DNA from: Rickettsiales bacterium
GTDB taxonomy: Bacteria > Pseudomonadota > Alphaproteobacteria > Rickettsiales > UBA3002
Direction: 5' to 3'
Assembly (NCBI GenBank): GCA_021300075.1
Contig: JAJTIB010000012.1
Span: 1-36,403, forward strand
DNA: 36,403 bases
In this document: positions 1 through 36,403 of the stretch, one piece after another
How the letters are laid out: every line of letters starts with the position of its first letter
Numbering within the stretch: the stretch's first letter is position 1
Position numbers and translations under genes: made by a program
Notes under the pieces: generated by a model
What the model was told of the DNA's origin: nothing
The model's database searches: none
The model's input: the letters and a program-made list of their open reading frames with translations, nothing else

Positions 1-25
1 ACCAACTGTCCCGCAAGCGGCTCTA

Positions 26-45
26 TGGGACACTGGTGGGACACT
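26..45 (+). repeat. Direct repeat TGGGACACT x2 (26-34 and 37-45), 11-bp register
   Basis: Exact 9-mer read twice, one helical turn apart, in the non-coding left flank. Function unknown; it could be a protein-binding site near the att region. Confidence 0.5.
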
Positions 46-67
46 CGGGCGCAAATAGTCACAAATT

Positions 68-96
68 TTGACAATCGCGCACGAAAGGCATAATCT
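68..96 (+). promoter_or_regulatory. Sigma70-like promoter: TTGACA (68-73), 17-bp spacer, TAATCT (91-96)
   Basis: Consensus -35 hexamer, optimal 17-bp spacer and a plausible -10. It points rightwards into the tRNA-like fragment and antisense to the recombinase gene. Confidence 0.45.
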
Positions 97-161
97 GAAA
101 ATGTGGCGGTGAGGTTGTCGCGGTGGTTTGTAAGAGGTTGTCATTTATCAATAAAAACCGC

Positions 162-219
162 CTTGAAAACTGCCGAGGTGGCAACGCCTCCGTGAGTTCG
201 AATCTCACCTCTTCCGCCA
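162..219 (+). other. tRNA-Ser(UGA)-like 3' fragment (anticodon loop to CCA); candidate att core, not an intact tRNA
   Basis: Elements read:
- CTTGAAA anticodon-loop-like heptamer (162-168).
- Long variable-arm hairpin GAGGTG/CGCCTC (176-190).
- T arm GTGAG-TTCGAAT-CTCAC (192-208).
- Acceptor 3' strand CTCTTCC, then G, then CCA (209-219).
The expected anticodon stem does not pair (ACCGC vs ACTGC). The upstream D-arm region lacks conserved GG. The 5' acceptor candidate GTAAGAG (130-136) pairs at only 6 of 7 positions. Confidence 0.6.
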
Positions 220-1716
220 TTTGATACAATCAGCTTGATTGAGCATCTTATCAAATGGTTTTCTTAATTCATAACAAAGGGTTGCGCCTTTTAGCTGTAG
301 GTTCGCAAATACGAAATTCAGCAACTCGCGTTTTTCCGAAATCGTCGAACCTAACCAGATTTTATCACTGTCCGAAGCGATGGTAAGCAAGGCACAGAGC
401 GTCTTTGTGAACTGGTCGTCTGCTTTATCGTAAGTCAGGATCAATTGGTCGAGTTCGTACTGCCGATCCTTCAGTCGGTTCTTTTTGGTTTCGAACTCCT
501 CCTTGGTGATCTCCCCCTCCAGCCGCAAATCCACCAACCTGTCGAGTTTATCCTGAATCTCGGTGTGCTGCTTTTTCAGCTGCCCCACTTCCTGATTATG
601 AAACGCCTTTTTAGCGCGGTTGGTTTCCTTGATGTAGTCCACGACATTCTGAAGCATCTCAGGATTTTTGATCCCGAGGTGATTGAAAATATCGGCAACC
701 TGTTCCAGCACGCTGTCTTCTCTGACCCACATGATTTTCTCAGCATCGTCAGGCTTCCAACAGCGCAGATATGTCCACTCGGCTGCTTCCCCGTTCTTAT
801 AGATTCTTTTCTTGGTATCGGCGGTGACCATCTTGCCCGTGGTTGCACAGGTTAGCAGGCCGCGGAAGATGAAATCCTTGCCGCGATAACGGAATGGCTT
901 CTTGTTGTACCCCAGCCGCACATCCTCGCAGGCTTTGAACAATTCCCGAGAGATGATGGGCGGATAGCAGTGCGGGTAAAGCACGCCCTTGATTTCCATC
1001 TCGCCATAATAGAACTGCCGCATCATCAGGCGGTATATGGTCGCTTTGTTAAGTGCATAGCCTTTTTTAGTGCGAAGCCCCCAGGCTTTAGCTTTCTGGG
1101 TGATTTCGGATAGTGTGTATGCGCCAGTGGCATATTCCTGAAAAACTTTCTGGATCAGTGGTGCGCGAGATTGGTCAACGACGATATTGCTCTTGCCCTC
1201 GGGTGTGCGCTCGTTTGAATAGCCCAGCGGCGCGGCTCCGTTCCATTCCCCGTTTCTGATCTTATGCTCAATGCTACGCTTGATGTTATCACTCATCGCA
1301 TCCGTGTAGGATTGCGCCATCAAAACCGACATGCTCCACATGGTGCGATCCGTTGACCGCGAATCCCTGTGAATCAGATAATTCTCCGTGTTGAAGTGCA
1401 GTTCGATTGAACCCCGCTGAATGAGATCATCCAGAACGGGGAACTCTCGAAAGCTGCGTTGCACACGGTCAACTTTATCGGCAACAATCGCAATCGGCTC
1501 TTTGTAGCGTTTTGCGAATGCCACCATTTCCATGAACTTGCTACGGTCGCCGCGTGTTGATGACTCGACGATCTCGCATACTTTTATCACTTCAAGTTTT
1601 TTGCGCTTGCAGTAATCATGAAGCCTGTGTTTCTGGGCTTCAATCGAGTAGCCTTCTTCCTGCTCTTTGGAAGATACCCTCGCTAAAATAATTGCTTTTC
1701 TTGCTTCCATATTCAC
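205..1716 (-). CDS. Large serine recombinase (phage integrase type)
   Basis: - N-terminal resolvase catalytic domain with the ILARVSSKEQ motif.
- Central recombinase domain.
- Cys-containing zinc-ribbon-like region (LLTCATTGK...YLRCW).
- C-terminal coiled-coil-rich region.
- 503 aa.
- The last 15 nt overlap the tRNA-like acceptor/CCA segment. Confidence 0.85.
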   Translation of the reverse strand: MNMEARKAIILARVSSKEQEEGYSIEAQKHRLHDYCKRKKLEVIKVCEIVESSTRGDRSKFMEMVAFAKRYKEPIAIVADKVDRVQRSFREFPVLDDLIQRGSIELHFNTENYLIHRDSRSTDRTMWSMSVLMAQSYTDAMSDNIKRSIEHKIRNGEWNGAAPLGYSNERTPEGKSNIVVDQSRAPLIQKVFQEYATGAYTLSEITQKAKAWGLRTKKGYALNKATIYRLMMRQFYYGEMEIKGVLYPHCYPPIISRELFKACEDVRLGYNKKPFRYRGKDFIFRGLLTCATTGKMVTADTKKRIYKNGEAAEWTYLRCWKPDDAEKIMWVREDSVLEQVADIFNHLGIKNPEMLQNVVDYIKETNRAKKAFHNQEVGQLKKQHTEIQDKLDRLVDLRLEGEITKEEFETKKNRLKDRQYELDQLILTYDKADDQFTKTLCALLTIASDSDKIWLGSTISEKRELLNFVFANLQLKGATLCYELRKPFDKMLNQADCIKWRKR

Positions 1717-1973
1717 CCCATCTGTTTAACCAGCGGCGAACGCTGGTGATCGGGGAATTGGAAAAACCGTAAAGATTCGGCTATGACGACCTTTAGGCGT
1801 GAGCCCTGAACATACGTCGTCATCCCCCCGACCATAGGAGTGAGGTCAAGGATTCTACACCATAAGCGGTTGGTGTCACCGATCTTTATCAGGGTTTCCA
1901 CACCCCGACGCGGCTCTCGCTGCGCTGCCTGAAAGATTAACCTACTGGACATGCAGGTCAAATACTTCCTCAC
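1713..1973 (-). CDS. Hypothetical protein (weakly supported)
   Basis: The ORF exactly fills the gap between its neighbours, with 4-nt overlaps at both ends. Its composition is unremarkable and I recognise no motif. Confidence 0.3.
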   Translation of the reverse strand: MRKYLTCMSSRLIFQAAQREPRRGVETLIKIGDTNRLWCRILDLTPMVGGMTTYVQGSRLKVVIAESLRFFQFPDHQRSPLVKQMG

Positions 1974-2170
1974 TTGTTTTCTCGAGCCCGTATCTCGATC
2001 ACTTTCTGGCAGAAGCCCAGCAGGTTTCTCGCTGCTTCATGGGCTTCCTTGTGGGTGATCTTGTTGTCGTACATCTGATAGATGTTATCGACGACGGAAT
2101 CGTAAATATCTCCAAGTGAGCGGCGTTCGGTGGATGCAGTATCGCCTGACTTTTTCGGTGGCTGGTTCAT
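1970..2170 (-). CDS. Small hypothetical phage protein (66 aa)
   Basis: ORF in the minus-strand early operon with a helical, charged composition. No family recognised. Confidence 0.45.
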   Translation of the reverse strand: MNQPPKKSGDTASTERRSLGDIYDSVVDNIYQMYDNKITHKEAHEAARNLLGFCQKVIEIRARENK

Positions 2171-2308
2171 AACGCAACCCCCTTCAAAAAATCAGAAAGG
2201 GATTTTACGAAACGACCCGCGCACTGAGGGGAGAATGATTTCGCGAAAGCAGTTGTACGCACCTCTCGCGATTTTCTCCCTAAACATAGCGAATTCTGTT
2301 CAACGTGT

Positions 2309-2737
2309 TTAGTCTTTTTTTGTTCGAACATTTCGCCCCCCGTTTCGTGAGGTGTTCAGGCGGAAAGCGATCTGCAAAAGCGCAGTGCGCCACATGTGAT
2401 AGGCTGTGGTGCGACCGCAACCGAGCCGCCAACAGATAGGTTTCCACGGCACTTTCGCGGCGCGGAGCCAAATCAGGCGGCGTTCTTCTTCGCGATCCAA
2501 CAGGAAAATCCACTGGATGGTTTCCTCCATGCGGCTAATGGATTCAGCGGAAGGTGGTCCCAGGCGCATCGGCTCCACTTCTGCCTGCAAGTTCTCCATC
2601 ACCGTGCGGACAATCGGCGGCCATGTGCTGAAATAGCCTTTCATTCGGACTGATGGCAGGCGGCGCAGCGTGTAGGCTGCTTCCTCGAAGCGATCAGCAA
2701 TTTCCACCAGCGTGTAGTTTTTGAGGGTCGGTTTCAT
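2309..2737 (-). CDS. Hypothetical prophage protein with C-terminal HTH-like segment
   Basis: 142 aa, start overlapping the stop of the upstream gene. The C-terminal ICWRLGCGRTTAYHMWRTALLQIA segment resembles a sigma-region-4/LuxR-type HTH. From memory it resembles an uncharacterised alphaproteobacterial prophage family. Confidence 0.55.
   Translation of the reverse strand: MKPTLKNYTLVEIADRFEEAAYTLRRLPSVRMKGYFSTWPPIVRTVMENLQAEVEPMRLGPPSAESISRMEETIQWIFLLDREEERRLIWLRAAKVPWKPICWRLGCGRTTAYHMWRTALLQIAFRLNTSRNGGRNVRTKKD
2321..2330. repeat. Palindrome TGTTCGAACA (copy 1)
   Basis: Exact 10-bp palindrome at the 3' end of the 142-aa gene, about 150 bp upstream of the next early gene. Confidence 0.6.
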
Positions 2738-3924
2738 GCGCTGGCCTCCACAATCAATTCGAGGCGCGTCACAGGCGTCTCATGCTTGGTTGCTTCTGCA
2801 AACCAGCGCGTGAGGTCGGCCAGATAGTGCGTGGTGAGCCATTCCTGAATGAACTTGCTTGGGCAGCGCATGGTGACCACCGCGCCGTCGCCGTATTTCA
2901 GAATGCGGATGATGCGTGTGGATGAAAGCCAGCTGCGGCCAGATGCCTTGCCATGCTTTTTCTGGAAAGCCTCCAGCACGCGATCCCACGCCTCTTGCAA
3001 AGCAGGTACGTCGCAGGCAGGTGCTTTGGGTGGATGATTGCCACCCGAGAAACCACCTTCCAGGATTTTTGCCACATGGTCGGAAGATTCCACTGCCCAT
3101 GACAGGTCAATCGTCCAGCCTTTGCCTGCAATCTTGCCAAGGCAAAACTCCGAAGCCCCGATGATCTCGCAGTAGTGCTTCCATGCACGCATGTCCTGCT
3201 GGAAATCATCCAACCACCGCTGTGCCATCTTATCTTGGCGTTTGGGTGTGAGCTTTGCTTTCTGATCTGGGGTCAGTTTGCTCTGCACTTCTGCGTTCCA
3301 GATGTCGAGCATCTGCTCTAAAATCTGTTTTCCACAGCTTGTCTGTTTTTCCCTCTCGGACTCTCTCTTTTCTGCTCTCTCTCTTATTTTTTTATCTGAA
3401 TTTGTTTTCTTTTTTTCTGAATTTGCCTCTGCGTCTGAATCTGGTCTGCTATCTGCTGATCTGTTCTCTGCATCTGCTATCTGTACTCTGCTCTCTGTAT
3501 CTGGGTCGTTTTTGCTGTTTTTGCGCTGCACGGCGTTTCCATCCGCTGCATCGCGTTGCATGGTGTTGCGCGGCGTTGCATCGTGCTGCTTGTCAGCGCG
3601 TGATTTCTGCGAACGCTCCGTGGAAGTGGCATACTGACGCTTATCCCAGCCCGTAAGCCGATGTTTTGCGTCAATCATGCCCTTTTCATAAAAGGTGCGG
3701 AGGATGTCCTCGACAGTCTTTTGCGGGATGTCTTGCACCACCGCAATCTGCTCGGAATCCACCTGCACCGTGCCGCGTGTTTTGTGACGAGAGGCGGCAT
3801 CCAGTACGCAAAGCCATACTGTCACCACATGCGTCATCAGGTGGCCGCAACGCTTTGCGACTACCTTGAGTTTTGCGTCCTCAGGCATACCGTGATAAAC
3901 CCTGTACCATTCGATTGATGTCAT
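2734..3924 (-). CDS. Replication initiator / replisome-organiser-like protein
   Basis: - N-terminal winged-helix-like domain typical of phage replication proteins.
- Long acidic/basic low-complexity linker.
- C-terminal segment (SWLSSTRIIRILKYGDGAVVTMRCPSKFIQEWLTTHYLADL) resembling the DnaA N-terminal domain pattern. Confidence 0.55.
   Translation of the reverse strand: MTSIEWYRVYHGMPEDAKLKVVAKRCGHLMTHVVTVWLCVLDAASRHKTRGTVQVDSEQIAVVQDIPQKTVEDILRTFYEKGMIDAKHRLTGWDKRQYATSTERSQKSRADKQHDATPRNTMQRDAADGNAVQRKNSKNDPDTESRVQIADAENRSADSRPDSDAEANSEKKKTNSDKKIRERAEKRESEREKQTSCGKQILEQMLDIWNAEVQSKLTPDQKAKLTPKRQDKMAQRWLDDFQQDMRAWKHYCEIIGASEFCLGKIAGKGWTIDLSWAVESSDHVAKILEGGFSGGNHPPKAPACDVPALQEAWDRVLEAFQKKHGKASGRSWLSSTRIIRILKYGDGAVVTMRCPSKFIQEWLTTHYLADLTRWFAEATKHETPVTRLELIVEASA
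3383..3503. repeat. Iteron-like repeats plus AT-rich tract inside the replication gene linker (candidate ori)
   Basis: - TCTGAATTTG at 3395-3404 and 3416-3425; TCTGAATCTG at 3434-3443.
- Exact 11-mer TCTGCTATCTG at 3445-3455 and 3473-3483.
- Six ATCTG copies between 3439 and 3503.
- Adjacent T-rich run at 3385-3420.
- The whole region is a strongly strand-asymmetric pyrimidine tract on the plus strand. Confidence 0.35.
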
Positions 3925-3932
3925 GTGCGTGC

Positions 3933-4178
3933 CTACGAGCGTCTGTCACGACGCTTGCCTTCTTCACGCAGCTTGAAATTGATCGCGCCCTGAACCCAGT
4001 CCTTGGCCAGTTTTGCGCTGAAAATGGTGCCTTTGACCTGCTGCTTTTCAGCTTTCGCCAGTTCTTTTTCTGCCTGTGCCAGCAGCTTTTTAAGAGCCTT
4101 CATGTCCATTTTCATGAGGGTGCGGATGGGTGTTTTCCGCATCTCATCGAGTGTCATTTTTTCTTTGGGATTATTCAT
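3933..4178 (-). CDS. Small hypothetical protein (81 aa), first gene of the leftward early operon
   Basis: Lys/Glu-rich helical protein. GGAGG-type RBS (ggaggcaacc) upstream of the ATG. No family recognised. Confidence 0.5.
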   Translation of the reverse strand: MNNPKEKMTLDEMRKTPIRTLMKMDMKALKKLLAQAEKELAKAEKQQVKGTIFSAKLAKDWVQGAINFKLREEGKRRDRRS

Positions 4179-4209
4179 GGTTGCCTCCGTTGGTTAAGAA
4201 CGGCTCGTT

Positions 4210-4228
4210 TGTTCGAACTGTTCGAACG
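4210..4228. promoter_or_regulatory. Tandem overlapping palindromes TGTTCGAAC-T-GTTCGAAC (copies 2 and 3), candidate operator
   Basis: Two GTTCGAAC cores sharing one T, located 32-50 bp upstream of the start of the 81-aa gene in the intergenic region. Confidence 0.5.
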
Positions 4229-4247
4229 GCAACCTGACGGACGAGTG

Positions 4248-4380
4248 CTAGGGCTGGCGTGAGGCTCGCATAGGTGTCATTGAGGGCTTGGGTAGGGCTT
4301 GAAAGCCTCGGGCTAATCTAGGGCGAGCCTAGTGCAAGCCTCAGACATGCCTCGGGCTTGTCTAGGGCAAGTATAGGGCT
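4248..4380. repeat. Array of TAGGGC-type motifs, candidate operator or iteron array
   Basis: - Exact TAGGGC at 4249, 4293, 4319, 4363 and 4374.
- Variants GAGGGC at 4282 and CGGGC at 4309 and 4353.
- Several spacings are 10-11 bp.
- Imperfect inverted pair TGAGGCTCGC (4260-4269) / GCGAGCCT (4323-4330), plus GCAAGCCTCA (4335-4344). Confidence 0.55.
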
Positions 4381-4387
4381 TTTGATT

Positions 4388-4915
4388 TTAAGAAGCGGGA
4401 TGGATGATAAACGTCACCACACCATGCACCTTGAGTTCTTCACCTTCTTTGATGAGAATCGGGTCATAGTTGGGATTTTCTGGCACCAGCATGATGTGGC
4501 CGTTTTGACGGAACAGACGTTTCACGGTGAGTTCACCATTGAGCGATACGATCACGATGTCTTTATGCTCGGGCAGTTTCGCGGTATCCACCACCAGCAC
4601 GTCATCTTCTTTGATGCCTGCATCCACCATTGAATCACCCGATACGCGCACCAGGTAGGTGGAATCAGGGGCTTTCACCATCAGTTCGTTCAGATCAATC
4701 GTGTCATCCACATGGTCTTCGAGCGGCGTGGGAATCCCAGCGGGAATGCGGGAAGAATACATCGGGACTTTGTATCCCTTGTTTTCCACATACCTACACA
4801 CATCCCCTAATAGGCTAAGTGGAATGCGAACTGGTTTTGTCGTTTCACCAAAGCGTCCCTGGCCTTTTGGTCTTCCTGCGCCTTTGCGTTTACCGCCGTG
4901 CGGTGTAGTTGACAC
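4388..4915 (-). CDS. S24 family autopeptidase (UmuD/LexA-like), probable SOS-cleavable prophage repressor with a non-HTH N-terminus
   Basis: - C-terminal domain aligns by eye to UmuD: Ala-Gly cleavage site (RIPAGIPTP), Ser nucleophile in SGDSMVDAGI, Lys in LTVKRL.
- The ~50-aa N-terminus is Gly/Arg/Lys-rich (GGKRKGAGRPKGQGR) with no recognisable HTH.
- GTG start. Confidence 0.75.
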   Translation of the reverse strand: MSTTPHGGKRKGAGRPKGQGRFGETTKPVRIPLSLLGDVCRYVENKGYKVPMYSSRIPAGIPTPLEDHVDDTIDLNELMVKAPDSTYLVRVSGDSMVDAGIKEDDVLVVDTAKLPEHKDIVIVSLNGELTVKRLFRQNGHIMLVPENPNYDPILIKEGEELKVHGVVTFIIHPAS

Positions 4916-4940
4916 TGAGAGTTCCCCCGTAGGTTGTTAA

Positions 4941-4975
4941 TGCTATTGACGCTTCATAGCAAAATACTGTACATA
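4941..4975 (+). promoter_or_regulatory. Candidate rightward promoter with overlapping dyad in the divergent intergenic region
   Basis: TTGACG (4946-4951), then TACATA (4970-4975) after 18 bp. The inverted repeat TGCTAT-N9-ATAGCA (4941-4961) overlaps the -35. Confidence 0.3.
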
Positions 4976-5026
4976 ATTCAAGAGGCATAAAAAACTAAGA
5001 TTAGCAAGCAAAATCGGGGGGCTGCC

Positions 5027-5815
5027 ATGCCATTTCCTGAGAGGGAGTATTATTCACTGGAGCATTTAACGCGGCGATGGGCAGTCACTTTGGAAGAAGT
5101 GCAACATGCAATCGCCACGGGAAAACTTATTGCCTCCGCTTGGCTTCAACCCACCTACGCTTACACGGTGACAGAATATTCCCCTGATGAAGCGCGTCGA
5201 TCCGCACCGCATCCGCTTGAAGGATACGTCTGTGTTGCGCCAGAATCCTGCCGAATCCTGTTCTCGCGTGGCAGTGTCGGGCGGCGCAAGTTCCCCACCC
5301 GCGAAGAAAATTGCTTTCACATGATTGTCGAGCATTTGGACAAAGTGGAACTTTGCGTCAGCGATTTGGTGATACTTAATGAGGATCTGCGGCAATTCGA
5401 AAAACTGCATAATTTAGCCGCGCATAACCCCTGCAAAATAATTAGTGTACATAAAATCAAAACCACCGCTTCATCCATAGTTCACAAGCCTTTCAGCCAG
5501 CAGAATGATTGCCGCGTGGTGGCCTTAAATGGCTACCGCTTCAACTTCGGTGACATTCAGGCCGCTATCATCCGCCAGCTGCTCGCCGCTTCCAATACCG
5601 ATAATCCGTGGGTGCATGGGAAAACTCTACTCGCAAATGCGGGATCAACTTCGATGGTGATGCGCGATGCGTTCCGTCACCAACCAAACTGGAAGGAATT
5701 GATAGCAGCCGATGGGCGCGGATATTACCGCCTGAGTCCTACCTGTAGCCCTATACAAGCCCTAGGTGAGTCACATGCGACACACACGGAGCCTTATTCA
5801 AGAACTAATCAATGA
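5027..5815 (+). CDS. Putative DNA-binding regulator (N-terminal excisionase/MerR-like HTH, C-terminal winged-helix-like), family unknown
   Basis: - 262 aa, divergent from the S24 gene.
- The N-terminal YSLEHLTRRWAVTLEEVQHAIATGKL segment resembles AlpA/Xis-type HTHs.
- The C-terminal ...WKELIAADGRGYYRLS segment resembles the end of OmpR-type winged helices.
- No confident family assignment. Confidence 0.45.
   Translation: MPFPEREYYSLEHLTRRWAVTLEEVQHAIATGKLIASAWLQPTYAYTVTEYSPDEARRSAPHPLEGYVCVAPESCRILFSRGSVGRRKFPTREENCFHMIVEHLDKVELCVSDLVILNEDLRQFEKLHNLAAHNPCKIISVHKIKTTASSIVHKPFSQQNDCRVVALNGYRFNFGDIQAAIIRQLLAASNTDNPWVHGKTLLANAGSTSMVMRDAFRHQPNWKELIAADGRGYYRLSPTCSPIQALGESHATHTEPYSRTNQ
5747..5765 (-). 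repeat. Inverted copy of the 19-bp element CTAGGGCWWGTATAGGGCT (partner at 4362-4380)
   Basis: The reverse complement of 5747-5765 is CTAGGGCTTGTATAGGGCT. The plus strand at 4362-4380 is CTAGGGCAAGTATAGGGCT, so 17 of 19 positions are identical. Confidence 0.7.
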
Positions 5816-5826
5816 TGTTCGAACAT
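5815..5826. promoter_or_regulatory. Palindrome ATGTTCGAACAT (copy 4), candidate operator upstream of a promoter-like sequence
   Basis: Perfect 12-bp palindrome overlapping the last base of the 262-aa gene's stop codon. It lies 6 bp upstream of the TTGAAA -35-like hexamer. Confidence 0.5.
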
Positions 5827-5831
5827 GTTAG

Positions 5832-5859
5832 TTGAAATTTAACCACACTCAGTTATGAT
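5832..5859 (+). promoter_or_regulatory. Candidate promoter TTGAAA-N16-TATGAT at the left edge of the metal island
   Basis: TTGAAA at 5832-5837 and TATGAT at 5854-5859. The predicted start site falls near the ATG at 5867 (MKKVIL...), so the mRNA could be leaderless or have a very short leader. Confidence 0.3.
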
Positions 5860-6187
5860 GCGTGTCATGAAAAAAGTTATTCTTTCACTATTTATTGCTC
5901 TTTCGCTGCTTGTTGCGCCCATCGCACATGCTGCTGGCATGAATTGTGAGGGCGATAACTGCCAGATGACTGAGCAATCGAAGAAACAGTCCAAGAGCGA
6001 AAAGCAGGATGATGGCAAAATGGCTAATGCTGGTCACCACTGCTGCTGCCCTCATGTATCTTCCATACCTAACCTGACTGTGGCTGAACCAATGAAAGTT
6101 TCCAGCCGCACGGTTTTCGTTCTTGAGCAGGATGCCACAACATCCGTAGTGGTCGGACCACCACTCAAACCACCCTCCCACGCTTAA
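5855..6187 (+). CDS. Small secreted Cys/His-containing protein (CzcI-position protein)
   Basis: - Signal peptide MKKVILSLFIALSLLVAPIAHA.
- HHCCCPH cluster.
- C-terminal LKPPSHA.
- It sits directly upstream of the OMF gene, as czcI does in the Cupriavidus czc operon.
- The real start may be the ATG at 5867. Confidence 0.6.
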   Translation: MMRVMKKVILSLFIALSLLVAPIAHAAGMNCEGDNCQMTEQSKKQSKSEKQDDGKMANAGHHCCCPHVSSIPNLTVAEPMKVSSRTVFVLEQDATTSVVVGPPLKPPSHA

Positions 6188-6288
6188 TTCCATAAAGCAG
6201 GCTTGCGCCTGAAAGAGTGCCTATCCAGGTGCTCTGAGGTCGCATGTCCTTTTGTATTTATCCAAGGAATTAAGTGTGAGAACTCCCG

Positions 6289-7617
6289 ATGCCAAACCCA
6301 TATAAGCTCCCCGTGTGGCTGCTCTGCGCCACCATGCTAACCAGTGCGCCTGCTTACGCTGAACCAGAAAAGCAAACCGACACACCGCCACCTGCTGCTG
6401 TGGCTGCACCTATGAAGGCCGCTGGCTTTTCGCTGGATGATGCGATTGCCAAGGCACTCGTACAGTCCCCACGTTTGAAAGCCTTCGGCAGTGGCGTTGC
6501 GGCTGCAAAGGGAGAACAGCGGCAAGCTGGGGCATGGGTAAACCCCGAAGTAGGTGTGGAAGCGGAGAACGTTGCGGGTCAAGGTGCATATAAAGGCTTC
6601 GACTCGGCGGAAGTGACGGTTGGGGTCACGCAGGAAATTACCATCGGCGGGAAGATTTCGGCACGGGAGAGCATTGCGGGTAAAGGGCTGGAAATCGCTT
6701 CGCTCGATGAACAGGCCGCAACACTAGATGTTATCCGTGATGTTACCACCGCCTATGCGGATGTGGTGGCAGCAGAAGAAAATGTGCGCCTTGCCACCGA
6801 GCAGAAAGAGCTGGCTGTGGATGTACTGAAATCTGTAAGCGTGCGCGTGGGAGCAGCCGCTGCGCCGTTGATTCAGAAAAGCCGTGCAGAGGTGGAACGC
6901 TCCACTGCCACCATCGCGCTTGATAAGGCGAACCGTGAGCGTGATATTTCCCGCAAAAAACTGGCCGCACTGATGGGAGAAGAACGCTTCACCCTTCCGC
7001 TTGATAGCGCGGCGTTCTATGCCATTGCAAAGCCAGAGGCTGCATCGCTGGAAGAAAAGCTGAAAGCCAACCCTGATCTGGTGAAGCTGAATAGCAGCTT
7101 GGAGCAATCGAAAGCACGGCTGGAACTGGAACAAGCCAATGCCATTCCTGACCCGCGTTTGAGCGTGGGCCTGCGCGACTTCCGTGATAGCGGCGATCAG
7201 GCATTTATCGTTGGCGTGTCGCTGCCCATCCCCGTGTTCAATGCCAATCGTGGTAATATCGAGAAAGCGCGGCACGAGGTCAGCCGCACGGAAATGGATA
7301 ACCGCCAGCTGGCACTCAACACTAGCGCGGATTTAACACAGGCGCATGAGCGTATGGAAAACGCCTATGTGCAGGCAGAAACACTCAAAACCGAGATTTT
7401 ACCTTCCGCCGATAAAGCCTTTCGGCTGGCGCGGGAGGGCTACGGCTTAGGACGTTTCCCCTACCTCGAAGTGCTTGACGCGCAGCGTAGCCTGTTTGGG
7501 GTAAAACAACAGCAGATCGAAGCGATACGCGAATTTCATACCGCCAAGGCGCAAGTGGAACGGTTGACCGCCACACGCCTCAGCGCATTACAAAAATCAG
7601 GAGAGAACCATGAATAA
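6289..7617 (+). CDS. czcC: Outer membrane efflux factor, TolC/CzcC family
   Basis: 442 aa with a signal peptide. It has the two-repeat helical/beta-barrel OMF pattern, sits first in the RND tripartite operon, and overlaps the adaptor gene start. Confidence 0.8.
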   Translation: MPNPYKLPVWLLCATMLTSAPAYAEPEKQTDTPPPAAVAAPMKAAGFSLDDAIAKALVQSPRLKAFGSGVAAAKGEQRQAGAWVNPEVGVEAENVAGQGAYKGFDSAEVTVGVTQEITIGGKISARESIAGKGLEIASLDEQAATLDVIRDVTTAYADVVAAEENVRLATEQKELAVDVLKSVSVRVGAAAAPLIQKSRAEVERSTATIALDKANRERDISRKKLAALMGEERFTLPLDSAAFYAIAKPEAASLEEKLKANPDLVKLNSSLEQSKARLELEQANAIPDPRLSVGLRDFRDSGDQAFIVGVSLPIPVFNANRGNIEKARHEVSRTEMDNRQLALNTSADLTQAHERMENAYVQAETLKTEILPSADKAFRLAREGYGLGRFPYLEVLDAQRSLFGVKQQQIEAIREFHTAKAQVERLTATRLSALQKSGENHE

Positions 7618-8734
7618 GCGCAACCTCATTATATTAACACTGCTGCTGGCCATTGCTGGCGGGGCATATCTCACGCTTGGCGGGGATGCAAAAGAACCCG
7701 CAGCGGAGAATCATGCCCCCGCTGATAAAGACGAGCATGGCCACGGCGATGAGCATAAAGATGACCATGCCGAAGGCGGCGATCACGGGCATGGTGACAA
7801 GGATGAACACGCGCACGGCGATGAACATGGCCACGACCATGCGGAAGCCAAACCTGCTGCCGATGAACATGGCGAAGCCGATGAGCATGGGCATGGCGGT
7901 GAAGAAGGCGGTCATGATGAAGGAAGCAAAATCAGCGACAATGCGGTGAAGAACCTGAATATCGAGATTCTGCAAGCTGGCAGCGCGATGGTGCGGGAAA
8001 CCGTCAGCGTCAGTGGCCGCGTAACCCTGAACCAGAACACTACCGCGCAAGTGAAAGCCCGCTTCCCCGGTGTAATTCGCAGTGTGCTGAAAGAACCTGG
8101 TGAAGTGGTCAAAGCTGGCGACACGCTGGCAACGGTGGAGAGCAACGACAGTCTACAAGTCTATGCGGTGAAGTCACCTGTTACTGGCACTATCATCACT
8201 CGCAATGCCAGTGTCGGTGAACTGGCGGCGGATACGCCATTATTTGCGGTGGCGGATTTAAGCAAGCTGTGGGCGGAGTTGTTCATTTTCTCGAAAGATG
8301 GCGAGAGGCTGAAAGCTGGCCAGAAAGTCCGCATCCAGTGCCTTGATGATCCCGTGAATACCGAGTCCTCCATTGCGCTGGTGCTGCCTACCGCAGAAGC
8401 CTCAAGCCAGACGGTAGTGGCGCGTGCGGTGATCGAGAATGCCGATAACCACTGGCGTTCGGGCATGAATATCCGCGGCGATGTTGTGCTGTCGGAAAAA
8501 GAAGCCCCGCTTGCCGTGAAAACCGAAGCTATCCAGCGCATGGAAGGCAACGCGGTGGTGTTTGTGCGCGAAGATGGCGGCACTTACAAAGCGCAGCCCG
8601 TGGAAACTGGCATGAGCGATGCGACGTGGACGGAAATCAAAAGCGGCCTCACGGCTGGCCAGCATTACGTCGCTAAAAACAGCTTCGTGGTGAAAGCCGA
8701 CATCGGCAAATCCGGTGCGGAACACGAACACTAG
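7610..8734 (+). CDS. czcB: RND periplasmic adaptor (membrane fusion protein) with His-rich N-terminal region
   Basis: N-terminal anchor, then about 70 aa of HGHGDEH-type repeats. After that come the typical MFP lipoyl and beta-barrel segments (GDTLATVES...VKSPVTGTI). Confidence 0.8.
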   Translation: MNKRNLIILTLLLAIAGGAYLTLGGDAKEPAAENHAPADKDEHGHGDEHKDDHAEGGDHGHGDKDEHAHGDEHGHDHAEAKPAADEHGEADEHGHGGEEGGHDEGSKISDNAVKNLNIEILQAGSAMVRETVSVSGRVTLNQNTTAQVKARFPGVIRSVLKEPGEVVKAGDTLATVESNDSLQVYAVKSPVTGTIITRNASVGELAADTPLFAVADLSKLWAELFIFSKDGERLKAGQKVRIQCLDDPVNTESSIALVLPTAEASSQTVVARAVIENADNHWRSGMNIRGDVVLSEKEAPLAVKTEAIQRMEGNAVVFVREDGGTYKAQPVETGMSDATWTEIKSGLTAGQHYVAKNSFVVKADIGKSGAEHEH

Positions 8735-8752
8735 AATCTAGGGGATAGAGCC

Positions 8753-11700
8753 ATGATTGAACGTATTTTAGGGTTTTCCCTTCATCACCGATACCTAATC
8801 GCACTGCTTACATTGGCGGTGGCGGTGTTCGGTATGTACTCACTTAAAAATCTGCCGATTGATGCCGTGCCAGACATCACCAACAATCAGGTGCAGATCA
8901 ACACCGTTGCCTCCGCGTTTTCGCCGATGGAAGTGGAAAAGCAGGTGACATTCCCCGTGGAAACCGCACTGGCGGGTATTCCTGGTCTTGAATATACCCG
9001 CTCGATTTCACGCAACGGATTTTCTCAGGTGACTGCCGTATTCCGCGATGACGTGGATATTTATTTCGCACGCGCTCAGGTGAATGAACGTATTGCGGAA
9101 GCAAAAGAGAGTCTGCCTGAAGGCGTTGACCCGAAGATGGGCGCAATCTCGACTGGCCTTGGCGAAATTTACATGTGGACGGTGGAATATGAACAGCCAC
9201 GCGGCAAAGGCGCAGACATAAAAGATGGCAAGGCTGGCTGGCAATCCGATGGTAGCTACCTCACGCCCGAAGGCCAGCGCATGAACTCGGATGTCGAACT
9301 GGCTTCCTACCTCCGCACGGTGCAGGACTGGATTATCCGCCCTCAGCTGAAAGGCGTGAAGGGTGTGGCGGGTGTCGATGCGATTGGCGGCTATGTGAAG
9401 CAATACCATGTGCAGCCTAACCCTGAAAAACTGGTGGCGCTTGGCCTGAGTTTCTCGGATGTGGTCAATGTACTGGAGCGCAACAATACCAGCATTGGTG
9501 CAGGCTACATCGAGCGCAGCGGCGAAGCCTATGTGGTGCGTGCGGATGGGCGTATCGAGAATGCCGAGCAGATCGGTAATATCGTGGTGGCTAACCGTGG
9601 CGGTGTTACCATTTATTTGAAAGACATCGCTACCGTTGGCATCGGCAAGGAACTCCGCACGGGTTCGGCTTCTGAGAATGGCTATGAAGTTGTGGTTGGC
9701 ACGGCGCTCATGCTGATTGGCGAGAATAGCCGCACCGTATCGCAAGCGGTGGACGAGAAGATCACGGAGATTAACAAGTCGCTGCCCGAAGGTATCCACG
9801 CCAAAACGGTGTTGAATCGTACCAATCTAGTAGATCGCACCATCGGCACGGTGCAGACGAACCTCATCGAAGGCGCGTTGCTCGTCATCGTGATTCTGTT
9901 TTTATTGCTGGGTAACTTCCGCGCCGCGCTGATTACTGCGCTCGTCATACCGCTTTCCATGCTCATGACCAGCATGGGCATGATTCGCGCTGGCATCAGC
10001 GGCAACCTCATGAGCCTTGGTGCGCTCGATTTCGGGCTGATTGTAGATGGCGCGGTGATTATCACTGAGAATTGCCTGAGCCGCTTGGCGCACCGCCAGC
10101 ACCATGAAGGCAGGATACTGACCCTGCAAGAACGCTTGCATGAGGTGATGGTGGCCAGCCGTGAGATGATTCAGCCTTCTGTGTTCGGTCAGGCGATTAT
10201 CATCATGGTGTATATCCCGCTGCTGACATTCAGCGGTGTGGAAGGCAAGATGTTCGAGCCGATGGCGATGACAGTGATTTTTGCCCTGATTGCTGCATTT
10301 GTGCTGTCCCTAACTTTTGTTCCCGCCATGATTGCCATTTTTGTGAAAGGCAACGTGGAGGAAAAAGAAAGCCGCATTATCCAAAAAACCAAAGGCTGGT
10401 ATGAACCCGCTTTGCATTGGGCATTGCGTTCGCCGCTGAAAATCATCGGCGCGGCAACGGGTGGTTTTGTGCTCTCACTCGTGCTGTTTTCCACGATGGG
10501 GCAAGAATTTATTCCGACGCTCGATGAAAAAGACATCGCCATGCACGCGATGCGGATTCCTTCTACTTCGCTCACGCAGTCGCAGGAATTGCAATTTGCC
10601 GTGGAAAAAGCAGTGAGTAGCGTGTCGGAAGTAAAGTTTGTTTTCTCTAAAACTGGCACGGCAGAAATGGCTGCTGATCCGATGCCGCCCAACGTATCCG
10701 ACACGTTCATTATCCTGAAAGACAAAGACCAGTGGCCTGATTCCAGTATCGAAAAGTCAGAAATTATTGCGAAAATAAACAAGGCTGTATCTGATGTTCC
10801 AGGGAACAACTACGAATTCACCCAACCGATTCAGATGCGTTTCAACGAACTGATTTCGGGCGTGCGTTCCGATGTGGCAGTGAAGATTTACGGCGATGAC
10901 TTCGGCGTGATGGAGAAAACCGCCGCCCAGTTGGTGCAAACGCTGAAATCCGTTGAAGGCAGCGCGGATGTGAAGATGGAGCAAACCAGCGGCCTTCCCA
11001 TGCTGGAAGTGAAGCTGGATAAAAACGCCATCTCCCGTTATGGCCTGAACGTCAGCGATGTGCTGGATGTGCTTTCGATTGCAGTGGGTGGGCGCGAGGC
11101 TGGCTTGGTGTTCCAAGGGGATCGCCGCTTCGATATTCTGGTACGCTTGCCAGATACCATGCGGCAAGACCTCACCGTGTTGGAAAACCTGCCCGTGTTA
11201 CTTCCTGTCGATGATGACAATATGGCCGACCGCATTGGTGGCCAACCACACACGCGCCCAGCCTATATCCCCCTCAAGCAGGTGGCGAAGCTGGAAATCA
11301 CCGACGGGCTAAACCAAATCAGCCGTGAAAACGGCAAACGCCGCATGGTGGTTCAAGCCAACGTGCGTGGGCGTGACATCGGCTCGTTCGTGAAAGACGC
11401 GCAAGCCGCTATCGGCAGCAAGGTAGAGATTCCCGCTGGCTACTGGCTGGAATGGGGTGGGCAGTTCAAAAACCTTGAAGAAGCCAAGGCGCGGCTCGGT
11501 GTTGTAGTTCCCGCCTGCTTCTTCATGATTTTCCTACTGCTGTTCACTGCACTCGGCTCGGTCAAACAAGCCTTGCTGGTGTTTTCTGGTGTGCCGCTGG
11601 CACTCACGGGCGGCATTATCACCCTCTGGTTGCGCGGTATGCCGTTCTCTATTTCGGCGGCGGTGGGCTTGATTGCGCTTTCAGGTGTGGCCGTGCTGAA

Positions 11701-12001
11701 CGGGCTGGTGATGATTACTCGCATCAACCAGCTGGTGCGTGAAGGTATTGAGGCGAACACGGCCATTATCGAAGGTGCGCTTTCCCGCTTCCGCCCCGTA
11801 CTGATGACCGCGCTCGTTGCTTCCTTGGGCTTTGTGCCGATGGCGATTGCCACTGGTGCTGGCGCGGAAGTGCAAAAACCACTGGCGACAGTGGTGATCG
11901 GCGGATTGATTACCGCAACCATCCTTACGTTGCTGGTGCTGCCCGCCATTTACAAACGGTTCAACCTCGCCCGCGACCTGCTAGCGAAGGAGATACTGTG
12001 A
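8753..12001 (+). CDS. czcA: Heavy-metal efflux RND transporter, CzcA-type
   Basis: 1082 aa with 12-TM RND architecture. The TM4 motif DFGLIVDGAVIITEN matches the divalent-cation HME pattern DFG-DGA-(V)EN, not the CusA/SilA pattern A-x5-D-x6-EN. Confidence 0.85.
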   Translation: MIERILGFSLHHRYLIALLTLAVAVFGMYSLKNLPIDAVPDITNNQVQINTVASAFSPMEVEKQVTFPVETALAGIPGLEYTRSISRNGFSQVTAVFRDDVDIYFARAQVNERIAEAKESLPEGVDPKMGAISTGLGEIYMWTVEYEQPRGKGADIKDGKAGWQSDGSYLTPEGQRMNSDVELASYLRTVQDWIIRPQLKGVKGVAGVDAIGGYVKQYHVQPNPEKLVALGLSFSDVVNVLERNNTSIGAGYIERSGEAYVVRADGRIENAEQIGNIVVANRGGVTIYLKDIATVGIGKELRTGSASENGYEVVVGTALMLIGENSRTVSQAVDEKITEINKSLPEGIHAKTVLNRTNLVDRTIGTVQTNLIEGALLVIVILFLLLGNFRAALITALVIPLSMLMTSMGMIRAGISGNLMSLGALDFGLIVDGAVIITENCLSRLAHRQHHEGRILTLQERLHEVMVASREMIQPSVFGQAIIIMVYIPLLTFSGVEGKMFEPMAMTVIFALIAAFVLSLTFVPAMIAIFVKGNVEEKESRIIQKTKGWYEPALHWALRSPLKIIGAATGGFVLSLVLFSTMGQEFIPTLDEKDIAMHAMRIPSTSLTQSQELQFAVEKAVSSVSEVKFVFSKTGTAEMAADPMPPNVSDTFIILKDKDQWPDSSIEKSEIIAKINKAVSDVPGNNYEFTQPIQMRFNELISGVRSDVAVKIYGDDFGVMEKTAAQLVQTLKSVEGSADVKMEQTSGLPMLEVKLDKNAISRYGLNVSDVLDVLSIAVGGREAGLVFQGDRRFDILVRLPDTMRQDLTVLENLPVLLPVDDDNMADRIGGQPHTRPAYIPLKQVAKLEITDGLNQISRENGKRRMVVQANVRGRDIGSFVKDAQAAIGSKVEIPAGYWLEWGGQFKNLEEAKARLGVVVPACFFMIFLLLFTALGSVKQALLVFSGVPLALTGGIITLWLRGMPFSISAAVGLIALSGVAVLNGLVMITRINQLVREGIEANTAIIEGALSRFRPVLMTALVASLGFVPMAIATGAGAEVQKPLATVVIGGLITATILTLLVLPAIYKRFNLARDLLAKEIL

Positions 12002-12030
12002 TTTTTTCAACCAACCCTAAAGGAGACTCT

Positions 12031-12291
12031 ATGACCGACCTGAAATCCCTGCTTGCTGCATCTGCCCTCGCGCTAGTGATTGGTACTGCCGCACCTGCCA
12101 TTGCTGGCGAACACAAAGCTGAAGATGGCAAGAAGATGGAAAAGCACGAACACAAAGACGGTGACCATAAAGATCACGGCAAGCATGAAGGTCATAAAGA
12201 TGGCGATCATCACGACCACAAGGAAGGCGATGGTCACGATCATGATAAGGAAAAAGCTGGCAAGCCCGAAGCAAAAAGCAAAGGCCAGTAA
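12031..12291 (+). CDS. Secreted His/Asp/Lys-rich small protein (putative periplasmic metal-binding)
   Basis: RBS AAAGGAGA before the ATG at 12031. Signal peptide MTDLKSLLAASALALVIGTAAPAIAG. Mature part built of HKDGDH/HEGHKDGDHHDH repeats. Confidence 0.6.
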   Translation: MTDLKSLLAASALALVIGTAAPAIAGEHKAEDGKKMEKHEHKDGDHKDHGKHEGHKDGDHHDHKEGDGHDHDKEKAGKPEAKSKGQ

Positions 12292-12383
12292 ATGAATACG
12301 GCCAGAGGCATGGTGCTTCTGACCGTAGGTGCGACGGGAAGGAACAAGTTTAGCGACATGACCTTCCCGCCGCGCTCCCCAAA

Positions 12384-12402
12384 CCTGACGGGTTTCGTCA
12401 GG
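12384..12402 (+). terminator. Weak hairpin CCTGACG-GGTTT-CGTCAGG after the His-rich gene
   Basis: 7-bp perfect stem, but the trailing sequence (AATGTTTA) is only weakly T-rich. Confidence 0.25.
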
Positions 12403-12430
12403 AATGTTTAACCATTCTATAGGTAGAACC

Positions 12431-12865
12431 ATGAAAAAAGCTATAATCATCAGCACAGCACTGATACTTTTATCAGCTTGTGCATCTCAACCACCCCAAA
12501 CACTCGACCAAAAACTATCTGAGTCCACCACCGCAGCCGACCGAAAAGAAACGCTGCGTCTAGCGTGCCTGAATGAAGCGGAGTGGCCAGCGAGCTTGCA
12601 AAAGGTTCGTACCACTGGACGGCACGGCACGCAACAACGCCAACGTCTGAAGCGCACGCCCGAAATCAGAGAAATGAAAACGCTCTGCCGCCAGATGGAC
12701 GATCTCACCACGGTTGATGCGGAAGAAAAGCTGCCGCCAAAAGAGCTTGCTTCCGCATGCGCTGCCAAAGTTGCGGATAAAAAGCAGAAAGAAGGCAAAG
12801 GCTGGGCTGAACATGCAGACCGCATCGCGCATATCTGCAAGGAAATGACAGGTAAAAAACTGTGA
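12431..12865 (+). CDS. Hypothetical lipoprotein
   Basis: Lipobox LILLSAC at the N-terminus (MKKAIIISTALILLSACAS). Five further Cys. The stop overlaps the GTG start of the CDF gene (GTGA). Confidence 0.55.
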   Translation: MKKAIIISTALILLSACASQPPQTLDQKLSESTTAADRKETLRLACLNEAEWPASLQKVRTTGRHGTQQRQRLKRTPEIREMKTLCRQMDDLTTVDAEEKLPPKELASACAAKVADKKQKEGKGWAEHADRIAHICKEMTGKKL

Positions 12866-13470
12866 GTTCCTGCCACGACCATTGCAATGCCAGCGAGCAA
12901 TCAGACGTATCCGCAGCTTACCGCAAGGTGCTATGGGTATGTTTGATTGCCAACGCGGTGATGTTCGTGGCGCAAATGGTGGCAAGCTATGCCGCGCACT
13001 CTGTTTCACTGCTGGCTAATAGCGCAGATTTCTTCTCGGACGCTGCGAATTACGGCATAAGCCTCTATGTCTTGAATCTATCCCTGCGCCAGAAAGCCAA
13101 AGCCTCGCTGTTTAAGGGCGTTAGTTTGGGCTTAGTGGGGCTTTGGGTGGCGTTTGAGACGTTGCACCACGCGCTACAACCCGAACTACCAGAACCCCTT
13201 ATTATGGCCGCTATCAGTGTGGTGGCGTTGGCCGTAAATGTCGGCTGTGCAATGCTTCTCTACAAATACCGTGGTGGCGATAGCAACCGAGAATCGGTTT
13301 GGATTTGCAGCCGTAACGATGCCATCGGCAATATCGCCGTGATGATCGCCGCAGCTGGCGTGTTCGCTTCTGGCACCATCTGGCCAGATATTATCGTCGC
13401 CGCCATCCTAGGCTGGTTGGCGATCAGCGGCGCGATGCGAATTATTAAATCAGCTAAAAGAGAGCTATAA
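12862..13470 (+). CDS. Cation diffusion facilitator family transporter, transmembrane domain only
   Basis: - 202 aa with about six hydrophobic segments.
- CDF-like TM2 and TM5 motifs (SLLANSADFFSDAANY; NDAIGNIAVMIAA).
- N-terminal CHDHC.
- No ~80-100-aa C-terminal cytoplasmic domain. Confidence 0.7.
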   Translation: MSSCHDHCNASEQSDVSAAYRKVLWVCLIANAVMFVAQMVASYAAHSVSLLANSADFFSDAANYGISLYVLNLSLRQKAKASLFKGVSLGLVGLWVAFETLHHALQPELPEPLIMAAISVVALAVNVGCAMLLYKYRGGDSNRESVWICSRNDAIGNIAVMIAAAGVFASGTIWPDIIVAAILGWLAISGAMRIIKSAKREL

Positions 13471-13537
13471 AAAAGCCCCGAACCCAATATGATTTCCAAA
13501 TCCTACAAAAAAATTGAATCGTAATGAATGCCAAAAG

Positions 13538-13558
13538 ATGAAAACATTTGAAAAACAT
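13538..13558 (+). promoter_or_regulatory. Direct repeat ATGAAAACAT / TTGAAAAACAT upstream of the cop module
   Basis: Two GAAAA(A)CAT units about 10-11 bp apart in an AT-rich intergenic region. This is the layout used by OmpR-family response regulators. No match to a known cop/cus box is claimed. Confidence 0.2.
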
Positions 13559-13582
13559 AAAATAAAGCCTACAATCTATCCT

Positions 13583-13966
13583 ATGAAAATCTTCGTCAGC
13601 ATATTTATGGTTCTGGCACTCGTTATGACAACGAGCTTTCCTGCCACGTCCCATGCGATGATGCCTCATGATTCTGCGAAAGTAGAAAAAGCTGAAGCCT
13701 CCTCAGAACACGGTGATTGTCACAAGCACGCTAAGGCCGAGCAATCCGATAAAACGGCACAGAACGATAAAGAATCTGGCAAATGCTGTGATAAAGGTAT
13801 GTGCAAGTGCATCGGAAGCACCTGTCATAGCGGTCTGTCGAAGATTTTTGGTAATGGCAGCGAATCCCTCTTTCGTTTGACTGCCAGCAAAAGCAGCTTC
13901 GGCTTCACCAATGATGTGGTGGAATCCGCGCTTTCCAATCGCTTAAAACGCCCTCCCAAAGCCTAG
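13583..13966 (+). CDS. Small secreted Cys-rich protein (second member of the CzcI-position-like pair)
   Basis: - Signal peptide MKIFVSIFMVLALVMTTSFPATSHA.
- Lys/Glu/Gln-rich spacer.
- Cluster CCDKGMCKCIGSTCH.
- C-terminal LKRPPKA.
- Directly upstream of the multicopper oxidase gene. Confidence 0.6.
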   Translation: MKIFVSIFMVLALVMTTSFPATSHAMMPHDSAKVEKAEASSEHGDCHKHAKAEQSDKTAQNDKESGKCCDKGMCKCIGSTCHSGLSKIFGNGSESLFRLTASKSSFGFTNDVVESALSNRLKRPPKA

Positions 13967-14036
13967 TCCTGTAGCTGTTACGCCACCAGTGCGCCTTCGC
14001 GCATGGTGTCATTTCAACACAAATCAAGGATTAGTT

Positions 14037-15662
14037 ATGCGAACACATCATCTTGGGATGATGGCGTTGCTGATGGTAGGGTTTCTAGCCACTCCTGCAC
14101 ACGCCAAAACATCCGAATACTCGCTTACGATTGAGCAGCTTCCTGTAAACATTACAGGCAAACCAATCGAAAAAATCACCGTGAATGGGAGCATACCAGC
14201 CCCCACGCTTCGCTTCACCGAAGGCGATGAAGCGGTGATCCACGTCACCAATAAAATGGATGAACCCACCTCAATCCACTGGCATGGCCTGCTACTGCCC
14301 GACGCAATGGACGGTGTAACAGGTTTTGGAGGCTATAAGGCGATAGAGCCAGGTACGACCTTTACCTACCGTTTCCCCGTAAGGCAAACTGGCACCTATT
14401 GGTATCACTCGCACACCAGCGGTCAGGAACAGGACGGGCTTTATGGCTCGATCATCACTTCGCCTAAAGGCAAAGACCCGATAGCGGCGGATCGTGATTA
14501 TGTCGTCGTGCTTTCCGATTTCTCGGAGGAGCATTCCAGTGACATCATGGCGAACCTCAAAATGTCATCGGATTACTACGCCAATGCACGACTTACGGTG
14601 GGTGATTTTTTCAAAGATGTCAGCAAGAGCAGTTTAGGCAAGGCGTGGAAGGATGCCAAAGATTGGGGCGATATGCGGATGATGCGTACCGACCTTGCTG
14701 ATGTCACGGGCTATACGTTCCTCACCAATGGCAAATCGCCAGCACAAAACTGGACGGGTATTTTTAAGCCAGGTGAGAAAGTTCGCCTTCGCTTCATTAA
14801 CGCCTCTGCCATGTCTTTCTTCGATGTACGGATTCCTGGACTGAAGATGAGCGTGGTGCAAGCCGATGGTCAGGGCATCGAGCCCGTTACAGTAGATGAG
14901 TTTCGCTTTGCACCTGCGGAAACCTACGATGTAATTGTCACGCCGAAGGATGACAAAGCCTACACCATCGCCGCCGAACCAATTGACCGCACGGGCTTTG
15001 CCATTGGCACGCTGGCAACCGCTGAAGGCATGAAAGGTGAAATCCCGCCAGCTCGTCCCCGCGCATTGCTCTCTATGGGCGATATGAACATGGAGATGAT
15101 GATGAAGGACGACCCCGATATGGAAATGACTCCTGCCGATATGATTAGCGGCTGGGCAAAAACGGGAACGCCTGAAGGTCAGAAAGCTCTTTCATACGCT
15201 GATCTGCGCTATGTAGGCGTGCAAAAAGACCAACGCCAGCCGCAGCGCAACATCGACGTGCGTTTGGGCGGTAATATGGAACGCTACATCTGGACGATTA
15301 ACGAGAAGAAATTCTCGGAGGCCGAACCCATCCGCCTGAAATATGGCGAGCGGGTGCGGCTTTCCTTCACCAACGAAACCATGATGGCGCACCCGATGCA
15401 CCTGCATGGAATGTTCGTGCAGTTGGAAAACGGCCAGCCTGCGGCGAAGCTGCCCAACAAGCACACGGTGATTGTGCCGCCTGGGGGCTCTTACTCTGTG
15501 CTGGTGACGGCGGATGAAATCGGCGAGTGGGCGTTCCACTGCCATCTGCTCTACCACATGGCCAGCGGCATGATGCGTCAGGTCGTTGTCGCAAAGCTAG
15601 ACGCAGCGGATATGCCTGCCAGCACCGAAACCAAAACTAGCGGAGGTAACCATGCACATTAA
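14037..15662 (+). CDS. pcoA: Copper-resistance multicopper oxidase (CopA/PcoA family)
   Basis: Copper-site motifs HWHGL, WYHSH, HPMHLHG and HCHLLYHMASGMM. Met-rich segment (MGDMNMEMMMKDDPDMEM). RBS AAGGA before the ATG at 14037. Confidence 0.85.
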   Translation: MRTHHLGMMALLMVGFLATPAHAKTSEYSLTIEQLPVNITGKPIEKITVNGSIPAPTLRFTEGDEAVIHVTNKMDEPTSIHWHGLLLPDAMDGVTGFGGYKAIEPGTTFTYRFPVRQTGTYWYHSHTSGQEQDGLYGSIITSPKGKDPIAADRDYVVVLSDFSEEHSSDIMANLKMSSDYYANARLTVGDFFKDVSKSSLGKAWKDAKDWGDMRMMRTDLADVTGYTFLTNGKSPAQNWTGIFKPGEKVRLRFINASAMSFFDVRIPGLKMSVVQADGQGIEPVTVDEFRFAPAETYDVIVTPKDDKAYTIAAEPIDRTGFAIGTLATAEGMKGEIPPARPRALLSMGDMNMEMMMKDDPDMEMTPADMISGWAKTGTPEGQKALSYADLRYVGVQKDQRQPQRNIDVRLGGNMERYIWTINEKKFSEAEPIRLKYGERVRLSFTNETMMAHPMHLHGMFVQLENGQPAAKLPNKHTVIVPPGGSYSVLVTADEIGEWAFHCHLLYHMASGMMRQVVVAKLDAADMPASTETKTSGGNHAH

Positions 15663-16386
15663 GCACTTACTAATGGCACTCAGCCTCACCACTGCGCTTG
15701 CACAGCCTGCATTCGCGGTGGATCATTCTGCCCACGCAGATATGGCCGCAGAGCATGGTGGCGGTATCTTCCACATGTTTCGGCTGGAAACCGATGTTGG
15801 CAGCAATACCGATGGAACGCCGCTTCAAAGCTGGGACTTAGATGGCTGGATCGGCACGGATGAAAACAAACTCTGGATAAAATCAGAGGGTGAGCGTGCC
15901 GATAACAAGCTGGAGAGTGCAGAGTTTTGGGCACTCTATAGCCGCAACATCTCGACATTTTGGGATGCACAGGCAGGTATTCGTTACGATACCAAGCCTG
16001 AATCCACCGCGTACCTGACGCTTGGGTTAAACGGCCTTGCTCCATACTGGTTTGAAACGGAAGCTCATTTATTCGTGAGTGAACATGGCGATGTCACGGC
16101 GCGGCTGCGGCAGGAAAACGACCTCCTGCTAACACAAAAACTGATTTTGCAGCCTTATGTTGAAGTCAATCTCTCGGCGCAGGATGTCCACGAGCAGGAC
16201 ATTGGCGCAGGCGTACCCGACGGCAAGATAGGTCTACAAACACGCTACGAATTCACCCGAAAATTTGCGCCGTATGTGGATGTCCACTATGGCCGAAAAT
16301 TTGGGGAAACCTCATCCATCGCTAAAAGCCATGGCGAGGATAATGACGAATTAGTCGGCTCAATAGGGCTTCGACTGATGTTTTAA
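15652..16386 (+). CDS. pcoB: Copper resistance protein B (CopB/PcoB outer membrane family)
   Basis: 244 aa with a signal peptide and beta-strand-rich, aromatic-ended repeats, ending ...GLRLMF. It is translationally coupled to the oxidase gene (GGAGG RBS inside the oxidase 3' end). Confidence 0.75.
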   Translation: MHIKHLLMALSLTTALAQPAFAVDHSAHADMAAEHGGGIFHMFRLETDVGSNTDGTPLQSWDLDGWIGTDENKLWIKSEGERADNKLESAEFWALYSRNISTFWDAQAGIRYDTKPESTAYLTLGLNGLAPYWFETEAHLFVSEHGDVTARLRQENDLLLTQKLILQPYVEVNLSAQDVHEQDIGAGVPDGKIGLQTRYEFTRKFAPYVDVHYGRKFGETSSIAKSHGEDNDELVGSIGLRLMF

Positions 16387-16412
16387 CAATCAACAACCTA
16401 AAGGAAAATCTC

Positions 16413-17069
16413 ATGAAAAAGCTATTACTGACTACCGCCATGATATTGGCAACCACACCTGTATTCGCGGCTGAATTCACCATCAAGGAAGTCACGGATT
16501 ATGATGCGAAGAAGCAAAACTTCTTCTCACCTGATAAGCTGACTATCCAGCCTGGTGATACTGTCACGTTTGAAAACGTGCAGGATGAAGCACATCAGGT
16601 GATGTTTGTGAGCGTTCCCAAGGGCGTGGATGAAATGATTATGTCACCGATGCAGGAAAAGAAAGGCGACAAGTTCACCTACACTTTCACCGTGCCTGGA
16701 ACCTATAAATATCACTGCCACCCGCATGAAGCACTCGGCATGGATGGGGTGCTGATTGTGGGTGCGCCTTCAAAAGCAGGTGAAACCAAAAATGTGGATC
16801 ACCACAAGCTGACAAAAAAACTGGAAGGTGCTGAAGCCGCAGGAGGCGTTGCTGCCACTGGCAAGGTGGTGAGCGCAGACGCAGCAAAAAACACCATCAA
16901 AATCAAGCATGACCCGATCAAGTCGCTTGGCTGGCCTGTGATGACGATGACGTTCACTGCCGATAATGGTGTTAATCTTTCTACCTACAAGGAAGGTGAT
17001 GCCGTGTCCTTCACGCTGAAACCAGCAGGCAAGGATGATTACACGATTTCTACTATCAAAAAGAACTAA
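16413..17069 (+). CDS. Cupredoxin (plastocyanin/pseudoazurin-like) fused to a CusF-like copper-binding domain
   Basis: Signal peptide. Type-1 copper motif YKYHCHPHEALGMDG with an upstream His. The C-terminal 70 aa align by eye to E. coli CusF (IKIKHDPIKSLGWPVMTMTF vs ITIHHDPIAAVNWPEMTMRF). Confidence 0.7.
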   Translation: MKKLLLTTAMILATTPVFAAEFTIKEVTDYDAKKQNFFSPDKLTIQPGDTVTFENVQDEAHQVMFVSVPKGVDEMIMSPMQEKKGDKFTYTFTVPGTYKYHCHPHEALGMDGVLIVGAPSKAGETKNVDHHKLTKKLEGAEAAGGVAATGKVVSADAAKNTIKIKHDPIKSLGWPVMTMTFTADNGVNLSTYKEGDAVSFTLKPAGKDDYTISTIKKN

Positions 17070-17092
17070 CCACCAACCAAAGGAGAATTGCT

Positions 17093-17440
17093 ATGAAGAA
17101 AATTATCGCATTAATATTTGCCACTATTATCGGCATCTTTTCAATGAGTGCTTATGCAGAAACTAGCTTACTTAAAAAAGTCGAATCGCAATATGTTTGT
17201 ATGATTAACAACAAGCTGTTCGATAAAGTTCAGATTCCTACTAGTGTAAACGGAAAGACATATTACGGCTGCTGCCCGATGTGCAAAGAGAAGTTGGAAA
17301 AGAGTTCGGAAGCACGCAGCGCAACTGATCCAGTAAGTAATAAGCGAGTCGATAAAGCCTCGGCAATAATTGGCGCAGAGGCTGATGGTACAATTCATTA
17401 TTTTGAAAACGAAACCAATCTAAAACTCTACAAAAAATAA
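17093..17440 (+). CDS. Secreted YHS/TRASH-like domain protein
   Basis: Signal peptide. C-x22-C-C-x2-C arrangement (CMINNKLF...GKTYYGCCPMCKEKL) typical of YHS-type metal-binding domains. Confidence 0.55.
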   Translation: MKKIIALIFATIIGIFSMSAYAETSLLKKVESQYVCMINNKLFDKVQIPTSVNGKTYYGCCPMCKEKLEKSSEARSATDPVSNKRVDKASAIIGAEADGTIHYFENETNLKLYKK

Positions 17441-17504
17441 TTTTACCGAGTGAATCTTCACTTTAACCTTGGATTAACCGACTAACCAACCAAAGGAGAT
17501 TGTT

Positions 17505-17894
17505 ATGTTTAAGAAATTATTGCCTATCGTTATGCTCATTTTTGTAGCCGCATGTTCTAATACGCAAGGTGGTTCAATGTCTGGCATGGATATGAAAATG
17601 CCATGTTGTGAAAAATGCGAGTGCTGTAAGGATGGGAAATGCGGTGAGTGCTGCAAATCTGGCGAATGCAAGTGCTGTAAAGAAGGCATGTGTAAAATGT
17701 GCATGGGTAAAATGGAAGGCATGTCTTCCATGAAAGAAGGAATGCAATGCCCAATGATGAAAAATGGCGCAAAAGATGGCAAGCCATGCGGATGCTGTGG
17801 GGGTATGATGAAGGACGGAATGAATATGAAGTCCTCTCCCGCACCTAAAACAACGAGTGATGCAGATCACAAAGCCCATCATCCACAACAGTAA
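17505..17894 (+). CDS. Cys/Met-rich lipoprotein (metallothionein-like, exported)
   Basis: Lipobox IFVAAC. The mature part has repeated CC-K-x-G-x-C units (CCEKCECCKDGKCGECCKSGECKCCKEGMCKMC), many Met, and a C-terminal His-containing tail. Confidence 0.65.
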   Translation: MFKKLLPIVMLIFVAACSNTQGGSMSGMDMKMPCCEKCECCKDGKCGECCKSGECKCCKEGMCKMCMGKMEGMSSMKEGMQCPMMKNGAKDGKPCGCCGGMMKDGMNMKSSPAPKTTSDADHKAHHPQQ

Positions 17895-17907
17895 CAGGAG
17901 CAACTAG

Positions 17908-18156
17908 ATGACACAGCAACATGACCATTCCAAATGTGGGCATAAAAGCCTGAACTGGTTTTACTCCCATAAAGCTGCATCCTTTGCTCTTATACTCGTA
18001 GCGGTGCTACTGGTTATAGAGCATTGGCAGCACTTGATTTATGCGCTTCCTTATCTGCTTTTGCTGTCATGCCCATTGATGCACTTATTTATGCATCATG
18101 GTCACGGCGGACATGGTACACATGCCCATAACGAAACAAAGGTAGATAAAGAATGA
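17908..18156 (+). CDS. Small membrane protein, DUF2933-like
   Basis: 82 aa with two TM segments and the motif [21 protein letters not shown] recall this pattern from DUF2933 proteins that sit next to copper ATPases. The stop overlaps the ATPase start. Confidence 0.55.
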
Positions 18157-20345
18157 AACACGAAGGTCACTACTGTCATCACGAACATCATGCCAGCCCT
18201 GTAGCTGTTTCACCAGAAGCAGCACAGGGCGAAGGTGTGATGTACACTTGCCCTATGCACCCGCAGGTTAGGCAACCCAAGCCTGGTAATTGCCCGATCT
18301 GCGGAATGGCATTGGAGCCAGAAAAAGTTTCACTGGATGCTGCGCCTAATCATGAACTGATAGATATGACGCGGCGGTTTTGGGTGTCGGCGATTTTGGC
18401 TGCGCCGCTGGCGTTATTCGTCATGGGCGCACATCTACTTCCGAACATTCCGCACGAATGGATGGATTCACCGCTTTCGCATTGGCTCCAAATGCTGGTG
18501 GCAACACCCGTAGTGCTGTGGGGCGGCTGGCCGTTTTTTGTGCGTGCGGTAGATTCCGTTCGTCACCGCAGCCTCAATATGTTTACACTGATCGCGCTGG
18601 GTGTCGGCGTGGCTTATATCTACAGCCTTATCCTCGTATTATTTCCGCAAGCGGTCGCACAATTCTCCGGCGGCATGATGCTGGATGTATATTTCGAGGC
18701 GGCAGCGGTTATCACAGCTCTGGTATTGCTGGGACAAGTGCTTGAGCTTAAAGCCCGCGAGCAATCCAGCAACGCGATGCGGGCATTGCTTGATCTCGCT
18801 CCGAAGATGGCGCGAATCATCCGCGCTGATGGCAAAGAAGAAGATGTGCCATTATCGGAAGTGCATAAAGGCGATGTGCTGCGTGTTCGCCCTGGAGAAA
18901 AAATACCAGTGGATGGGATTGTAATCGTTGGCCATAGCAGTGTCGATCAATCCATGCTCACTGGCGAATCCGTTCCTGTGGAAAAAAGCGCAGGCGATAA
19001 GGTGACGGGCGCAACGCTCAATGGCACGGGTGGCTTCACCATGCGTGCCGAGCGCGTGGGTAATGAAACCATGCTGGCGCAGATCGTGGATATGGTGGCC
19101 AAAGCCCAGCGCACCCGCGCACCGATTCAGCGTATGGCGGATAAGGTATCGGGCTATTTCGTACCAATTGTCGTGCTGGTGGCAATTCTTACTGCCGCTG
19201 CATGGTTTATATGGGGACCAGAACCGAAACTGGCCTATGCCATCGTTAATGCTGTAGCCGTGTTGATTATTGCCTGCCCCTGTGCGCTCGGCCTTGCTAC
19301 GCCCATGTCTATCATTGCAGGCACTGGTCGTGGCGCAATGGCAGGCGTATTGATTAAAAACGCCGAGTCGCTCGAAATCATGGAAAAGGTTGATACGCTG
19401 ATTATCGACAAAACTGGCACGCTGACCGAGGGTAAGCCGAAGCTCATGGAAGTTGTTGTCGCTTCTGGCTTTGACCAAAATGAAGCCCTGCGGTTGGTCG
19501 CCAGCCTTGAACAAAGCAGCGAACATCCACTGGCATCGGCCATTGTCAAAGGCGCACAGGAAAAAGGCATTACGCTTTCTACTGTGCAGAATTTTTCCTC
19601 TACCACTGGCAAAGGCGTACAAGGCACGGTGGGTGGTCATAATGTCGCGCTGGGAAATGCGGCAATGCTAACTTCACTTGGCATGAATGCTGATTCGCTT
19701 GTGCAAGCTGCCGATCAGCTCCGAGCTAAAGGACAAACCGCTATGTTTGCAGCGATTGATGGCAAACCAGCGGCGATTATCAGTGTTGCCGACCCGATCA
19801 AGGCCACCACCCCCGAAGCATTGAAACAGCTAAAAGCCGAAGGATTGCATATCGTGATGCTCACTGGCGACAGCAAAGCCACCGCGAAAGCAATTGCGGA
19901 GCAGCTGGGCATAGATGACTATGAAGCCGAAGTGCTGCCAGAACGCAAAAGCGAGCTGGTGCGGCAATTACAGGAAAAAGGCCGCAAGGTCGCAATGGCG
20001 GGTGATGGGGTGAATGATGCGCCTGCATTAGCGCAAGCGCATGTCGGCATTGCGATGGGAACTGGCACCGATGTCGCGATGGAAAGCGCAGGCGTTACAC
20101 TGGTGAAAGGTGATTTGATTGGCATCGTTCGCGCCCGTCGCTTGAGTCATGCCACGATGAGTAATATCAGGCAGAACCTATTCTTCGCATTCGTCTATAA
20201 TGCGCTGGGCGTGCCTGTTGCCGCTGGCTTGCTCTATCCATTCTTCGGATTGCTTCTAAGCCCCGTGATTGCCAGTGCAGCAATGGTACTGAGTTCGGTG
20301 TCGGTGATTATGAACTCGTTACGACTCAGAAAAGTTAAATTGTAA
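18153..20345 (+). CDS. copA: Cu(I)/Ag(I)-translocating P1B-type ATPase
   Basis: - Motifs CPC ([13 protein letters not shown]), DKTGT and [10 protein letters not shown].
- TM7 YN...P and TM8 [12 protein letters not shown], the P1B-1 Cu(I) signature.
- The N-terminus has a CPMHP...CPICGM metal-binding module instead of a GMTCxxC HMA domain. Confidence 0.9.
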
Positions 20346-20787
20346 TGTTTGCCTTGTAAGCTAGTGATTCCGCGTTCCTCCGTTTCACAAGCCCCTTGAG
20401 CTTGCGGCCACCAGCCCACACCCATTTCATGAGTTCGGCAGGCACATCGGCATGTTCTTCGCGGTTTACCTTACGGCGGAGCGTGGAGCGTTGAAGCGCA
20501 CCTGCGCCGAGGTTGAAGGTAAACGACACCAGCGCATCGAACTGCCCCTGCGTGAGTGGCACGCTAATCAGGCGTAGCACGGCGCGTTCTGCGACCGCCA
20601 CATCCTGACGGAGCAGATCGAGGGCTTCGTCCTCGTCTACCCCATCCAGGAATTGCTCTTTGTTGGCTTCGGTAACCAGGTGACCATAGCCAATCGTGGG
20701 ATACCCCGCTGGACACATGTAAATGATCGGCGAAAACCCCTCAAAGCGGCAAATCAGGTCAAGCCCTTGTCTGGAAATATGTCTCAT
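20335..20787 (-). CDS. Endolysin, GH24 (T4/P1-lysozyme family)
   Basis: RFEGF...[14 protein letters not shown] with an E-x8-C-x5-T catalytic spacing. The start at M33 of the tracked ORF overlaps the holin stop (ATGA). Confidence 0.8.
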
Positions 20788-21209
20788 TTTCCGCTCCGCA
20801 ATTTGCTCATGGCGCGTTGGCCGAAATAAAAGCTGATGATGCCTGCGAAAATTGCCTGGTCTTCCGTTGTCCATAGCAACCACGGAAGATCTGCAGAAAA
20901 CTGCATCACCTTCACCAGCGCATAGAGAATGAAGAAGCTGTATGCGATGACGGGGCGCACCGTGCCGTTGAGCGCATCCACCCAGCGAATGCCCGTGTTG
21001 TACGTCCGATAAAGGGCTTGGGATTCGGCGATGTCAGCGTTCACCTGGATTTCTTCCAAACGCTGGGAAGCCCCGAGCTTCTGCTGCTCCATCTGCATCT
21101 CTAAGATTTTAAGCTCGTGCTTGCGATCCTGCTCGTCGCGGAACAGTTTTAAGAAATCAGGAAAGGCTGCCGACAGGAAGCCGAGTAAAGAACCGAGTAG
21201 CGTAATCAT
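20784..21209 (-). CDS. Holin, 3-TM type (GTA-type holin family)
   Basis: Start at MITLLGS..., preceded by GGAGG. It has an N-terminal TM, a charged coiled segment and two C-terminal TMs. Its position is immediately upstream of the endolysin. Confidence 0.65.
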   Translation of the reverse strand: MITLLGSLLGFLSAAFPDFLKLFRDEQDRKHELKILEMQMEQQKLGASQRLEEIQVNADIAESQALYRTYNTGIRWVDALNGTVRPVIAYSFFILYALVKVMQFSADLPWLLWTTEDQAIFAGIISFYFGQRAMSKLRSGK

Positions 21210-21220
21210 AAGAACCTCCA

Positions 21221-21448
21221 TTATTTCCAAGAAAGATGACCAGCGGCGAAGCTGAGAAAGGCCACCAAGCCCGTCCATAGGCCGCCGACTATCAGGAGGG
21301 TGCGAAGGCTCCCTTTGCCCTGATTTGCCAGTGCTGTGAGGGATTTGACTTCCTCGGCCAGCACATCGACTGTTTTGGTGAGTGTTTGGATCTGCGCGTT
21401 CATCACAGCCAGCTGTGAGCGCACATCAATATCGTCGGGTGGTGACAT
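21221..21448 (-). CDS. Small lysis-cassette membrane protein (coiled N-terminus, C-terminal TM)
   Basis: 75 aa. AAGGAGG RBS. C-terminal TM LLIVGGLWTGLVAFLSFAAG. Its role (holin partner, antiholin or other) is unknown. Confidence 0.5.
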   Translation of the reverse strand: MSPPDDIDVRSQLAVMNAQIQTLTKTVDVLAEEVKSLTALANQGKGSLRTLLIVGGLWTGLVAFLSFAAGHLSWK

Positions 21449-21472
21449 GGTTCCTCCTTAGGTTTTGGACAT

Positions 21473-21509
21473 AAAAAAACCGCCTCCCAATCCTGATTTT
21501 GGGGGCGGT
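21473..21509 (-). terminator. Rho-independent terminator between the distal tail gene and the lysis cassette
   Basis: The minus-strand RNA reads CCGCCCCCAA-loop-TTGGGAGGCGG followed by TTTTTTT: about 10 bp of GC-rich stem with one bulge, then a U7 tract. Confidence 0.7.
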
Positions 21510-21534
21510 GGTTGGTTGCGGGTTGAAGGGTTGG

Positions 21535-22962
21535 TTATTCGAAGTAGCCGTTAATCATGGCAAGCCCTCGGATGATCTGCGAGGCCGTGGCCGTTCCCAC
21601 TGGCATACGCAGAATGACGTGAACGAATGTTCCCGCCGCCACATACAGCGGCGCATCGAGGTTCACATCAATCGGCGCGACGTTTCCACCGATTGCCGTG
21701 CCGACGGGGATAGATTGCACCCCAAGCGGAATGCGGCGTGGTGCGCGTGTGCCTGCGGTGTTGGAATCCGCCGTTGCCAGTGACACCGCTGTTGAGCCCA
21801 CGCCCAACGCCCACTGCAAAACCGTGGGCGTAGTGGCAGAGGCTGCGCCCATATTGAAAGTTTCAATGCGAACGCCTCGGATCACCAGATTGCGGTTGCC
21901 GCCACCAGCTGCCGCTACTGGAACTTGGAAGGCAAACAGCGCATAGTCGGTTTCTGCACCCGCCACCGCCGCAAACTGAAACTGACCGCCCAGCGTGGTG
22001 TAGCCTGCCGCCGTATTGGAAAGCGTGGCCGATACGGGAGCCGTGTTGTTCACATAGTTGGCAGATTGCCCCACCGCTGCGCCGCGAGGGTTGTTATAGC
22101 TGCCGCACTCAATGCCAGCCATTGCCGTTGCCCAAAGGCGGTTCAAAGCCAAATCACGGGCAATCACCGATACGTCGGCAATCTCCATGCGCTGCGCCGA
22201 ACCCGTTGCGGCTGCATTGTAGCAACGCATCAAAAGCGGCTGCCAACGCGAGAGCGAAATTGCGGCGGCGGTATTCGGCGAAAGAATGACACCTTCCAGC
22301 ACGCCGTCGATGTAAAACTCAATGCGATCTTGGTCGATGACAATCCGATAGTAATAAACCTCGTTTGCCACAGGCGCAGGCATTGGCGCGGTGGTGGTTT
22401 CGGTGCCGTTGATATTCATCACGCCCACCAGCGAACCAGCGGTATTGAGCTTGAAGTACACCCCATCGGTCGGCGTAGCGGTCGTGGCGGCAAAACCAAG
22501 CCCGAACTCGCAGACATTATTGGCTATCGGGTTAATCGCAAAGCGCAGGCGGAACAGCACTTCCAAAGACCCAGCAGGATGCAGCGGGAAGGTTTTATAG
22601 GTCTGCGCCCGTGCCACCGCTGCGGAGGCCACCGAGTTACCCGCATTGAACACCATGAAGCCGCCCGACATGGCGATGGTTGCCGTCACGCTCACGAATT
22701 GGTACGCGCCACCATCCACCACCGTGTGATTGAACGTATCCGCCCAATAGATATTATCCACGCCCACGCGCAGCCTGCCGTCCGTGGAAACTTTAGCCGC
22801 ACGCACCAGGCGCGGCTCACCATTCGCGCCGTCGTGAGATTCGCCTGCGATGACGGAATAACCAGCCTCCGCCATTGCCATAGGCAAATTGATTTTCAGC
22901 CGCTTGTTTGCGTCCACTGATGCAAGATCGGCAGAATCGCCAGATTTTAGAATGATACTCAT
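21535..22962 (-). CDS. Distal tail / putative receptor-binding protein, family unknown
   Basis: 475 aa, last gene of the tail module. Beta-rich and Ala/Gly/Thr/Val-rich. The central segment (VYFKLNTAGSL...RIEFYIDGVLEG) resembles concanavalin/LamG-type jelly rolls. Confidence 0.45.
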   Translation of the reverse strand: MSIILKSGDSADLASVDANKRLKINLPMAMAEAGYSVIAGESHDGANGEPRLVRAAKVSTDGRLRVGVDNIYWADTFNHTVVDGGAYQFVSVTATIAMSGGFMVFNAGNSVASAAVARAQTYKTFPLHPAGSLEVLFRLRFAINPIANNVCEFGLGFAATTATPTDGVYFKLNTAGSLVGVMNINGTETTTAPMPAPVANEVYYYRIVIDQDRIEFYIDGVLEGVILSPNTAAAISLSRWQPLLMRCYNAAATGSAQRMEIADVSVIARDLALNRLWATAMAGIECGSYNNPRGAAVGQSANYVNNTAPVSATLSNTAAGYTTLGGQFQFAAVAGAETDYALFAFQVPVAAAGGGNRNLVIRGVRIETFNMGAASATTPTVLQWALGVGSTAVSLATADSNTAGTRAPRRIPLGVQSIPVGTAIGGNVAPIDVNLDAPLYVAAGTFVHVILRMPVGTATASQIIRGLAMINGYFE

Positions 22963-22965
22963 GGT

Positions 22966-23481
22966 TTAGACCCCCATAATGTTGATGTTAAAACGACCCC
23001 AGCTTCCCTGCGGCGCACGGGCGATTACGTCGAAGCCAACGCCCTCGTTAAGATTTGCCGCCACCGCCTGTATGCCTTCGAGTGCTGCGTCCTCTGCATC
23101 GTGATCGAGCGTTGCCACCCCAGCGGCCGTGCAAAGAATCACCGAGCTATCGGTTACCCAGGCAGCGGCGACGGTAACGCTTGCGAGATCAGCTTCCCCG
23201 CCGCTGGCATTGCCAAAATCCACCGTGACCTGTTCCATTTTGGGAATCAGTGCCAGCACCCCATCAAGCTGAGACTTGGTGTAATACCGCGCATCCCCAC
23301 GCGCATCGGTGTGATATTGCGGGTGGTCGTCGTTCTCTAACCCTGCCAGTGCGCCGTGATCGCTTGAACCGCTTCCACCCGTGCCAGGTGGTCCCTGTGT
23401 TCCCACCGTAACCACCTCGATTTTCTTTTCTTCCACCTTAACCAGCTGGATCACTTCATTGATGGTGATGATGTCGGTCAT
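22966..23481 (-). CDS. Tail fibre-associated protein with short collagen-like tract
   Basis: GPPGTGGSGSS tract followed by the LENDDHPQY motif common in phage fibre proteins. ATGA overlap with the upstream gene. Confidence 0.5.
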   Translation of the reverse strand: MTDIITINEVIQLVKVEEKKIEVVTVGTQGPPGTGGSGSSDHGALAGLENDDHPQYHTDARGDARYYTKSQLDGVLALIPKMEQVTVDFGNASGGEADLASVTVAAAWVTDSSVILCTAAGVATLDHDAEDAALEGIQAVAANLNEGVGFDVIARAPQGSWGRFNINIMGV

Positions 23482-23837
23482 CGCGTTACCTCGGGGCTAA
23501 TAATGACAATTCCTTCCAGCAGGCGCGTCACGGTGACGGTATCCGCTGCGACGATCTCCAAATCGTAAACCCCACCCGTTGCGGTGATGGCAGACGTGGC
23601 GGCGGCGGTGGCCAGAATGTTAATCGTGCCAGCTGCGCCACCCAGCGTGATGCCGCCGTTTTCAGTGGTCAGGGTGAGAAATGGTGTGGAAGATTCCACG
23701 GTTTCGCGCATGTGCATCCGTGCGGTGAAACTGGTCAGATCAATCGGCGTGCCGCTTTCATCTTTCCAAGTAATTTGCTCGGAAAACGTCGCGCCGCGAT
23801 AAACATAGAGATTATGTTTTGCTGGATGTGTGGTCAT
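23478..23837 (-). CDS. Small beta-rich tail/baseplate accessory protein
   Basis: 119 aa with an Ig-like-looking beta pattern, located in the tail module. No family recognised. Confidence 0.4.
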   Translation of the reverse strand: MTTHPAKHNLYVYRGATFSEQITWKDESGTPIDLTSFTARMHMRETVESSTPFLTLTTENGGITLGGAAGTINILATAAATSAITATGGVYDLEIVAADTVTVTRLLEGIVIISPEVTR

Positions 23838-23847
23838 AAATGAATCC

Positions 23848-24786
23848 TTATGCGCTCAAGTTGGCGTACCATTTGGTTGCGGTTGCCGCCCAAAACATGG
23901 CGTTTTTGCCAGCGGCGAGTGAGAATGCAGCATTGGCTGCTAGGGCGTTAATGCTATGGCCACTTGCGGGGTACACCGCTAGGGCGTTCGCCCCAGCGTT
24001 CGCTACACAAATGAACTCGCCTTGCTCGGGTGATGGCAGGATGCCGCCCGTGCCAGCCGCCACCGTGGTGAACTCGTTCGTTTGCTTGGTGATCGCCGTT
24101 GCCGTGCCTTGCGTCGTGCCTGCACCGCTTAACCCTGCGGCGTTGGATTTCAGAGCCACACGGCCATTTGCCGCCAGCATTTTCAGCGCATCAAAGAAGG
24201 TCGAACCATCCGCCGACACTTTGAGAGTAAAGTTATCATCCCCCAGCAGGCCGAACTCGGCACGCCCCGAAAAACCTGTTTGGAAAAGGAAGCTGGCTTT
24301 GTTGCCTATGGCATTCTTGTTGATCTTCACCTGCATGTCCGTGCCGATGTGATTGAACAGGATTGCCGCGCTCGCCACCGCGAACTTGTTGGTGCTATCC
24401 GCGGAAGTATTCACGCCAAGCATGGTGAGATTCTGAAACGATGTGGTGTTTACCGTCAGCACCCATGCCGCACCATCGTAAGTGTAAAGCGTGTTTACAT
24501 CATTCGCCCATACCGTCAGCCCTTCCCACGGGGCAATGAAGTTCCAGGCGGTAGTGTAAAACGCGAGGGCTTTGGCTTGCCCAGCCCATGCGCCCGTGGG
24601 TGCGCTGCCTACGATGTAGCTATCCCCCGCGACGGGCGAGCCTGGAGGCGTATTCACCCCCACGCTCACCATTGCGGCCTGCAACAGCGCGTCGATCAGG
24701 TCGAGTGATGCGTTATGCGTCACTTCCTTTTGCGACTGTGATTGCAGAATATAGGGCAGCTTCACCCGATTAGTGGTGTTTGGCAT
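23848..24786 (-). CDS. Tail fibre protein, DUF2793-like
   Basis: The N-terminus MPNTTNRVKLPYILQSQSQKEVTHNASLDLIDAL and the PPGSPVAGDSYIVG...WAGQ...A...W.F..P.EG segment match my recollection of DUF2793 proteins found next to GTA-type host-specificity genes. I chose the start at the internal Met (24786). Confidence 0.55.
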   Translation of the reverse strand: MPNTTNRVKLPYILQSQSQKEVTHNASLDLIDALLQAAMVSVGVNTPPGSPVAGDSYIVGSAPTGAWAGQAKALAFYTTAWNFIAPWEGLTVWANDVNTLYTYDGAAWVLTVNTTSFQNLTMLGVNTSADSTNKFAVASAAILFNHIGTDMQVKINKNAIGNKASFLFQTGFSGRAEFGLLGDDNFTLKVSADGSTFFDALKMLAANGRVALKSNAAGLSGAGTTQGTATAITKQTNEFTTVAAGTGGILPSPEQGEFICVANAGANALAVYPASGHSINALAANAAFSLAAGKNAMFWAATATKWYANLSA

Positions 24787-24808
24787 AAGACTATCCGTTG
24801 TTTGAAGG

Positions 24809-27800
24809 TTAGATCGTTGCGATTCCCGCGTATCCACGCCCGACGGCGGCGGAAAGCTGGTACACATTCACCAGCACGCTGCTTTGTGCCGATCCGAAAT
24901 CGGTCACTTGCTGCGCGGCGGTGTAGATGGTCGTGGGCGTTGTCAGACCGATGATGGTGCGTTTCAGCGTCACCCCCTGCATGATTTCCACCTCGTAGCG
25001 TTCGGCTTCCTCGGAAAGCGGAATATCCACCGCGTCCCGCCAATCCCCGCCGATGCGCGTGCGCCGCTTCCAGTTGATGGTGAGGTCACCACCCACATTT
25101 CGGCTGCCCTCGATATGCACGGGGGAATAAGGTTTCAGAGCCTTTGCCGCATAGGTGAAATCCTGCGCGGTGGTTGCCCCAAGCGTGGAACCAACGGTCA
25201 CTGGCTTGAACTTCTTGGCGATACCCCAGCCAGAGGATGCCATCAGTTCCCGCGCAAGGGCGTTTGTCAGCATGATGAAGCGTTCACCCGCTATGTGACT
25301 ACCTACAGCCCATTCCGTACCCAGCCGCCCCCGCAAAAGCCCAGACAAACGATATTTGTTTGTGTCGAGCAGTGTCGCGGTTTGGAACTGGATGACTTCA
25401 TCGCCGATGACGCACACATTCGCGCCATTCAGCACAGCAATATCGGTCACGCTCTGCAGCTGGCCGAAGGTTAAAAGCACATCAATGGTCGTGCTGTTAT
25501 CCCAAGTGTACACCGTCCCCGCAGGGATGATATTCAGCACCGCGCCGATGGTGGCTTGCGCCGTGAGTGTTTGCATCAGGGCATAGTTTGCACCGCCATC
25601 ATCCGAGCGATAGACCGCCGAACCCGTCCAGTCCCCACCCAAGCCCACCACGCCATAGCGCAAATAGGCATCCGTCACCGCATCCGTGGGGAATGCTGGC
25701 AGGTCGAGCAGTTCCAGCCGCGTGGCGGAAATACTCGTCGGCGGCTGAATGTTGGGCGTACCAGTGCCTGCGGGATTATAGAAATCATAGGATGACACAT
25801 CTTCGGCCACCGCCGTGAGTTCCTGCATCCCATTTCGCACCAGTTTAGTGGAATTGATCCGCATGACATACGACGCGCCATCCTTCGTGATGGTAATCAC
25901 GTCGGTCGGTTCAAGCAGCGCATATTTCGGCGGCACGGTGAACTGGTACTGCACGCGGCCGACCCACACATTGTAGAGCGTCACATCCGCCACCACCTTG
26001 GCTTCCTGATCTGAAAGCACAATCGGCAAGTTTACCGTGGCATAATCCACCGCTTTGACGGTTTGCCGCTGCGAGGATTGCGTGCCAGCCTGATAATCCG
26101 CCGTGCGGTTTAAGTAGATGACATCCACCTGGCGCGGCAATTCCAGTTCCTGCGTGCGGGTGATGGTGAAGGTATCAATCGCATCATCACGCGGCACCAG
26201 TTCCGAGAAATCCAGCGTGGTGTTGGAAACTTTGCCCCGCTTGATGAACTTTAGCAGCCCGTCCGATTCCACCATGTCGAAGAAATAAGCCGAGGCCAAT
26301 TGCTCCAAACACGCACGCACCGTTTGCCTGTTGCTCACGATAAAGCCCGACACAATATCCGTCAGACGGCTGGTGTCATACATGGTGTTGTCGTAACCCA
26401 CCTTTTTCAGCAGGTCGGCGACGATCTGCCCAAGGCTCGAAAGCCCCAGCTTGCCTTGCACCCAATGGCCTGTTTTCCAGTTGCTCCCATCCGCCCATAC
26501 CGAGCCGAGGTCAGGGAAAAACGGAAACGGCCGTGCATCCCATGTCCACACGAACTTGCGCGGAATGAAATTGGCTTCCAGCGCATTTTCAGCGTTGAGA
26601 TAGTCAATCGAAGCATCGAGCGCGGTGCGCTGCGCCAGAAAATCCACCCGCGAGCGCGAACCCCGAGGATAGAAACTTTCTACCGAGTCAGGGTCAACGA
26701 ACACGTTGGGCTGGTTGGCGCATCCATCCACCGAAGGAAAGCCAATCTCCGAAAACCACACGGGTTTCATCTTGGCCGTCCACGCCGTGCCGCTGGCATC
26801 AGGATTCGTGTGGGTGCTATTCCACCAGTGTTTTATGTTCTTCCAGGCATAGGTTGCGCCTGAATAGAAGGTTTTGGTGGTGCGTGTGCCGTCCCAATAA
26901 TAATCCCATCCTTCGTCCTGCGTCCAACCGTCATAAACTGCCTGATAGTCAATTTGTGACTGCGGCAAATCGGGCGTAAGTGGGAAGTAGCAATCAACCG
27001 CCACCACGTCGATATTGCTATCGCTCCATAGCGGATCAAGGTGATACCAGCCGTTTACGGAATGATACTCGCTCCAATCCCCACCATAAGCCACTTTTAC
27101 ACCTGCGCCGACGGCGGTTTTCACCGTGGCGGCAAGGCTTTTCAGCTGCGTCACCACTGGGAACACGCCCGCGCTGCTCATATAGGTGGTGAGTCCCACC
27201 AATTCCGAGCCGATCATGAAAGCGTCGATATTATTCTTCAGAAGCACGCCGCCCACGTTCAGGTTGGCATAGTGCGTGATGAAAGCATTATAGCCATTGG
27301 TGCGGGTGAAGAAGTTGGCCGCATCGGTGGCATTGGTCGGTGTAATCCTGCCGCGCCACGGTTTTGGTTGTGGCGTGATGGTGTCCACTTGCACCATCGG
27401 ATAAAACAGCACCTTGTAGCCACGCGCCTTTAATTCCTGGCACAAGCGAATGATGCTTTTATCCGTGGGCGTGCCGCCGTAAGTGGGCGAACCATCGGGA
27501 AAAGTTAAAATCACATGCGCGTTGTTGCGGTTAAATCCTGCTACCGCCCAATCATCGGGCGCAACCCGTGCGCCTTGGCTGTTAAACTCCGCCGCTGGCT
27601 TGATAATGCTCACCGCAGGATCTGCGGAATCCGAAAACCAGTTCACCACCACCGACACCCATTCCACATTGGGCAGATTGGCTTTCAGGTTATCGAGTGC
27701 CACCAGCACATCGGCTTTATTATTCAGGTTGTTCAGGTTCATTTTGGTGACTTTGCCACCTTGCACGAAATTGCCTGATACATCCTGCTGGCCGCTGGTT

Positions 27801-28528
27801 TTTTCCTGCACCACCGTGTCGTACACATTTTCACCCGCACCTGGGATGATGGTGATGTCCTTAATTTTATCCTCAAGGTCGAAGGGCTTTTTCAGCGTGC
27901 GGCGCACCTCGAAGGTAAAGTTCGGAATGCGGTTTCCGAAATCCCCCAGCGGAAAATCCTTAATCACCACATAGGCCATGCCGCGATAAGCTGGCGTTTG
28001 CCCTGCGGGATAGAAGGACGACATAAACGTGTCAGGCAGCTGTGTTTCATCACCGAGATAGAGCGAATAGCTGCCAGCCGTCAGGTCAAGCTGCTTTGCA
28101 TCCGCCCATACGCGCACCACTTCGCTAATCGCGCCTTCACAAATCGCCACCGCAAGGCTTGCCGTGTAGGTGTAGGTCGTGGTGGTGGTTTCCACGCTTC
28201 CGCCACCGCCGCCACCTTTACCACCGCCCGAGGATTGCGTTGTCGTGGTCACATGCTCTTGAATCGGGCGCGACCAGATCACGTTTCCCGCAATTCGGGC
28301 GTTGCCATAAACCACGGGTATCGACTTGCCATAGGTGGAAGCCTGCACCATCAAATCGGTCAGGCGCGAACCTTCTTGATTGATGCGTGCCTTGCTGCCG
28401 AAAATAGAACGGTCAATAAACCCGCCCAAATATCCGCCCACACCACCCGCCAACGCTGCGGCAAATGCACCCGCGCCGATGGATGAGGCCGCAGAACTCG
28501 CGGCGGCTGCTAGAACGATGGCTGCCAT
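24809..28528 (-). CDS. Host-specificity / baseplate multidomain protein (RcGTA g15-like)
   Basis: 1239 aa. Gly/Ala-rich hydrophobic N-terminus and a poly-Gly tract. Its position after the NlpC/P60 and g13-like genes is typical of GTA-like tails. Confidence 0.75.
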   Translation of the reverse strand: MAAIVLAAAASSAASSIGAGAFAAALAGGVGGYLGGFIDRSIFGSKARINQEGSRLTDLMVQASTYGKSIPVVYGNARIAGNVIWSRPIQEHVTTTTQSSGGGKGGGGGGSVETTTTTYTYTASLAVAICEGAISEVVRVWADAKQLDLTAGSYSLYLGDETQLPDTFMSSFYPAGQTPAYRGMAYVVIKDFPLGDFGNRIPNFTFEVRRTLKKPFDLEDKIKDITIIPGAGENVYDTVVQEKTSGQQDVSGNFVQGGKVTKMNLNNLNNKADVLVALDNLKANLPNVEWVSVVVNWFSDSADPAVSIIKPAAEFNSQGARVAPDDWAVAGFNRNNAHVILTFPDGSPTYGGTPTDKSIIRLCQELKARGYKVLFYPMVQVDTITPQPKPWRGRITPTNATDAANFFTRTNGYNAFITHYANLNVGGVLLKNNIDAFMIGSELVGLTTYMSSAGVFPVVTQLKSLAATVKTAVGAGVKVAYGGDWSEYHSVNGWYHLDPLWSDSNIDVVAVDCYFPLTPDLPQSQIDYQAVYDGWTQDEGWDYYWDGTRTTKTFYSGATYAWKNIKHWWNSTHTNPDASGTAWTAKMKPVWFSEIGFPSVDGCANQPNVFVDPDSVESFYPRGSRSRVDFLAQRTALDASIDYLNAENALEANFIPRKFVWTWDARPFPFFPDLGSVWADGSNWKTGHWVQGKLGLSSLGQIVADLLKKVGYDNTMYDTSRLTDIVSGFIVSNRQTVRACLEQLASAYFFDMVESDGLLKFIKRGKVSNTTLDFSELVPRDDAIDTFTITRTQELELPRQVDVIYLNRTADYQAGTQSSQRQTVKAVDYATVNLPIVLSDQEAKVVADVTLYNVWVGRVQYQFTVPPKYALLEPTDVITITKDGASYVMRINSTKLVRNGMQELTAVAEDVSSYDFYNPAGTGTPNIQPPTSISATRLELLDLPAFPTDAVTDAYLRYGVVGLGGDWTGSAVYRSDDGGANYALMQTLTAQATIGAVLNIIPAGTVYTWDNSTTIDVLLTFGQLQSVTDIAVLNGANVCVIGDEVIQFQTATLLDTNKYRLSGLLRGRLGTEWAVGSHIAGERFIMLTNALARELMASSGWGIAKKFKPVTVGSTLGATTAQDFTYAAKALKPYSPVHIEGSRNVGGDLTINWKRRTRIGGDWRDAVDIPLSEEAERYEVEIMQGVTLKRTIIGLTTPTTIYTAAQQVTDFGSAQSSVLVNVYQLSAAVGRGYAGIATI

Positions 28529-28956
28529 CTGAATACCTTCACAAGTCGTTGTTTCCAGTCATCATCGAGGCGGTGTTCCACCACCCGACGGGCTGGCGCG
28601 TAGGAATGAACCATCCCCAGCGTGTTTTCATAATCGGTGAGAAATGCCATGTGCTGCGGGTTCTCGCGCACCTTGAACAAAGCCAGATCACCCGCCTGCG
28701 CCTCGGCTATCGGCACTTCATCCAGCAACGCCGTGAGCTTTTCGGTGAGATACGCGCCGTCTGGCTCTTTGGAATAGGTCACTTCGTCATAGCCAGAAAG
28801 CGGCTGGCCGTGCTTATCCTTCAAGCCCAGCTCATCCACCACACCGACAATCAGGCCGAGGCAATCACAGCCTTTGCCTTTAAGTCGCGCCTGGTGGTGA
28901 AACGGTGTGCCGATCCATGTTCGGGCTTGGGTAACAATGGTTTGTGCTTGGGTCAT
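28510..28956 (-). CDS. NlpC/P60 (C40) cell-wall peptidase (RcGTA g14-like)
   Basis: 148 aa. Catalytic Cys context GKGCDCLGLIVGV with downstream His residues. Conserved position in the module. Confidence 0.75.
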   Translation of the reverse strand: MTQAQTIVTQARTWIGTPFHHQARLKGKGCDCLGLIVGVVDELGLKDKHGQPLSGYDEVTYSKEPDGAYLTEKLTALLDEVPIAEAQAGDLALFKVRENPQHMAFLTDYENTLGMVHSYAPARRVVEHRLDDDWKQRLVKVFRWQPSF

Positions 28957-29813
28957 ACGCGCTGCAAATCGTTGGCCGTGGCTGCGGTGGCGAGCATCTT
29001 GTCCATGCCTGGGACGTAAGGCTCGCCGCGAAAATTCACGGCATTGTTAAACTTGGCGATGCAGGTGCTTATGGTTTTGTCGCAGCCTGCTATCGCGTTG
29101 AAGGTGTCGCCCACCGTCACATTGTTGGGCATAGGCAACACGAGGGTGAACTGCTTGTTCGAGAACTCTTTGATTTCCATGCGACGACCAGCGTTTGCAC
29201 CCGTCAGCCACACCACTTCGCCGCCCGAGAAATACCCAGCCGCCTGAGTCATGGAATTGCTGATAAACACCTGCCTGCTACTGACAGTATTGACACTCCC
29301 GCCCACCGTGTAGCTGGCAAGGTTGGCTTTGCAGCGTCCATCACCGAAGATGGCGCGGCATGTGGGGCTGTAAAGTTCCACGATGTTCTGGCTCAGTTTC
29401 TGCGCCAGCCCGCGCACCTCGGCGACAAATTGCCCGTTCTTGAGTGTCACTTCCCCAAGCCAGCCGCGTCGATGCGTGATGATGCCCTGCGAAAGGTCGG
29501 TGACATTCACCATGAAGATTTCAATCTCGGCGAAGTCGTATTTCCCCGCCATGATGTCGGCTTCGGTGATTGCCGCCGCGTCAAGGATTCCCGCCACATC
29601 GAGGTTATCAACGCTGAATTTGTCTTTGGTTTCCACGCTCGTGGGGGAAAAGCCCGTCGCGGCTTTGTAAAGCTGGCTGCTCAACGTGAGATCGGAGGTG
29701 TGATCCGTGAAGCCCATCACCGTGCCACCCACCAGCGTGAGTTTCCAGCACACGGCAAGGCTGGTGACTTCACCCGCCAGATGCGCGGCCATATTGCTTG
29801 AAGCGGTTCTCAT
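28953..29813 (-). CDS. Baseplate hub protein (DUF2163/BR0599-like, RcGTA g13-like)
   Basis: The start at MRTASSNMAAHL abuts the upstream stop. The motif GDGRCKANL...C.K....C..KFNN..NFRGEP near the C-terminus is typical of this family. Confidence 0.65.
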   Translation of the reverse strand: MRTASSNMAAHLAGEVTSLAVCWKLTLVGGTVMGFTDHTSDLTLSSQLYKAATGFSPTSVETKDKFSVDNLDVAGILDAAAITEADIMAGKYDFAEIEIFMVNVTDLSQGIITHRRGWLGEVTLKNGQFVAEVRGLAQKLSQNIVELYSPTCRAIFGDGRCKANLASYTVGGSVNTVSSRQVFISNSMTQAAGYFSGGEVVWLTGANAGRRMEIKEFSNKQFTLVLPMPNNVTVGDTFNAIAGCDKTISTCIAKFNNAVNFRGEPYVPGMDKMLATAATANDLQRV

Positions 29814-30412
29814 AAGCGTATCTCCACAATCGGGATTGAATCCCATACAAAAAAGCCTGGTCCGTCGGCACGCACGGCAAGCGTGTCAGTGTCGAAGCGC
29901 ACAGGCACATCAAAGTCGAAATCACTGCTCACAATCACACCCGCACCAGGCGCGGCGGAAAACGTCACCACGCCTGTGGTGTGATCCACCGAGTAGCCCG
30001 AGCCTTGCAGCACGCTGTTGAGGTAGATTTTCACTGTGCCTGACACGGGCTTCTTGATTTCCCGCACATAGCTGTTGCCGCCGCTGGTATAGGTTTTGTT
30101 CAGCTGAAAGGTAGTCAGCGAACCGTTGCCAGTGCCAAGCGTTTGCCCCACCGCCTGATAATCGCTCCAATCCTTGAAGCGGAAACCATAGGCTTTGCCA
30201 TACCGCGCACGGAAGAAGGCTTGCAGCGCATCCATGTCGGCTTTGCTTTTCAAGCCCGTCGAGACATCCCAGCGGCCACGCGCCTTTTGCCAATTCACAT
30301 TGCGCTGCTCGAATCCTGAAAAGGTGGTGGTGATACTGGTGTTGAACTCCGCCCCGCCGCTTGCGCCATAAGCGATTTTCGGCGGGAATTGCACTTCATG
30401 AAATGTTGGCAT
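29810..30412 (-). CDS. Distal tail protein (DUF2460/TIGR02217-like, RcGTA g12-like)
   Basis: The N-terminus MPTFHEVQFPPKIAYGASGG is characteristic of this family. TAATG overlap with the tape-measure stop. Confidence 0.7.
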   Translation of the reverse strand: MPTFHEVQFPPKIAYGASGGAEFNTSITTTFSGFEQRNVNWQKARGRWDVSTGLKSKADMDALQAFFRARYGKAYGFRFKDWSDYQAVGQTLGTGNGSLTTFQLNKTYTSGGNSYVREIKKPVSGTVKIYLNSVLQGSGYSVDHTTGVVTFSAAPGAGVIVSSDFDFDVPVRFDTDTLAVRADGPGFFVWDSIPIVEIRL

Positions 30413-32610
30413 TATCCGTTCCTCGCTTTATGCCGCCCCATCTGCGCGGCGAGCTTACTCATGATTTGTCCTTGGCTTTCCATGAAGCTCTGCGCGTTCG
30501 GGGTGGTGATGTTGAAGGTGATATTGTTGCCGCCCATCTTGGTGTTTTTGGGCAGTACGGTTTCACCCTTTTGTAAAATGGCGGGGAACTCATCGGGCAT
30601 CAGGCCATTATGGAAGCGCGGCGCACCTGCGAACGCATAAGCAGGCACAGCGCGGCGGGAAACACCCGAAACACCGACAACACCCCCATCATGGAACAGG
30701 CTGCCGAAGATACTGCCGAAAATGTCACCACCGCTGCCCTTGGCAAAATCACCCAGCGCACCCGCAATCGGTCCCGTGATTTGCTGACGAATGAACATCC
30801 GCAAAATGTCCTGCTCGATGGACTGCACCAGATCACCCAGCTTCTTGAAGGAAAACTCGCCACTGGTGACCATATCCACCAGCGTGTCCTCCACCTTGGT
30901 GGCCGCACTGCCGAATAAATCCTCCGCGTTTTTGGCTGCGTTGGTGGCTTCATCGGCATAGCGTTTGAGCGCACGACTTGCGCCATCCTCCCATTTATCG
31001 CTATCGAGCAACGACTTGTTGTAAATCTCCTTGAGCTTCACCGAGTAAATCTGCTCGATTTTGTCGATATATTCCTGGTTGGCTTCGGTCGCGCCGCCGA
31101 GATTCTCGATCAGCTTGGCTTTCCACTCATCCAGTGCCTGCTTTGCCAAATCGTAGGAAGGCTTGGTCTGCAAAAGCGCACGGTTTACTTCCTGAATGGC
31201 GCGTTTGCGGGTTTCTTCGCTGTCATCTTTTGTGCTGACTGAAGATTTTGCCGTCGTTTTATTGGCATCGGCCAGCTTTGCCTTGGTGGAGGCATTGAGC
31301 GCAGCCAGTGCTTCCCGCGCAGCTTCACTATTTGCATCCCCTTTATTGAGGGCGAGGATCTGCTTGCGACGTTCTTCCGCATCCCGCAGGATTTTCTGCT
31401 GCGAGGTGAGTGTTACATCCTCATATTCCTTCAAATATTTCTTCTGAAGTTCAAGCAGCTGATTATTGCGACGCTCTGCAGCTGCTTTCTCAGCGGCCGT
31501 ACGTGCGTTTTGCGTATCTTCGTCGGCCTTCTTTTGCTCGGCGGCGATCTCGTCGTTAATCTTTTGCAGTTCGCGCTTTTTAGCCTCAAGCCCAGGCGCA
31601 CTGCCAAGCACGGCAATGTCGAGCTTAGTACCGAAGCTGTTCTGCAAATCGGCGATTTCTTCTTCAAGCTGGCTTTTTTGCTGCTCGCGGGTGGGGTTTA
31701 ATGCTTCCTGCAAGCCGCGCACCGCTTTGGTGAGCAGATTCAGGCTAACTTGAGCCGCACCCGATTCGCTGATGGTACGCCCGAAGGATTCCAGCAGATC
31801 ATCCCACGCATCCCCCAGCTGGTTAGCTGCACCCGTTAAGCCTTGCGCCTGCGCGTCCGCCAGCCCTTTGGTTTTTTCTTCCAAATGCTCAAGGATAACC
31901 GCCTGCGCCGAAGCAATGTCGCCTTGTTTAACGAAGTTCTCGATCACCTCCTTCTGGGTGGGTGACAGATCGGAAAACTTCCGCGCCAGCCTGCCAAGCC
32001 CTTCCTCGGGTGATTCCAACGCTTTGCCCAACATATCGGCGGCGGAAGGCACATCAGTTCCCAAACGTACCGCAAGGTCTGCGGAGAGCCGCAGCGCACG
32101 GGTGAATGTCTCACCAGCGACGTTTTGGAAAGATACCAGCGAGGAGGCAGCTTGCTGAATATCCTCTTTCTTAAAGAGCGTGTTGCCTTCCACCGCCTCA
32201 CCAAGCGCGGTGATTTCCTGTGCGGTCACACCGGCGGTGAAATCGGTCGCTTTAAGGGCAGCGTTTAGTTGGTTAAGGGCTTGCTCGGCTTCCTTAAACT
32301 CTTTGATCCCACCAGCAACCGCAAGGCCGAGCGTGCCAATGACAGCGGCGGCGGCCAGCCCAACGGGACCAAGCCGCGTGAGGCTTGCCCCGAGCGAACC
32401 CGTGCCGCCTGCAAGGTTTTCCATGCCATAGCGAACTTGCTCGCTCACCACATTCACCGCCACCAGCGACTTGCTGGCGGGAGCTGTGGCTTCCTTGATT
32501 TTGGCGAGCGCACGTTGTCCCGCTTCACCAGTGAGGGTTAATTCACGGCGGGTTTTATCGCCGTCAAGAACCGCTATCCTGATTGAAATGTTCTGCGTTG
32601 CTGTTGCCAT
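30412..32610 (-). CDS. Tail tape measure protein
   Basis: About 730 aa, helical and Ala/Lys/Glu/Gln-rich, located between the chaperones and the baseplate. I chose the start at MATATQNISIRI (32610). Confidence 0.8.
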   Translation of the reverse strand: MATATQNISIRIAVLDGDKTRRELTLTGEAGQRALAKIKEATAPASKSLVAVNVVSEQVRYGMENLAGGTGSLGASLTRLGPVGLAAAAVIGTLGLAVAGGIKEFKEAEQALNQLNAALKATDFTAGVTAQEITALGEAVEGNTLFKKEDIQQAASSLVSFQNVAGETFTRALRLSADLAVRLGTDVPSAADMLGKALESPEEGLGRLARKFSDLSPTQKEVIENFVKQGDIASAQAVILEHLEEKTKGLADAQAQGLTGAANQLGDAWDDLLESFGRTISESGAAQVSLNLLTKAVRGLQEALNPTREQQKSQLEEEIADLQNSFGTKLDIAVLGSAPGLEAKKRELQKINDEIAAEQKKADEDTQNARTAAEKAAAERRNNQLLELQKKYLKEYEDVTLTSQQKILRDAEERRKQILALNKGDANSEAAREALAALNASTKAKLADANKTTAKSSVSTKDDSEETRKRAIQEVNRALLQTKPSYDLAKQALDEWKAKLIENLGGATEANQEYIDKIEQIYSVKLKEIYNKSLLDSDKWEDGASRALKRYADEATNAAKNAEDLFGSAATKVEDTLVDMVTSGEFSFKKLGDLVQSIEQDILRMFIRQQITGPIAGALGDFAKGSGGDIFGSIFGSLFHDGGVVGVSGVSRRAVPAYAFAGAPRFHNGLMPDEFPAILQKGETVLPKNTKMGGNNITFNITTPNAQSFMESQGQIMSKLAAQMGRHKARNG

Positions 32611-32956
32611 GATCGCGAATTGCCTCGTGCAACCCAGCCTCGGCATAATCCAGCAGGCGCAATAATGCCTGTCGGTCATAGCCGAGTACGTCGGTCACAC
32701 TTAAAATGGTTGGAATGTCGAACCCTGCGATTTTACCGCTGGGATAAAGTTTGAACTGGCCGCTACACCGAAGCAGCACTTCCCATGCCTCGAACCCCTC
32801 CATCGAATGCGGTTCGCTTTTGATGTAGGGGCATAATGGTTCGCCCGTTTCGTTTAGCTCGCCTTTGCTACACGGGAGGGCTTCGTCGTGGCATGTTCTG
32901 CAATATCCTGACCCGCCGCCGAAGTGCCATTTACAACGAGCCCAGAGACGTTTCCC
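32564..32956 (-). CDS. Frameshift extension of the tail chaperone (gpT analogue; made as a G-T fusion by -1 frameshifting)
   Basis: The -1 frame is open from the GGGAAAC site down to 32564. The ATG of the tracked ORF at 33019 is probably not used. Confidence 0.55.
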   Translation of the reverse strand, partial: GKRLWARCKWHFGGGSGYCRTCHDEALPCSKGELNETGEPLCPYIKSEPHSMEGFEAWEVLLRCSGQFKLYPSGKIAGFDIPTILSVTDVLGYDRQALLRLLDYAEAGLHEAIRDHGNSNAEHFNQDSGS

Positions 32957-33366
32957 TCCGCGTCCAGCAGGGAAAGTGAAGCGGTGTATTTCTTCCAGAA
33001 ATCCTGCGCGATGAACCAAATATCCATGAGATCGTTCACGGCTTGATCATTCACCACCGCAGGCGCATCACCCGCGCTGTTCAACACGCCTTGCCACTCG
33101 ATCACCGCGCCGCGTGCCATTGCCTTGATAAGCAACGCTTCCGAAAGCCCGTGGCGGGTTTCTTCGTCGTCCACATCAGGCAAATCAGATACATCCGCGC
33201 CGACTTCCGTGCGGGATTTACGTTCTTGCCGCCAGTCGGTGATCTGCTTGATGACGGAAGACTGCGCCGCACTCATAATGGCGGTAGAAAGTGGCCGCAC
33301 TTTGAGTTTCACTTCGGCAGGCAAATCGAGCCAATACGGTTCTTTTTGAAGATTCAATCGTAGCAT
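32854..33366 (-). CDS. Tail assembly chaperone (gpG analogue)
   Basis: 170 aa and acidic, located immediately between the tube and tape-measure genes. It contains an in-frame slippery heptamer. Confidence 0.65.
   Translation of the reverse strand: MLRLNLQKEPYWLDLPAEVKLKVRPLSTAIMSAAQSSVIKQITDWRQERKSRTEVGADVSDLPDVDDEETRHGLSEALLIKAMARGAVIEWQGVLNSAGDAPAVVNDQAVNDLMDIWFIAQDFWKKYTASLSLLDAEGNVSGLVVNGTSAAGQDIAEHATTKPSRVAKAS
32950..32956 (-). promoter_or_regulatory. -1 programmed ribosomal frameshift site G GGA AAC
   Basis: Canonical X XXY YYZ heptamer in the zero frame of the gpG analogue (gaG GGA AAC). After the shift the reading is GKRLWARCKWHF..., which matches the overlapping ORF. Confidence 0.6.
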
Positions 33367-33375
33367 AACACCTCC

Positions 33376-34650
33376 TTATGGGTAGCTGGTGACATCGTTT
33401 TTCAAAACGACGGTGACGGATTTACTGAGTGCGTCGTCATAGACGGCCTGCCAGTTGAAGCTGGCCTGCACGCCGCCTGGTCCCGACACGGGGATGCGCG
33501 GTCGCGGCAGATAAACTTCGTGGAATGTCCAGGTGAGTGAGAAGTTGTTCCCGTCTAATCCCGCCAGCTTGTAGGCAAGCTCCAATTCAATGGCGGTGTT
33601 GTTGATCGCGTCATCCACCAGCGTGGTGTCGGCAAAGCGCACGTCAATGCTGCCATTCACATTGATGATGGTGGGGTCAACCGCTTCAATCAGCCCATCA
33701 TTGCGGATGGTCGGCACCGCCTGCAATCCGTTCGAATAGGTGAACTGTGCGCCCGTGATATTGGCCAGCGATGCACCATTGCGCTTGATCGAGCCGTTGA
33801 ACTGGCTGAATGGCTTATATACGCGACTGGTGGGCGTGCCGCCTTGCGTGGATGCAAAGCGCGTTTCCCCTTGAGCGATGATGTTAAGGGTAGCGTTCGC
33901 TGCACCTGAACGCTGGAAATTCAATGCCATACTTCCCAACATGCAGCCTGTATGCACGAAATAAGCTGGCACATTGGCATGACCGATTTCCGCCGCGAAG
34001 GATGGAAGGCTTGCCGCGCCGCTGACAAAAGTGTGCGTGAAGCCGCCGCCTGAGAGCGTTGCACCGCTTGCCACACCGTTGGCATTGCCAGAAGCCAGCG
34101 TGAAGTTATTGCCCGTTGCCCCCAGCGTATCATGCACGATGTTGAGCTTGGTGCCGCCGCCGTTGGAATAAGTGGCTGGCGTGATGCTGGCATTGACCGA
34201 AGCGTTAAGGTCAGTTGCCAGCTGGGTGAGCGTAGCATTCAGGTTCGCGCCGATATTGGTTTGCGTACCCGTCGCACCCGAGGCAACGAAAGTCCACGTC
34301 ACCCCGTTAATGGTGATGGTATGGGTTGCGCTTGGGTTTGCGGTGAAGGTGATGTCACCCGTTGCCGCCACGCCAGCCGATACAGGGTTGCCGAGTAGCA
34401 GTTGCAGCCAGCGGCCAAAGTCGCGGCCTTCCACTGGCACCACCAGATTGCCTTCGTCGTTAATCACATCACGGAACGGCGCACGCGGTTCGCGGCCTTG
34501 CCCGAGAAGGTCAGAGGAAAGCAGGTTTTGCTCCGCGCTTAAGTCCGAAGACACAAACGCGAACTTTTCCCAGTTACCAGTGGGTTTCACACCGTAAGTG
34601 GATTCTTTCAAGGCAAGCAACGTCGCTGCCGAGCCATAGGATCGAGCCAT
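33376..34650 (-). CDS. Major tail (tube) protein with a large internal insertion
   Basis: 424 aa, located directly upstream of the chaperones and beta-rich. It has a central Thr/Asn/Gly/Ala-rich segment of about 100 aa that small tube proteins lack. Confidence 0.55.
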   Translation of the reverse strand: MARSYGSAATLLALKESTYGVKPTGNWEKFAFVSSDLSAEQNLLSSDLLGQGREPRAPFRDVINDEGNLVVPVEGRDFGRWLQLLLGNPVSAGVAATGDITFTANPSATHTITINGVTWTFVASGATGTQTNIGANLNATLTQLATDLNASVNASITPATYSNGGGTKLNIVHDTLGATGNNFTLASGNANGVASGATLSGGGFTHTFVSGAASLPSFAAEIGHANVPAYFVHTGCMLGSMALNFQRSGAANATLNIIAQGETRFASTQGGTPTSRVYKPFSQFNGSIKRNGASLANITGAQFTYSNGLQAVPTIRNDGLIEAVDPTIINVNGSIDVRFADTTLVDDAINNTAIELELAYKLAGLDGNNFSLTWTFHEVYLPRPRIPVSGPGGVQASFNWQAVYDDALSKSVTVVLKNDVTSYP

Positions 34651-34675
34651 AAGATTTACTCCTGATTAGGGTTGG

Positions 34676-35113
34676 TTAATTGAGCGGGTCGGATGTGAAG
34701 TAGCGCACCATCACCTGCACCGTGGCGGCGCGAACGCTGGCAGCTCCTTCAATCGGTTCGTCTTGAAACTCTGGTGATCTGGCCTCGACCCATTCGGCAA
34801 GCCCATCCAGTGTGCGGTTGCTTGTGATGACTCCGCTTAATGCCACCAGCAGCACGTCTAGCAGCGCGTCGCGGGTGGCAGGGTCAGGGTTTTGCACCAG
34901 CACTTCCACCGTCACCAAATGTTCGTAAATGTAGGTGAGCGGCGAAAGCAGCACTTCGGGGTCTTGGGCGATACCATCACGCATCACCATCATGCCGTTT
35001 GTTGGCACTTGCTCGGGCTTATCGAGGTTGCGATAGACCTTGAGCGTGGCTGTTTCGAGCGTTTTCAGTTTGGTGAAAAGCCGATCCAGCACCTGTTCAC
35101 GTTTGCTCGGCAT
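34676..35113 (-). CDS. Tail terminator / tail completion-like protein
   Basis: 145 aa, located between the neck genes and the tube gene. The call rests on position only. Confidence 0.4.
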   Translation of the reverse strand: MPSKREQVLDRLFTKLKTLETATLKVYRNLDKPEQVPTNGMMVMRDGIAQDPEVLLSPLTYIYEHLVTVEVLVQNPDPATRDALLDVLLVALSGVITSNRTLDGLAEWVEARSPEFQDEPIEGAASVRAATVQVMVRYFTSDPLN

Positions 35114-35762
35114 TGGGGGATACCTCTTTCCAATTCTTCAAAATGGTTTGTGGCAGCTGGCCTTCGCGAGCGTTCACCACGGATTGATAATCCAGACGCT
35201 TTTTGAGCTTCACTTGCGGCACCAGCAGAAACATCACCACCGTGGTGAGGCCGCGCCCTGATTTGAGCGCGGATTCACTGGCTTTGCGGAAACCACCGCG
35301 CTTGCCCGTGCTGGCACGCAGGGAATCCACCACCAGCAGGGAGATTTTCCCTGGGCGATAGACAAAGCGCAGCCGCCCCAGCGAATGCTCGGGGAAGTTT
35401 GACGGGTTAATCCGCTTTCCACCCACACCGCGCTTCGGAGCGGCTTCGGTGGGGATTGCCAGAAAGAACCCATCTTTGCTTTTGATGAGCGCACCTTCAT
35501 TGAAAGCGCGGATCAGCTTCGGGGCTTTGGAAAATACCCAGCCCGCCGCTGAAATAGATTTCTGGCCTTTGGGATAGAGCTTGGCTTGCCAGCTTTTGGC
35601 GAGCTTATTACCCAACCCTGCACCCGTCACTTGCCCCCGCAGGTCGTTCTTTATGCGTTCGGTCACCTCCGCCACGCCAGCAGTGACGGCGGCTTCCGCC
35701 GCCGCCTTTTGCTGCTCCATAAACTTATGAAGGTTTCCCGTGATAGCTGCTTCAATCCGCAT
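35097..35762 (-). CDS. Neck protein (HK97 gp10-position)
   Basis: 221 aa and basic. The call rests on position only. Confidence 0.35.
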   Translation of the reverse strand: MRIEAAITGNLHKFMEQQKAAAEAAVTAGVAEVTERIKNDLRGQVTGAGLGNKLAKSWQAKLYPKGQKSISAAGWVFSKAPKLIRAFNEGALIKSKDGFFLAIPTEAAPKRGVGGKRINPSNFPEHSLGRLRFVYRPGKISLLVVDSLRASTGKRGGFRKASESALKSGRGLTTVVMFLLVPQVKLKKRLDYQSVVNAREGQLPQTILKNWKEVSPNAEQT

Positions 35763-36063
35763 AACAATCGACCTGCCAGATTAACCGCTCTGGGTCGCGG
35801 CGCGGCCTTGCTTGCGTTTTGTAGGTGATGCCGTCGATCATGAACTGGTCACCAGGCACGATGGTGGGGCAGTCAGAGACTTGGACTTCCACCACAAGGG
35901 TGGGAGTTTCAATCACTGACCCGCCCACATCCTGAAACACGTCTGGCGCACGAGTAATCACGCGCACCGAACGGTTCGCACCTAACATTGGCAAGAAAAA
36001 GGCTGGCTTTGACAGATTGCGGTCGTTGAAAAGAGCCTGAATCGCTGTGTCAAAAGCAGTCAT
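35752..36063 (-). CDS. Head-tail joining / head closure-like protein
   Basis: 103 aa. The pattern ...V.V...D.P...PGD...IDG..Y.......D....W...C resembles phage head-tail joining proteins, and the position fits. Confidence 0.45.
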   Translation of the reverse strand: MTAFDTAIQALFNDRNLSKPAFFLPMLGANRSVRVITRAPDVFQDVGGSVIETPTLVVEVQVSDCPTIVPGDQFMIDGITYKTQARPRRDPERLIWQVDCYAD

Positions 36064-36398
36064 TAGCTAATGTACGCAGAGTTCAGGCGCACGTTGCCCA
36101 CCGTATCGCCCGAAGCAGCGGCAGCGGTAGCAACCCCGATTAGCTTGTTCGTAGCAACTGTGGTGGTGCAGTTACGCGCCGCGTTGTCCCAGTAGATTAA
36201 CGCGCCGACTGTCCATGCAGCACCCGTTGCTTTCGTGAGGGTGAACACGCCGTCGGTGATCGCCTCCACCTCGGTGCTGATGGCGGCATCACCTGATGCC
36301 ACACCAAAGAGGGAACCAACCAGCAAGCCTTGACCAGAAGTCAGGGCATACGGGGCTGTGAGGGTCAGAGTTTTGCCCTCCATTACAAAGTTCTTCAT
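36063..36398 (-). CDS. DUF2190-like small head protein (capsid decoration/cement-type)
   Basis: 111 aa. The pattern MKNFV.EG..LTLTAP......G....VG.LFGVA......G.........GVF.L.K......G....YWD matches my recollection of DUF2190. Confidence 0.55.
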   Translation of the reverse strand: MKNFVMEGKTLTLTAPYALTSGQGLLVGSLFGVASGDAAISTEVEAITDGVFTLTKATGAAWTVGALIYWDNAARNCTTTVATNKLIGVATAAAASGDTVGNVRLNSAYIS

Positions 36399-36403
36399 AG
36401 GAT

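Follow-up and report, generated by a model that had tools for sequence, protein, structure and literature searches.

A copper- and zinc-type metal-resistance island as apparent slot cargo of a temperate prophage from freshwater Alphaproteobacteria

The window analysed here is the whole 36,403-nt stretch of MAG contig JAJTIB010000012.1 (GCA_021300075.1), from a Rickettsiales bacterium of lineage UBA3002. As a preliminary description of this DNA had claimed, 15 co-directional metal genes stand between phage regulatory genes and an endolysin gene (Table 1). They fill 5855-20345 with intact ORFs, each having one terminal stop, and all 15 lie on the plus strand, opposed to the minus-strand late genes. 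Domain matches uphold most of the gene families listed earlier (pump, CDF, multicopper oxidase plus CopB, cupredoxin-CusF fusion, DUF2933 and ATPase), but the supposed YHS protein reduces to a TRASH match below cut-off. Within the island there is neither a transposase or integrase nor a regulator of the two-component or MerR type. The earlier statement that it holds no metal regulator nevertheless goes too far, as a CopL-family ‘metal-binding regulatory protein’ reaches the NF033807 cut-off.

Table 1 Features of the window and of the junctions around the metal island
Feature	Position	Strand	Basis
tRNA-Ser(TGA) 3' part, anticodon loop to CCA, 5' half missing	162..229	+	blastn to phage/host tRNA-Ser
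Large serine recombinase (integrase), 503 aa	205..1716	-	phrog_95 E=7.6e-65; Pfam Resolvase + Recombinase
DUF6362 phage protein	2309..2737	-	phrog_6836
Replication initiation protein, O-like / DnaD-like, DnaA_N	2734..3924	-	phrog_345, phrog_10469, PF11638
S24 peptidase protein (UmuD/LexA-like)	4388..4915	-	PF00717; NF007621 UmuD 141.5 bits, cut-off 110
Conserved 262-aa gene, left flank of cargo hotspot	5027..5815	+	homologues precede defence cargo in relatives
Left junction zone	5815..5859	+	seven-lineage alignment, promoter scan, palindrome search
Secreted 106-110 aa protein, GHHCCCPH motif	5855..6187	+	translation; no family match
Outer-membrane factor, CzcC / IhpA-like	6289..7617	+	PF02321 (OEP) E=1.1e-48
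Periplasmic adaptor, CzcB / IhpB-like	7610..8734	+	PF16576, PF13437; TIGR01730 113.5 bits, cut-off 94.9
HME-RND inner-membrane pump, CusA/CzcA family, 1082 aa	8753..12001	+	PF00873 1028 bits
His-rich secreted protein, 86 aa	12031..12291	+	translation; weak ZrgA-region match
Lipoprotein, 144 aa, lipobox LLSAC	12431..12865	+	translation; no family match
Short CDF, membrane domain only, 202 aa	12862..13470	+	PF01545; TIGR01297 80.2 bits, below cut-off 82.35
CopL-family metal-binding protein	13514..13966	+	NF033807 40.6 bits, cut-off 40
Multicopper oxidase, copper-resistance CopA/PcoA type	13989..15662	+	three Cu-oxidase Pfam domains; TIGR01480 675 bits, cut-off 479
CopB, copper resistance outer-membrane protein	15652..16386	+	PF05275 E=1.2e-73
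Cupredoxin-CusF fusion, periplasmic copper binding (predicted)	16413..17069	+	PF00127 + PF11604
Secreted 115-aa protein, weak TRASH/YHS-like motif	17093..17440	+	PF08394 E=2.5e-4, under cut-off
Lipoprotein, 129 aa	17505..17894	+	translation; no family match
DUF2933 small membrane protein, coupled to ATPase	17908..18156	+	PF11666
Cu(I)-type P1B ATPase (CopA), N-terminal HMBD	18153..20345	+	PF00122, PF00702, PF19335
Right junction, 23 nt	20346..20368		alignments
Endolysin, 150 aa, right flank of hotspot	20335..20787	-	PF00959, phrog_7
Two small membrane proteins, lysis cassette, 141 aa + 75 aa	20784..21448	-	phrog_6637, phrog_37133
Tail-fibre region: 475, 171, 119, 312 aa; DUF2793	21535..24786	-	PHROG tail-fibre matches, PF10983
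Tail + head-proximal structural genes	24809..36398	-	PHROGs, Pfam

The island appears to be a composite of two modules. A divalent-cation module would comprise a CzcI-like protein, a CzcCBA/IhpABC-like HME-RND system, a His-rich periplasmic protein, a lipoprotein and the short CDF. The first ORF of the island lies upstream of czcC, as CzcI does; the outer-membrane factor has IhpA as its top NCBIfam match, under that family's cut-off; the adaptor contains a His/Asp-rich repeat region (18-nt repeat family D1 at 7729-7901); and the pump scores 1544 bits against TIGR00914 (cut-off 701). A copper module would comprise the CopL-like protein (likely start 13583, giving a signal peptide), the CopA oxidase, CopB, the cupredoxin-CusF protein, small secreted proteins, DUF2933 and the Cu(I) P1B-ATPase, which scores 597 bits against TIGR01511 (cut-off 397) and has CPC and DKTGT motifs in its translation. 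The four other small ORFs encode signal or lipoprotein peptides with Cys/His-rich stretches and matched no family. The 115-aa TRASH/YHS-like protein is missing from island lineage 2 (alignment gap 17110-17474 in loci L286 and L288).

To the left, ARAGORN called no tRNA at the partial tRNA-Ser, although it aligns with the full tRNA-Ser of L033, L035 and L002. Homology to other prophage copies begins at 156-190, and by these alignments the fragment is a marker of the int-proximal attachment region; positions 1-161 and the truncated tRNA are unlike all other copies. For the DUF6362 protein, the public collection contains 244 blocks with the exact sequence. The S24 protein has a basic 59-aa N-terminal extension, with Ala59-Gly60, GDSM and VKRL read off its translation, and its best PDB match is UmuD (1.4e-28), then LexA (6e-15) and lambda cI (4e-6). 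No recognisable HTH was found in it, and the ‘immunity module’ of the preliminary description was thus an overstatement; the protein is possibly an SOS-cleavable regulator. Divergent from it and in the direction of the cargo runs the 262-aa gene, which matches no Pfam or NCBIfam family. To the right of the island, the true endolysin start is 20787 (150 aa) rather than 20883. The 141-aa and 75-aa products have hydrophobic segments, and their position suggests a lysis function. The structural genes encode a GTA-type tail protein of 1239 aa, NlpC/P60, BR0599, DUF2460, tape measure, chaperones, tube, terminator, head-tail and head-decoration proteins. The window contig stops short of the head and terminase genes; capsid, portal and GpA terminase, the remaining virion module, are located in L004-L013.

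The edges of the island are nearly free of spacer, as reported earlier, but comparison with relatives places the true cargo limits at ~5837 and 20346-20368. On the left, the 262-aa gene ends at 5815, a 12-bp palindrome (ATGTTCGAACAT) occupies 5815-5826, phage homology gives out at about 5836 across seven aligned lineages, and the island's first ORF begins at 5855 (alternatively 5867). On the right, the ATPase stop (20343-20345) and the endolysin 3' end (20335) overlap by 11 bp. Homology to chromosomal loci stops at 20314-20326 and phage homology runs from 20369; the 23 nt of the right junction match neither chromosomal cop loci nor island-less phages and are the source of a new C-terminal tail on the endolysin.

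The order int-island-lysis-tail recurs in more than 25 independent assemblies at 99.7-99.98% identity. The exact endolysin adjoins the ATPase at all ten places among the matches listed (23 contigs), and the exact CzcA stands in phage context wherever flanking sequence exists. The window is a MAG contig and some short contigs end near the left junction (L001), as might be expected had assembly or binning joined a phage contig to a chromosomal metal locus. Both junctions, however, are base-for-base identical across those assemblies, which come from NCBI, JGI, ENA and Logan with differing assemblers and samples, leaving such a chimera a negligible probability. Island phages lie at tRNA-Ser(TGA) with two distinct host flanks and, at 99.7% identity, at tRNA-Ser(GGA); lineages of 86-91% identity, some of which have other integrases (86-88%), lie at tRNA-Ser(GCT) and tRNA-Ser(CGA). 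The serine integrase would target the 3' end of tRNA-Ser genes, and the presence of nearly identical copies beside different tRNA genes implies that the phage moved recently.

Related phages carry other genes at exactly these two junctions, either Gabija together with a type IIG restriction system or BREX. L042 is 95% identical up to window position 20369, beyond which lie GajB/GajA (901 and 699 bits), T5orf172 and a helicase. Homologues of the 262-aa gene precede defence cargo with a type IIG RM system (924 bits) in L273 and L276 and, on the same strand, BREX in L122 (BrxC 1627 bits, PglX 1421 bits). The cargoes of L042 and L276 overlap at 95% identity, indicating that defence genes spanning ~11 kb join the same two flanks; for a complete BREX type 1 system the span is an estimated ~14 kb. 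By these comparisons, the slot between the 262-aa gene and the endolysin 3' end is a hotspot for 10-15 kb of exchangeable cargo in one mobile phage family.

These relatives bear on whether the two blocks of phage genes, int to S24 on the left and lysis to tail on the right, could be remnants of two different elements around an ancestral chromosomal metal locus. An 85 kb metal island of Xanthomonas euvesicatoria pv. perforans flanked by separate prophages (PMC12864420) provides a precedent, the copper half has near chromosomal relatives, and island composition is the same as that of the flanks: GC is 52%, versus 51% and 56% in the phage arms, and the GC and codon-usage profiles proposed earlier do not set the island apart. 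Against this, the virtually identical arrangement recurs at different tRNA-Ser genes and host flanks, defence cargo connects the same two flanks in relatives, the blocks sum to one complete phage gene set with one integrase, and no repeats, att-like ones included, were found flanking the island. Recurrence at different sites together with defence cargo at the same junctions argues for a hotspot rather than two remnants, a scenario that we consider very improbable and in effect excluded.

Where the cargo came from is suggested by its copper half, which is 81-88% identical at the nucleotide level to chromosomal cop loci in alphaproteobacterial MAGs (L178 and L179). Both loci also hold the DUF2933-ATPase pair, and the homology stops around the ATPase stop. 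Alphaproteobacterial chromosomes are the probable source from which the cargo was captured, and recombination in the conserved flanking genes is the probable means of its exchange between phages.

We conclude, with a probability of roughly 85%, that the window covers 36 kb at the int-proximal end of a ~46 kb siphovirus-type temperate prophage of freshwater Alphaproteobacteria that carries the metal island as slot cargo. As had been proposed, a single prophage encloses the island, which moves with it. The 58.9-kb contig JBKCYW010000060.1 (L272, L033 and L005) runs from host genes through a full tRNA-Ser, int, rep, S24, the 262-aa gene and the island to lysis, tail, head, terminase, ParB and DUF3768. 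Its coordinates give a prophage of ~46.1 kb, with the island taking ~31%. This phage couples a GTA-like tail with a GpA terminase of the lambda type, and its integrase is a large serine recombinase. No related phage was found in INPHARED, and IMG/VR viral contigs do not contain the island-bearing junction.

Such a prophage could be genuine but no longer functional as a phage, spreading its island by descent, integrase-mediated excision or other non-virion routes. That absence from the viral collections would fit this possibility, as would the GTA-like tail genes, a 14.5-kb insert of such relative size, and L285 and L287, decayed prophages that have lost ~34 kb and ~18 kb of structural genes while keeping the island. 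Yet the window and the long contigs show every expected module intact, near-identical copies occupy different tRNA genes, and sister phages with ~11 kb (measured) or ~14 kb (estimated) of cargo indicate that a genome this large is normal for the family. We therefore regard loss of phage function as unlikely.

If the temperate-phage reading is correct, the orientation of the island, opposite to the late genes, would allow it to be expressed in a lysogen whose lytic genes are silent. Transcription may start from the promoter of the 262-aa gene or from the island's own candidate promoters at 5832-5859 (TTGAAA-16-TATGAT) and 13548-13575, by the CopL-like gene; both are consensus matches only, and such matches are not enriched (13 found versus 15.4 expected in shuffled sequence). 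The island holds no classical metal-responsive transcription factor, and sensing could fall to the CopL-like or CzcI-like proteins or to host regulators. The P1B-ATPase would move cytoplasmic Cu(I) to the periplasm, where the oxidase, CopB and the cupredoxin-CusF protein would deal with it, and the RND pump and CDF would export cations presumed to be of the Zn/Co/Cd type. Together, these activities may yield a metal-tolerant lysogen by lysogenic conversion. The promoters' consensus-only status, the missing dedicated regulator and the CDF's want of a cytoplasmic domain are also what might be seen if the island were a passive hitch-hiker, silent in the lysogen or conferring no measurable tolerance. 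By contrast, 15 of 15 ORFs are intact, the island is conserved over lineages 86-99.9% identical, and it survives deletion of phage genes. That it is both conserved and retained points to selection for what the island does, and we judge passive carriage rather improbable.

Metal resistance of the copper and zinc type, on a scale of 15 genes, thus appears to be virus-borne, with ~31% of a temperate phage genome given over to intact resistance cargo. In related phages, anti-phage defence systems occupy the same swap-in slot as the metal island.

Several lines of evidence indicate, with a probability of about 85%, that the metal island is genuinely cargo, carried by a single mobile prophage. Both island flanks belong to one phage gene set, which is complete and has a single integrase by PHROG and Pfam assignment in the window and in loci L004-L013. 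The left flank encodes, besides a large serine integrase, a replication protein of the O/DnaD-like type, DUF6362 and an S24 protein. To the right, and all on the minus strand, the endolysin gene is accompanied by genes for two small membrane proteins, the tail fibres, a 1239-aa tail protein of the GTA type, and the tape-measure, tube and head-decoration proteins. The window, which is the whole of a 36,403-bp MAG contig, does not include the head and terminase end, and the remaining modules are present in L004-L013. Moreover, one 58.9 kb contig, JBKCYW010000060.1 (L272, L033 and L005 in our comparisons), runs from host genes to DUF3768 in the order host, complete tRNA-Ser(TGA), integrase, replication, S24, 262-aa gene, island, lysis, tail, head, GpA terminase, two ParB_N proteins and DUF3768. 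The other prophage end, which the preliminary description left to be found, could be located via L282, L285 and L287. L285 and L287 share sequence to ~150 nt beyond DUF3768 and then enter differing host genes, which gives a prophage of ~46.1 kb with the island making up ~31%. No att-like repeat occurs at the far end in L282, as expected for a serine integrase. Metagenome scanning with DUF3768 returned distant relatives only.

Two artefactual or coincidental origins of this arrangement have to be weighed. In one, the contig would be an assembly chimera; in the other, raised by the preliminary description itself, the two phage blocks would be remnants around an ancestral chromosomal locus. In exact-protein look-ups, the endolysin adjoins the ATPase at all ten places shown, from 23 contigs read, and CzcA lies in phage context wherever flanking sequence exists. 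Both island junctions recur in many independent assemblies (NCBI MAGs, JGI, ENA, Logan), which excludes a chimera; from position 162 or 190 on, the recurring contigs match the window at 99.7-99.98% identity. Phage and cargo also travel together, occupying tRNA-Ser TGA, GGA, GCT and CGA sites at 86-99.98% identity to the window. Because these are different tRNA genes in different genomic neighbourhoods, they represent separate integration events, which excludes the two-remnant alternative.

Integration sites of the island-bearing phage, with the copies that define them
Site	Copies	Identity	Integrase	Host flanks
tRNA-Ser(TGA)	L272/L280; L277			two unrelated: L272/L280 vs L277
tRNA-Ser(GGA)	L278/L279	99.7%		
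tRNA-Ser(GCT)	L274/L286	86-94%	514 aa	
tRNA-Ser(CGA)	L275	86%	557 aa	

The extreme left of the window, positions 1-161 and a truncated tRNA, differs from all other copies. Here position 161 is followed by a tRNA-Ser(TGA) remnant that begins at the anticodon loop and keeps the 3' part alone, and the other copies carry the complete tRNA; Rfam and ARAGORN gave no matches on the window. Positions 1-161 have no match in viral or metagenome contigs and one 80%-identical match in a GTDB MAG. Over window 1-336, identity is 80.7% with a contig of the GTDB MAG Alphaproteobacteria bacterium UBA1002 (L177, 4575-4910), where the neighbours are AbiEi/AbiEii, a LigB dioxygenase and a TRIC-type channel on the left and a related 514-aa integrase on the right. 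The left end of the window may be a second element in tandem, which would have inserted into this tRNA at its anticodon loop.

The island edges are as tight as first described, with near-zero spacer on both sides. Fine alignment places the left cargo boundary at ~5837, directly past a 12-bp palindrome overlapping the stop of the 262-aa gene, and the right boundary within a 23-nt stretch, 20346-20368. Homology to chromosomal cop loci ends at the ATPase stop codon and phage homology restarts within the last endolysin codons, and the C-terminal tail of the endolysin is therefore new. A 182-aa endolysin ORF was set aside, the real endolysin start being 20787. The palindrome at 5815-5826, ATGTTCGAACAT, is perfect, is kept in all metal-island lineages and partly kept in those relatives whose cargo is type IIG. 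It immediately precedes a promoter-like TTGAAA-16-TATGAT and is not enriched elsewhere in the window. As for the 262-aa protein itself, a PDB sequence search gave no match, and a single-sequence AlphaFold model (pLDDT 35) was unusable.

Other vehicles for the island were rejected. For a transposon, ICE or integrative genomic island, no transposase, integrase or conjugation genes were found among the 15 ORFs by domain search, and no direct or inverted repeats pair the island edges (5.8 kb with 20.3 kb). A gene transfer agent of the RcGTA type would have neither integrase nor replication module, would occupy one fixed chromosomal place and would package random host DNA in a small head; only the tail genes here are GTA-like, and the element has an integrase, a replication protein, a GpA-type terminase and multiple sites. 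A phage-plasmid was rejected because the element is integrated at tRNAs and its ParB_N proteins lie beside the terminase. PLSDB plasmids yielded only weak 72-80% fragments of the island. Among INPHARED phages, the late region had no match in near mode, and the left arm in distant mode matched tRNA and UmuD fragments only.

Searching with the phage flanks, as the preliminary description proposed, uncovered relatives with other cargo at the same junctions. From the right, the IMG/VR contig L042 is 95% identical to window 30669-20369 and then carries GajB and GajA (PADLOC, 901 and 699 bits), together with genes for a T5orf172 protein and a helicase and the end of a type IIG enzyme gene. In four further contigs (L043, L044, L045 and L049), homology to the window stops at 20369 and the downstream DNA is different in each. 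From the left, L273 and L276 follow the window at 93-95% identity through the 262-aa gene; window homology ends at ~5837, and the cargo beyond it combines an HTH_17 gene with genes for a type IIG restriction-methylase (924 bits), an AlbA_2 protein and a helicase, plus T5orf172. The cargoes of L042 and L276, contigs from different samples, overlap at 95%, so that ~11 kb of defence genes would bridge the same two flanks. The more distant L122 diverges at ~5776 and carries BrxA, BrxB, BrxC and PglX. An IMG/VR scan with the ATPase gave only ~10 distant matches, mostly at contig ends.

These relatives lead to a joint claim that we regard as evenly poised between right and wrong. According to this claim, a widespread family of alphaproteobacterial temperate phages keeps a dedicated 10-15 kb 'cargo bay', up to one-third of the genome, between the conserved 262-aa gene and the endolysin. 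Its contents would be interchangeable, either a complete island of two metal-resistance systems or a set of anti-phage defence genes, namely BREX or Gabija plus type IIG RM.

Variable DNA also occurs elsewhere in these phages. The tail module of relatives holds further small cargo inserts, in L004 (17547-19672; DUF2188, an HTH/ImmA-IrrE (M78) protein and DUF3368) and in L009 (13191-13580 and 15143-15929; a TacA1/GNAT toxin-antitoxin pair and a 129-aa gene). A second variable spot, past DUF3768 at the far prophage end, contains a PIN protein in L004 (1-159), a 364-aa protein that appears TIR-like by eye in L123 (6005-7099), and a Dcm-type methylase with an M78/HTH protein in L282 (5931-8830).

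With respect to origin, the copper half of the island, 13580-20326, shows 81-88% nucleotide identity to chromosomal cop loci in MAGs of Alphaproteobacteria (L178, L179, L180), which have the same MCO-CopB-cupredoxin/CusF-DUF2933-ATPase order and lie among housekeeping genes; among exact matches, the czc half occurs in phage context only. GC content and codon usage, put forward as a check, do not set the island apart (52% GC against 51% and 56% for the arms) and are not discriminating. Within it, a low-GC sub-block at 16413-18156 (43.8%) comprises the cupredoxin-CusF, TRASH-like, lipoprotein and DUF2933 genes, and the TRASH-like gene (17093-17440) is missing in a diverged island-bearing lineage that includes L286 and L288, and has a 108-aa gene in its place in L179. 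These features mark the island itself as mosaic. In the same diverged lineage, the island is 86% identical and the adjacent phage genes 94%; this divergence and the missing TRASH-like gene indicate that the association of island and phage was not a one-off recent event. In L179 (12752-18757), the cop locus is 88% identical to the copper half, and after its ATPase gene come a tail gene of the GTA-type, Rcc01698-like kind (1228 aa) and a DUF2793 gene, both from families of the phage tail-fibre region. These neighbours may hint at how phage and cop locus met.

Two independently decayed prophages, in both of which the island lies beside host genes, bear on what the cargo is worth to its host. In L285 (12183-14336), the 5' end of the endolysin gene is fused to mid-ParB with the loss of ~34 kb; in L287 (14241-17908), a truncated tail protein is fused beside DUF3768 with the loss of ~18 kb. 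The metal island is complete in both, and its retention while phage genes were lost argues that it is useful to the host.

The co-directional gene content reported for the island held up on translation, with 15 plus-strand ORFs across 5855-20345 and one terminal stop per ORF. Domain searches identify an outer-membrane factor (PF02321), a CzcB-type adaptor (PF16576, with TIGR01730 above its cut-off) and a CusA/CzcA-family RND pump (TIGR00914, 1544 bits against a cut-off of 701), which form an HME-RND tripartite set in one operon in C-B-A order. The sub-threshold best matches of the outer-membrane factor and adaptor are the divalent-metal exporter proteins IhpA/IhpB, below equivalog cut-offs; these matches, together with a DFG...DGA...EN motif read in the translation, are indirect hints that the pump may handle Zn/Co/Cd-type divalent cations. 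The adaptor has six repeat copies at 18-nt spacing (7729-7901) encoding a His/Asp/Glu-rich stretch near the N-terminus, probably a metal-binding extension. The island also encodes a short CDF, a CopL-family protein scoring at the family cut-off, a copper-resistance multicopper oxidase (TIGR01480, 675 bits against 479), CopB (PF05275, E=1.2e-73), a cupredoxin-CusF fusion, a DUF2933 protein and a Cu-type P1B ATPase (MCE3005331.1; TIGR01511, 597 bits against 397). This score, an N-terminal PF19335 HMBD and the CPC and DKTGT motifs place the ATPase among P1B-1 Cu(I) ATPases. Other small ORFs have signal or lipoprotein peptides and Cys/His-rich stretches, and the protein previously called YHS has only a TRASH match, below cut-off. 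Domain search found no CopC, CopD or CopRS among the 15 ORFs, with a CopL-family protein instead. The earlier statement that the island lacks mobility and regulatory genes thus stands for transposase, integrase, two-component and MerR-type genes, but needs amending for the CopL-family protein.

The proposed division of labor follows the established functions of the CopA ATPase, PcoA/CopA-CopB, CusF, CzcCBA and CDF families. The P1B ATPase would export cytoplasmic Cu(I), periplasmic copper would be oxidised and sequestered by island proteins, and divalent cations would be expelled across both membranes. As originally noted, the island faces against the late operon; this orientation, and its position downstream of the 262-aa gene, would permit transcription in the lysogen. 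Promoter-like sites at 5832-5859 and 13548-13575 are consensus matches only, of a kind whose overall count is not above shuffles. Both stop ~7 nt ahead of a signal-peptide ATG, at 5867 (MKKVILS...) and 13583 (MKIFVSI...), and transcripts from these positions would be leaderless if the sites are real. A classical moron is defined by having a promoter and a terminator of its own; there is no clear terminator after the ATPase gene, which overlaps the endolysin gene. As the island contains no classical metal sensor, induction would need the CopL-like/CzcI-like proteins or host regulators.

The 'immunity' assignment of the gene at 4388-4915 calls for caution. A repressor of the lambda cI/LexA type would pair an N-terminal HTH with a C-terminal S24 autoprotease. 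The protein has an S24 domain with Ala59-Gly60 and the Ser and Lys residues, but no HTH is recognisable in it and it is nearest to UmuD (1.4e-28, against 6e-15 for LexA and 4e-6 for lambda cI). Its basic N-terminal 59 residues, with a GRP (AT-hook-like) motif, precede the Ala-Gly cleavage site, and umuC is not adjacent. From these sequence features, it might plausibly be an SOS-cleavable regulator.

Cargo and defence hotspots in temperate phages are established, the P2/P4 hotspots among them, and a 2022 study by Rousset et al. reportedly treats these as cargo (moron/defence) sites of temperate phages and satellites. Like them, the slot described here is a fixed site between two conserved phage genes that holds unrelated multi-gene cargo in otherwise near-identical phages, with Gabija, type IIG RM or BREX in sister phages. 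Unlike them, it can carry cargo for abiotic stress in place of defence genes, here a metal island of 15 genes that amounts to ~31% of the genome, in phages whose hosts are environmental Alphaproteobacteria.

The metal systems themselves have close counterparts. The efflux genes share with czcCBA/IhpABC of Cupriavidus and Bradyrhizobium the C-B-A order and an upstream gene for a small secreted protein, as with czcI, but they are phage-borne and the island lacks czcRS, a czcD-type full-length CDF and czcN. The copper genes share the order CopL-like, CopA oxidase, CopB with cop/pco systems (copLAB of Xanthomonas, copABCD of Pseudomonas, pco of E. coli); in contrast to these, the island is without CopC, CopD and CopRS and instead joins a cupredoxin-CusF protein, DUF2933 and a P1B ATPase to them, a combination also present at the alphaproteobacterial chromosomal loci L179 and L180.

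Viral contigs from contaminated soils, mostly fragmentary, have been described as carrying metal-detoxification genes, mostly one at a time (PMC8240259, PMC13037928). As here, metal-resistance functions were ascribed to lysogenic phages, whereas the present case comprises two complete multi-component systems in a resolved prophage with defined junctions, multiple sites and sister phages. The Xanthomonas A2-1 metal island is flanked by prophages, not within them (PMC12864420). It and ICE-borne islands resemble ours in their multi-metal genes and their link to mobile elements at tRNA genes, but our island lies within a phage, between phage genes, and itself encodes neither an integrase nor a transposase nor conjugation functions. 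Our literature search found no resolved tailed prophage with complete RND and cop/ATPase systems.

More broadly, plasmids, transposons and ICEs are the vehicles usually credited with metal-resistance islands. Here, two full systems that span the envelope, one an RND pump and the other a copper oxidase/ATPase set, are carried by a prophage that is resolved and apparently complete, and decayed derivatives, defence-bearing sister phages, several tRNA sites and many samples are all known for this one element. If the cargo-bay claim is true, metal-bearing phages actively infect different hosts and spread the island, and later prophage decay fixes it in the chromosome, providing a phage route to 'orphan' metal islands. 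If packaging and phenotype hold, tailed phages would move multi-operon abiotic-stress islands of ~15 kb, defence hotspots would double as general adaptive-cargo slots, and there would be a concrete path from phage cargo to fixed chromosomal island.

Follow-up and report, generated by a model that had tools for sequence, protein, structure and literature searches.

Reviews place the bacterial metallothioneins in the cytosol, and describe Csp1 as a Tat-exported, likely periplasmic Cu(I) store lined with Cys and PcoE as a periplasmic metal sponge. Periplasmic copper buffers are, in the same literature, either free of Cys (PcoE/SilE) or pre-folded bundles (Csp1). The cytosolic location of bacterial metallothioneins and the Tat export of Csp1, as stated in an earlier note on the DNA treated here, are given in the same way in these reviews. 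An exported or lipidated metallothionein was not found in the literature, and a search for periplasmic, lipoprotein or lipobox metallothioneins gave nothing relevant.

The DNA analysed (the window) was a stretch of 36,403 nucleotides from a Rickettsiales bacterium, contig JAJTIB010000012.1. The protein encoded by the open reading frame at 17505-17894 on the plus strand is called X in the following.

Sequence, signal and composition of X

The reading frame, as read from the sequence, starts with ATG and encodes 129 amino acids. Two alignments of relatives were used: A1, the more divergent one with 40 sequences, and the closer alignment A2, which served for the locus search. The features of the gene and its product were as follows.

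17493..17498 (+): Shine-Dalgarno sequence AAGGAG, 6 nt 5' of the ATG, read from the sequence
17505..17555 (+): predicted lipoprotein signal peptide (residues 1-16, MFKKLLPIVMLIFVAA) and lipobox Cys17 (V-A-A-C), by a PS51257-type rule
17556..17603 (+): flexible Gly/Ser/Met tether (residues 18-33, SNTQGGSMSGMDMKMP), by composition; AlphaFold pLDDT <50 at residues 21-29
17604..17702 (+): Cys-rich core (residues 34-66) of CCEKC, three (E/K)CCKxGxC and KMC, by motif positions
17619-17642, 17646-17669 and 17670-17693 (+): direct DNA repeats in the core
17703..17747 (+): Met-rich segment (residues 67-81, MGKMEGMSSMKEGMQ), by composition; conserved in A1 and A2
17748..17828 (+): second Cys/Met module (residues 82-108, CPMMKNGAKDGKPCGCCGGMMKDGMNM), with C82 invariant in A1
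17829..17894 (+): Ser/Pro/Thr-rich spacer, His tail (…DADHKAHHPQQ) and stop codon, by translation and alignment

The N-terminus of X, MFKKLLPIVMLIFVAAC, agrees with the PROSITE PS51257-type lipoprotein rule, with the Cys at position 17. The rule asks for K or R among residues 1-7, an h-region free of charges and a Cys at position 15-35 within the box [LIVMFWSTAG]2-[LIVMFYSTAGCQ]-[AGS]-C. X has a K within the first 7 residues, 6 uncharged positions preceding the box, and the box V-A-A-C. The same rule was passed by 102 of the 106 family members, the Ala-Cys pair of the box (A16 and C17) was invariant in A1, and one relative (P0094) matched Pfam LPAM_1 above the cut-off. These results uphold the lipobox export signal read in the earlier note; a twin-arginine motif was not found in the signal of X. 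The residue following the lipid Cys is Ser in X and A, T or S in the family, almost never Asp. In E. coli this residue governs sorting between the inner and outer membrane (Lol rule). By that rule X is predicted to be sorted to the outer membrane, away from the inner-membrane pump described below.

Full-length X contains 18 Cys (residues 17, 34, 35, 38, 40, 41, 46, 49, 50, 55, 57, 58, 63, 66, 82, 95, 97 and 98), 17 of them outside the lipobox, together with 19 Met, 19 Lys and 16 Gly. The other genes of the window have a mean content of 0.93 % for Cys and 2.94 % for Met; at least 18 Cys in 129 residues have a binomial probability of 5e-16. The mature chain would comprise 113 aa (about 12.0 kDa) with 17 Met and 17 Lys, and F, W, Y, L, I and V are all absent from it. 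A mature part of about 110 aa with about 18 Cys had been proposed earlier; the length was close, while the 18 Cys are reached only if the lipidated Cys is counted. Within the core 13 of 33 residues are Cys (39 %, compared with 16 % for mature X). The mature chain has 5 CC, 3 CxC and 6 CxxC motifs, and CxCC occurs three times (38, 55 and 95). There are exactly three CCKxGxC units, in tandem (starts 40, 49 and 57) and of the form (E/K)CCKxGxC, and three 24-nt DNA repeats at 17619-17693 underlie them. The C-terminal tail reads DHKAHHPQQ. The Cys-rich repeats, the many Met residues and the His tail noticed earlier were all present, and with 18 Cys in 113 aa and no F, W or Y the metallothionein-like character of the composition held as well. 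The AlphaFold model, with a mean pLDDT of 60 and a pTM of 0.29, was too uncertain for fold matches to carry meaning; beyond the signal peptide it contained only three short helices of low confidence, with almost no predicted helix.

Relatives and comparison with known proteins

Homologues of X fell into about 55-60 clusters, all of them small lipoproteins, without protein names, of uncultured Alphaproteobacteria. Freshwater and groundwater samples with homologues include SRR2568014 and ERR977417. A search for non-exported relatives, done with the core only and without the signal peptide, returned only the same lipoprotein family. The dN/dS values of X against 15 homologues were 0.05-0.22; in three further comparisons dS was saturated and dN/dS unmeasurable. 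Compared with the 95 % identical relative of locus L012, the differences were distributed 3/2/28 over the first, second and third codon positions. The gene is real in the plus-strand frame. Three minus-strand reading frames (17474-17782, 17557-17844 and 17574-17903) were rejected as composition artefacts, because it is the third codon positions of the plus-strand frame that take the substitutions.

Pooled mature chains of the family contained 16 % C, 14 % K, 10.6 % M and 10.3 % G, with 0.3 % aromatic residues and 2.2 % L, I and V taken together. Members have between 5 and 24 Cys, a variation that comes from the gain or loss of 3-Cys repeat units by indels, and the number of non-lipid Cys is odd in 74 of 104 members. 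In columns with a Cys majority the replacements were Met in 36 % and His in 10.5 % of cases, each about 2.5 times its background frequency, as judged from an alignment of low-complexity sequence. A Met-rich subfamily also exists: P0023 carries the module of residues 82-108 of X behind a different N-terminal part, and P0047 and P0107 are further examples. At locus L034, whose flanking genes share 91-97 % identity with the window, a Met-rich variant occupies the slot of X; it is 45 % identical and has no more than 8 Cys. Of the three tail types among the homologues, two have the H-x-x-HH tail. The range of 5 to 24 Cys, Met and His at Cys columns and the Met-rich variant in the same slot lead us to favour soft-metal ligation over a disulfide fold for X.

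The same observations bear on whether X is a sacrificial thiol or redox buffer, which would spare envelope proteins either by converting Cu(II) to Cu(I) or by drawing copper-catalysed non-native disulfides onto itself as a decoy, with metal storage as a side effect. Dense Cys in an oxidising compartment would suit such a role, a fusion of HMA and MauE/DoxX (a redox-associated membrane family) lies upstream in L001-4, L019 and the loci of the 104-aa type, and the chromosomal copy in L028 adjoins the ccmFGH thiol-redox genes. Against this, the few Cys of the same-slot variant suit ligand exchange rather than thiol consumption, replacement of Cys by Met or His fits ligation, and no recycling reductase was evident within the window. 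We regard a redox buffer as decidedly unlikely. The periplasm is oxidising, and the 17 free Cys of X could be oxidised there by DsbA, a point that speaks against a metal sponge.

Pfam gave no match for whole or mature X at E values up to 10. Three Cys-rich relatives were likewise without a match up to this value, and two Met-rich relatives gave unrelated matches only. The metallothionein families in Pfam, including the bacterial SmtA type, did not match X, nor did Csp (PF03860); PcoE/SilE gave neither a Pfam nor an NCBIfam match, and NCBIfam and PHROGs as a whole returned nothing. A profile search of the PDB yielded only chance matches with E >1 (DNMT1 and a palmitoyltransferase). Similarity to characterised metal-binding proteins, whether in sequence or in structure, was thus not found in Pfam, NCBIfam, PHROGs or the PDB, which counts against the reading of X as a metal binder.

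X shares with the metallothioneins SmtA/BmtA, MymT and yeast Cup1 small size, richness in Cys, CC/CxC/CxxC motifs, the absence of aromatic residues, the lack of a hydrophobic core and a predicted disorder in the metal-free state, and by low mass, high Cys content, these motifs and absent aromatics it falls into the operational metallothionein class. Unlike them, it is predicted to be exported and lipid-anchored, is very rich in Met and Lys, and has tandem repeats of variable number. PcoE and SilE are similarly small, probably disordered, exported and encoded in Cu/Ag clusters, with Met and His motifs and a proposed buffering role; to our knowledge neither contains Cys or a lipid anchor. Csp1 stores Cu(I) on Cys thiolates, as X would, and is likely a periplasmic export, but it folds in advance into a four-helix bundle and bears a Tat signal, whereas X has a Sec/SPII lipobox and no core residues. 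The MXKDX pentapeptide proteins (TIGR02953) have repeats of the MMKDG type behind a signal peptide, as do the Met-rich relatives and the C-terminal part of X. X did not match TIGR02953, a single relative (P0094) gave a sub-threshold match of 17.3 bits against a cut-off of 41, and we know of no MXKDX proteins that are Cys-rich lipoproteins. CopG (DUF411), which serves copper resistance in the periplasm, has a CxCC motif, of which X has three, and X gave no Pfam match to DUF411. Periplasmic Cys clusters can hold Cu in CopG, which has a folded thioredoxin-like domain.

Genomic context and phage carriage

The neighbouring genes in the window were assigned as follows.

13514-13966 (+): CopL-family protein, NCBIfam CopL_fam 40.6 bits against a cut-off of 40
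13989-15662 (+): multicopper oxidase CopA (Pfam/NCBIfam)
15652-16386 (+): CopB (Pfam/NCBIfam)
16413-17069 (+): fusion of cupredoxin and CusF (Pfam/NCBIfam)
17093..17440 (+): exported protein, weakly YHS/TRASH-like, with a CCPMC motif; Pfam TRASH and YHS below threshold
17908..18156 (+): DUF2933, small His-rich membrane protein (Pfam PF11666, E 4e-20)
18153..20345 (+): P-type ATPase of the P1B-1 group, exporter of Cu(I)/Ag(I), with an HMBD and a His-rich N-terminus (Pfam; copper-translocating model TIGR01511, 597 bits)

The DUF2933 and Cu(I) ATPase genes that the earlier note placed downstream of X were confirmed by these scores. As read from its translation, the ATPase has three motifs typical of pumps for Cu(I)/Ag(I), namely CPC, N-x6-YN-x4-P and M-xx-SS, and in other bacteria DUF2933 genes are known to accompany those of Cu ATPases. 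The gene directly upstream of X is, as a correction to that note, the one for the weakly YHS/TRASH-like exported protein. With a GC3 of 0.38 this gene is part of the low-GC mosaic cassette of X; it is missing in L012 and has 67 % identity in L034. X is probably co-transcribed with its neighbours, since a scan for promoters and terminators gave no convincing signal adjoining its gene.

X could be thought of as a copper-sensing or regulatory peptide akin to CopL that tunes the expression or activity of its neighbours in a metal-dependent way. Like X, the CopL family (NF033807) consists of small exported proteins, encoded in operons of the copLAB type, with the motif CCxxGMCKxCxG; an 11-residue motif CCxxGMCK(M)CxG is common to X and the CopL-family protein of the window (BLASTP E 0.004; hhalign probability 20 %), which itself passes the CopL_fam model. 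X, in contrast, misses that model, has many more Cys, is a predicted lipoprotein with variable repeats, and lies downstream and not upstream of the oxidase genes, where a separate CopL is already present. Its position shifts between loci, and it is often the last gene. A regulatory role is the least probable of the alternatives.

In almost all loci X adjoins genes for copper or soft metals, so that the copper context pointed out earlier recurs widely. The partners vary and include CopL-MCO-CopB-cupredoxin/CusF, MerR, the HMA-MauE fusion, DUF2933 with the Cu(I) ATPase, RND pumps and Csp. The X-bearing copper clusters are cargo in related prophages, and the counts of contexts are not independent because most loci come from one lineage of these prophages. 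A Csp-family gene was found in related cargo of L001 (7353-7712) and L019 (6391-6747). The MerR-type regulator adjoining X in some loci has a Cys at what we take to be the position equivalent to Ser77 of CueR, a possible hint that the metals concerned are divalent soft ones (Hg, Cd, Pb) and not Cu(I). Three distant members (L028, L038 and L039) have housekeeping neighbours, and copper genes are absent there over a distance of about 6 kb, which also speaks against a metal role. When the copper cluster was compared with plasmids by megablast, nothing but short stretches of multicopper oxidase genes matched, at about 78-80 % identity. With X itself, tblastn against phage and plasmid records gave nothing, to which the low-complexity filter may have contributed.

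The arrangement around the pump gene bears on a further reading, in which X would be a dedicated periplasmic chaperone of the Cu(I) ATPase and DUF2933, taking Cu(I) at the exit of the pump and passing it on. In the window the three genes are tightly packed, with a gap of 13 nt between X and DUF2933 and an overlap of 4 nt between DUF2933 and the start of the ATPase gene, and the order X-DUF2933-ATPase is repeated in L008-L012, L015-L018, L021, L027 and L034. X follows MCO-CopB-cupredoxin/CusF in L005-7, L013 and L031 and directly abuts a phage lysozyme gene in L019, L032 and L033, and in none of these eight loci was an ATPase or DUF2933 match found after it; in L037 it stands alone between tail genes. 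This frequent occurrence without the pump weakens the dedicated hand-off role that the earlier note had suggested, as does the +2 residue (Ser, Ala or Thr), which predicts sorting to the outer membrane. A variable number of 3-Cys repeats fits capacity more than a specific docking surface, and the DUF2933-ATPase modules of other bacteria list no X-like gene alongside. A dedicated partner of the pump is accordingly considered unlikely.

A function unrelated to metals was also considered. X would then be a disulfide-linked structural lipoprotein of the outer membrane, comparable to OmcA, the small and Cys-rich lipoprotein of chlamydiae, or a phage moron for lysis (o-spanin-like) or superinfection exclusion. 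Small phage-encoded outer-membrane lipoproteins are common, and X is carried by prophages, abutting lysis genes in three loci and lying between tail genes in L037. Transcription of X, however, converges with that of the lysis genes and runs in the same direction as that of the metal genes, and some copper clusters with X are chromosomal and not of phage origin (L005-7). No PHROG or Pfam match supports a phage function, and variable, often odd numbers of Cys together with Cys replacement by Met or His do not agree with a fixed disulfide architecture. A non-metal function is very improbable. The reading as a spanin or lysis gene was ruled out by the orientation of X and its non-phage occurrences.

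A putative envelope metal sponge

X is, on balance, probably a Sec-exported, lipid-anchored, metallothionein-like binder of soft metals in the cell envelope, chiefly of Cu(I) and probably also of Ag(I). Seen directly are a real reading frame, a conserved lipobox, the composition given above and a recurring copper context; from these we infer lipidation, location, metal binding, its stoichiometry and the role of a sponge. The prolipoprotein would be exported unfolded, modified with diacylglycerol at Cys17 and then cleaved by signal peptidase II. It would be tethered to a membrane by the Gly/Ser/Met linker, the outer membrane being likelier with Ser at +2. Judged from its composition and the model, mature X presumably cannot fold alone, and would remain disordered until metal arrives because it has no hydrophobic core. 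The Met-rich stretches may serve as oxidation-proof sites of first contact for Cu(I), and the core of 13 Cys and the C-terminal CGCC module may build Cu(I)-thiolate clusters. If Cu-thioneins are a guide, each chain would take up roughly 8-13 Cu(I). X would thus act as a fast, high-capacity buffer or sponge guarding the envelope, while the multicopper oxidase, the CusF-domain protein, the RND pump and the Cu ATPase dispose of the metal. The periplasmic sponges PcoE and SilE and the Cys-lined store Csp1 are precedents for this concept in reviews. The short Cys motif that X has in common with the metal-binding CopL-family protein of its operon also supports this reading.

A broader reading, that X represents the first natural family of envelope-anchored metallothioneins, is put forward more tentatively. 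Gain and loss of 3-Cys repeats would tune the capacity for Cu(I)/Ag(I), and Cys modules would be swapped for Met modules, which resist oxidation, in a recombining mini-cassette (YHS-like gene, X and DUF2933) that would spread as lysogenic-conversion cargo of temperate phages among uncultured freshwater and groundwater Alphaproteobacteria. Taken jointly, these statements fall a little short of being probable.

If the envelope sponge is true, sequestration in thiolate clusters would also work in an oxidising envelope, by means of a disordered Cys/Met lipoprotein, and X would raise the question how thiols stay available there. The Cys-rich and Met-rich variants in nearly identical operons would be a natural experiment on ligand choice and redox environment. 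Engineered surface-displayed metallothioneins are used in bioremediation, and X would be their natural counterpart. The carriage of X clusters by phages suggests that copper tolerance may be transferable by lysogeny in bacteria of water systems.

Prophage-like element and predicted lipoprotein gene

The whole window (1-36403) is a prophage-like element with a cargo of metal genes.

Features of the window (coordinates and strand where assigned)
205-1716 (-), serine recombinase, prophage part
Replication organiser, prophage part
4388-4915 (-), S24 LexA/cI-type repressor, prophage part
5027-20345 (+), metal-gene block of about 15 kb (cargo), between repressor and lysis module
13514-13966 (+), exported CopL-family protein, 150 aa (NF033807, 40.6 vs 40 bits)
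17474-17903 (-), three antisense ORFs of 95-109 aa overlapping X
6 nt 5' of the X ATG (+), Shine-Dalgarno sequence AAGGAG, from sequence reading
(-), phage lysozyme, lysis module
(-), GTA-type holin, lysis module
(-), DUF2793, phage module
(-), GTA_TIM/Phage-tail_3 host-specificity protein, RcGTA-like tail genes
(-), tape measure, RcGTA-like tail genes
(-), tail tube, RcGTA-like tail genes

The metal block encodes, in order, an outer-membrane factor, a membrane-fusion protein, an RND pump, an exported His-rich 97-aa protein, a lipoprotein, a CDF transporter, the CopL-family protein, the multicopper oxidase (MCO) CopA, CopB, a cupredoxin-CusF fusion, a weakly YHS/TRASH-like exported protein, the lipoprotein X, DUF2933 and a P-type ATPase. 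The ATPase matched the copper-translocating subfamily model and, in our own reading of the translation, contains CPC, N-x6-YN-x4-P and M-xx-SS, the transmembrane signatures of Cu(I)/Ag(I) pumps. As the earlier note had stated, X lies just upstream of the DUF2933 and ATPase genes, with a gap of 13 nt followed by a 4-nt overlap. A scan next to the gene revealed nothing noteworthy that resembled a promoter or terminator on either side of X.

The open reading frame of X (17505-17894, +) was present as previously described. Its 129-aa product, with the N-terminus MFKKLLPIVMLIFVAAC, contains 18 Cys, 19 Met, 19 Lys and 16 Gly; the Cys content elsewhere among the window's genes averages 0.93%, and the binomial probability of at least 18 Cys in 129 residues is about 5e-16. 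Exact CCKxGxC units start at residues 40, 49 and 57, and at the DNA level these three correspond to 24-nt direct repeats, also three in number (17619-17693); both the units and the His-containing tail (DHKAHHPQQ) had been recognized before. Three CxCC motifs are also present. The mature chain after the lipobox cut has 113 aa (about 12.0 kDa, pI about 8.3) and no Phe, Trp, Tyr, Leu, Ile or Val. In 15 codon-level comparisons with homologous genes dN/dS was 0.05-0.22; a further three had saturated dS. X and its closest homologue, in locus L012 (95% amino acid identity), differ at 3, 2 and 28 first, second and third codon positions, respectively. Because dN/dS is low and these differences fall mostly at third positions, the sequences indicate that X is a real gene with its plus-strand frame under purifying selection. 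The antisense ORFs were rejected as by-products of the Cys/Lys/Met codon composition, as the substitution pattern supports the plus-strand frame only.

The proposed lipoprotein signal was borne out, since the N-terminus agrees with the PROSITE PS51257-type rule. Among 106 family members, 102 agree with it as well; in two of the exceptions the start codon was mis-called and the box lies further in, and the remaining two have no box. Ala16 and Cys17 were invariant in a 40-sequence alignment, and one relative matched Pfam LPAM_1 above the cut-off. At the position following the lipid Cys, 100 of 104 members have A, T or S, and one has Asp. In E. coli this residue governs transfer to the outer membrane (Lol rule); by this rule, which is not established for these bacteria, X is predicted to be an outer-membrane lipoprotein. 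No cytosolic relatives were found, as only the same lipoproteins were returned when the query lacked the signal peptide.

The CopL-family protein had no Pfam family at E ≤ 0.01, and its gene is kept 5' of the multicopper oxidase in four loci with X homologues (L005, L013, L031 and L034). It carries GKCCDKGMCKCIG, an 11-residue motif common to X, which is the sole basis for regarding X as a CopL-like regulator, a most improbable reading. The 97-aa protein (11998-12291), encoded just 3' of the RND pump gene, has an N-terminal hydrophobic signal-like stretch and the repeats HKDGDH/HKEGDGHDH, and may be a candidate His-rich periplasmic metal binder; a near-identical gene occurs in L019. The gene at 5855-6187, 5' of the RND efflux genes, specifies an exported 110-aa protein that contains the motif HHCCCPH and matches DUF2946 weakly, below threshold. 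In L015, L016 and L037 it is conserved beside the gene for the outer-membrane factor.

Loci of the family in other genomes

Species-representative genomes contained 19 loci of the X family, 17 of them convincing, nearly all in MAGs carrying the label Rickettsiales or Alphaproteobacteria. X was also present in three IMG/VR viral contigs, with a lysis/tail module alongside in two of them. Contexts were compared by mapping the window proteins onto all fetched loci.

Gene order at loci with X homologues
L005-7 (chromosomal), L013, L031: CopL-MCO-CopB-cupredoxin/CusF-X, no pump match 3' of X
L008-11: RND…MerR-X-DUF2933-ATPase-lysozyme
L015, L017, L021, L027: RND…X-DUF2933-ATPase, without lysozyme match
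L001-4: MerR-(HMA-MauE fusion)-X, then directly Csp/DUF305 genes
L019, L032, L033: X, then directly lysozyme; MerR-(HMA-MauE) 5' of X in L019
L012, L034: the window's own order
L037: X alone, opposite strand, between two tail genes

Across loci X was constant and its partners varied, a modular picture which speaks for a general role in the envelope rather than for a partnership with the ATPase alone. The tight X-DUF2933-ATPase packing is in keeping with the hand-off to the pump proposed earlier, but X was frequently found without a pump at other loci, and a pump-specific chaperone is unlikely.

The window layout, with metal cargo between repressor and lysis module, recurs in several alphaproteobacterial MAG loci. 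In L037 (6001-6312) X occupies a typical moron position between the DUF2793 and GTA_TIM tail genes, with RND genes beyond the lysozyme. A few distant members (L028, L038 and L039) are surrounded by housekeeping genes and have no copper genes around them. The chromosomal member of L028 (8001-8231) is located between prephenate dehydratase and ccmFGH (cytochrome c maturation), and that of L038 (6001-6300) adjoins chorismate synthase, with COX1/CtaA genes near. Both thus neighbour aromatic amino-acid biosynthesis genes, and no copper-resistance genes are nearby.

In L019 (6391-7977; also L001, 4815-5979 and 7353-7712) genes for a MerR-type regulator and an HMA-MauE/DoxX fusion membrane protein precede X. 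The regulator has a CueR-like CPGD…ADCP loop and a Cys at the Ser77-equivalent position; a Csp-family (copper storage) protein is encoded near X, and no signal peptide was seen in the L019 copy. This context hints at a different metal specificity or a redox partner. Some relatives may serve other soft metals (divalent Hg, Cd, Pb), given the Cys that presumably aligns with Ser77 of CueR, although the C-terminal loop of the regulator is CueR-like. A thiol or redox decoy would be in keeping with the MauE/DoxX neighbour seen at some loci, but the Met-rich variant of X does not fit it, and this reading is quite unlikely.

Cysteine variation and relation to known metal binders

The mature part contains 5 to 24 Cys across the family, with whole 3-Cys repeat units gained or lost, and the number of non-lipid Cys is odd in 74 of 104 members. 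Such numbers would not be tolerable for a fixed disulfide architecture, but would be for a thiolate-cluster binder. The variable Cys pattern, together with the orientation of X and its presence in non-phage copper loci, also contradicts a structural or phage-function lipoprotein, which is very improbable. At the 15 variable Cys-majority columns of a 105-sequence alignment, 36% of replacements were Met and 10.5% His, each about 2.5 times background, while Lys and Glu were strongly avoided; these counts come from sequences related to one another and from an alignment of low-complexity sequence. Envelope proteins bind Cu(I)/Ag(I) through Met, His and Cys. Such ligand use has been reviewed for CusF and PcoE.

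The flanking genes of L034 are 91-97% identical to those of the window, and its X slot holds the Met-rich P0047 (8 Cys, 45% identity). Within L034 3751-4709 the YHS-like gene is 67%, the X slot 45% and DUF2933 51% identical. GC3 of window segment 17093-18156 is 0.38-0.45 compared with 0.53-0.66 in the surroundings, and the YHS-like gene is absent from L012. The YHS-like/X/DUF2933 segment is a low-GC mosaic that behaves as a recombining cassette with interchangeable Cys and Met modules.

A word-indexed search of 5.8 billion proteins yielded 57 related clusters, all unnamed or 'hypothetical', whose sources are metagenomes and, in a few cases, MAGs. When 1.84 billion representatives were searched exhaustively with a profile, 55 proteins reached E ≤ 1e-3 and 22 reached ≤ 1e-10, with lengths of 59-197 aa. 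X had no Pfam match even at E = 10 and none in NCBIfam or PHROGs, and the PDB profile search gave chance matches only (E above 1). Met-rich relatives reached 17 bits with the pentapeptide MXKDX repeat model, below its cut-off of 41. The AlphaFold model from the family alignment was poor (mean pLDDT 60, pTM 0.29), as would be expected for a chain needing metal or disulfides to fold.

By analogy of function, X comes closest to metallothioneins, PcoE/SilE sponges and Csp1; by sequence, it belongs to none of these families. It fits the operational compositional definition of a metallothionein, but its predicted compartment and lipid anchor, its high Met and Lys content and its repeat architecture set it apart from metallothioneins. 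According to reviews of 2020 and 2024, bacterial metallothioneins are cytoplasmic and the exported copper binders are Csp1 (Tat) and PcoE, in agreement with the earlier note on metallothioneins and Csp1. No exported or lipidated metallothionein was found in a literature search of incomplete coverage, so that a prior description is possible.

The chain would be exported unfolded via Sec and lipidated at Cys17, with residues 18-33 serving as a flexible tether. The Met-rich stretches could provide rapid, oxidation-insensitive Cu(I) capture sites, and the 13-Cys core (34-66) and the CPMM…CGCC module (82-98) thiolate-cluster sites. Bound copper would afterwards either be set free gradually or be handed on, with the CusF-domain protein, the oxidase and the RND pump as putative recipients. 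Since Cys-rich and Met-rich variants occur naturally and can be compared, X offers a direct test of thiolate sequestration in an oxidising envelope.
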